Shown one piece after another: positions 1 through 64,000 of a stretch of 64,000 nt of DNA. The DNA lies in contig OZ116701.1 of the NCBI GenBank assembly GCA_964199315.1, positions 29,760,001 to 29,824,000 of the forward strand. The letters are read 5' to 3'. The position numbers and the translations under genes were made by a program. The notes beneath the pieces are model-generated. The model was not told where the DNA came from and ran no database searches. It worked only from the letters and a program-made list of their open reading frames with translations. Source of the stretch: Orbicella franksi (lineage: Eukaryota). The stretch's first letter is position 1. Each line of letters begins with the position of its first letter.

Positions 1-12
1 CTTCTTTTTTAG

Positions 13-774
13 CTCGTGTCATTTAAAGTGAATCCTTACACGTGGCATCCGAAATCTAGAGATATTAAATCTTCTGTTCTCGACGTAACGTTAAAAAACG
101 TCACCTCAGGAAAACCGCTCCATGTGGAGGGCCTCACCAAACCCGTGGAAATGTACATTAAGAACTGGCAACGTGAAAAAGAAGAGAATCTCGAGAAACA
201 GAAGCCACAGCGAGAGTTCTATGTTAAACCAAGTCCCTCAGACTCTATAAAAAACATGCGCTATCACAAGATTTTTCTCCCTTATGGCGATGCCGAGGCA
301 AATATTAGGATCATACCGGCAAATAACCAGGAACTTGAAATATACATCAGATACAAAGCAAGACCTACACCGGCAGAAAATAACTTTGCAACGATTGTCC
401 CGAACTTTTCCTCCTGCTTTAGCTACACGGAACACGATGGATTCTTCGACTGCCAATCCGATCCTTATCTGTTTACTATATCACCAAAAATAACCGGACA
501 CACAGGTACTCACTTTCTGGGTATTCGTTACGTTGTAAAATCCATCGAGAAGAACAATACGAAAACCGATACACGCAGAAGAAGGAGATGTCGTGATACC
601 AGCGGTCGTCAGAAACGGTCATGCGTAGAGGTGAAGAGTCCTCCATCTGTGGAAAATACTGGGAGGTTAGAGTTCCAGAATGGTTCTGACGTAAAGTATG
701 ATCTGTTTGTTACCATGGGAGCATGTATGTATTGGTCAGTGGAGGACGACGAGTGGACCAGCAGAGGGTGTCAG
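13..774 (+). CDS. Gene A exon: GAIN B-subdomain with twin furin-like sites and first half of GPS
   Basis: Acceptor ttttttag|CTC at 12/13, donor CAG|gtatat at 774; ORF 16..801. Confidence 0.9.
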
Positions 775-3700
775 GTATATAAAGTTTCATGCATTGCATG
801 AGGCATGTACTGGTGTACTCAGTATGTCCAATTTGCCGAACAGCTCTACTCTTTTAAGGCTATTAAGACAGCCCTAGTGTTCTGTGCAGCGTACTGGAAA
901 TATGCCTCAGAAATGAATTGTTTCATTTCGATTCTTCCAAATAACACCTGCAACGTTCTTAAGATTGCAGATTAGTGGGATAGTGGGTCCTAAGAAGTCT
1001 TGTAATAAGCATATTGCATGCAACAGTCGGCTGCTAAGATTCCTTCTACGCCTATCCTTGGGCCAGACTGAGAGCAATTTTTTCGTCTTGAAGTTGTTAA
1101 AAAATTATCGATTTTCGGTTGGGGGTTCTGGTAAGTGCTTGCGTGGTAAGTACAAGTCCGATGGATAGAAAACTCAGAAACTTCGCTCTTGGTTAGATGA
1201 AAATTGCCATTATGTTTTGCTTTTTGTGGCTTTCGCCTTTTCAAATCATTTCTCTCTTTCAGGCATTAATGTATCAAATCACTCTGGCTCTTAACTCATT
1301 CTCAATCAATTCATTGTTAGATTCTTTTCACCCACTGAAAATTAAAGGTCACCAATTTATCCAAGGAAGGATTTCGCTAATTGAGAAAACATTTGGTAAT
1401 GAGCTTCTCGTTCAATTAACAGTTCATTTTAATCTTTTATCTTTCAAAAGGTTGGCAGTCAGGCTACACCAGCTAAACTTCATTGTTTATGTACTCACCT
1501 GTCTGCATTTGGTGGAGACTTATTTGTGGCGCCAAATCCAATCGACTTTGACAAAGTTTTCGCTGAGTTTGGGAAACTGGGCGAAACTGGGAACTTTGTC
1601 GTCTTGTCCTTTGTTTGCGTGGTGTTTGGACTGTATGCCATTGGTCTTGTTTTCGCGAGAAGAGCTGATAAGAAAGATGATTTACAGGTACCAGATCAAA
1701 CTTTTCTCCCTTATAGACCTCGTATATATCGTTTTACTTCTTCTGATTTTCTCGTGTGAGACACACTTGCCTGCTTGCTTTCACTCTGGACAGGGCTGTC
1801 TAGGTTGCATCACTGGCCGGGATCATGCTTACTATGCAACTTAAGTGTCCTTAAATAAGCGGACGCTGAACTTGCATAGCACCTCTCCGCCCAGGCTCTC
1901 CACATGTATTTTCAATTTTAAAAAGTAATCAGCTATCGGTTTATTCACTTAAACTAGTTAGCTTTAGAGTGATTTCTTTTACTTCTGGAGTAAAAGAAAT
2001 GGTCATTTAGGTCTTTGCATCTTTGTTCGCAGTTCAAATATATGATCTTTCATATATTTATCTCCATGGAGGAGTGAAACGATATGGTCAAATCCGGAAA
2101 TTTAGGGAAAAAAATCTGGTGGCTTTTCAAAATAAAAGATTAGAGCTTCAGTTTTAGAGAGATATCAGTATCTAATTTTTCCTAACAAAATAAAAGTAGC
2201 ATCAATACATTTTTTTAAAAGCAGAAAATAAATACACAAAACAATCAAAGCACCAAATCCAGCCTGAGACTAAATCATTCTCAGCTGAAAATTAAATACT
2301 AAATTGTTCATAACCAAAACAAAGAAAGACAAACACGCAAGAATAAACAAGCAATAATGGCCAATTAATGAAAGTAATGGATTACCGCAACTTATTTAGG
2401 AAGAAAAGTACGTATGAATATCGGTATCGAGAAATATTTACATTTCGAAGAAGGGTTTGAAAAAGACCAAACCAACGTCATGCAAATAAGGAGGGAATTT
2501 CTGAGCTTCCGTTACAATAAACTATATTCATTCATTTCTATATTTCAATTTTCTGCTTTAAGGTTGCACCGAACATCCATCTCAAGCCAAGAGGTGACTG
2601 TACTTACTCTTACGACATCTCCATCCAAACAGGTATCTGGAGAAACTGTGGAACCACAGCGAACGTGACTATCATCCTTTTTGGTGAGAACGGGTGTACG
2701 CCCCCAATTCTGTTAACACAAAGTCAGCTAGAAAAGAAGTTCTTCGCTCGAGGAAGTGTAAACACATTCACTCTTCACCTTTCAGAATCCCTAGGCTCGT
2801 TGTTCAAAATTAAAATCTGGCATGACAACTCAGGAGAAAGTCCGGCATGGTTTTTCCATCAGGTGTTGGTCACCTGCAATGGAACTGACGATAAGTGGTA
2901 TTTTCTTGGCAACAGATGGCTTGCTCTTGAGAAAGGCGACGGCAAGATCGAGGTCGAGATCAGATGCGCGGGAAAAAAAGAATCCTTATCTTTCAGTAAT
3001 CTGTTCTATTTTAGGGGCGCCAAAACTCTTGGCGAGAAGCACCTATGGTTGTCGTTGTTCACTAAAGCTCCTCACAACACTTTCACACGATGTCAACGTC
3101 TTTCGTGCTGCCTTTCAATCTTGTTTGCAGCTATGGTTACCAACGCCATGTTTTACAAACAGGGCATTGAACCCGAAGACACGTTCAGACTTGGCCCTAT
3201 TCGGCTATCGTGGACTCAGATCAAAATAGGGCTCCAGAGTGGGCTCGTTTCCATACCTGTCAACGCCCTCGTTGTTGCAATATTTAGGAATATAAAGCCA
3301 CCCGACTCGAAAGAAGGTGACCGTCACGAAGTCAACGACGATGGAGAGAAACCGACTGGCTGCTTCCCTCGTTTCTGTGTTTATGCTGGCTGGGCCCTTT
3401 GTCTTATGACATCATTGGTGTCCGCTGCCTTCGTTGTTTTCTACAGCCTTATGTGGGGAAAAGAAGTAGCCAATCAGTGGCTTACTTCTGTCATGATCTC
3501 GTTTTTCCAGGACATAATATTGATTCAGCCAGTTAAAGTAGTGATTGTGGTATCGCTGTTGTCACTCATCATTAAAAAGCCTATCGAAAACGACGAAGTT
3601 TATGGGCAAGGGCACTCCAATCAAAATATGGATAAGAAAATCATTTCCTATCCTCTAAGAGAGGAAGAACTGCACAAGGTACGCTCTGTGAGCGTTTTAA

Positions 3701-6700
3701 AGAGTAGATTTATCAAGGCAGTGACAGAAATGGTCATCTTTGCTTTGTTCATATTTCTTCTAATGATGGTGTGTTACGGTAACCGTGACAGTAAGAGATA
3801 TGCACTCACAGAGGCAGTAAAGCACGTCTTCATACAATTTGACAAGGTATGGTGTTGTCTATTACAATAGTAGTACAATAGTCCATGGTGCAACCGCGTA
3901 GCTAAGATGGGACGCACAACTGTCAGCAAGTGCACAAAATCACTCCCTAGTTGAATTGATGTGGAGAAGCCAAACATTTTCCCCAGGGTACGTTCACTGA
4001 CTGTCTAACGTGACCATATATCAAGTTATATGAACACTCGGCAGCTAATCTTTATTTTTAGTTATATCTCTGTTTTTGTATAATCAGTGAGAAATGTCTT
4101 GAATGACTGAGATGGGTCTGATGTGTTCTTAAGAAAGTCAGTTCTTTGACAGGGATTGATTAATGTTGGGGCGCAAGTTTTTTGTATCGAACGAAAACGT
4201 TTTAGCAGTGTGATAAACTTGTTGACTAAACAATTAGCGGTTTTCACATTTCTGGAAGTATTCTATACGTTATATTTCTTAAGCTATGACTTAAATGAGT
4301 TATGGATGCTACTTACGTCTAACAGGTAGATAGCATAGAGTCCTTCTGGATTTGGACGAGAGAAAATCTCGTGCCAGGCCTTTACGACGTCAAGTGGTAC
4401 AATGGAAAGCCCTTTTCTTACAAGGAAGGGTTTATCCGCAACAGAGAGGCGTTCATGGTAGGAATGCCGAGACTTAGGCAAAAGAGATTTAAAAAGGGTA
4501 AGTGACTCAAGCAGTTTTTTTAAATAGGTTCTGTTCTGCAGGTGTCCAGCCTAAATGATAGTGTGGTGGATTCCAAACGGAAAAGTCTGATCAGAGTTTC
4601 GGCTAGCGACGTTCTGTTGTCAGTGTTCGTCAATAGTACCAGGCAATGTTAGTAAATTTTAGGGCAATCTGAAAGTACTTCGGAGGAAATAGGTGTGTTC
4701 AATTCATTGCAAGTTCCAGAAACCATCATTAAGCATCAGCACCGACCGAGAAGCCATCTAAAAGTTTAATACATTGGAGCTAAAATTATTGACGATATGT
4801 TTAGCAGAAATGTAGTGAGATTCCAAAGCATATTCTCAGTACAATCATGACCTTCCTAAACTTGCAAGATCGTTACCATGTCGTCCAAAAGCACTCTTCA
4901 GTTTGTCATATAGGACGTATTTTTCGAATCCCAAAAAAGACCTCATGACATTATTCGAATTTCTTTCTGAGGTAGGCATATTTTGAATCAGTGGATCGAG
5001 CTAGGAATGACGACAATAGCCCCGTTTTGATTTTTGAATGCCACACCGACAATCTAATAATGGGAAGGCAGCGGGGAGCACGGATTTTCAACATAAAAAA
5101 AAAGCAGGAGGCTTGTACTGTAGATAGTACTTTCCAGAATTTTTTCAGAAGACATCACTTCTGTAGATAGTCATCACATAAAATGGGAGGTGGCTTCCGT
5201 TTTTCCAAGAACTATTTTTTTCGCTATAGATATTTTCTTTCACTTTTCATCTTTTAATTCTCAGACGCCAACTGTAAGATAACTCCTATTGAGCCACAAG
5301 TTGCCCGGCAGTTTCCTCGATGCATATCACACCTCAGCTCAAGCACTGAAGACAGAACTAAGTATCACTTGCGAAAATGGATTCCAGTCCACAATCACAG
5401 CGAATTCGAACAGCAATTCAAACTACTCTATCTCTGTCCCAGGCCCTGGCGTTATGAAACGGCCGAAGAGTTAAAAACGTTGTCGTTCCAGGGTTTGATG
5501 TCAACATATTCGGGCGGCGGTTTCATCGCTGATCTTGGTTACAACACAGAAGATGCGCTACGTGTAATCGACAACTTAGAAATAAATGATTGGATTGATA
5601 ATATGACGGCTGCTGTCTTCGTAGAATTCACCATTTATCAGCCAGCCAGTTCTTTATTCAGTGCTGTGAAGTTCTTGTTTGAGAGGTTTCCAAGTGGAGG
5701 AACAAACACCATAACAGAGGTCAAAACGTTAACGGTTTACTCACCCAAGGATCCGACCTTCCGTGGCCTTTACGAGACTTGCCATTTATTGTTTATGTTA
5801 CTTATTCTCATTTGTGTGGCTACCGAAATTGGCAAAGTATACCAAGAAGGCTGCACGTATTTAAAAAAGCCCTTGAGTTGGCTCGAAATGGTCCTTTTAA
5901 CAAGCTCCTTCGTTTCCCTGGCCATGTTTTTCTTAAAAGAAACATACACGAGCGAATTCATTGCCAAGGTCCAGGAAAATCCATTTCAAAGCTGGAGTAT
6001 GGACAACATTGCATTGTGGTCAGATCTCGAAGTGACGCTGTTGGCATTTGTTGTGTTTTTAGTGACGATGAAACTCCTGAGGATTATTCGCTTCAACCCA
6101 CACATTATTCAAATGAGAATGACTCTAGCCATAGCTTCGAAGCACTTTTTGTCGTTTACGTTCGCTTTTATGACAATAATCACTGCATACGTCTCGCTTA
6201 CAGTATTAACGTTCGGGAGAAATGTTTATGAATACCGTTCATTTGCACGATCATTCAGCTCTATTCTGTTGATGCTAATTGGCTCCAAAGCACCTTTCCA
6301 CGAACTGCAAGAAGTCAGTATTATTATTGGACCTTTTTTCGTCTTAGCTTACATGGTGACCATAGTAATGATCTTTCTGAACATGTTCTTGGCTATACTT
6401 AATGACGCTTACACGGAGTCTCGTGAAACTGGACAAAAAGGGCTCGAAGACTTAAAGCTTTCGAAATACATCAAGGTGAAAACTAAGAAAGTCGCCAAGA
6501 AGACCAAAGTGGAGGTAATTAAAGTTCTTCAAGCACTTCCTCAATTAGTACGTCAAAGGCAGCCGACAACTGCCGTGACATTTGAGGACGAGGTTACAAA
6601 TGCAAGTTCTTCTGATGAAAAGGACGAGGACTCTGCATTTCGAGAAGAAGATAACCCTTCCCTCACCGATATAATAAGATTGCTCAGCGACATAAGAGAT

Positions 6701-6955
6701 GATATTGACAATTCTGTACTGTCCATCGACGATGTCGTTCCCATGGTAACGATTCATGACCCAGACAAAAAATGGTATCGAACTGGTGGTTCTTTGGACG
6801 ATTTTCGATTTTATTCATCTTCTTCTTTGTTCAGCAGTGACTCAGACAGTGCAATTTCAAAATCAGACAACTTTATTTACCACGGAAACAAATACATCAA
6901 TCTGATTGACGAATGGAATCGTAAAAATGCTGAAATGGGCGAAACATTCGTTTAG
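13..6955 (+). CDS. PKD1L2: Gene A: polycystin-1-like receptor/channel (PKD1L2-like; exact orthology not established), 5'-partial, last 5 exons
   Basis: Exons 13-774, 1451-1687, 2563-3846, 4326-4497, 5265-6955 join in frame through GT-AG sites (4146 nt, 1381 aa + stop). Motifs: GPS CMYW..WTSRGC..HCLCTHL/S, PLAT (IQTG..GTTANV, WHDNSG, NRWLA), TOP, channel with S6 LNMFLAILNDAY. Upstream exons lie outside the window. Confidence 0.93.
1451..1687 (+). CDS. Gene A exon: GPS cleavage motif (HL/S) and TM1
   Basis: aaag|GTTGGC...TTACAG|gtac; VGSQATPAKLHCLCTHLSAFGGDLFVAPNP; 237 nt, same length as in genes B and D. Confidence 0.92.
2563..3846 (+). CDS. Gene A exon: PLAT/LH2 domain and TM2-TM6
   Basis: ORF 2665..3870 extended to acceptor ttaag|GTT; donor AAG|gtatgg. 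Confidence 0.92.
4326..4497 (+). CDS. Gene A exon: start of the extracellular TOP domain
   Basis: VDSIESFWIWTRENLVPGLYDVKWYNG..GMPRLRQKR; not in the ORF track; 172 nt, phase 0 to 1, as in gene B. Confidence 0.9.
5265..6955 (+). CDS. Gene A last exon: rest of TOP, S2-S6 channel, cytoplasmic tail
   Basis: Acceptor ttctcag|AC; ORF 5369..6955 with GGGFIADLG, WIDNMTAAVFVEFTIY, KLLRIIRFN. Confidence 0.93.
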
Positions 6956-7081
6956 TGACTTTGTTTAAAGGAATAATTAAACTTATTTCTTGATGAATGC
7001 TAAGATCACTTTTATGGTCTGCTTTTAGTAACAAAAAAGACACGCATGTAAAGTGAAAGCTTAAACTAAGACCTTGTGGTC

Positions 7082-7087
7082 AATAAA
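7082..7087 (+). promoter_or_regulatory. Candidate polyadenylation signal of gene A
   Basis: AATAAA about 125 nt after the stop codon; supported by position only. Confidence 0.4.
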
Positions 7088-7105
7088 GGACTGGATAAAT
7101 ATGGG

Positions 7106-7220
7106 TTATTGACCAAGCGAGAGGTCAAGATTGCTGGATATTGGCCAAGTTCTTTTTTTTTTCCTTTTGCGTGCTTATGGACCTACACAGAGTCGAGGTC
7201 CATAAACATACAAAGAAAGG

Positions 7221-7252
<32 letters not shown>

Positions 7253-7410
7253 AAGCTTGGTCAATAAAGGATTTTATTACATGGAAAAAGACCACTATTT
7301 TCCTGCGGGATACAGCGGGTAATCCCGAGTGGGCAAGATGGCGCCAACCTACCGTCTTGGGTAGCCAATCACAACACAAGATTCGGTTCATCTCGCCCGC
7401 TCACGGGACT
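7106..7410. mobile_element. Palindromic MITE-like repeat with 3' extension
   Basis: Arms ttattgaccaagc..ggtcaagattgctggatattggcc (from 7106) and ggccaatatccagccatcttgacc..gcttggtcaataa (to 7267); inner hairpin ttatggacct/aggtccataa; the right boundary is approximate. Confidence 0.7.
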
Positions 7411-8910
7411 GTTGGCTTCCCTGGGCTTCCTGGCCTTGTACATTGATATGTTTAAATAAATTTATAAAGGGCAAAAAAATTAAAGCAAGAACAAGAACAT
7501 TGCAATTGTATAGGAAAAGGCAATTACAATTTACCTTTTCATAAAGCCTCACTCTATTTCAAAACACAGAACAGAAACCAACGATAATAATTGGGCTTTA
7601 ATTCAAGTCACTTTCCTGTGTGCTGAAAAGCAACAGGACAGTTAAAAACTGCTTGCGAAGGCATTGCTCAGTTTGTTACAGGCGTACCTATGGGGGTATT
7701 CTGTGATTTCAGTATTGTTAAAAGCCGTTAATTTTCAATAAACTGCTGGCAATGATATCCTGCGCTACTGTAGGCACGAAAACCTACCGGCAGCACTGGC
7801 TACATAAGCTTACATAGAAACCGTCTTTAAAAGAGAGGAATGCGAGTGAGTCACGACTTATCACACTGAGAACAATACGTCCTACACATTACCTCTTTTA
7901 ATTGCATTTTGCCTTACTTATTAATGTATCATGCCACTAATTAGGAAAATAACCCGGAGAATATCGGCAAGTCGGCTAGCAAGGTAAGTGTTTCCATATT
8001 CTTTACGGTTTCTTTTCAGTTAACATGATGAAGGTTTTTGCAGAGTGTTGACAATATAACGGCACATATAGGATTTATAAATACTTCGGTAATTAATCCC
8101 GCTCGATGTGAGCAATACATGGCGGAGATCTTTCATCCACACTGTAGTGGGTAGATCATCTGTTGAAACACTGAAGTTTGGAGTAGTTCACAATACTCAA
8201 GTAAACGTTTCAATAAAATAATAAAACGGCGCTCCGACTCGCGATTGTTGGAAAGACAAAAGTCATCTCGTTCAGTCATGGAACCGCAATAGACGAACGA
8301 TGAAAATGCATTTAGCTCTACATTAGTCAGTTTGTACTACACTGAAAAGGCTACATATAACAAATAACAACCTATGACTGTTTTCTGCTCTGTCTTGTGA
8401 GTGTCTTCGATCAACGGCAAACGCAAATCAATAGGGGAATAGGGGAGAACGCGTCCCTAAATCAATTTATTTACAGTAACAGAATTATGTGTGGTACTGA
8501 CGTATTTAAGTGCATTCAAAAAATAATGTCGTCTTTTCGTTTCATCTTTTATGTATCGCTTTCAGCATATGAAAGAAGGCGTCTGTAGGTATATGCCGTT
8601 AACTGATTTCCGGAATATCATATTTTTTCTTCCTCTTGGTCAAGTTTTGGATAAGTCCTCTGTTATTCTCCACAGTACGTCCTATATTGTCAAAATATAA
8701 ATAATTGTTTTAAAATAAAAGGAATTACAAAACATGCATACTCAAGAAGATTAGCATTCTACCCAGCCAGTTTTAAGACCTTTAAAATTACAAATAATAA
8801 TCGAATTTCGCTTGTTTCCCCTTTCAAAACTTCCCTCTTTAAGTAATGTGTTTAGTTTATTGAGAAAACAGTATTTGTCGTAGTACTCTAGGTAAATATA
8901 ATTTTGGCAT

Positions 8911-9088
8911 ATAGAGTGTTTTCACGTGACGTCACGGCAGCCATATTGGTGTTCCAAAACAATGCAACAGCGATCTTGTTGGTGTACCAAACCAATCCTG
9001 TGAGAGTTGAACTCTTTTCTGTGTAAACACTTTATTTTGTTCCAATAAATTTGCATGGGTGTTGGCCACCTGAGTGAAAACGCTCTAT
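8911..9088. mobile_element. MITE with terminal inverted repeats
   Basis: atagagtgttttcac (8911-8925) / gtgaaaacgctctat (9074-9088); non-coding interior. Confidence 0.75.
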
Positions 9089-9240
9089 TACATCGTTTTC
9101 TTTGCTCAAACATCAAACAACCAGGGCTTCAATTTATCTGGCAAATTAAGGAATCTACGTGAATAAATTCTCCGACGTGGTAAGTTCTGAGTGCCAGAAA
9201 GAAGTGCGAGAACTACTTACATTATGCTTTGCGTTCTTAT

Positions 9241-9535
9241 GGAGATGATAACCTTCCAGATATGTATTTAGTTAGTTTATTCCCACTTCGCCTGTAAATA
9301 AGAAGACAATAAGAAGTCATCTTTTATGTTTTACACGCACATACAGGCCACTCTGCACACGAGAGTTGTCTCTGCATACGAGACAGAATTGCGACTAGTT
9401 ATATCGTGCTTTGCTTTCTTACGGAAATGATAATCTTCCAGATATGTATATTTTTCTTTCTCACTTCGCCTGTAAATAAGAAGACAATAAGAAGTCATCT
9501 TTTATGTTTTACACGCACATACAGTCCACTCTGGA
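9241..9535. repeat. Direct duplication of about 115 bp, period about 182 bp
   Basis: gatgataa.cttccagatatgtat..cacttcgcctgtaaataagaagacaataagaagtcatcttttatgttttacacgcacatacag.ccactctg occurs from 9241 and again from 9423. Confidence 0.9.
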
Positions 9536-10002
9536 CAACTATGGGCTATTTACACGCACACCGTCCAAAACCTCTTATTCGTAAGTTATGAGAAATTAAT
9601 ATAAACCACAACATGATACAATTAAGGTTTCCGCGGATATTTTCAGTTGTTCACGCCTACTAAATGTAGCAAATTTTTTTGGAGGAATTTTCTGGAGGAA
9701 AAATCGTTTAAAATTACCCGTTAATTAGTTTTGCCTGTACCCCGGCAAAAGTGTTAGATTTACAAGTCTTCCTAAAAGCTTTCTATTGTTGACGCAGGGA
9801 AAAAAGAGCAGTATTCAAACTGAAATAGGGGCTTATGCAGACGGAAATCATGCTCGAATGGGAAAGTCTGAAGGCTGATTAAAATAACAAAAGAAACTTT
9901 TTATTACATAAATCCAGTAAAGGTGCCAAATGAACACTCTGTACGGGTTTCGGAAAGTAATGTTCTATAAATCCCGCATTATTCAATTCTTCTTGCATTC
10001 GC

Positions 10003-10464
10003 TTAAGGTAGCTCAAAAAACTTTCCAGTACTTTACAAGACTGGTGGACGGATGTACGCTATAACCACTTTTAATCAGTTGATTCTACGTTCATAGTATC
10101 ATTAAAATTCCCAATCAAATTACTTAAATTTTCGAAAACTTAAGATGGCTTTGATCTCCCATATACAAAATGTTTGCAAACTCTGCCAAACGTTGCATCT
10201 TATCCTGCTTACAAAAATTCGATAATAAAACAATGGGTTTTACGGTGTGGATTTTGTAATATGAGTATTTAAAGCTAAAATGAAGGGTTTTTTAGCAAGT
10301 CATACTGTTGCTATGAGAACCTTTTTTGTCATGAAAAACAAACCGTGTTCACCAATGATTGGGCAGATTGATGCCATGATTGTAGCATCAACTGATAAAG
10401 AGTGGTTATAATGACCCATCAAAATCTAAGTCTTGGAAAGCGCTGGAAACTGTTTTGAACTTAA
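10003..10464. mobile_element. TTAA-flanked non-autonomous DNA transposon (Kolobok-like)
   Basis: TTAA+ggtagctcaaaaaactttccagtacttt at left; aaagcgctggaaactgttttgaac+TTAA at right (imperfect TIR). TTAA target with purine-purine terminus is the Kolobok pattern. Confidence 0.6.
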
Positions 10465-13400
10465 AGGGTGTTAATGAGTAGATTTTGTTCCAGACTCTCC
10501 CCGTTTAAGGTGTACGTTAAATGTTGCGTGAAGCCTCGTTTTCATTTAATGACCAGTCAGTGTAGAAGAAATAAAGTAACTTGTTTCCGAGGCATTAATC
10601 GTCTGGCTTAACACGAAATATAACACGACTTTTGAGGATCAATTCCCTGCAGTATTGAATTACTTGAAATTGACTCCAAAGAAACGGAATTGGAACACAG
10701 AACATTTTACCACGAATTGCAGGGAAACTCTTGTTGGCGTAATTGTTTGCAATTTGCAACTCCATTGGCTTCCGTGCCGGGCATTACTGAGATATTTGAG
10801 AGCAGCACGGTAATGTAAATTGAATAACACATTTAATGGTACTGAGTAAAACTAAGGCAGATCGGACACTAAATGCCAAGAAAAAGTTAATTCAATACTT
10901 CGCTGGCGCTTTTTTCAGAGAACAACATGAAATCCAGACAGCTTCTGTGCTTCAACATGTGTTCTGTCATACCTGCGCTTGAAGAAAATTTGAAGCTGAA
11001 AATCATATCATTTTTTTTTTCTTTTTTCAATGTCATTCATACTTTCAAATTTTAATTCCTGTAAAGTAATCAAGCGGATACTCGCCCCTGAAACAAGGGA
11101 AAAGGAAGCATTTTATCTCTGGATCGTCGCTGCCTCGTTCATTTTGAACTGGAGAAACTGCAGATCAATATTCCAGTGTATTTCTCATGTAGATATATAA
11201 GGGAAATGTGGTAATTTTACATAGATATTAGGAGTAGAAAATGAATGCGTGGAAACATCTCTGTTTAAATGAAAAAGCGTAAGACTCAACGTTTCATGAG
11301 CAGAACATGAGCGCAATTATTTATGTACAAAATAGAAACTCGGAAAACATTATACGGCCTACGAATTACTTATTCACTTCAGCTGTGATATATCGATTTT
11401 GTTTTTAAAGCCCCGTAATCTCTGTTTAAGTCATAAATTACTGCAATCTTTCAGCTGTTTAACTCCCGTTGAGAAATTATGTGCTTGCAATTGATACGTG
11501 GTTTGCATCGTCATGGATCATAATTATGGCCGTTCCAGAAATTGTCAGTCTCAAACTTGCTAAAATGTGGAATATTTAATTCAATTTAATTGGAGATCTC
11601 GTTTTTAGACGCGTTTGTCGTGTGGCAATCAATTTATGTTTGGTCCAACTGTTACTGTTCTAAACTTGACTTCAATTAATTTGCTATTCATACTTTAATG
11701 TTCCCACTCAAGTCCAGGCAGGGATCTCTAACTTCTAATTAAAAACGTATTAAATTCTGTATAGTGTTATGTAATGTTCAGGCCGTAGTAAAGTTGAGTC
11801 GCACTGAGCACAATTTTTAATTTCATTTTCTGTAGCGGTTAGAACTTGGAAGACAACTAGAGTTCTCCTGAATTGATAAATAAATCAATCAAGTTTCGGT
11901 CTAGTATTACATAAAATTAATTAATTTATGTAAACGAGACAACTCTGAATCTATTTTGACCCAAGCGCTCTCCGGCACTCAGACCTTCTTAGTATGACAC
12001 GTTCTGTATGCATTCAAAAATGTTCCCGGGCTGCTTGACGAGAAAGATGATGACAGTGCTTAATTTCCTGAATAAAAACAACAGACAAAAGTAACTTTCG
12101 TCAAAAATAATGAAAACCGCGCAAGAAAATATTACGTATGTCTCCTGCAACGATTTATATTTACCGGTCATTACCACACCTTTTGTTGCATGATTGCAGC
12201 AAATAGCAGGTGATATTTGTGTAGATTTAAACAGTTAACCACGAACAGACGACAGGTATTGTCTACGTTTACACTGAAGTCATTCCCCTCCAAGAAATCG
12301 TCCTTCGATATCTTTAATATTTTGGAAAAGGTAGGCGGCTTTGAGTCGGGTACGTTTAAGGCATTTTGTCTGGTTTATTCATAATTCATTCCAGGAAAAT
12401 CATTTGAAGGCATAAACATTATAATTCTAAAGAAATCGACGCTATACAATGTAATTATGAACGTTCCAAAAGGCCGAGCTCCATACAATTACATATTTAT
12501 AGGACACAGAGAAAAAAAAAAAAACACTCGTATAAGACGATTTTCAGTCGGTTAACGAAATACCGTCCAAAAATTAGATGATTAATCTATAAAGTCCTCC
12601 GAAAGTCTCAGATTGTAAAATTTATTCAGAAGACCATGATAATTTGTCCTTGTTGTATGCATTTATTTTACGTTAATCCTTATTGCACCTGATTCAAGAC
12701 TGATATATTTTAATTTTAGAGTTATTATTTTTATTTTCTTGAAGTGTAGATTCGTATGCTACAATGTTAAACAACGAGAGAGAACACTGAATTGCCTGCT
12801 CACTGTAAACAATAACGTTAAAAGGAAGCAGCGGAAAATAGATGTCAGTTAGACTTAGCCATAGAACCTTAGATCCAAATTTCTGTAAAGTCATAACATA
12901 TTGTGACCGCGATCAGATTTCACATTAGGCTGTCTGACACTTTTCGCCTCAATACAAGCCTACACGTAAATTAATATATACTCTACTGATTATTTAGGAA
13001 ATTCAGGCTATATAGACTCCAACCAGAACTTCGAGCCGACAAAGTCGTCCCAAGCATTGAATAATAGGCATACTGTGATTGGTCAAAAAGCTGTGGCCGT
13101 TTGTGTCAACAGACCAGACCATCCACTAAATACAGTACAGCGTTCCCTAGCTTGCGTCAATTCTCAATGCAAACACAAAATAACTACTTCGAACGTTGGT
13201 AAAATTGCCAAAATGTTCTTATCTTTTTCCCGATCACTGGTAGACACACAGAGATATATTAGTTTGTTAGTTGAAGTTTATAACCATTGCCTTCAGCAAT
13301 GGTGAGTCCAGTCTAAAAAAAAATTTTATATTTTTCTACTAGCCTTCATTAAACAAGTCCTAGAATAGGGATAGGTTCATTATAAAAATTGAAAAGTGAT

Positions 13401-16400
13401 AACGTTGAAAAATGCCAGTGTCATCTTGCCCGAAACTTTTGTAATTTTTCGCAAGATGACAAATTAGATTTCAGTCTTCAATTTTTGTTTTCTTTTGAAC
13501 TTTTATATTTATTCAAGTGTAACGCATCAACCACTGATAACAAGTTTCTTTCGTGTTTGTTCATCCCATAGAGATTTTCAGGAGAACATTTGTGACAACA
13601 CAAAGATCCCCTTAACCTTACCGTGTGTGGACACAGAGATATTTTGTGTTATTTTGTTCTTATTATCATTATTTCTTCAAGACACAAAACAGGCGTAAAA
13701 TCATAAACTTGTAAACAAGGTTTTCTAATCAGCTATTTCCATTGTTGTTTGTTTGCTATTCCTACATATTAAGTTAGCAAATTTATTGTGTCAAAAGGAA
13801 GCAAAAATGAGTAGCATTACCCTGCGGCTTCATGTTTGATCATTAATTTATATTTCAATTATTTCTCAAGACAACTTTGCCTGAATAGTTGTGGTACAAT
13901 AGCTGACGCCAACAGGTACCTGTAGTTCACTTTACGAGAACATTTCAATATGTATGCCTTTTTTTTCCTTTTCATTTCTTTATTTTAGAATTAACTTTGT
14001 ATAAGCAATTTCATACCATTCCTTAAGGAATGAAACAAATGATTTACTCCTCTAATGAAAACTGAAACAAGAAAAGCATGAATAATAAATTAACAACGAG
14101 CTGAGACATTATAATCCTCAGTCCCGTCGCGGATTTTATAGTTTCTATTCGATTTCAATACTTTGGACTTTCTCATTGACTGTACTTCGCTCGTCCAATC
14201 AAAAACGAGAATTTCTATCTATGATAAAAAAATCTTGAAGTTCGCGTCACCAGCAATAACTCATAATGAAATGTCTTGTAATAAAAAGTTTTCACGTTAT
14301 TTACACCATTGTTGTGGTAATTAGTACCACGTTTTATACCATGGTTTTTGTGTATATAAGACGTTCATAAGCAGAGCGACACATATGTATACACTTGACC
14401 TTAGAACATATATATATAAAAAATAGTGCCACAGTCGTCGGGCACGAAAGAGGAAAGATACGAAAAAAACAAAAGGTCCAATACCTCAGTGATGTGACTT
14501 GTCATGAATTCATTTCAATTTTAAATAACATGTACTTGGCATTGAAAGAAGTCCAAAGATTATTATCAGCATAAAAGAAGCAAAAGAAGACAGCTGTCTG
14601 TGAAACCCAGGTATGTTTTAACCAAAATCCTCAAAGCTCAAAGCTACATTATAAAGCCACGTCTAACTAATTACTTGTGTCATTTTGCGACTTGCAGAAA
14701 GTTCATTTGTTCTTAATTTCACCACCTAGACGCGTTTTTTCGATATGTAATGTATGTATATGGATCAGAGTTACCTTCAAGACCTAAAGCTTGACTAAAA
14801 CCTTTGAGGAGTGATTTCATCGACTGCAAGGGATAGTTTTCTCGATTTCGCTTAAGATCGAGTAATTTACGTAGCTCAAAAAATAAATGCACAGGTAGAG
14901 CAAAAAATTTTCAGAAACGCGGGATTCGAAATTTGAAGTTCTCAAATGGAAATTAAACAATCGTGAATGATTGTAAGTTTTGTTACGAAGAGTTTCTCTT
15001 CGCAAAATTCAGAGTTTACAGTATACGTAAACTTCTGGCCTGCACACTTCCATAAAGTATAGTAGCAGAAACTGTCTCACAGAACAGTTTTTCGAAATAA
15101 TTAAGACAACTATATTGAGATAATGTCGGTGTTTTATTTCGTTAGTTTATACCTTTGAAATTATTATTTCAGTTTCTTAAACAATTTGCATAAATTATCG
15201 GGTATGCATTTTAAAACGCTGATTTGGTGATAACGGAACCAATATTTCAAATAACGGTGCGGGCTCCCATCAAAAGTTCTGTTCTTGATTTCGAATTGTG
15301 TTAGCTATCTCTTAGGAAAAATTTGCCAGGCTGCTAGTACCAAGAGGGAAGAAATCCTTTTAAATTACGATAATTTATGACTTTTTTAATTTTAACTTTT
15401 GTTGTTCGATGGATAATTCCAACATAATTTTGTTATTTCATTGCAAAACACTAATGGAGATTAGAGTTCGTGAGAACATAGTAAGTTTGACAGCTTGAAG
15501 GCCGTTTTGCTTTGTGTCTTGTATCTAGCTGGAAAAGACAAACAGTTTTATATTATTATTTCTACATTATCATTTTATGATCAGCCAGTTCCTCCAAAAG
15601 GACTGCTAAAATAGATTGTCAAAATAAGACAGTGAGAACGTTCCTGCATTTTTAAAATAGTAATAAATAAGCTAGGAGAACTTGGCTTTAAAATGTAAAA
15701 GAAGTGATTGAAAAGCATTTTGACTAACATCACGTTTTTCCTCATTAGTTGTCCCCCATTGACTTCCCGCGAATAGTTTTCCGTCACGCATGATTTTGAC
15801 GGAGAGGTCTTAATAACAAGATTACCCACATGAAATGGGAAAACCGCGTCGCTATGACGGTAGCTTCGGTTGGCTCGTGCCATTCATTTGTGTTGTGCAA
15901 CCCTGGAGCGAAACAACTAGAACTTTTACTAGTTATGACATTTCTGCCATATCAGTTTGCAGGGGATGTGCATGGATTTGTCCAAAAAAGCAGCAAAGCC
16001 TTCATATTTCCTTTTATGGCTTTAAACCTTGGCATGGCAAATAATTCGTGACTGAAATGTTTCGGTAGACGACTATAACAAGAGAACTTGTAGCACGGTA
16101 AAAATATGCCACATACGACAAGTCTATCAAAATAATTCATGTCCAGCAGATGTGGATGGTGACAGCATAAATTAAGGAGTCAGCACTTATGAATTCTATT
16201 TAAAATCTGAGAATGGAACGAAGCGAAAGGGTAAGCCAATCTAAGCTGAATGTCAAGCGTATTTACCCTGATTGTTAAATAGTGAATAACATACGTATAC
16301 AGCGCATCTCACCAACTTATCCTTGTAGTTTGAGGCGATATCTAGACATATTTTATATCAAATCAGTCATGTCAAGTTTTTAATCCACTTTTAACAGCCC

Positions 16401-18797
16401 AGGGGCAAGAACCGAAGACAATCCACAGTCTGGATTTCATTCTTGAAACACTGAAAAGTCGAGCAACAAAATTTGTGGCTAACAGGTCTTTGCTTTGCTG
16501 TGCTGTATGTGCAACAAATTAACATATGTTTGATATTCATTGCACAGGTATTGGCTTTAAAACGAAACGATAACAAATTGGTTTAACGGCTAGATGTAAC
16601 TCGATCCGCAATACGTTTAATACGTCATCATAGGTGCTGAAAAAATATGGAAAGTGTCTTTAGTCAGCAGACGAGTAACTCGAGTTGTTCTTTTTTTTTA
16701 AGCTTGCTCTCGTGTTACGCTTCTTGCTAAAAAAAAATCAAGCTAATAATTTTAAGTCATTCGTGACATAAGACAAAGGCTACAGGTTGAGTTTTCAAAG
16801 CAGTCCTGTTTGGAAGGAGCACATAGCTTACAACAGTTGCTCCGATGTTTCAACCACCTAATATAATACAATGTAAATGTAATATTGCCAATTATTTTCT
16901 GTCTTTTCCCATCGAAACGACTCCCCCAAAAAGAAGATACAAAAAATTGCATATTGTTGATACTAGTATCAGTACATTGTTATAATTGTTTGTCGTCTTC
17001 GGCGACAAACGTATTTCCTCAAATAATTTGAGAAGTAAACCCTGTCTTGTTTCATCGATACTTACATTGAATTCTCAAACGATATCAACTGAAATGTTTT
17101 TTTTTTTGTTCTCCTTTTCTTGTTCGTTTTTTTTTTTTTTTTCTTGCTAGAAACAACTACGGCATCAAAGTTTTTCGAGTATTCGGACTTTTTGGCAAGT
17201 AATCCCATCCAAGTGTTACAAAAAACCTCAAATAAGCATCATTTTGTTGATAAACGGACCCACCGTTTAATATTTTATCAGTTTGTTAATAATATTTTGT
17301 CTACAACCAGCAACACTCATGACTACTCCTAAAATTACGTGAATTCTTTGCGTATTCTTTTTATTTATTAAGCTAAAATGCACCCTCCCTTGTTAAATTA
17401 TTTTTGGCTTATTCAATCTCCTCATGCTTGCACGTGTTTACATGCTTAATAAACACAAGTTGCCAAACGACACCTGCCAATACCTATTTTAATATCTCAT
17501 GATATATGGTTTATATCATTTAAATAAGGGAGCCCTGCGCGCGAAGGCCTCTTTCATCTACTAAATCCGCAAAGCGTGTAGTATTATAGAATGGTCTTAA
17601 GTCTTCTTTTGGAAAATGTGAATGAATTCTATACTAAGAAAACCGAAATTGCTAAGAATATATATATTAAGAGTTGCAACCAACCATGGCTATGCTGAAA
17701 TGTCAACATTTAACAATCATATTGCCAATATTACACCACTTATTTGACACACATCTCTCACACCGTACATCGAGAACTTTTGTATGTGAGTGTGTGTGGA
17801 CATTCCAGCGCAATTCCGGACAACCAGATGTATTTAACGAGTTCTTACCTCACCTTAGTCCTTAATTTCCCCTAATAAACTGAGGAGGGAAATAAATCAC
17901 AAGGAAATGTAGATAATACTTTTTAAAATCCTACTACTTTAGAGTTGCTAAGTCGGTCACTTTGGTTATATAAAGGAAATAAAGCACGAAGTCAACCTTT
18001 AATTCAGTCTGTACGTTAATCGATTCAAAAACGAGGAAAGCGATTTAAAAAAACATATCCTTGTAAGGGCCGCATTAGACGATACAACTTCATCGTAAGT
18101 TGAAACGCGGGCTGTTAGTGTGATGCAAAAATCGCATGCGCGCACAGTTTTATACAAGTTTTTAGACCCTACATCATTTTCGTGTCAATCGTGAGAACTG
18201 TAAGCACGTTGTAAGCAGGATTTACACGGAAAAATTCGTGACTTATCTTATAATATCGGCATTAGCTAATTGCACTACTATTTACCGTGACATTCAGTTT
18301 ACTCGCCATCGATTGGAAGTTTTCAAAAGCTTTAAGTTCGACTCAGGCCAGTTTAGGCGAAGTTTGTTTCTCTCGTTTTTAACTGCTTCATCAGCTCATA
18401 AACGATCAACCTCGGCTTACATAAGTCCTGCGACTTGTTGTTTAAAAGCTCAAGCCGTCGTATTTGTTTGTGTTCCCCTAGTGCATTAACGTTAAAGTGA
18501 TTTACATGATTTTTCCAGAATAGTACGTTTCAAAGTTTGTTCATTACGATAATGTGGGAAATTAAAATGTGTTTATTACAGGTCATCTCAATCAACCTGT
18601 CGGAAATTGTTCCTCTTGATGTTTAATGTTTCCTGATTGATCTCATAAGTACTGATAAATGGAACTTCTAGACATACTAGACAGCCCGAGGCTTAAAACT
18701 CCACGTACTTGAAATTATTTTTCACGTCACGTCAACTGAATTATATTGATTCTGATTTACAGTAACACCAAGTGAAAAGGAAGAAGATCTTGCCCAA

Positions 18798-18867
18798 ATG
18801 ATGTACATTGTTTGCTTACTGATTTTGGTAGTCACATGTCACGGTCAGGAGCAACAAAACTGTTCAG
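18798..18867 (+). CDS. Gene B exon 1: signal peptide
   Basis: MMYIVCLLILVVTCHGQEQQNCS, donor G|gttagt (phase 1) matches the discoidin exon. Confidence 0.8.
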
Positions 18868-21800
18868 GTTAGTTTAGAATGTAAAATATACTAATGCATG
18901 TAGAGCAAAACAAAACTTCTTAGGACCGAATGAAGTTCCCGACGTGTTTTACAGCAGGGTTGACTAGAATGGCCAGATAGCGGCCACCTACTTACGTGTA
19001 GTTTGTCAATAGAAAGATTACATCAAATCTACTTGAAAACTAAAAGGAAATACTAGCCGAGTGTCTTTACTTAAATAACTCGCAAAATAACTGACACAAT
19101 AACTTGCAATATAAAGGTAAAAAGGAATTAGATTTAAATGAACATACGCACGCAAATCTTTGTCAAATTCTCTTTGGATAGCGACAGATGACTGTAGCAA
19201 AGCACTTGGTATGGAAGACAACAGAATTAAAAACTCACAAGTTACTGGAGGATTTGCGTACAACGGCGACAAAGCGAACTTCGGCTCCCAGAATGCTCGC
19301 CTACATCATCCTCGTGGCTTCAGAGCAGAACCGAAAACTTTTCCTCCATCGGCTAACACGATAGGAATTCACTTTGCTGAGGAAAAGGTTATCACTGCCA
19401 TAGCGACCCAAGGATATGGTGGTGAATGGGTAACCAGCTTCAATATGTTTTACACCGACTCTCTTGGAAACCGGCAGTCTGTAAAAGACATTGAAGGGAA
19501 GCTGCTGGTAAGATAGAAAGGCCGAACATTAACATTCTAGTTAGCAATAGTGACTGTGTTGCCTCAGTTCTGGTGAAAGCTGTTCCACTAACAGTGGCCA
19601 GAGAGGAAGTAGATATTTCATCAGTTAAAATGATATGTTTCCATGTTTGCAACTGTCGTTTGAAATTGCTTTTTAAATGTTAACTCGATCCTGAATCTTA
19701 GGCCATCCTGACCGTTAAAAAAAGTAAGTTTTGTTGAAAGGTCCAGTATTGCTAACAAAGCCGTAGCCAGAATTAGGAACATTCATGTCGAAGAAATATC
19801 AGGAAAAAAAAGAACATTTATTTCGCACTATTTTCTAATACATAACCTCTGATAGGTTCTTACAGGATTTTACAGGATCCTAAATAACGAATTAACTTCA
19901 AACGTTTTATCAAGGCAAGGGCTTCGGATCGCCTGTTTCTGACAACAGCCCTGGCTAAGATCTGAGGGCACAGGTTGGGTTAGCAGAAAATGGCCGAAAA
20001 CGTGAATGATTAAAGAGCCGGCAGTTACATACGTATATCGCTATAAAAAGAAGCGGAACAAACTGGGGTATAAAATAAAATAGCATTATTCGTAAGAAAA
20101 TGTATTTGATTGTATTATTTGTTTCACGATGTTCTTTTATTTTTCAGGATTTTCCTGGTAACACCGATAGTGACACGGTTAAACGGAACTCTCTACCAAT
20201 TCCTGTCTTCGCATCTTCAGTGTTCATATTACCTTTGACTGTACATAAAAACGTTGGCCTTAGGTTGGAGCTTTACGGCTGCAAAGAAGGTATATATCCT
20301 GACCCGTTAAATTGCTTTGATTGTAACTTCTTTTCATGGTAGTCTTCTAATGGCTTTGAGGAATAACCACCCTATTATTTACGCAGGGTCTCGTTTTGGT
20401 TATTTCCCTACCATCACCACGCCTGACATTTTAACAGAGGGGTTGCTGACATATCAATTTTTAGACCTATGCAACAACAACTGGGTCATGGAAGCTAGCT
20501 TTCTTGTTTATGTTTCTTTTTTTATTCACTAACGCCCGGTTCAAACGCCGTAGTTCACATGAGCCGAATCGAATACTATTGAGGGAGAACAAAGGATTTT
20601 TCTCATTTGTATTCTATTCGGCTCATGTGAAGTACGGCGTCTGAACTTGACTTAAAGTTTGGTTTCATTTCTTTCAGGTCATTATTTTATCGTCTGGCTG
20701 ATGCTGAAAGAGACTTTCTTCACTGTGACCTACACAGATCCGTCAACTTGGGAATATCAAGATGCCGTGACTAATTCCTTGGATGAGGTTAGTTCCTATC
20801 ACGGACTTCACAGTTACGTTCAATCAAGAACTTTTTTAACAGTATCTGAGTTGAAGTAGAGATAACACATTCAATACTACCGACACCATACCGGTGGCCA
20901 ATCCAGTAAATCTGCATCGTTATCCATTTCTCCTTCAGAAAAAATCACTACCTTCGTTTGTCCCAACTCCATTTTGAGTTACTGCATGAAGGTATAATCT
21001 CTGGATGTCCTCGATTATTTAAATGGTAACATACGTTCTTTCCTTGTACATTCAGGTAAATAGGATTTTCGGTACCACTTGGGGATTTCTGCACGCACGC
21101 GTACGAGAGCTAAGGTATGTACGTGTTAGAAATACACCCAGCGTCATTTTATAAGACATCTCATGAGCTGTAAATTCTTAAACGGCTGTTCTAGGTCTAC
21201 AACCAATATGCTCTTTAGTGAGCTGAAGATCCTTTATCAGACAAATATCTGATTTTGTTTTCCTCAGTGGGCAGGACGGATGAAATCTTTTCTTAGTTTT
21301 GCTCGTAATGTGCATTTGACGTCCATTTTGCTTTCTTCCGTGTTTTACATTCTGATTTTATCCCTACCTTTTATATGTAGCCTGCAAATACTGCCAGCTT
21401 TAATAGTATCAATGTATATAAATATGAACACCCAGTAACCTGTTGTTGCTCGGTTTACTTATTACAGTGCGCTTGCTCCATGTATAATCACTTGTCACTA
21501 ACTAGGACACAGTTACTGTGTGAAGTTACCAAATGCCACAAAATATTAATAAAGTATGTGGTTGTTGTTAATGTTGGTGGCGGGCGCGTTGACTATCTCG
21601 GTAGAATGCGACAAAATTTCTACGAAACGAGGCCAAAATCAAGGTTCAATTGATTTCGTACATGCAATCGTAATCGCTTTATTCTTAATATTCTTTATCT
21701 TGTTGATTTCAATAACCCCCTTTATTATCTCACGGTTAAGCTCCACATGAGTCACCCGTTATGTGACTCTGATGGACAGTTCTTTTTTGCAGTCCACAAG

Positions 21801-24800
21801 AATCACCATCGCTCTTTACAGCAGTAACTGCTGTGCTGGAGATCCATTGTTTACGATCCAGCGAACAGGCTCTCTTGACGAAGCTCAAGTCTGTAATGGG
21901 AAACAACTATGAAGGGATATTTGACCCAGGCTTTTTTAGGTCTCAGTATCCAAGTAAGTAAAACGATGACAAATTTAATAATCAATAATGTCTGTTCAAC
22001 CAGAAGACCAGAAAAGAATGATTGAATCTAAAGTCTATGATAATTAATTAATCGACAGAGGAAATCTGCCGAAAGCCGAACGAGAAACTCAATGGGACCA
22101 AACGCCTAGTAAGAGCCTCCTGGCTAATAGCTAAAAACAGATAAACACAGCAATTTGACAAACGCGTTTCAACGATATTCATTTATTCCAAAGGAACTGT
22201 CTTTCTAAGTTAGTCGTTCATTTATAATACCGTATTGATTTTTTATGATGATGAATTTCTAATGGTTGGCCTTAACTGTGCGGAGTTGCTCTTTAATTTT
22301 AGCCTAGATGTGGTCTTCCACAAGGGGTCTTCAATCTGGCCTAAATGGACGACCTTTTTGATAAGAATCGTTTTAAAGTTATTTTTTTTATGAAAATCAT
22401 GATCAGTTCCGTTTTGACTCCGGCTGCGTACCAGAATAGTCCTTTTTTTAGTTGGGCCAACGGGCCGGGGAGAACTCCTTTAAATACAAAAAATGTTAAA
22501 CCCCTTCTTTTCACAGAACGATGTGGATGCGCACCGCCCAAGGCAAGCTTAAAACTTGGGAAAATGATGAAAGACGCCAAGGAAATTTACCTTTCTAAGA
22601 TATTCATGAGACTTCCGCTTCAACTAGAACACTCATGTCAACCAACAACAACTATACTCTACTCCTGGAAATTCTCAAAAATAGACCAGGAAACAGGTTT
22701 GTTTGGACCCTTACAGCCATTCGGCCGAAAGAAAACATTCATCTTACCTTTACGTATGTTTGGCATTGGCTACGCCTATGTTCAATGTGAAGTACAACTT
22801 TCAGGCGATGCTGGCTCTACGACGCTTGCCAATGGCTATATGAGGATTGTTCGTGATCCGCTTGTGGCAATTATTACGGATATAACCGAGACGAGGAGTA
22901 AGATCATGCTAAGTGCGGAAAAATCGTTTGATGCTGGGTTTGGCACACGAGGCCTACAATTTACCTGGTTTTGTAGACTAGCAGGTGAATCGTTCTTAGA
23001 TGTAGCTGAGCGTTACGCAGTCGACGAGTCATTTGGTAGAGTTAAGACAAACACAGGGTGCTTTGGGTATGGACCTGGCAGACTCAATTCTACAGATAAA
23101 GTATTAGTTTTGAACATGGTGGAGATGGTGAAAAGCAAGAAATATATTTTCAAGCTTGTTGTCTACAAAGACGATAGAAATGCGAGTGCAGTGTACGAGT
23201 TAGTAGTAAAACCACTCGCGTCGATCTTTGTTAGGTAAGAATATTAAAGGACCCTACTTAGCCTCCTACTCAGCCATGGTAAAACGAGATCTTATTGCTT
23301 TACTGTAAGTTGTGTTCCTGTAAGTATGTTTAATTATCATTAGTAGCTTCACAGGGATTTCCTTCGTCTCGAAATGCTCCGAATAAAATATAATAGCCAA
23401 ACTCTCTCGAGCAAACAAAAACAAGGGTATGGCTCACAAGGGCCATGAAAATAATTTTTACAGCTATTTTGTATTATAATACCAAGACATTTAATGCCTC
23501 TCCTTAACAACGAACTGAGCAAAATTGAATTTTTTGTTATAAGAGTGCTTCAGTCTCATCGGGTGCGTACCAAACTGTAGGTATGATCAGTGCCAAACAT
23601 CTAGAATTATCCCGATACGGTACTGATTTTTTAGATCTTACGCATGACATCGCTACATGCTCAAAATTCGCCACCAAGCCTCGTTTGAACGAATATTTTT
23701 CAAAATTTCAGCACCTTCGTGTTTTTTATTTGTGGGTATTCTTTCCACCGGCGCTTTAGGATTTTGTTCATGTTATAATTTTATATTTGCATTTTGAACC
23801 GAGGCTAGGCGGTCATGCACAAGGGCTATAATAGCTGTACTGACCAGATACAAGCAAACGCGGGATAGCCTGAGATTTTCAAGGTGAAAAAGTCGTGATG
23901 CTCGTCATCTTGCTTAGGGATATAAATCACTGATTTTGGGTATCAGGACGAAACGCCACTGTTCGTAGCTGTCAAGATATCTTTTGCGTTGCAATCTCCC
24001 CTAGCGGAAGAATAAGCGCTCCTTGCTAAGGATTCCTTTTAAAGAAAGACATGAGGTTGAATATTGTGGGAAAACAAATGGTCGTTCTGAATGTAAATGT
24101 TCATTCTCTAGGTTTCTCCTCTCAGGTTGAAGTTTAGCACTTCAAAGGACAAAGAAAATTACGGCATAGATTGGACAAAAATGTTTTTTTTTTTTTTTTT
24201 TCAACATCATTGTAGTTTACCAAACTAGGTACTGTAGTTTATATTGTTGTTTTCTTCAGATGCATGTCAAATTGTGGTGAAAAGGTTAGTCCGCAAGATG
24301 GATTACTCCTGGAGGCGACGTGCCAAGGAGAAGCCTGCAGCAAAATTTCGAACTACACTTGGAGTTTGCATATTGTTAATCAATCAGTTGACGGCTTTTC
24401 TGTCTCGCCAGTTCATCACGTTAATATTTATCTGCAAATGAACACCAGACGCCTGTTCATTAACGACATTTTCAAATTAGAAGATGACACGAGAAAGCAC
24501 GTTCATTACGCTGTTAAAGCTTCGGTTAAATTAGACGATGGGAAGGAGTTTGATGGTAACTTTTCGTTTATTGTCAACTCGCCTCCAAAAATGTTCTCTG
24601 TAGACGCTAGTTGCCACGTTGTACCGATGAAAGGTGAAGCTATATCAACCGACTTCTCGATCACGTGCTCGGGATGGCATGACGCGGACAAACCGCTGAC
24701 TTATGAGTTCACATACCAAGACAAGTATGGTATGGTAATAATTCAAGCCGGGAGTTTGAACACAGTGACTACAAAACTCCCAGTAGGAGAGGCCTCTAAT

Positions 24801-35972: not shown

Positions 35973-38900
35973 GTAAGTGAACTTTAGTTCATTTTTAACT
36001 TCCCTGGGTATTTCCTTGATCTGTTAGTTAAATAATGTTAAGATCGTGAACTAGGTGGTACAACAATGGTAAATGACGCTAATAGTCACAACAAGCCGAC
36101 GAAAATTCTTGCTTCATTTTAAGGATTTCTGTATCGTCCTCTTCTAAGCCTCCTAGTATGGTTATACTGACTTAAGAGCCTATTGATGCCGATGCTAAAT
36201 AACAAATGACGGTTCTAAGGCTTTCGTATACCATGGTCAGTCGAGACAATCACACACACAAGTTCCGCTTATTCGTCACATTCAGTGTACAACTGAGTCA
36301 AAAAAAAATAGACACGGAATAGCACAGTGTTGAACAAAGACACTTAAGGTGTTAATACAAATTTTCTTCGCAAATAAAACATGAAGCTCGATGGTTTTCG
36401 TCCGTTTTCTGTCCATTCGAGAAGAATAAAGCAAAGAATATTGTCCATTTGTAACAAGATATAATATTATACGCAAACGCCCTAATAACATCCCTAGCCA
36501 TCAAATCGTTTTGAATGGCGCATAAATTTATCAGAAACAGACCTATCAGATTATCGTTTACGATCATTTAATTATCCGAGCAAACAATAGTCCCATTGGA
36601 AAACTTTTGGCTTGTTTTGTGTGAAGCGGCTTTATCCTTCTCTCGTAGAAAGAAACGCCAAAAACGAGAGATTCCATCCCCCTACCCCTTATTTCCCTGC
36701 TCCCCCAATCACCTCACTGCATTTTACGTTCAGGGGGTGCACGATATTATATTTTTCTACTTAGGCGACTGTCACAATCCACTTGGCATGGAAAATGGCG
36801 ACATTCCTGATAGTAGCATATTTGCCCCTGTGACTGGCTACGAGGAGGATCTGACATTGTTCGGAGCTCATCGCGCAAGACTGAATTCGTCGTCGGGATA
36901 TCGCACCGATCCGAAAGCCCTTAGCCACGCACGTAACCAGTCACTTTCCCCTTCCCTTTTGGTCATTCTTCCGAAAGAAATGGTCGTAACTGGCATCGCT
37001 ACCCAAGGCCTAGGACAAGAGTGGATCACCAAGTATAGAATGTTCGCTGCTGATGATGCTGGAAATTATAAATCTATTGAGGTGAGAAGGCCCTATGATT
37101 CAGACCCAAGCCCCACTCTTCGAAGTGAGGAGCTCCTCGCAACCTCACGTCGCGAGAACTATTATTTGACTATTCTCTGAGAGAGAGTAGAACATAAGCT
37201 TGTAGAGTCCAAGGTAAATTCTAACGTAACAATTACACTCCACTGGATTCAGTTCACCCACATATTTAGTTTAATCAAAGCATTTAAAGGGATCAGTACA
37301 GTAGCTTAGATAACTTTCCATTTATCTAAGTAACTCGCATAATTTGCTTCGAATCTTTGCTTGTGATGGTAAGCTTACAGTTCAGATAATTTCTTTGAGG
37401 TAACGGCCTCATAAGGAACATGTAAACAGTTTTACTGAAGTGAGCTAGCCATCTGAACAGTTTTAAGTTGTAAAATGAAAGTGTTTTAAGTTGTAAAATG
37501 AAAGTGCATCCTGCAAGTAAAGGTTTGCTACCTTACTCTTCCATGGACAATTACACAATATTTGTGTTGTTTCTGGTAAGCAAGTGAGTCTTTTATCAAG
37601 TTGACAATTTTACGTTGACTAAGCCTTGTTTGGCTGAAATTTAGGATCAGAAAGGGCTAGTTTAAGACTAGTCCGAAGATTGCTTTAAAAACGTCTAAGT
37701 TGAAAAATGTGTACTGAGTTACTACAGTAGATAAACATCGTGAGGTGGCACTTTCGTGGGGTCTCAGTAGTAGCTGTTGTTGTTTTTGTTGTTTTGTTGT
37801 TGTTTTTTGCTAGGAATTTGGTGGTAATATTGATGGCCACACTATTAAGTTCAATACAGTTCCATTACCGGTAAAAACCTCTGAAGTCGTACTGATCCCC
37901 ACAGATTGGCATGATAATATCGCTTTAAGGTTTGAGTTATACGGCTGTGAACCAGGTAAGAACCTCTTTGGTATCTTATCAAGTATGAATAGACGACGAA
38001 CGGGCATCAAACATCGTCGTTTACCTCGTCAAAACACCAACTTTTCAAGTATTGCAAGTGTCTTTAGAAGATAAATAATTGTGGGAAAAAGAGGGAATGA
38101 ATCACTTTGCTTTGGGTAATTGAATTCTTCTTTTAAAGCTATCATTATGTTGGATAAAGATGTATACTTATCCGTGGTCAAGCATCTCATTGCTGTGCAG
38201 TCTGTAAGAAAAGAAACTTTGTTTCATGGCGAACGTTAAAACTTTGGGTTTTTTTTTCTGTTCTTAGTTAATTATTTCAACGTTTGGCTGAAGGTACGGA
38301 ATACAAACTTTCTGCTTAGCTACATGAATCCCAATGATGAAGAAACCAGAGAAATCAAGGGCTTGGTTTTAAATCAGGTATGTTCAAAACAAAACTAGTT
38401 TAAGTGTTTTGCTTAAATTTGTCTTCCTGAAGCTTCTTTCTTACTGTCCCGTTGTAGGAGCTACAATACTAAGCAAAGGCTTAGAGTTTCAGGTTTATTA
38501 AAAAAAAAAGTGTTAGTGTCTCACTTTTATTTTTCCTAACTGTTATTGCTGTAGGTCCTCGCTAACTGTTCCAGTGAATGAAGTACAATCGTAGGCAATT
38601 ACACCCGCTCTCAGTGTTACGTGCATGGGCGACATCTTTCGACCATCTTTCCACATGCCATCTTTCGAGATGCTATGAAAACGGCTGAAAGACCGTTTTA
38701 ACTGTGAAACTGGCCTTTTTTTTTCGGTTATTAGCGGAACAAATGACAAATAAATGATAACTAATGACCTCAAATGAATGAAGAAGATTTTGGACTTTGC
38801 ATGTCTCCCGATTTATGACATAATTCAAACGATTTTAGTGTACTCTATCGGTTCTCGATGGTGATTTGGGCTGCTACCAATCAGTTAGTATTCGAAAGAT

Positions 38901-41900
38901 GTAATATTCAAAACAGTCGATTTAACTCCCACATCGCCTTAGTTTGATGTCAAGTAAATCCATCTTTTATGACTAAAAGTCGAGTTCGACCGTAAAGAAG
39001 TCAGTTGCGCTTACAATTTGACGTAGGCCAGGTTACATAGCTTGTCGAGACATGGCATGTCGAAAGATAATTGCTATGCAAGTAACACTGAAAGCGAGTG
39101 TAAAGGCTTACCATTTTGGCCTTGACTTTCTTAGTTTTTAGTAGAGGTCCAAAAACAGCCAAAACAGGTGCGACTGTCTGAGGGTGTATCAGTTTCCAAC
39201 CGATCGGCGTAAATAAGTTGATAAAAATTGGAAACGCGATTATAAAATTAGATATGTTTGATACTAAAGTTATTATATTTCCACGCCGCAGAGCTCAGTA
39301 CATCTAGTTTAGCAAGATATAATAACGAAGAATGGAGGAGACTAAATCTTTAATTAATCTTTTTAAAGGTTACAGAGTACCTGAAGGATGTTCCAGGCTT
39401 CCTGTCTGTTAAACTTCACAAGTTCAGGTTTGTAAATTTTAGTTATTTTTCCTTGCGTTACATTAACCCTGTATATCAATCGTGCAAGAAACGTGACTAA
39501 AAATATGCCTTATTATTAAACCCATAAAGAGTTTATAAAGCCGGCGTACCTGGTATCCCCTTGAGACAGTCTCCGATACTGATAGCAGTATGGCATGTAG
39601 GAACATCTAATTCTAGCGTAAAAGCCTACTCGAGGTCTTCAATTGCTAAAACTGCTATGCCTTAATATTTTTGTTATAGACATATGGAAAACTATTTCGA
39701 CATCGGGATAGATAAAATCTATGTTACGAAGTACGAAAGTTAAGAAGTCAAAGCAACTGCATTATTCTCTGGGGAAAAATGATCTCGCTGATTGACGATA
39801 CTCGAGATCGGTGAAAATACTCTAGCGAGAGTTTGATCAGTACGTTATACACTGCTGCGTCTTTTTAAAATGCTTATTCTGAATTCTATTCTGCTTCAAG
39901 TAATATATCAGACACAAAAGACCGTGTTTGAAAATATTCCCAAACACCAAGCGGAGTATTTTTGACGAGTTTCGAAGTGTTTGGACTGTGGTCAAACACT
40001 GCTTTGGTGTTTGATATTTGATGTATCTTCTCAATCGAAACTAAATCCATGGAGATAACGGAGAAATAAAATCGTAAAAATCCATTCTAATTAAGATCAG
40101 ATATCCAAATACCGTCATGGTCATGATTTCCTTTGTTTAAACATTACCTAACTGTATCTTTTTGGTACGCTTCGCCAGCATATTAGGCGAGTTTGGTCGA
40201 GTCGTGGTTCGTAGTTTGGTTATGCCATGAGTATTTTGGCTCGATTTCGTCTCACCGAAATACCACCCATGGCGAGACAAAACGACCCTGATTTGCCGCC
40301 AAAGCGTACTAAACATTAAGGCACGATTAGGTATTTGGTATACCCAAATTCGGTTAAGAGAGCATGATATCGTAGCCATATCAGGTCAGTGACTTGATAT
40401 CGCAGGATATCAGGACAGTAGACACGGCTTCTGATTAGCTAATTGCGAATTTGTGTATGATGAATTGTAAGTATTAGTTCGAGAAAATATTTTAAAAGCT
40501 CAACGCAAGTACCATGATGCAGAATAAGGTTATTATATTTAAAGAGCAAAATATATAATGAGCTTTACGTGGCTCGTCGCTATATGTCCATATCATTTTC
40601 CAGGCGTCCGCTGGGAAATGATAATGAACATGTGCAGGACGAGGAATTTTTCATATCTCTAGATGAACTTAAACACTCGAGGATAGGTTTTGGCACTAAA
40701 TGCATTCTTCGCTGCGTAAACTTCTTAGTTATAGCCTCTGAATTTGTCATTTAGTAATATGAAACTGCGTCGAACTTGCCTTCTCAAAAACTTCAGTAAT
40801 TTGGAAGTAGAACATTGTAAGTGTCTTTAAGGTAAGCTACGTTAAGGTTGGTTTCCACATGATCGCTAAAGTCGCTGCCAAAAATCTTGCGCTGATCAAT
40901 GAGGAAACCAGTAGTCGTAAGAATCCATCAGCTTTTTGTTAGCAGCGATCACAGGGATGATATGAAAACCGGCCTTAAGTCTAAAATGCTAAAAGGAGAG
41001 AAAATTAAGTAAATATTACATATTGAAAATGCTTACAAATTCTTGTTGCCGGCGAAAGCTCATATAAAAAATTTCGAATTCCCCTAGTAAACGTTTTCCA
41101 ATGGACCTTTTCGGCGATACGTCAGCCATTTTGAATTCTATTATTTCAAATACCTATTATAGGAGGCTCAGGGAAATGATAATGACAGGTTTGTCGCCTC
41201 ATTTCAGACCATGTGATGATACTCTTGAGAATTCTTTCAAATTTTCAGATAGTCGTGTCCATATGAATAAATAGTTTTTGAGTGGATAAAAGAACAATTC
41301 TCTAGAGAATATTACGTGGTCTGTAATGGGAGAATAAACCGCCCAAGCGAAAGAGGTCTATTAGTATGTGCTTGCCCCATAAGCACCCCATAATAGCTAT
41401 TTGAAACAACAGAATTCAAAATGGCCGCCGAAAACGTCCATTATCCGCTAACGGCGAATGTAAACAGGAGCCGCAATCAGTCCAATTCCGCCGTAATCTC
41501 TTAATAGCGGAGCTCCTGCGCACCGAAGGCGCGCGAGCGGAACCCCATACCTTAGAAAATATGGTAACCCATCGATCTGAAAAATTTTGGTTTTCACGTG
41601 ACTGTCCGTACGTACGTACGTCCGTCCGTACGCCAATACCTTGAAAACTAAGAGAGTAGCACCATTACCATAGCTACATCTTTGATTTTTTGCGTCTCCG
41701 CCATTGTTAATTGACAGCTGTCACAACAAGCTATCCGCTGACCAGTATCACGTAACTATATCGCGGGCTCAGGTTTAGAGCTCATCGAGGTTGCGTTTTT
41801 TTTTTTTAAGTTGACCGCTGACCAGTTACTGGTGTGCCGATTGGATCTCGGGCTCAAGTCCCGTTGTTTCTCTGAGGGAGAAGGAAGGAGTACTCGCAAA

Positions 41901-44900
41901 GGCAAAATTTCGGCGCAAGCTAACCCCTGGCGCATTGTTGACTTTTCTTTTGACATATTCCTTGTACAATCGTCTCTCGGAAAGTCTGATATATTGCGTA
42001 CGTAATTTCTACAATCTTGGTTAGGATTGTTGGGTATAGTTTGTCAAAATTTAAGTGGAAAAAATAGCAAAACCACACGCTGAACAAATACATGCTCACA
42101 ATTGATCATTTTTTGAGTTTCTGATCCAAGAAAAAATAATTCTCTCTTTCCTTTATCGTCAGTTATTGCAATCAGGAGCTCCGCTTTAGGCTTGGCTAAA
42201 TCTATATATTTATTCTGCCGGTAATCAGCAATCAAGTAGTCTCCACATTTTAACGATGGAGAACAGCTTTCTATTGTTTCTGTTTGTTTTGATGATTTAG
42301 TCCCCCTTTATACATAAACGACCTCCAAAAAGATCAAGTGAGCGTGACAGCCGAGTTGGAGATCTATTGCATAGCATCATCCACTCAGGACATTTTGAAG
42401 CAATTTCGGATCTCGTTGACCAGACAGGGAGACAAACCTGTATTTGGAACTACTATTCTGAAAATTCAGCATCCAGGTAAGTTTTGTGTAATATCCTTAC
42501 GAAATTTCAAACAACAGGTTTTTAATTGAGTGCCATAAAACCAAATCGAAGTAATCAATCTGGCCAATCACAAAAGACACAGAAGGTCCAAAACTCGAAT
42601 TAAATACATTTAGTTGACGAAACTGCGGGAAAACGTGTGCGAGTGACCAACGATGGTTAACTAACTTTATTTTTGGTGTGGCTTCAGACTGACAGAACTG
42701 AAACGAGTTTAACCCAATCTTGTATCATATATGAGCGAAGCAAAATCAATAATTACTTTTCGACAGTGAGCTGAAAACCGCTCTTTGCGTTTTTGTTGCC
42801 GTCTATGATTTAAATATTTATTGTTAATTTGCCTGTTTGTATTATTTTGTTCTTATTTTCGCAATACCCCAGACGTTCAAATGTAAATTTTACGGTAATT
42901 TTTGTTGCCGTATCGATATTGCGACTCGAGGAAGAAGCATGCGGCTAGCGAATATAAAGCTCGCAGCTTGTAGAGCCGTGTATATGAAAAATGATTGAAA
43001 TGAAAGTGCCAAAGTACGTTTACCTCGAGGGAGGGGCGAGGGAGGGGCAGTTGGTAATCTACATTTTGTGGTCACCATCGGTCAGTATAAGACAATACCA
43101 GGAGGGAAGTAACTCTGCGATAAGCATATAAAAGGTAAAACTGCCTACCGTGTGTTCCTTAAGTTCTAAGCTTTAATTCAATATTTCTGTCTCGCCAGTT
43201 AGTGGAAAATGTCGACCCCCAGCCGTCCAGGTTTCTCTCGGCAAAGATCCATTTAATCCTCGGCTGGTAACATTCGACACAAAAAAACCCAGAAGCAAAT
43301 ACACTGTGAATGCAAGCTTAGATCCGGACTGCAACATCACTGCAATGATAGCGTACAGCTGGGAGATCGCAGCCGTTGACAGAGAATCGGGAATTTTCAA
43401 TCTGATATATCAATTTGGTAAAACCCAAAAAGGGAAAAAGAGGGAAGACAAGCTACGTTTATGGAAACAGCATATCCGACCGCCTGGATTACAGTATATT
43501 AGATGCATCGCAAGGAATGCTGACGAAACAGGTGTATATTCGTTCACCTACGACTTCGGCTTCTTTGAATTAGTGCCAATGGAGGCATTAAACTGTACAG
43601 TAACACCGACACAAAGAAAGCCCACTTTGGATAAATTTACTGTACGTTGCATAGGTGGATACAAAGACATTGAAGCAATTGGCTATTCTGCCACGCTGGC
43701 TTCGACTAGCAAGCCTTTTGGCTCAATTACAAACCACTGTTCGGGAAAGGAACCGGAGGCCGGACTCGAAAGACAGGCGGAAATCGACCCTACCAAGCCT
43801 CTGGTTCTTTCAAATTGGAGTACTCCGACCGGAACGATAACTCTACCTGCTGGCAATCCAAAGGAAGATTATAGTGTTCTGGTAAAGATGGAAGCTAAGT
43901 ATTTGTCGATGCCTTCACTCTTTCATGATGTTGTTGTAAAGGTAGGTTGGTATGTAAGTAAGACATGAGTGGAGCTAGTTTATCACAGTCCAGAGAAGTC
44001 GTACATGCAATTTCATATAAACAATATTCATAATTTGCTCCGAGGTTTTTTCTCCTGGTTGAAACTATTCTTGGCCTAAATGACCAAAATTTCAAAATAC
44101 CATTTAGCCTCGGCGCGGGATTACATTTGAGTCAAACGTACGAGCAAAGTGCAATATTCCATGTAACGTGGCGTGTTCATGTTTTGGAATTCTGAACATC
44201 ATAACGCAGACTGTTGCAATAGCACAAGCGTGTACCGAATTTGAAAGGATTCATTCACGTGCGGCCGTGGATTCCCTTATTAAAAGATCGGTGATGTTCG
44301 TCGAAAAATTTGAATTAAACTCCTAAAGGAGACCAATTTAGGCGTCGCTCGGCTTTATTTGAACCCTAAAAGATACAACTTAAAACGGAATAGGCTTGAT
44401 TACAAGCCACTTTCCAGGAAACGAGCCCGCGCTATAGTAGACCAGGCTCGAGAGTCCGGCGGAAATCGAGCCTAAAAACGGAAATAAGAGCGTTTCTTTT
44501 GTTATTATTTCTTCGAAGGCTTCCTAAAAGATACTTTGACTTTATAATCGGGGGACGATACTCTCAGAAAAGCTGGGTGGGGGTGTGCTGTCCACTTCCC
44601 AAAAGCCCTACCCTGTTTATGACTAAAATCTGCCATTTTTGCTACTCTATTTATGATCTGACCAAAAATTCGATACCCTATTTACGACCGTTGCTAGCAA
44701 AGTTGCCCTAAACCTAAGTTATGAATGGCGTTTGTTGATGGTCTTATCGATAATGATGATAAAGTAACTTCTTTTAAGGAACATACCCAGTTCAACATTA
44801 TAGAGTGCAAAAACCATATCATATTTATCACCAAAATGGCCAAAATCGCCTAAACCGATACCCTGTTTATGACCAAAATGGCTGAAGAACCATACCCTTT

Positions 44901-47900
44901 GGGGCCGCACATACCTATATAGCTCGTATAAGGGAGTACCTCCCCGGGTTTATAATATATCCCTCAGCGATAGGAGACCCCCTGGGAGGGACATTGACTC
45001 GAATTGTTGCATTAGCGAATGAAAAGTACATAATTGTTATTTCATTTCTCTCATTTTAGGTTAACATTCTTATGAAAGAAGTCACAATTATTAAAAATCT
45101 ACTAGCATCCGACCAGCACGAAGAGGCTGCATGCAACCTGAAGATTCTCCAAATCATATTGGACCAGACAGAACGTAACACCACAGTTAGAAGAAAGGTT
45201 GGTTGGGTTAAATATCATCATAGAGCTCAGACCTGAGCAACGGAGATCTTACAGACCATACTACATACCAAAATTTGTTGTCACATCATTTTAGAACAAG
45301 GCTGATTTGGGTCAGACAGGTAAAAAACAATTAGTTACTAACAATGGGCTTGTTACAACGAGCATTAGCGCATCGTTATTTGACAGCTGAGTTTGGTCAA
45401 GCTGTAAACTTATAGGATATTGAAGAATGAGCACTCCGGCTAGAATTGAACTACATTTCACCTGGCCATGTACCGCAAAGGGTCTCCCGCCGTTATAAAG
45501 AATGAGCAGAAAATCACTCTACATGGATTTTCCGAGGGATTTCACCCATTCGACTCGCTCTGCTCAGGCACATCATGCTAAAAGGGTGCACAAGTTTAAT
45601 AAAATAATGTTGTCTCAGGCTGTAATTGTAGCGGTAAGATTTAAAATATGTTCCAAAATTATACAAAACTTTTCGCCTGGTGAAACAACAGTCCGTCGGA
45701 AACGCAGGGGCCTAAAGGTTAGTGTTCTGAACTTTCGGATCGAGTGCTCGGGTTTAAGCACTGGCGGGGGTCACTACCTTTTATTTTGGGTGGGGGGGGG
45801 GGAAGACACTTTACTATCAAAGTGCCTTTCTCCATGCAGCTTTATAAGAAGGTACTGGGGAATTTAATGTTTGGGGGAACCTGTTATGGACTAGCGTCCC
45901 ATGCAGAGGGGACTAGAATTACTCTTAGTCGCTTGATTCTACGGAAACCGGGGTAAGCTCCGACGGAGACTTTTATACAACGTCTAGTATTTGTTTACAC
46001 TGAACGTATTCATGATTGACCTGTTTTCTGTTTCTTTCCTAAAGACTAAACAGGACATAACACGAAGCATAATGCATATGAAGATTAAAACCGTCCAGCA
46101 GTTGAACCAAATGGCAGTCTTTGTTATATACAGTAACAAAATCAAAGCAGAAACCACGAAGGAAATCCAGGTACGTTTTATATCATAGCACCAGTGGTTT
46201 AGAGTTGCATAATTTTGATCATCTAAAATGTTTACGGCTAGACTATTCTAAATGTTGTGCAAAAAGCTTTGTAAGTTTGGCGAAATTATTATATAAGAAA
46301 ATGGCCCTCCAAGCTATGTAATGTTCCAGTGTAAGACCATGCACCGACATAGAAACAAAAGACTTCAATTTATCATTAATTTGATGGACGAACACCCTGA
46401 GTTTAGTGATTTGCTTTATTTTTGTAATAAATCACATTTTGGACACAGCTTGCACTGGTAATTCTGTAAAGTATGTGCACCCATCTCATTCACGTTTTTA
46501 AGTTAATAATGGCGTGGAACTCAATTTTTTACAGGAAAATTCTCTTGACATTCTTAAGATGGCTGTAAACTTTGTGAATGAACAGAGCCCCAGAAACGTC
46601 TCCAACATCGACAACACAACGAAGAACCTAATACAGGGTGCTGCACTGATTCTTTCTTCTGCCTCACAGGATAAAAATGAAAAAGTAAATACCGATTTCT
46701 TCTCTCTAAAAATGTTTAACATGAAGGTATCAAAGAATTGTGGCCTTATGGCGCATGGGTTAGATTTTGAATCAAAAGGACAGAATTCGAGCGTCATCAA
46801 GAAAGGTCGTTGTTTGTGTCACTGTAATCTGGCAGAGCCTCTATCCAGAACTGTTAACAAAACAAAAACAAAACGCTAGAAGCAGGAGGGAAGGAGGGAC
46901 AAGAGCGTACGACACTCATTCTTGGGAGGAGATCAGTACATACTAGTCGCTTGCAACAAAGGAAACTAGCGTTACCCAACTGTCTCAATTTTCTCTTTCA
47001 AGTGTCCTGGCTCAATATATTGCCAAGCCGTGCATGACTTCAAAGTTGCTACCCTTCTTTACGCAGATAACAAGAAAGGCAAAGAAATCGATATACAACA
47101 TAAGTGATATGAGACGCAGGTTTATGAGTTCTGCTCCAGGAGAAAATAAAGTCCAATTGTACTCCAGTGGCGTTTCCGTTTTACTGGCGAAAAGGAAGAT
47201 CCAGAGTTTCAATGATAAAGTGCTTCGCATAAAGAGAGATGAAGTGCGCCTTCCCAAGGACTTATTTGCTGGAAAATGGAGTGATAACCTCCAATCTGGA
47301 TCAGTGCAGGTATTTTTCTAAAAAAGCACTAGACAGCAAACTAAACAAAGCAATGCCAAAAAAGAAACAGAAATTATCCATTAGAGAACCAAAAGTAATA
47401 CTAGGATATTTCAAAATCTAGAACCCTGTCACGTGACCTTATCAATGTGTGTTACATGTGTTATGATAATAATAGTAATAATAACTTTACTAAGTTGTCA
47501 GTTTCTTCAGCTAAGAGAGAATCCCCTTATAATAGCAGACATTTTATTGGAATTTATTGTAAATGATGAATAATATAAATAATGATTAATAATATAAATA
47601 ATGATTAAATAAATAAATAAATAATAATAATGGCAATAATGACAGCTACCTAGTTACGTTTCGGTAGGGTGTTCAATTAAGACGGGTTTGTTACGATTCC
47701 AGGGAACTTTCACCCCACGGTATTTCTCATTTACTGAACATTAACGGGGCCGCGTACCGATTAACACCATAAAATAATTTCTGCATAACATGTTATTTTT
47801 CAGATCATTAGATTCGATCGCAATCCTCTTTTCTCGAGCCAGGGAATCATCTCGAGAAATATATCAGCTATTGACATCACATTTTGGCACAACAACAACA

Positions 47901-50900
47901 CCAAGATGAAGATTTCTAATCTAAGCAAACCAATAAGAATTCTGTTCTCTAGAGACCCTGACGAAACTAGGGACCAAGGTGCATCTGATGGAATTCTGTT
48001 TCTCAAAAGAAAAGAAATGCGTTATCACAACGTCTCTATTCCTTCTTACGAAGCGGTAGTAACTGTGCGAATTAAGCCTGAGAAGGACATTTCACTGCGC
48101 GTCTACGTCGGGCACTACTCAAGACCAACGCCTCAACACCATGACTTGAACGTGACTCTGCCAAACACCACCCGTTTGACGTGTTCAAATTTTTCCAGGG
48201 AATGGAATGACAGATGTTCGCCTCGTGACCCATATGAATTTGATCTTCTACCCAATGTCACAGGTCATATTGGACGCCATGTTATTGGAGTCGAAATTCT
48301 TGAGGATTCCGTTGAAATCCCCGAGGTGTCTGCAGGAATAGCAGGCAATGATGCAGAGGCTTTAAGAAGACAGACACAGTATTGCGTTAAGGTGAAACCA
48401 GCTCCAACTCCTCTCCCGGTGAAAAAGAACGTGCCTCGCCAATTCGATTCTAAAACGGACGTTAGGTACACATTGTTTGTTACGGTGGGGACCTGCGTAT
48501 TCTGGGACAAACTGAACAAAAAATGGTCAGCACGAGGAATCCAGGTTAGTTTATTTTGCCGTCTAAGGAAGAATCCCACCTCCATCTTCCATCTTAATTT
48601 TGAAAATCGTCTGACAGAAATTGACAAAAGGGTACAGGTGCAACTCATTTGTTACTGCACACTTAAATATATGGAGAGCGAATGAGCACTAGAAAGTGAA
48701 CTCAGAACCCGTCTTTACCGCATTCCATAGCCTCAACGCTGCTTGGACAACCACACTGAAGGGGGTTGCATCTGAAAAGTACAGTTACTTGTCGAAAGCT
48801 ATGAGAAGAAGTAATTTACACATTCTTTGCAAAATCATTGCGTCACCTTTATCCAGTGTAACAAAGATTCACAGTCCAGTCATCGAGAAAATTAGGCTCG
48901 TCAATCTTTGTCTATTTATATAACAAAAAAAAAATACTCAGACAATTACATTGAGAAAGACATTCCAAATATAGTACATTCAAAAATTATTAATCCAAAG
49001 CTAATTTGCTGCGCTATCGATTGTTGGCTTTGTCAATTTCTGTGTGTGATTAATGTGGCTTCAAATTTGGTACAGTCAGTAAAGAACCGCTCTATGTACA
49101 AGACAAGTTAGAGAAAAAAAGATGTAATTCGCACTCAGCATTGATACTGACATAAAAACTGCAATGACTTACAACGTATTTTATGATGACCCGTTTAGGT
49201 TGCTACTGAAAGTAACGAGACGAGGGTCCACTGTCTAACCAATCATCTATCAACATTTTCTGGCGATTTCTATGTGGTTCCCAACAAGATCGACTTCTCC
49301 AAGGTCATAGCAGAAATACCACCCGAAAACTTGGTCGTCCTCTCCACAATTTGCCTAATATTTGTGGTTTACGCTGTTGGTCTTGTGTTTGCTAGAAGGG
49401 CAGACAACAGAGACAAAATGAAGGTAGGTTTTTTTTCTCAGAATGGTGAATTTTGTGTATACCAAGCACTTACTCAACTTGCGACTTCTCCTGATTTTAG
49501 CATCCCTTTTGAGACAAAATAAGAGGTTTGCCACATACACGTAAACAGCTCTCGTAGAATTACTTAGCTATTTATTACTTTTACTCGGTTGGTAAAGGTA
49601 AATTAACCGCCTTAGCAAGTAAATGAAGCTGATGTTCGAGCGTGCCCCCTCAGTCGAAGGAAAGTTATAGCAAGTTTCGTCGTTTAAAAAACTGTAATAT
49701 ATTAAGTCAGGCTTTTGAGCCTAGAACAGCACAGGATTTTCTTTTTACCGTCATGATGTTTTTAGTTTTCTTATCTCCTTATTTCAATTTTAACACAGAT
49801 CGATTGTTCAATCATATCATTCCCTCATCGCGGATGTTGATCACCCAATTTGATCTTAAGAACACTGAGACAATTAGCTCCTAAATAACTATCACTAAAA
49901 ATTAAAACGAATGGTTATTTAATGATTTCATAGCAAAAAATTTGAAAATTTTTTTTTTTTTTTAAATATTCTCTATTTAACAGGTTGTGAACACCAAGGT
50001 GAGTTCTCAGAAAGGAGAACATTCCTGTGCTTATAACTATGAAATATCTATCCAAACCGGAATGTGGCATGATAATGGCACCACTGCTAGCGTCAGTGTA
50101 ATACTTTTCGGTGAAGACGAAATTAGTGATACAATATTATTTATGGACCCCTGGAAGGAAAGGAAACTTTTCACCCGTGGCAGTGTAAACACTTTCAGCT
50201 TCGACATTCCACGTCGACTTGGACAGGTATACAAGGTAAAGATTTGGCACGACAACGGTGGTAAAAGTCCATCGTGGTTTTTGTACGAAGTTGTGGTTAA
50301 AGACGTCTCTACCGACGAAAAATGGCATTTCGTGGCCAACAGATGGCTTGCTGTAGAGAGCGCTGATGGTGCGATCGATGTTGAGATCCAAGCAGCCTCG
50401 AAAAGAGAGCTGACGAGATTCAGCAATTTGTTTCAGTGGCGGGCCGTCACTAACTTTGCAGATAAACATCTGTTTCTCTCAATCTTTGCCAGGCCGCCAC
50501 AGAACCCATTTACACGTTGCCAGCGGCTAACCTGTATGCTGTCAATCATACTGGTTTCTCTAGTAACCAACGCCATGTTTTACCAGTTTAAAAAGACAGA
50601 AGACCCAAGCTCCTTTCAACTAGGACCACTAGAACTGAGCTTGACACAAATCATAATCGGTGTTCAGAGCGGACTCATTGCGCTACCTGTCAACATAGTT
50701 ACAGTGATGATATTTAGGAACATCAAGAGAAACATATCCCCAGATAGCTCTAAAGAGATGGAGACCTCCACTACAGGAAGAAAAAACACCCAGGGCTTCT
50801 TACCTCGCTGGTTTATTGTCGTTGGATGGTTCCTCTGTTTGACAGCTTCAGTTTCGTCGGCAGTGTTTGCGGTTTTGTACAGTTTCGAATGGGGAGCGGA

Positions 50901-53900
50901 AATAGCGAATCGCTGGTTCTTGTCAGTCGGCGTCTCTTTGCTTCAAGAAATATTGCTTACAGGACCGATCATTATTCTTTTCAACACTTCAATCTTATCG
51001 TTGATAAACAGAAAACCAGCTGCAAACAATGACATCGAAAACACGGCACAGCAAGCAAACTTAGTGCACATGGTTCAAGAAGATTATGGGCAAGTGATCG
51101 GCCAAAAGCCTTCTACAGAAACGCTACTGAGAGCAAGAGGTTTAAAACTACAACAGAGAAAAATGCGGCGCTTCTTCGTAGATTTAATGCTCTACGTAGC
51201 CTTTGTTGTCCTACTGATGACGGTATGTTACGCAAACCGTAAACCATCCACTTATAGGCAGACAAAATCACTCAAGGATACATTCAGAGGATTTTCCCAG
51301 GTATCGTACCAAGACATATTTGGGGTTTTCACATTATTACATGTGTAATGTGTAAATATCTTTTTAGTTAATAATAAAGTACACAAGGTTTTTGTGCTGT
51401 AGTGCAGATCAGTGAAGCCCTTCTCTATGCTTTTGTTTAGCTAATATTTGCCGTTTGTTTGTATGTTTGTTTGTTTGTTCTTCCTGTCTCGTCAACTGAT
51501 CTGATACTTGTTTGTAGATCTGTTTGTCTCTCTATGGCACCGTCCACTCTAAGTTTTAGAAATTTGAACACGCAACAATCACTGGTCATCTTGGATTTGT
51601 GTTTGAGGAAAACTCGAGCAGGGAAATCACGTGATTATCGTGATGTCATCGTTTGCGAAAATTTCAATTTTCAAAATGTTTTCCGTCCACACTAAAACGC
51701 AAAGGTCGCGTTTTCAAATTCCTCCGGTTTGAAGAACGTTTCCGAAAAGTTCTGTTTTCGGGTCAGATTATCGTGGACAGTAGCCCTAACATTAGAAATA
51801 AAGCTACGTTCTCAAATTTCTCCCGCGTAGTGTGGACGGAGCCTGTCTGTTTGTTGTATGTTTGATTATTTGTTTTCTTTTTCTTTGTACTTGTCGGTGT
51901 TTTATGAACGCTAATGAGATTCAAATTCCTTACGATAAGCATCACAAAGTGTCCTCATTGGTAAAAAGTCACCAAAACACAAACAATTCTGTCAAATATG
52001 AAGTAATATGAAAATGTCAAATAATCCTGCCAAATATGAAGTACTAATTAAACAATACCTGCGTTCAACCCTGGACATAAGTGGGAAGGCTAGTTTATGA
52101 ATCTTGCGCCAAGATCTCTTTCCGGGTAATAAAATAAGTAAGCCCTAAGGAGTCTAAATTGTTATCATTTAAACCCAGGTAAAAGATGCCAAATCGTTTT
52201 GGGCCTGGTTTGAGGAAGAACTAGTTCATGGTCTTTACGACAAAGGGCAGTCAGCTGACGGAAACGAGACCGGGATGATAACTAGCAAAATTGGTTTCAT
52301 AGTCGGCCTGCCAAGGATTCGGCAAATGCGTATCAGGTAAGGTTAGGCTTCTTGTTTATTATAAACCGTAAAAACAAATACCATGAAAATCGTTAATGCC
52401 AAGTGTTGAAGCTAAACACTACAAGAAAATATGAATTTTGGAGATGAGCGTACGGAGTAAGTACCGAGGTCAATAAGGCGCACTGCAGAAAAATCATCAC
52501 TATTCATAGAATTTTTTCAATTTGACACAATGAGAAGCAAGTGCAGATCTCATCACCGTTAATTTGGTATATATTTACAATATTTAAGGCGACAGAGTGC
52601 CGGAGGTTGCACGGAAGGAGCCCTCGTATATTTGAAGCCTCGAAATAGTTTGAGCAAGATGAAACTCTGTAATATTCTCTTCTTAAATTTAGGATGCTCA
52701 AGAGCTTAAACTTATTCTGCAATTTTAGATAGCCATGGAAACACAGCTTTAATTTTAGCAGGGATATAAAATTAGAATTCGAGTCAGAGTTTTCTACGCG
52801 TCTATGGTCAACTCAGCTGCACCTCCTTGAGAATTTCTTCATAGAAAATGTTGGTCTCGTGGTCTTATTGTTGAAAAGTGCACGCTAAACGATTGCATGA
52901 CTTATAAGACTGATTACCATTTGTTATCACGTAAAAATTTTCCTGTCTCTCTTCACTGAGCTATTTGAGTATCAATGTTTCATTAGTGTATTAATATAAT
53001 ATGAGCAGCTAACTTGTAAATGGGAGTGTTATACTGCTCTTAATACACAGAATCCACGTGTGAGGTAATTCAAGTGGAACCCGTGTTACATACCCACTTC
53101 AACCAATGTCTTCCCGCGTTTTCCTCTTCAAATAAAGACACAACGCCATATTATCAACCCGGTTGGAAGCCAATAAAAACCTTAGCTGAGGTTCCATATC
53201 ACTTTCAAGATTCTTGCCCAGAACCGTGGCACTATGAAGAGCCAGTGAGCGTTAGCGAAGTTTTTCTTCCATATGGTGGCGGCGGCTACATTGCTAAGCT
53301 TGGCTACGACCCCTCCACTGCTTTAAGGGTCAAGCAAAGTATTGAAAAGAACGGCTGGATAGACGGGAAGTCAGCTGTGGTTATAGTCGAATTTGTAGTT
53401 TTAGAGCCCGCCAATTTGTTGCTTAGCAACGTCATGCTCATGTTGGAGAAGTATGATAGTGGTATGAGAAAGACAAGTATTAATGTTATTCCTGAGCTCC
53501 TATTTCACACGTCTGGCTCCGCTGTTCAGACATTCTATCGCGTCTGCATTCTCCTGTGGCTTATTATCATCTTGGTGTTACTGGTTATAGAGATTGTTAG
53601 ATGTTTCAAGCGGGGTCGTGCATATTTCAAGAGCTTCTTCAGCTGGGTTACCATGCTACAAATTTTGTCGTCTTCCTGCGCTGTGCTTATAGTCTTCGTG
53701 AAGGAGAATAGCCTGAAAGCTTTCTTACAACGAATACGCGATAATCCATTCGGTGACTGGACTGCATACCAATTTTTCGCGTGGTCAAGTTTCCAAGAAG
53801 TTATTTTGTCCATCACAGTTGTGACAACAACCATCAATTGTCTCAAACTCATACAGATTAATCGTCATGTACACGTTATGAAATGGACCCTACAGTCAGC

Positions 53901-54912
53901 TTGTCGTTACCTGTGCTCATTCGCTATTGTTATTATGATGCTTGTTCTTGCATTTGCCCAGCTCGGGACGCTTCTGTTTGGTGCAGAAGATGGGGAATAT
54001 GCAACGTTTTATTACTCTCTCCGCACGGTACTTAAAATGGGTATTGGAATCGGTAAGATACAGTTTTCAAAGATGAATGGAAGTGTTGAATCCGAAGTGT
54101 TTGCCCCCATTTTTCTGATGGCATGCATGTTAAGCATGACTATCGTCTTTGCAAACACTTTTATTGCAATTTTGGATGACGCGTTCCATGAGGCCAGCGG
54201 CAGAGAGTATCCAGGGGATGAGCTTGGTGCCTACATGAAAAGCTATTTGGTAAACCGTGTCAGGAGAGCAAGCACTATGCCTGTCAACAGAGCTTTCAGA
54301 AAATCTACGTTTCGAAAAACCATTCGCAGAAAATACACACCGCAACCTCCAAAACGTGAATTACAGCAAACAATGGAAGATCATGCTGCTCCACAAGAAG
54401 AAAGAGCCAAGCTAGCAGAAACTGAAAGTCTTTTGAGCTACGAAAGTCTATGCCCTCAAACAGATTTTGAAAGAATACCTTGCATCCAGATAAATCCAGC
54501 AAGTCCTACCAATAGGAGAAATGAAAACAAAAAAATTAAAGTTTTGAACACCAGCTGTGCACAAGCAAAGATGAACGCCTCTTTTAAGCCTCCGCCAACC
54601 GATGAGGAACTACTCTCCGATATCGCGAAGATCATGAAAACCGTTCGGTCGGATTTCACAAGATGTTTGTGGGAAGGTGAAGAGTGGTACAATTCTCGCT
54701 CCTCTTTCTCGTCATTTGACGACAGTTTTGCAGGCCTGGATAAGTCCGCGTCCATTCTTTCTTTGATTCAAACTTGTCAAGAGGACGCTCCCCACATTCA
54801 GACGTGGAGCTACGTTCGTGGCATGGAGAGGGTTCAAGGAGGGTCTATTCGTCGAACGCTGAGGAGCCATACCCAGAGTTACACTAAGGTTTTGGCAGAG
54901 AATTACGTATGA
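35891..54912 (+). CDS. PKD1L2: Gene C: polycystin-1-like paralog (PKD1L2-like), 16 exons; carries an apparent nonsense lesion at 52338-52340 (2211 aa if intact, about 1590 aa as sequenced)
   Basis: Exons 35891-35972, 36765-37081, 37814-37955, 38268-38377, 39369-39427, 42301-42476, 43199-43941, 45060-45197, 46045-46170, 46535-46726, 47067-47309, 47804-48544, 49199-49423, 49984-51300, 52179-52341, 53051-54912. Total 6636 nt, phase-consistent; the only stop found is the TAA at 52338. The 46726 donor and 47067 acceptor are less certain. Confidence 0.85.
36765..37955 (+). CDS. Gene C F5/8 type C (discoidin) domain, exons 36765-37081 and 37814-37955
   Basis: DCHNPLGMENGDIPDS..VTGIATQG..W / EFGGNIDGHT..LRFELYGC; second exon 142 nt as in gene B. 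Confidence 0.9.
37461..37506. repeat. Perfect 23-bp tandem duplication
   Basis: ttttaagttgtaaaatgaaagtg x2. Confidence 0.85.
38268..42476 (+). CDS. Gene C SEA-like domain, exons 38268-38377, 39369-39427, 42301-42476
   Basis: NYFNVWLKVRNTNFLLSYMNPNDEETREI..YLKDVPGFLSVKLHKF..VSVTAELEIYC. Confidence 0.7.
39890..40145. repeat. Degenerate interspersed repeat
   Basis: caaacac/gtgtttg inverted cores and atcttctcaatcgaaactaaa..taattaagatcagatatccaaa; recognised from memory as a common coral repeat, not searched. Confidence 0.4.
40842..40978. mobile_element. Short TTAA-flanked MITE
   Basis: TTAA|ggttggtttccacatgatc ... gatgatatgaaaaccggcc|TTAA. Confidence 0.7.
41100..41442. mobile_element. MITE with imperfect TIRs of about 60 bp
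   Basis: aatggaccttttcggcg..gccattttgaattctattatttcaaata / tatttgaaacaacagaattcaaaatggccgccgaaaacgtccatt. Confidence 0.75.
41498..42010 (-). mobile_element. Interspersed repeat with GC hairpin near one end and internal (CGTA/CGTC)n microsatellite (Helentron/DINE-like layout)
   Basis: Hairpin gcgcaccgaaggcgcgc at about 41517-41534, microsatellite at 41604-41632; class assignment and far boundary are inference. Confidence 0.45.
42515..42784. mobile_element. Degenerate MITE
   Basis: ggtttttaattgagtg at left, cagtgagctgaaaaccgctct at right (imperfect TIR; right end resembles the 8911 element terminus). Confidence 0.55.
43199..43941 (+). CDS. Gene C single, internally shortened REJ exon
   Basis: The N half aligns to gene B exon 22517-, the C half to the end of gene B exon 24260-24875. 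Confidence 0.82.
44549..44948. mobile_element. MITE with cgggg..tactc / gagtac..ccccg termini
   Basis: cgggggacgatactctc at left, gggagtacctccccggg at right; internal accct.tttatgac repeats. Confidence 0.65.
45060..47309 (+). CDS. Gene C helical post-REJ / GAIN A exons 45060-45197, 46045-46170, 46535-46726, 47067-47309
   Basis: Phase-0 open exons that parallel the four gene B exons. Confidence 0.68.
45698..45965 (+). mobile_element. tRNA-derived SINE (Deu/Nin-domain-like core), degenerate
   Basis: tRNA-like head (ggcctaaaggttagtg..gggtttaagc), core acactttactatcaaagtgcctttctcc, tail atggactagcgtccc..gaaaccggggtaagctcc; homologous to the copy at 63722-63963. Confidence 0.75.
47560..47632. 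repeat. AT-rich tandem repeats
   Basis: (aataatataaataatgatt)x2 followed by TAAA and TAA runs. Confidence 0.7.
47804..48544 (+). CDS. Gene C exon: GAIN B and first half of GPS (no furin cassette, GPS Cys2 replaced by Ile)
   Basis: Acceptor tttcag|ATC; ORF 47906..48685; donor CAG|gttagt. Confidence 0.9.
49199..49423 (+). CDS. Gene C exon: GPS (HL/S) and TM1
   Basis: VATESNETRVHCLTNHLSTFSGDFYVVPNK; 225 nt. Confidence 0.9.
49984..51300 (+). CDS. Gene C exon: PLAT and TM2-TM6
   Basis: ORF 49987..51348; donor CAG|gtatcg. Confidence 0.92.
51535..51844. mobile_element. MITE with cgtccac termini
   Basis: ggcaccgtccactcta at left, tagtgtggacggagcc at right; internal ccgtccacact and ttttcaaa repeats. 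Confidence 0.7.
52179..52341 (+). CDS. Gene C TOP-start exon containing in-frame TAA (52338-52340)
   Basis: VKDAKSFWAWFEEELVHGLY..GLPRIRQMRIR*; phase-1 donor G|gttagg at 52341/52342 is homologous to gene D G|gttaga. Confidence 0.82.
53051..54912 (+). CDS. Gene C last exon: TOP, S2-S6 channel, tail (frame open)
   Basis: Acceptor acacag|AA (phase 1); ORF 53074..54912. Confidence 0.9.
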
Positions 54913-55071
54913 TTAATCCGTAACGAACTATTATATACTTACCCTAATACATAGATTTTGAATTAGTTAAGTGCTGTTGAAAAAAATACTTCTTACAGTT
55001 GAAATCACGTATACAGAAAGCAATCGAGCTCACTGACAACAAGCCAACGATGAAAGTTACGCGCGAGTTGG

Positions 55072-55077
55072 AATAAA
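55072..55077 (+). promoter_or_regulatory. Candidate polyadenylation signal of gene C
   Basis: AATAAA 160 nt after the stop codon; supported by position only. Confidence 0.4.
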
Positions 55078-55225
55078 TTTGACATGTTATTTTAACCTCA
55101 ACAACATGATATTAAGTGTAAATTCTGGGATGCTGTTAGTGAGTCCATATGAGTCAATACGTGGCTGTGTAGCCGCGCGATGCGGTTCAAGTCGATACCC
55201 ACAATTTGACCCTTGCTCAACATAG

Positions 55226-55316
55226 AGTCTCCGGTAGCTCAGTGGTTAGAGCATCCGACTAGATCACTGAGGGTCGTGGGCTCAAATCCGATGATCTGGG
55301 ACTCGGATTTTTTTTC
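55226..55316 (+). mobile_element. tRNA-derived short SINE or tRNA-like Pol III unit
   Basis: A box TAGCTCAGTGG (55235-55245), B-box-like GGCTCAAATCC (55279-55289), then a run of 8 T; I could not fold a proper anticodon or acceptor stem. Confidence 0.65.
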
Positions 55317-56875
55317 GAGTATACGTTTCTCCCAGAATTTGCACTAAATATTTTAACCTCCGTTGCATTATTTCTGTTCGGGACACGCTGCTGGTTGTTC
55401 TTGACAGAAAATAATGAGCGATTAAGTTCATATGCCTGCACCTCCGAATGGCCAGGAAGGTCAACCAATAATAGCTTGCGAAGACTGCACGGGACCGAGC
55501 TAGCTGGAGTAGTAATGTGGGGGCCTTATCCGTTGCATGGCAACAGATATGGATAGATGATGACGGGAAAAGATCAACAAACCAACAATATTTTCCTCGA
55601 TTGATTCATATATATGTTATAGTCTGACGAAATCCTCCTGTACTCGGTAAACGCATGGAGTTGAAATAATATTTATTCAAGCTAAATTCAAGCATAAAAA
55701 GTGAGATGTTGAGAGATTAACTGACCGTCCCGTTGTGGAAGGGGTAAGAGCAATTACTTATTTTGCCGTGCCGTAGATACAATATAAAGTTTAATGTCGT
55801 GTGGAAAAAAAATTGAAAGTTCGCTGATTTGGAATAAGATTTTAGCACGGTTTAATGTTTGCCGACCTGCAGTAATTTTGGTCATGTGAAGTAGGCAGCA
55901 GAACTGCAGATCACGGCTGCCGACTTTGTTTGAAGGATATTAGACCTGAAAACCATTTAGGCATTTGCTTTCGTTGACTGCTCTGTTGATACACGTCTCT
56001 GTTAGAATAGCGTCTGTAACCACCTTTTTTCGAATTTCAATCCTTCCTGTGTCATTTTTACATGTAAAGGTAAAGAGGCACCATCAATAGCAGTGGAAAC
56101 CAGCAAAATGACAAAGGATTTTTACAAATAAGCATTGTTTTCGTTCAGTAACATTTGCATAAAACTCTGTTAAATTAATCAGTGACATCATTAACATGTC
56201 TCTAAAAGTAGATATTAATAACATATTTGTAACAATACTAACTGAACGAAGGTATTGTCCTAAATCAGAGAAATAATTAAAACTAATTTCAATGTACTTT
56301 AAAACATTTTATTGTCCTTTTTCTCTTACATTAGAATATATTACCTCAAGGTCGAAAAACTAGGCAAACAACTCAAAAGTAGTTTAGTGTAACTACAGTA
56401 ATCAGACTCAAACATAAAGACACTAACTCTTTTTGCTTTATACTAAGAGATTTTTTAAAAATAATTATAATCTGCAGTACCAAAATCTGCACGTATTGAT
56501 GCCGCCATTACATTGGGTCCAAATTCCATTAAAAAGATCTAATTTTACTGAGAGACACCCGCCTATAAACGGACAGTTTGGGTTTTCTTTTGAAATAGAA
56601 AACTGACCTTAGTAGCCCCAGATATTAAAATATTTTTATGTTTAGAAACAATTTTTGGATAACGGAACGCAGCGGAATTGGGCTTTAGGTGGGTAGAAAC
56701 CGCCAATCTACTTATGGAGTAGGTAACAATACAGTAACCAACTTGAAAATGTTAGCCACTCTTAACTCTGTACAGTGCCAATTTTTTTTTCGCTAACTGT
56801 CTTTGAAATGTTCTCTTGCATTATATTTCAATGCAAATAGATAGAAATAACAAAAACAAACATGAACAAAGGGCT

Positions 56876-58596
56876 CTATACTTTTAGAGGCCCTTCCACC
56901 AGATCATCTATATCATCTTCCGAGGAGTCGGATTCTATCCTGTTGAGGCTGAACAAGCTCTGCATTTGATTACTTTCCTTACCGTAGCTCCACTCGCTTC
57001 TCAGTGAACTGATTTCATCCCTATCATCGTCGCTGTAGCTCAGACTTCCCGAGCTCCACTGATTTTTGGTGAGGAAGAAAGAAGTTCCTATTTGGAACAG
57101 AGTTTTCCTCACGTCTTTCAGGGAAGAGTATTCGTCCGCTAAATAAATGTCATCGAATTCTTCAATAGTTGCCTCTTCGAACTGGATTTCTTCCGCAGAA
57201 AGACATCGGCACTCTTCGGTTGACTTGAGTTCATCATACGTCGTGCGTAAGAATTCATCTGCATCTTCTAAAGCGTTCATTCTAGGAACGCTAAAGTATT
57301 TTGCATTTTTTCTCTTTAAGTGCGGTTTTTCTACTTTGTTTCTCCTTTTGAGGGATGTTTTTTTGTCGCGCCAAAACGTTTGGAGTTTTTCGATGAAATA
57401 TCGCCACGCAAAGTGAGCCAGCTCAACATTAGGAAATCGGCCTTGCTTGATTCGCCTTATCTCGCTGTAAGAGCTATAAAGAATACTTAAAAACATGCTG
57501 ATCAGTATCATTCCGATTGAGAACGAGTATGCTAATGTAAACAATTGACCCATGATGTCATTCACTGCCTTTAGCTCTTTTGTGTACATATTATTACCCA
57601 GAAGCCTTTCTAGAAGCATCCTCAGTGACTGCGTCATGTTTGAGTATGACGACACATTGCTTCCGAATAGAAGAGTTCCAAGCTGTGTGTAGGCCACGAG
57701 TGTAGCTGTGAAAACCAAAGAGTAAGAAACGAGATGCCTGACAGCTGATTTCACCGTGTACGTCAAGTGGCAGATGTGATCGTTGAATTTTAGCAATCTC
57801 AGCATTTTTATTGTCACGAGAAAAGCCACTAAAGACAGCAACCATATTTCGAGATCGCACCACTGGACGATGTAGTCTGAGCTTGACGTGTCGAAGGGGT
57901 TTTTTCTGACTCTTCGCACAAAATCACTAGTGTATTTTGCCTTGAAGAAGTACGAAACAATCGCGGCCACAGCACTGCTAATTTGGAGAATATCCACCAA
58001 GTTCCAGAAGTGAGTGAAATATCTACATCCTTGGAAATAAAGTTTTACAGTCTCCATGACGAATAACCCGAATATCAAGAAAATAAAGAGAAGTTGACAA
58101 GCTAGATAGAAAGACCTATAACTGGGATCTGTCGGGTAATAAATCATCAGGGTCTCAATTGTGCCAGTTGTTTTGGTTCCTCCCGTTGGGTACCTCTCAT
58201 AGAGGTACTTTCCTGTGCTGAAGAGTGTGCTTGAAGGTTCGTACACGGTGAACTCGATAAACACGGCGAAAGTTCTATCATCAATCCAGCTATTGTTTTC
58301 CAGATCGTGTATTACTTCCAGTGCTGATTCAGCGTTATATCCAAGATCAGCAACATAACCTCCGCCGTCATAGATGGCGTGATAACCGTGAAATGAAAGC
58401 GTTTCTAAAGAATCTGCGGTGCGGTACCTCCAAGGCTTCGGACACAAATCATCTAGCTTAAATGAGACCTCGAATTCGGTGATGTTGGCGACGGGTGTCC
58501 AGTCACGAAGGCTGTAGGCGGTCCTATCTTCAGATCGGAAACTATAATATGGTAAGCATCGCTTCACTACCACGTAATCTTCAACTTGACATGCAT
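56876..58596 (-). CDS. Gene D last exon: TOP, S2-S6 channel, tail
   Basis: Acceptor ctttgtag|AT; ORF 56876..58705. Confidence 0.93.
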
Positions 58597-61500
58597 CTAC
58601 AAAGCAAGAATTATATGTTAAGGCGGTTTTGGGGATTATTAAGACAGGAGAGCTTATTAATACTGACAAATAAAACGGCGTGTATGTCATTAACAAGCAA
58701 CGCAACAGGGAACAACAACGTGATTTAAAAATATATGCACGAGAGGCTTAGAAAATTAATTTGTACGGAAGGGAATTCTAACCAAAAATTATACGGAAAA
58801 AGGGGCGGGGAAAGGGTTACAAGTAGGAACGCGGGGGGAGGCTTGGCTAAAAACGGATCGTGAAGGTTATTTAATGAAGGTTTCCTCGAACGAAATGGCT
58901 TATATGAAAGGGTTGCTAATCACTGAGAACAGGGTTACATCTGGTTTAAAAGAGATATTATTTTCAATCTGTTAATTCCAACGATATTCCCACTATTTGC
59001 ATACAAAGGTCTTATTTGTCAAGGCTAAAAAGTAGACAAATGGGGTTACTAGTTACGTTGTATTACCAAACTAAAGACATCATAACCACACTTTCGGGGA
59101 ACTTGTTTTCATGCTCGAAGTTAGGCACTGCATGTTTCTATTATATATGTTTGGAAATGTCCATATTACGCATGATTCACAGTCTAACCTGGCTGTACTC
59201 TGATCTGTCTGAGTCTGGGCATGCCCACGAGAAAGGGATATCCACTACTTATGAACCCTTCCTCTAGATTGACTTGCTGTCCATTGTACCATTCAGAGAG
59301 AAAGAGGCCTGGTACGAGCTTTTGCCGGGTCCAATTCCAAAAAGTTGCGGTGCTGTTGACTCGCTGTGCGATAAAAACAGCACAACATTGATATGAGAAT
59401 ATTATTGCAAGAACCAGGAGGATTGATGTGGCAGTTCTAAGAGTAAGATATTGCACCCAAAAATATCTTATTGAACGTTTGAGTCACCCAAATTATGATA
59501 GTTACTCGGCAGACTTACTGGCTACCGACCGACTGGCTAACCAGCTGAGGTACTGATCCCTACGCCTGGCATACTAACTGACTGGCCGAGATATTGACTG
59601 ACGTACTGGTCGACCGACTGACTGACTTGCCCATCGATCAACCGACCGACCGAGCGGTCGACCGACTGACAGACCGACCGACTGAGTGACCGACCAACTT
59701 ACTGACCAAAAGACCGACGGACTGACTGACCTACTTACTGACTGACTGAGTGACGGACCGACCAACCGACTGAAAAACCGACCACCTGACTGAGTGACGG
59801 ACTGACTTCCCGACCGAGCGACTGAGCGACCGATTAACCAACTGACCGATTTATCGACTGACTGACTGACTGAATTAATGACTGACAGACCGACTGACGA
59901 CTGACTGGCCGATCGACTGACTGATGGAATATCTGACTAACTGACTGACTGACTGATTGACTGACTGACGGAATGAATGAATGAATGAATGAATGAATGA
60001 ATGAATGAATGAATGAATGAATTAATTAATTAATTAATGAACGAATGAATGAATGAATGGATGGGTAAATAATGAATAAATGAATGACCGACCGACCGAC
60101 CTATTGACCAACTGACAGCCTAAATGACTGACCGACCTACAGACTGGTCAACTAATCAGCCGACCGATTGACTGTTGACTGACTGATAACAGGCTGGCAG
60201 CTGGCTGGTTGAATCGGCTGGTTCAATTGAACACCTACCTTATCAAATTTAACAAAAATATCCTTAAGTGATTTAGTAAGCTGGTATCTTGAGGTCTCCC
60301 TGTTTCCATAGCACACAACGAACAGTAACAGGACAAAAAACAAGAACAAGCTAATCTCCAAGATAGCGCGAAACATCTTTTGAAGTTTCGTCCTGAAAAT
60401 TCGCGACTTTTTTAACACAGTCTCCTCTGGCGGTTGTACTTTATAATCTTCCTCGCACGGGTTCTTTTTACGAGGCAAACCATGCACTGGATCGTGTTTC
60501 ACTGGTTTTCTAATCAATATTGACAGCAAAGAAGCAATTAGAACAACTTGAATGGGCTGCAAGATAATGACGTCTTGGAAGAAAGAGACGAGAATGGAAG
60601 TGAGCCACTCGTTGGAGATCTTGGCTCCCCAAGATAAGCTATAGAGCACAGTGAAGAACGCTGAAGAAAGAATTGCAAGAATACACATAATCCACGCTAT
60701 ATAAACAAAAAAATGAGGGAGACCCTTTGATAAATTTTCCTCTTCGTTATCGTTGTCTCCATGAGGCTTGTTCTTTGGTTTCACGTTTCTAAAAACAGTT
60801 ACAATAAATACATTCACTGGCAGCGCAATCATAGCGCTTTGGATTCCAATTTTCACTTGCGTCCAACTCATAGTCAATGGACCAAGTTGAAAAGTATCTT
60901 CGGCTTCCTCGCCAAAGTCGTAGAACATAGCGTTGGTAATCATAGCTAGGAAAAACACCGATATGCAACACGAGAAACGCTGCGTTCGAGTAAACAAGCT
61001 TTGTGGTGGTCTAGTAAGTACCGATATCCACAAATGTCCGTCGGCCAATCGTTTTGAAACCCTTGAAGAGAGGAGGCTTTTAAAGTTAGACGTTTCCTCT
61101 TTATTTGAAGTTTTCAGCAGAATTTCGACTTCTCCTCGACCCTTTTCAACCGCCAACCATCTGTTCGCGAGAAAGTGCCACTGCTCTTGCGTATCCATCT
61201 CTGTTATCACAAAGTCTCTCAAGAACCATCCAGGACTCTCCCCGCTGTTGTCGTGCCACACCTTAATTTTGTAGAGAGGTCCCAGGCGCCTAGGCAGAGA
61301 CACGGTAAATGTATTCACACTCGCTCGAGCAAAGAACATCTTTTTGCAAGCGGAGTCGTTAAGTATGATCTGGTCACTGTAACAGTCCTCGCCATAGATG
61401 ATTATTCCAACGTTAGCTGTGGTGCCGCTTCCCAACCATATTCCCGTCTGAATGGAGATGCGATAATGGTGTTGTCCTTCCTCCAAGCTATCGAGGAGAT

Positions 61501-63541
61501 AAACATTTGGTATTGTCTGCAATAAATCGGAAGAGAAAATCAATAAGTTGGTAAGGCAATGCCGAGTAAAAGAACAAATCAGACGAACCAACTACTGCAT
61601 GATCGACTTGTCGCTACTGACCTTAAAATCAACCGAATGACCGAACGACGACTGATTGAACTGTCCAACAATCGAATTCAGTGAGTGAACGAACAAACGA
61701 ATAAAGACGGTTTTTTTTAATCTCAAAGCGTCTCCTAAGTCCTGTTTTATATTTGTCACCACTCTTATATTTTCAGGACATACCATTTCAAGATGTTTAA
61801 GATAACCAATATTTATGTTCGGGACCTTTCGAACATTTGTTTACTCCGCGCTGACTACAGCAGGGGAAAATGGAGTGAGGCTGGTGGTGGTTATGTGGTT
61901 GGCATATTAAAGGACTTCTAATGTTAAGGTACTTTAGGATTTTTGACTCATATTTGGAATGGAATATGGCCGTTGTTTAGCTGCCACTAAATAAGTCTCT
62001 TTCACTGCTGGCCAATAATAGCGAGGCGAGTAAGGCATTAACAAACCACAAGCGAGGAACTGGATTTTAGGAGAAAGTTTGCATACATGGACCTATACGC
62101 ACAAATCTATGTGACTTTTCCCGTGACAGGCATCACGAAACAATGTTTACAATAAAAGCAGCTTTGATGACTAACCTTCTGCTTATCTCGGCTGTCCGCT
62201 CGTCGAGTGAAGATGACGCCGATCGTGTAGAGCAAAAGCACGGAACACACTGTTGCTAGGACAACAAAGTTCTTGGTTTCTCCGAGGTCACCAAACTTAC
62301 CAAAGACCGTTTTGAATTCAATTTTGTTCGGCTCCACAAAGAAATCGCCACCAAAAGCGGACAGATGATTGCACAGGCACAGAATGCTGCCCGAAACTGT
62401 TTCAGGCATGACCTAGAAAGAGGACGAAAGAACACCCCCACAGTCATCACTAGCTCTTTCTACCAAAGAATAATTGAAATTATTTTTCTTGGTAAAAGAC
62501 GTTAAAACTATCACTTTACATTCAGGCAAAAAAATGCGTTCAAGGACCAGACAAGCCTCTATATTCCACCAAGAATCCTCAGTAGAAAGAATGAACTCAA
62601 AACAAGCGATTTGGATATAGCGACTTTATTGTCCTCAAAACCGCTTCTTTTAACTTTTGTGAATAAATTTATCGAGTGGCCGTTTTAAAGGAACCTTCCC
62701 TTCTTGAAAACCGATTTTTTGAAGTTATCATCTCCAACAGAAAACCGTTGTGCGAACTTAGGTACACATGACGCATTCTTGTAGATATAAACCAGAGTTG
62801 GTCTTACCTTGCAACCTTCGTCCGTCCACAGCTCTTTGACCTCAGACCAATAGAAACAACTTCCGATGTTTACAGACAGCGTGTAATTCAAATCAGTACT
62901 GACATTATACTCCGATCTGAGAACGATGGGAACGGGAGTGGGGGGAGGAGGAGGGTCTTTTACACCAATACAAGAACGTTTCTGCCTTCTGCTTCTACTA
63001 TCACAGTCAATGGATCTCCTTGGCCGCTCTTGGACGGAACCATTCATGGTTATCAGTTTCCCTTCATCTTGAAACATGACGTCGTAGGTAATATTCACGT
63101 AATAATGTATGCCAATGTAATGAATTCCAGTGTTCCCGGTATGAGAAGTGTTGAATGAGAACACATAGGGATCTTTGTTGCATTTCCGCTCCTCTTTCTT
63201 GCAAGGTAACACGATGGAAAAGTTGTGCTCCGTAGGCGTCGGGTAGTCAGAGGAACTCACATAGACACGCAGTGGTGTAGCGTGTTTCTCGGGATGCAGC
63301 TTCACAGACACCACATCGCCCTGGTCTGGTATGTTTATTTTATGATATTGTATGAGCTTAGACTCGTAAATGTCATAGCTCGGTTTAACAAAATATTGCA
63401 CTGTATTTTTCGTCACATCGGCCGGTGAACCATTGCCAGAATTCTGTGGAATGTACAGATGTACTGGCTTCCTCAAGTCGGAGACGTTTAAATTTCTTTT
63501 GTCTTCTGTTTGAAGAACTACATCAATAACCCATGATGTAA
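56876..63541 (-). CDS. PKD1L2: Gene D: polycystin-1-like receptor/channel (PKD1L2-like; orthology not established), 5'-partial, last 5 exons
   Basis: Minus-strand exons 63541-62808, 62412-62176, 61516-60239, 59363-59189, 58596-56876; GT-AG and phase-consistent; GPS CFYW..WTDEGC..LCLCNHL/S, PLAT, TOP, channel. Confidence 0.93.
59189..59363 (-). CDS. Gene D exon: TOP start
   Basis: RVNSTATFWNWTRQKLVPGLFLSEWYNG..GMPRLRQIRVQP; 175 nt, phase 0 to 1. Confidence 0.9.
59520..60200. repeat. Compound tetranucleotide microsatellite (GACT/GACC/GAAT/TAAT)
   Basis: Seen directly; fills most of the 875-nt intron. Confidence 0.95.
60239..61516 (-). CDS. Gene D exon: PLAT and TM2-TM6
   Basis: Acceptor attgcag|ACA; ORF 60152..61591; donor AAG|gtaggt. 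Confidence 0.92.
62176..62412 (-). CDS. Gene D exon: GPS (HL/S) and TM1
   Basis: VMPETVSGSILCLCNHLSAFGGDFFVEPNK; 237 nt. Confidence 0.92.
62808..63541 (-). CDS. Gene D exon: GAIN B with twin furin-like sites and first half of GPS
   Basis: Acceptor ttttctttttag|TT (phase 1); ORF 62685..63665; donor AAG|gtaaga. Confidence 0.88.
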
Positions 63542-63589
63542 CTAAAAAGAAAACAAGGAAAATGAAGTAAAACCTGTCATTATTGTTGT

Positions 63590-63632
63590 ATGAATGTATG
63601 TATGTTCGTTCGTTCGTTCGTTCGTTCGTTCG
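63590..63632. repeat. (GTAT)n(GTTC)n microsatellite
   Basis: Seen directly. Confidence 0.9.
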
Positions 63633-63721
63633 TTTTTCTGTTTGCTTGTTGGCTGTTTCATTCACGGTGCGTCAATGGTTTACTCAATATCATTTCTGGT
63701 TTGTTTTCTTCGCATTAGTAG

Positions 63722-63963
63722 CTAGGTAAAGTCTGCATCAGTGAGTCAAGTGGCCCATCACGTCGGTGCTCATCCCGTTTTCTGTAGCAAGAAGCGACTA
63801 GGAAAAAGTCTACTCCCCCTGGATGGGATGCTAGTCCATCGCAGCGATACCTCCGTACTAAATTCGGTGGTACGCATTTATACATCTGAGATGAGAGAGG
63901 CTCTGTGATAGTAAAATGTCGATCCGGAGACCAGTGCATTAACCATGATGCTACCGCGCTTCT
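63722..63963 (-). mobile_element. tRNA-derived SINE, same family as 45698-45965, with internal deletion of the B-box region
   Basis: Reverse strand: gcgcggtagcatcatggttaatgcac..cggatcga/cattttactatcacagagcctctctc..atggactagcatccc..gcagactttacct. Confidence 0.78.
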
Positions 63964-64000
63964 ACTTTCCCCTTAATAAGGACCAATTGTTTTTTTGTTC

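Follow-up and report, generated by a model that had tools for sequence, protein, structure and literature searches.

A predicted twin-site convertase processing loop inside the GAIN domain of anthozoan PKD1-family receptors

The 64,000-nucleotide stretch of Orbicella franksi DNA analysed here (the window) carries four PKD1-like genes, three on the plus strand (A, B and C) and one on the minus strand (D). All four are tandem PKD1-like or REJ-like receptors; this identity, first read from the DNA itself, is borne out by Pfam domains and by the fold of a homologue's modelled GAIN domain. The REJ domain (PF02010) is encoded by gene B exons at 22345-23235 and 24264-24893 (the REJ region of A and D lies outside the window), and PLAT, Polycystin_dom and PKD_channel (PF01477, PF20519 and PF08016) by gene A exons at 2665-3867 and 5369-6952. 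Genes A, B and D each contain a GPS motif with four cysteines, two tryptophans and the self-cleavage site H-L↓S/T (arrow, scissile bond), laid out alike in all three. The GAIN exons of the four paralogues are only 30-38% identical in pairwise comparison, so the tandem cluster is old rather than the product of recent duplication.

Ahead of the GPS motif, genes A, B and D each encode a short basic cassette. Translation of gene A at 574-624 (plus strand) gives RRRRRCRDTSGRQKRSC, which divides into RRRRR, CRDTSG, RQKR and SC; gene B at 27874-27924 (plus strand) gives RMRRSCTGNGRRKKRSC (RMRR, SCTGNG, RRKKR, SC); and gene D at 62970-63026 (minus strand) gives RPRRSIDCDSRSRRQKRSC (RPRR, SIDCDSRS, RRQKR, SC). 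These are, residue for residue, the strings reported in the initial annotation. The shared pattern is R-x-x-R (site 1), Cys (Cys1), R-x-K-R (site 2) and Ser-Cys (Cys2). All three genes present furin-type R-x-K/R-R motifs, in which P1 and P4 are Arg and P1' is a residue that such enzymes tolerate. The features are as follows.

13-774, plus strand: gene A cassette exon, coding for most of GAIN subdomain B; flanked by acceptor AG (11-12) and donor GT (775-776); modelled with AF2
574-588, plus strand: gene A site 1, RRRRR, furin-type, with Cys1 directly after it
589-591, plus strand: gene A Cys1
607-618, plus strand: gene A site 2, RQKR, followed by Ser at 619-621
622-624, plus strand: gene A Cys2, first residue of the conserved C-V-x-V-K-x-P-P segment
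724-771, plus strand: gene A GPS start, C-x-Y-W ... W ... G-C (first and second GPS cysteines)
1451-1687, plus strand: gene A next exon, with the third and fourth GPS cysteines, the H-L↓S autoproteolysis site, the tethered stalk and the first TM helix
1496-1504, plus strand: gene A HLS, within C-L-C-T-H-L↓S
27379-28086, plus strand: gene B exon homologous to gene A 13-774
27874-27924, plus strand: gene B cassette; RMRR 27874-27885, Cys1 27889-27891, RRKKR 27904-27918, Ser, Cys2 27922-27924
28622-28687, plus strand: start of the gene B GPS exon, C-L-C-T-H-L↓T, with HLT from 28667
48365-48385, plus strand: gene C counterpart, RRQTQYC, without a furin-type motif and without Cys1, Cys2 kept
62808-63542, minus strand: gene D exon homologous to gene A 13-774; 5' boundary approximate
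62970-63026, minus strand: gene D cassette; RPRR 63026-63015, Cys1 63005-63003, RRQKR 62990-62976, Ser, Cys2 62972-62970
62347-62382, minus strand: gene D GPS core, L-C-L-C-N-H-L↓S, with HLS 62367-62359

The three cassettes occupy homologous positions of paralogous exons. Each is followed by C-[VI]-x-V-K-[DS]-P-P; the GPS start, C-x-[YF]-W...W...G-C, lies 34-38 residues beyond Cys2, and the downstream exon holds C-x-C-x-H-L↓S/T. The Pro/Thr-rich linker that had been described between cassette and GPS is evident in B and D but less pronounced in A. The stretch between the two sites contains one Cys in each gene and spans 10-13 residues as encoded (individually 10, 11 and 13); the peptide of 6-8 residues originally proposed is obtained only once the C-terminal basic residues are trimmed.

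Could such strings arise by chance, as functionless low-complexity sequence copied by recent tandem duplication? The tandem paralogues do lie within one 64-kb window, and single R-x-K/R-R strings are frequent in its six frames (97, against 67 in shuffles). The twin pattern, searched as a regular expression in the six-frame translation of the whole window, is found only at the A, B and D loci: three matches, against 0.055 expected (mean of 200 window shuffles). Moreover, the conserved arginines use different codons in genes A, B and D, placing conservation at the level of protein and not of recent gene conversion. Together with the 30-38% identity of the exons, the retention of the motif by anemone-coral orthologues and an approximately 120-fold enrichment in the loop (both described below), this leads us to reject chance and recent duplication as exceedingly improbable.

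A profile of the four GAIN exons was searched against 1.84 billion representative proteins, returning 265 hits (62 with values <1e-30), mostly single-exon fragments from eukaryotic contigs. The closest sequences are fragments from metagenome assemblies, with identities of 89% (to A) and 84% (to B); the closest named proteins are anthozoan, and about 37% identical. One 567 kb contig (L001, from ENA assembly ERZ25067546) encodes at 3887-16339 a protein 89% identical to the gene A cassette exon. The REJ, cassette, PLAT and channel exons of this locus follow gene A's order, and its site 1 reads R-R-R-R-T-C. The locus is probably the gene A orthologue in a related coral.

Profile hits and named full-length proteins together supplied 140 non-redundant segments that reach the GPS start. 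Strict twin sites are present in 65 of these and R-x-x-R plus R-x-K/R-R in 11, for a total of 76 segments with two sites. A further 14 have the arrangement Cys-site 2-Cys without a good site 1, 18 have a single R-x-K/R-R, and 32 have none, mostly because the loop itself is missing. Conservation beyond the locus, which the initial annotation had left to a homologue search, is thus evident in the 76 two-sited segments and the 14 with Cys-site 2-Cys. The motif is also concentrated: in 27 named anthozoan proteins, R-x-K/R-R occurs 46 times within a 55-residue interval spanning the loop, versus 8 times in the other ~32,000 ectodomain residues. This corresponds to a density in the loop about 120 times that in the rest of the ectodomain, and 21 of the 27 proteins have no such motif in the ectodomain outside that interval.

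Some homologues depart from the twin arrangement. In fragment P0080, a unit of the type R-K-R-R-S-C-F-G-K occurs as three tandem copies rather than two, which suggests that the cassette may grow by duplication of a short R-x-K-R-S-C unit. Fragments P0070, P0104, P0108 and P0110 carry a Cys-rich insertion of ~200 residues upstream of the loop, and combine a single R-x-x-R with Cys2 (K-R-x-C-x-V-V-x-E-K-P-P-P). Such clusters are common in metagenome assemblies.

Position frequencies, anchored on the cysteines, were compiled for site 2 (n=114) and site 1 (n=94). P4 is Arg in 86/114 and 75/94 sequences, respectively; P2 is Lys or Arg in 97/114 and 71/94; and P1 is Arg in 89/114 and 72/94. By comparison P3 is free, with entropies of 3.2 bits at site 2 and 3.4 bits at site 1. 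The P1' residue is Ser in 77/114 at site 2, and Ser or Asp at site 1. Beyond site 2, the segment C-[VI]-x-V-K-D-P-P is strongly conserved (Lys 105/114; Pro-Pro 93-108/114), and Cys2 is present in every homologue in which the loop could be anchored. Of the two sites, site 1 is clearly the weaker, being degenerate or missing in about one-quarter of the loop-bearing sequences.

Retention of P4, P2 and P1 with a free P3, at both sites, points to recognition of the furin type; a diffuse basic patch would not need this pattern. We therefore put at rather better than even the prediction, made from sequence patterns and models, that the cassette is a furin-type proprotein-convertase processing loop in subdomain B of anthozoan PKD1-family GAIN domains. 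In its best-supported form, site 2 is the core, site 1 is a frequent second site, and the loop separates the GPS motif from the body of the GAIN domain.

The main rival holds that the loop is never cut. It would instead be a conserved surface loop, polybasic and stapled by a disulfide, with an anionic binding partner, its likeness to a convertase substrate being a by-product of clustered Arg and Lys. The loop is indeed highly basic, and is modelled as a flexible coil leading into the conserved, rigid C-V-x-V-K-D-P-P; moreover, sea-urchin REJ proteins bind a sulfated egg-jelly polysaccharide, though through other domains. Charge, however, cannot explain the register, in which Arg is held at P4 and P1 and Lys or Arg at P2, with P3 varying as freely as any other position in the loop. 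Nor does it account for the small P1' residue (Ser, Asp, Ala or Gly) kept at two separate sites, or for the rarity with which Lys replaces Arg at P1 or P4. Lineages that have lost Cys1 mostly retain one R-x-x-R (14/20), which also counts against this rival. A point in favour of the uncut loop, and one that counts against convertase cleavage, is the presence of Cys at P2' of both sites: this residue and a tight ring are atypical of efficient furin substrates. If Cys1 and Cys2 were to close a ring of 10-11 residues, then the scissile bond of site 2 would be one residue from the closure, which could hinder a protease that binds its substrates extended. On balance we judge an uncut loop improbable. 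Candidates for what it might bind, put forward with equally little confidence, include sulfated glycans, polysaccharides of mucus or matrix, acidic proteins of the skeletal matrix, and a partner subunit.

Site 2 lies between Cys1 and Cys2, whose spacing is 10-11 residues in 80/94 sequences. A second pair lies in a loop ahead of the cassette; it is shared by cassette-bearing homologues, specific to anthozoans, and absent from the deuterostomes examined. In gene A these residues fall within 400-470 (S-S-C ... D-C-Q-S-D-P-Y), and a Cys pair 10-20 residues apart occupies the homologous places in B, C and D. Most loop-bearing sequences (63) have four cysteines in this part: the upstream pair (S-S-C ... 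C) and the cassette pair. P0071 is without the upstream pair yet keeps Cys1 and Cys2, whereas some distant homologues have the upstream pair but no cassette; together with the fixed spacing, these cases favour pairing of Cys1 with Cys2. However, about 20 sequences, including the whole gene C clade, retain Cys2 without Cys1, a poor fit to a simple, obligatory Cys1-Cys2 latch. On pairing, then, the presence and absence patterns are ambiguous. In one orthologue group (P0196, P0199, P0200 and P0203, from Acropora, Montipora, Nematostella and Actinia), Cys2 stands 2-3 residues away from site 2 (R-Q-K-R-S-E-I-C-V-E-F-K-D-P-P); the register of Cys2 thus follows the next strand and not the basic motif.

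These observations bear on a sub-variant of the convertase reading in which site 2 alone is nicked (R-x-K-R↓S-C), the resulting chains stay joined through Cys1-Cys2, and no peptide is excised. Site 1 would then act simply as part of a basic exosite, and basic residues at P6-P14 do help furin. Site 2 is the better conserved, the 14 sequences with Cys-site 2-Cys have no proper site 1, the spacing of the two cysteines is nearly constant (the 80/94 above), and P0071 retains both after losing the upstream pair, as expected of partners. On the other hand, site 1 repeats the pattern of site 2, with P4, P2 and P1 kept and P3 free, in 65-75 of 94 sequences, a more specific pattern than that of a diffuse exosite; and the three tandem R-x-K-R-S-C units of P0080 also speak against this sub-variant. 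We regard the single nick as possible, although doubtful.

Gene C provides a contrast within the cluster. As the initial annotation implied, it is without the cassette: RRQTQYC (48365-48385) includes neither site 1 nor Cys1. In the phylogenetic tree, gene C groups with fragments P0007, P0034 and P0041 (support 99/92), and the sister of this clade, P0021, retains Cys-site 2-Cys. Within the clade both sites and Cys1 have decayed; Cys2, the V-K-V-K-P-x-P segment and H-L↓S are retained. The receptor type thus persists without the cassette, in a clade that has lost the sites and Cys1 but keeps the loop and Cys2. Gene C itself (47906-48547 and 49229-49252) has also lost the second and fourth GPS cysteines (R-G-I-Q and H-C-L-T-N-H-L-S, respectively), with H-L↓S kept.

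All named carriers of the cassette are Anthozoa, comprising stony corals (Stylophora, Montipora, Acropora and Oculina) and sea anemones (Nematostella, Actinia and Actinostola). A maximum-likelihood tree of the GAIN-B segment contains at least two well-supported clades with both anemone and coral members that bear the twin cassette; one unites P0196/P0199 with P0200/P0203, another P0212 with P0209/P0210. Mixed clades in at least two paralogue lineages place the origin of the cassette before the anemone-coral split and before the radiation of the paralogues.

The loop, the basic motifs and both cysteines are absent from 26 vertebrate PKD1L2 and PKD1L3 proteins, from sharks to mammals, and from a crinoid PKD1L2 and a hemichordate REJ-like protein. 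In these deuterostome proteins, a connection of just 12-18 ordinary residues links one strand to the other. The earlier remark that no such cassette was known in vertebrate PKD1-family proteins therefore holds for the 26 PKD1L2 and PKD1L3 proteins sampled by sequence. Aligned by fold, PKDREJ, PKD1L1 and sea-urchin REJ cover 50-90 residues fewer than the query, as does PKD1, for which the comparison is by fold only; for PKDREJ, PKD1L1 and sea-urchin REJ, these shorter spans fit absence of the loop, as judged by fold rather than sequence. The distribution could reflect either a gain in anthozoans or cnidarians, or a loss of the loop in deuterostomes. Clusters named from rotifers, molluscs and flatworms were seen in an ESM Atlas look-up, which returned names only and no sequences.

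Where in the fold does the cassette lie? Two AF2 models were built: the GAIN region of the cassette-bearing Stylophora PKD1L2-like protein P0186 (residues 215-701; 75-row alignment), and the gene A cassette exon alone. The P0186 model has a mean pLDDT of 86.8 and a pTM of 0.80. Among solved structures, Foldseek matched it to the GAIN domains of BAI2, BAI3, latrophilin-1/3, CELSR1, GPR110, GPR126 and CD97; matches were stronger to predicted GAIN regions of human and mouse PKD1L2, PKD1L3, PKDREJ and PKD1L1, and of sea-urchin REJ. A sequence search of the PDB retrieved adhesion GPCR GPS motifs alone; a solved GAIN domain from the PKD1 family was not among the results.

In the P0186 model the cassette (residues 374-390) lies in a coil (361-416) between strands 351-360 and 417-432, the latter a long strand that holds the first GPS Cys. 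Block pLDDT values are 63, 58 and 52 across the cassette, and 75-83 past Cys2. The gene A exon model is similar: the cassette (residues 187-203; pLDDT 54-62) lies in a coil (174-225) bounded by strands 164-173 and 226-235, both with pLDDT >90. Domain content and models thus agree with the original placement of the cassette inside the GAIN domain, just ahead of the GPS motif. Modelling the domain had also been proposed as a check on whether the cassette is a surface loop; it falls in low-confidence coil and not in the core, which is consistent with an exposed, flexible position. Neither a lack of conservation beyond this locus nor burial in the models, each of which would have spoken against the reading, was observed.

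As modelled, the loop is an insertion of about 55 residues in the hairpin that connects the last strand of the GAIN body to the first GPS strand. Beyond it lie only the GPS strands and the stalk strand, so the loop marks the boundary between GAIN body and GPS. The piece from Cys2 to H-L comprises ~70 residues. Because the cassette is N-terminal to the first TM helix and within the GAIN domain, its sites are expected to face the secretory lumen or the extracellular space, given the established orientation of GAIN domains in the PKD1 family and adhesion GPCRs.

These features are consistent with the following sequence of events, whose order is inferred from precedents in polycystin-1, adhesion GPCRs and furin substrates. 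The GAIN domain would fold and cut itself at H-L↓S/T in the endoplasmic reticulum, as polycystin-1 and adhesion GPCRs are known to do. A trans-Golgi convertase would then cut after R-x-K/R-R of site 2 and, in most paralogues, of site 1 too. A two-chain receptor would thereby become a three-chain receptor: a large N-terminal fragment containing REJ and the GAIN body; a piece of ~70 residues made up of the Pro/Thr linker and the GPS strands; and the portion anchored in the membrane. All three would be held by the common GAIN β-sandwich. The 10-13-residue piece between the sites would be released, or would stay attached through a cysteine. If Cys1 and Cys2 form a ring, a cut at site 2 alone would leave the chains linked by the disulfide, and a second cut at site 1 would remove the covalent link. 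The likely consequence would be a threshold for ectodomain shedding that is lowered or regulated.

A more elaborate version assigns a function to each piece. Here the convertase cuts would detach the GPS, a cap over the tethered stalk, and the Cys-containing mini-peptide would serve as a covalent latch, whose removal by the second cut or by thiol exchange would arm release of the ectodomain. We consider this unlikely, the redox-gated step being speculation; to our knowledge, a three-piece GAIN domain with a convertase-detached GPS and a Cys latch has no counterpart in any GAIN-domain protein. Were it true, proteases and redox state would join force in controlling activation or shedding.

GAIN domains govern ectodomain shedding and exposure of the tethered stalk in adhesion GPCRs and polycystins, and the sole cut that we know of inside a GAIN domain is the autoproteolytic one. 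A processing cassette kept for several hundred million years at the GPS boundary would add a second, enzyme-controlled step within the same domain. Paralogues without it, such as gene C, offer a natural system for relating the integrity of the GAIN sandwich to the shedding threshold. Should its sites prove uncut, the cassette would still be a GAIN insertion that is lineage-specific and clearly delimited, and its pattern of conservation would call for another explanation.

Parallels for a doubled or a Cys-flanked site come from proteins of other kinds. In the inhibitory tracts of ENaC alpha and gamma, and in pep27 of RSV F, two polybasic convertase sites bracket a short peptide, and the membrane protein changes its activity once the peptide is removed. 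The ENaC and RSV F peptides have 26-43 residues and no Cys, whereas the coral piece, known from sequence alone, has 10-13 residues and one Cys. In integrin alpha chains, Met, the insulin receptor and some AB toxins, a furin motif lies between two cysteines, so that the nicked chains remain joined by a disulfide. Known nicked loops of this kind span at least 14 residues with the scissile bond well inside; the coral ring would span 10-11, with the cut one residue before the closing Cys.

The SEA domain of GPR126/ADGRG6 contains a furin site (S2), (R/K)-x-K-R, and the halves of this receptor remain associated after the cut (PMC6954182). Like GPR126, the coral receptors combine the GAIN/GPS cut with a separate furin-type site, predicted in the corals. 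As in GPR126 and at Notch S1, the cut would fall in a loop of a folded domain, with the halves staying together until force or ligand intervenes. In contrast, the GPR126 site belongs to a distinct SEA domain, remote from the GPS; the coral site is inside GAIN subdomain B at the GPS boundary, doubled, and flanked by cysteines. Fibrocystin (PKHD1) has a convertase site, KRKR↓N, and its ectodomain is either attached by a disulfide or shed (PMC10579373). It differs in being an unrelated single-pass protein with one site and no GAIN domain, and the coral disulfide is only inferred.

Polycystin-1 and sea-urchin REJ proteins share with the coral genes the REJ region, a GAIN domain with C-x-C-x-H-L↓S/T, PLAT, and 11 TM segments with the polycystin channel. 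In polycystin-1 and suREJ3, the fragments remain non-covalently associated after the GPS cut (PMC1934368, PMC10579373). A literature search on furin or proprotein convertases with GAIN, polycystin-1, cnidarian polycystins and sea-urchin REJ found no convertase site in a GAIN domain or PKD1-family protein, and polycystin-1 and REJ differ from the coral genes in this respect, as far as the literature searched describes them. In coral skeleton proteomes, a PKD1-related ectodomain is present, and the authors of those studies invoke either extracellular cleavage or the GPS cut (PMC3748352, PMC4890752). The cassette would be a further candidate route for release of such ectodomains into the skeleton. 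Convertase processing itself is thus familiar; what is new here is its predicted place in a shed, self-cleaving receptor: inside the GAIN domain, doubled, and flanked by cysteines.

Follow-up and report, generated by a model that had tools for sequence, protein, structure and literature searches.

A single base at position 52338 places a premature stop codon at the end of the penultimate exon of a polycystin-1-like gene, here called gene C, directly ahead of an intact exon for the channel-like domain. The gene lies in a 64,000-nt stretch of the Orbicella franksi assembly (hereafter the window). We regard a young, derived nonsense allele of gene C, representing an ordinary loss of function while other individuals and related species have the codon intact, as the likely explanation. 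The T at this site is probably a property of the reference haplotype and, judged by word content, also occurs in a small number of further runs, labelled as the same species or as one other, and we are similarly confident that most sampled corals of the species complex and all orthologues keep a sense codon. The stop is not a feature of gene C in general, but of the reference haplotype and of a minority of the samples.

Gene C within a cluster of polycystin-1-like genes

Four polycystin-1-like (PKD1/REJ-family) genes are found in the window, with A, B and C on the forward strand and D convergent with C. In each of them one exon encodes a PLAT domain, and the last exon is long and contains Polycystin_dom and PKD_channel. 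The following features are relevant here (slashes in motifs mark boundaries):

6955, + strand: end of gene A
33798, + strand: end of gene B
49984–51300, + strand: gene C exon encoding the PLAT domain and five hydrophobic segments (TM2–TM6); 3' end from RNA joints, 5' end predicted from acag/GTT
52179–52341, + strand: gene C penultimate exon, 163 nt, phase 0 at its start and phase 1 at its end, from RNA joints in runs X15 and X16
52342–53050, + strand: gene C last intron, 709 nt, GT..AG, spliced out whole in RNA run X15
53051–54912, + strand: gene C last exon, 1,862 nt, open; remaining polycystin/TOP domain, S2–S6 and pore (PKD_channel), C-terminal tail
54912, + strand: end of gene C
58705–56876, − strand: last exon of gene D

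The domain order of gene C follows that of the polycystin-1 family (PKD1, PKD1L1-3, PKDREJ and sea urchin REJ): a putative GPS-type HL/S cleavage motif ahead of TM1, a PLAT domain behind TM1, another five hydrophobic segments, and then the polycystin/TOP domain and an S2–S6 channel-like domain. Here, the translation of 49190–49450 contains the motif HCLTNHL/STF followed by a hydrophobic segment, with no Pfam GPS match at E<=0.01. The PLAT/LH2 domain is present in the first cytoplasmic loop (PF01477, E 5e-18, ORF 49987–51348), and the polycystin (TOP) domain between S1 and S2 (PF20519, penultimate and last exon) is followed by the S2–S6 bundle (PF08016, E 4e-24). The penultimate exon encodes the start of the TOP domain (…FWAWFEEEL…GLPRIRQMRIR) and covers positions 5–55 of the 199 in Pfam Polycystin_dom (PF20519). 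By hydropathy, a single segment follows the GPS-type motif and another five lie in the PLAT exon, and the last exon has four that are clear and others that are weaker.

The frame of the last exon is open from 53053 to the stop at 54910–54912, and its product matches PDB structures of polycystin-2, PKD2L1, PKD1L3 and PKD1 across S2–S6 and the pore. Its PKD_channel score is 86 bits versus 120–126 bits in genes A, B and D. A protein look-up of this ORF product, in a collection that writes M for GTG starts, returned no exact-match record. Likeness to the family extends to the tandem multigene arrangement, as described in sea urchin (PMC1934368), while the gene C ORF pieces searched differ in giving no Pfam REJ or GPS match. 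For REJ, the search covered the ORFs in 43306–48685, a region in which a 2,471-aa homologue gave a weak tblastn match at 47906–48550. Near the presumed 5' part of the gene, ORF 36596–37180 has a weak, sub-threshold match to the F5/8 type C (discoidin) domain (E 0.003), a hint at the make-up of the gene C ectodomain.

Gene C is expressed and spliced as proposed. A 1,115-nt contig of RNA run X15 joins 51300 to 52179 and 52341 to 53051 and continues to 53713, which also shows use of the weak homologous donor AAG/GTTAGG. This spliced contig, of a C-type haplotype, bears out the gene model of the initial annotation (donor 52341/52342, acceptor 53051, no extra exon). Within the last intron (709 nt) RNA depth drops to zero. 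In run X16 (organism label C) a contig contains the joint between 51300 and 52179 but breaks off at 52333, five bases short of the variable base, and has no loose end; a coverage gap or a branch in the assembly graph may account for this. Raw reads of RNA run X22 left gene C uncovered, as only five aligned, all on the repeat at 51400–52000. A frame-restoring micro-exon within 52342–53050 had been raised earlier; none was found, and the idea is rejected since the X15 RNA joins 52341 directly to 53051, with the intron removed in one piece.

Highly repeated sequence was observed at 51400–52100, within the intron that precedes the penultimate exon, and at 55050–55400, just past gene C. Contigs of both DNA and RNA runs are interrupted there, with many loose ends, and their summed depth climbs to as much as about 14,000. 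These repeats probably belong to a transposable element family.

A stop codon and a predicted competing donor at one site

The penultimate exon of gene C ends with CGT (52329–52331), ATC, AGG (52335–52337), TAA (52338–52340) and G (52341), followed by gttagg (52342–52347), exactly as first described. The corresponding exons of the paralogues all end in phase 1 (gene A, AAA AAG G/GTAAGT; gene B, CTT CCA G/GTAAGA; gene D, CAG CCA G/GTTAGA), and the acceptor cacag/AATCC at 53050/53051 likewise requires phase 1 for entry into the open 1,862-nt last exon. The T at 52338 makes both the TAA and a CAG/GTAAGG donor, the latter placed five bases ahead of the homologous one:

52338–52340, + strand: in-frame TAA, last full codon of the penultimate exon, ending 1 nt before the last exon junction
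52338, + strand: variable base, T in the window (TAA) versus C in X1, L009, L010 and four orthologues (CAA/CCA)
52337–52342, + strand: predicted donor-like GTAAGG made by the T; the exon end would be 52336, phase 2
53061–53063, + strand: TGA that would end the frame if donor 52336 were joined to acceptor 53051, read directly

Use of the upstream donor would give AGA ATC CAC GTG TGA, i.e., R-I-H-V-stop, as the initial annotation had stated. Its further claim that a phase-2-compatible AG is lacking also held up: none was found near the gene C acceptor on reading the window sequence. No ORF of at least 30 aa overlaps 52338. The new donor CAG/GTAAGG scored 7.6 bits, the native donor 3.1 bits and an in-frame upstream candidate, TGC/GTATCA, about −8 bits, values that come from a generic consensus matrix and serve for rough ranking only. 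By this ranking, the new donor would be expected to compete strongly with the native one.

We propose that a single derived C>T change at 52338 turned CAA (Gln), with which the complete codons of the penultimate exon end, into TAA. If the native donor is used on the T allele, TAA would stand 1 nt before the last junction; if the new, consensus-stronger CAG/GTAAGG donor is used, a frameshift would bring up a TGA 11 nt inside the last exon. By either donor, the product would end within the extracellular polycystin/TOP domain, without S2–S6 and the pore, and the T allele would encode the ectodomain, the GPS region, TM1, PLAT, TM2–TM6 and about one quarter of the TOP domain. The stop falls at about position 56 of the 199 of the polycystin/TOP domain, and in homologues of 2,200–2,300 aa the stop point aligns at about residue 1,500–1,710. 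Its placement after TM6 and before S2–S6 agrees with what was noted earlier, as the PLAT domain and five hydrophobic segments precede it and PKD_channel lies in the last exon.

In vertebrates, junction-dependent decay spares stops at or after the last junction. Both stops of the T allele lie at or past the last junction, and such decay would not be expected by this rule. In solved polycystin complexes, the PKD1-type subunit gives S5–S6 to the pore, which suggests that the T allele would be null for channel function and, as predicted from its coding sequence, a loss of function for the channel-like part. Two polycystin complexes, PDB 6a70 and 7d7e, are among the structure matches of the gene C last exon.

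Alleles, orthologues and the age of the stop

Reads and contigs of sequencing runs were aligned to window positions 49700–55400, a comparison in which contigs speak for the presence of an allele and not for zygosity or frequency. DNA run X1 yielded one contig of 3,060 nt (52038–55097, depth 14) with C at 52338; apart from this base, it departs from the window only at 53757 and 53762, three differences in all. Moreover, JGI metagenomes were scanned for a pattern that allowed Y at this base, and the scan returned two coral contigs, L009 and L010, both with CAA and 98.8–99.2% identical to the window over 14 kb. The X15 RNA contig has nine variants in common with L009 (C at 52338) and one unlisted mismatch in the piece ending at 52339; it almost certainly derives from a C allele.

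The distribution of the T was assessed by a word test with a 121-nt query (52278–52398) comprising nine sampled (indexed) words. All nine were present in at least five runs: X7 and X8 (both possible assembly sources), X4 and X5 (organism label A) and X10 (label B), those listed coming from four samples and four studies. At least 15 runs contained exactly seven of the nine words, with the same two missing, and carry organism labels C or D or are coral metagenomes. Among the runs listed, all four with organism label A and one with label B hold every word, and no label C or D run does; X1, the C-allele run, is absent from this list. Within 52278–52398, the sole position at which X1, L009 and L010 depart from the window is 52338, so that, in the simplest reading, nine of nine words mean T and seven of nine mean C. 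For the test to prove T, 52338 must fall within one or more of the sampled words, and a 61-nt query made up of site-overlapping words only gave fewer than two sampled words, a result that fits two T-overlapping words only if sampling is context-dependent.

The direction of the change follows from orthologous loci. With the last exon as query, relatives of 83–88% identity were recovered, several of them on long contigs. At all four of the loci L005–L008 a C-like gene is followed by a convergent D-like gene, an arrangement which argues that these loci are orthologues. Their exon ends read AAG CAA G/GTTAGG (L005), AGG CAA G/GTTAGG (L006), AAG CAA G/GTTAGT (L007) and AGA CCA G/GTTGGG (L008). All four syntenic orthologues thus have C at the site, within CAA in three of them and CCA in L008, which marks the T of the window as a derived CAA>TAA change (Gln to stop); the same C>T turns GCAAGG into GTAAGG. 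The acceptor cacag/AATCC is kept in three orthologues (L005–L007). Conservation of the convergent C/D pair in four other coral assemblies suggests that the tandem polycystin-1-like cluster is older than a synonymous divergence (dS) of about 0.7.

The reference haplotype shows further differences. At 49316/49317 the window is without 9 nt (three codons, approximately I-Q-H or Q-H-L) that are found in L009, L010 and the four orthologues. By this comparison, the haplotype with the stop has also lost these codons, in frame, from the stalk that links the GPS-type HL/S motif to TM1. Two derived changes private to the window lie 5 nt apart: 53757 GAT>GAC (synonymous) and 53762 ATT>ACT (Ile>Thr). X1, X15, X16, L009, L010 and the orthologues have T at 53757, and likewise at 53762 save for L008 (G). 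Both changes may be linked to the stop allele. At 53507, CAC (His) is found in the window and X1 and CCC (Pro) in L009, L010, X15 and the four orthologues; by alignment, this non-synonymous change lies in the TOP domain, is derived and is common to the T haplotype and the closest C haplotype.

Given these data, T at 52338 is probably genuinely present in animals. It seems unlikely that the T is an error of the assembly consensus or of sequencing and that the organism has CAA. Every directly read sequence (the X1 contig, L009, L010 and the four orthologues) has C, and the support for T is word-based, with the 61-nt query casting doubt on the words that overlap the site. Against an error, however, stands the bimodal outcome of the word test, with nine of nine words in at least five runs (four samples, four studies) versus seven of nine in at least 15, as well as the private derived changes of the window (53757, 53762 and the 9-nt deletion), as a real divergent haplotype would have. 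The initial annotation had named a sense codon in reads as an outcome that would speak against its reading; CAA is indeed seen in X1, L009 and L010, but the T of the window is still backed by the words of at least five runs.

Constraint on the channel exon bears on the age of the allele. With the window and L005–L008 compared in all 10 pairs, the dN/dS ratio of the last exon is 0.21–0.27 (about 0.24), and the proportion of non-synonymous among lineage-specific codon changes is 12/31 for the window, 15/44 for L005, 19/46 for L006 and 32/79 for L007. Judged by these ratios, purifying selection has acted on the channel exon, and constraint on the window lineage is not relaxed. Polarised by the orthologues, the comparison of window and L009 gives nine derived coding changes on the window haplotype, five of them non-synonymous including the stop, and six on the L009 haplotype, four of them non-synonymous. 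An X1 haplotype only three bases away, together with the intact constraint, argues that the stop allele is young. The last exon would consequently be open because the allele is too young for decay, and its openness needs no special explanation. Of the four outcomes offered by the initial annotation, these findings (a derived T, a near-identical C haplotype and a constrained channel exon) favour the recent null allele.

Fate of the truncated product and significance

A different view would be that T has become fixed, or at least common, in the species of the reference (organism label A, perhaps B) and that gene C there encodes a stable, functional receptor without a channel, made up of ectodomain, GPS, PLAT and six TM segments. 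We consider this improbable, although all listed runs of labels A and B hold all words and those of labels C and D do not, and although the predicted stops lie where decay is not expected under the vertebrate rule applied here. Natural shorter forms do occur in the family, as sea urchin PKD1/REJ proteins have 1–11 transmembrane segments (PMC1934368). However, two of the label-A samples are possibly the assembly source and the samples are few, the last exon is unrelaxed on the window lineage, so that any such state would be very recent, and a cut inside a folded extracellular domain (Polycystin_dom, about 56 of 199) is an unlikely end for a stable product. Slightly more doubtful still is the full form of this scenario, in which T is fixed in the reference species (perhaps also in the sister label) and marks a very recent transition from an 11-TM protein to a stable, GPS-cleaved 6-TM receptor without a channel, doubly enforced by one base. 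The PKD1/REJ family is tied to gamete recognition in other marine invertebrates. If true, fixation of T with such a receptor could have a bearing on reproductive isolation between closely related corals.

Full-length protein despite the stop, by UAA readthrough or by the in-frame donor TGC/GTATCA (exon end 52329, phase 1, four codons dropped), is very improbable. The idea is invited by the open last exon and by an upstream GT at 52330 in the correct phase, but this donor ranks far below the two others (about −8 versus 3.1 and 7.6 bits in the rough matrix), and the open exon is accounted for by the youth of the allele. UAA is the least leaky stop, and we know of no readthrough context corresponding to the GAAUCC that follows it after splicing. 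Both routes were rejected on these grounds. Finally, we reject as barely credible that gene C is an old pseudogene with the stop as one lesion among many, to which the lower PKD_channel score (86 versus 120–126 bits), the 9-nt deletion and several non-synonymous changes might point, since the gene is transcribed and correctly spliced in RNA, the deletion is in frame, and the syntenic orthologues keep all three exons examined open with a last-exon dN/dS of about 0.24.

The young nonsense allele in gene C resembles segregating nonsense variants in other reference assemblies: a single derived base, an intact allele elsewhere, an undecayed downstream exon and a stop where junction-dependent decay is not expected. 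It differs from them in that the same base also makes a consensus donor 5 nt upstream of the weaker native donor, so that two routes lead to the same truncation. As in the truncating PKD1 mutations of human polycystic kidney disease, a premature stop removes the C-terminal channel-like transmembrane bundle of a protein of the 11-TM polycystin-1 type; in contrast to the human gene, however, gene C is one of at least four coral paralogues, and redundancy is likely. The truncated product could still retain some function.

What we describe is a young nonsense allele in a member of a tandem family, caught in the reference, and not a new kind of gene. For annotation, this means that gene C should be recorded as a full polycystin-1-like gene whose reference allele has a premature stop, and neither as a short gene nor as two genes, with the 1,862-nt exon not taken for a separate channel gene. 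Position 52338 also offers a compact natural test of the cnidarian spliceosome and decay machinery, with a stop 1 nt from a junction and a stronger competing donor. Should the allele prove to be confined to one species, it would mark a very recent loss of a gene from the expanded coral polycystin family.
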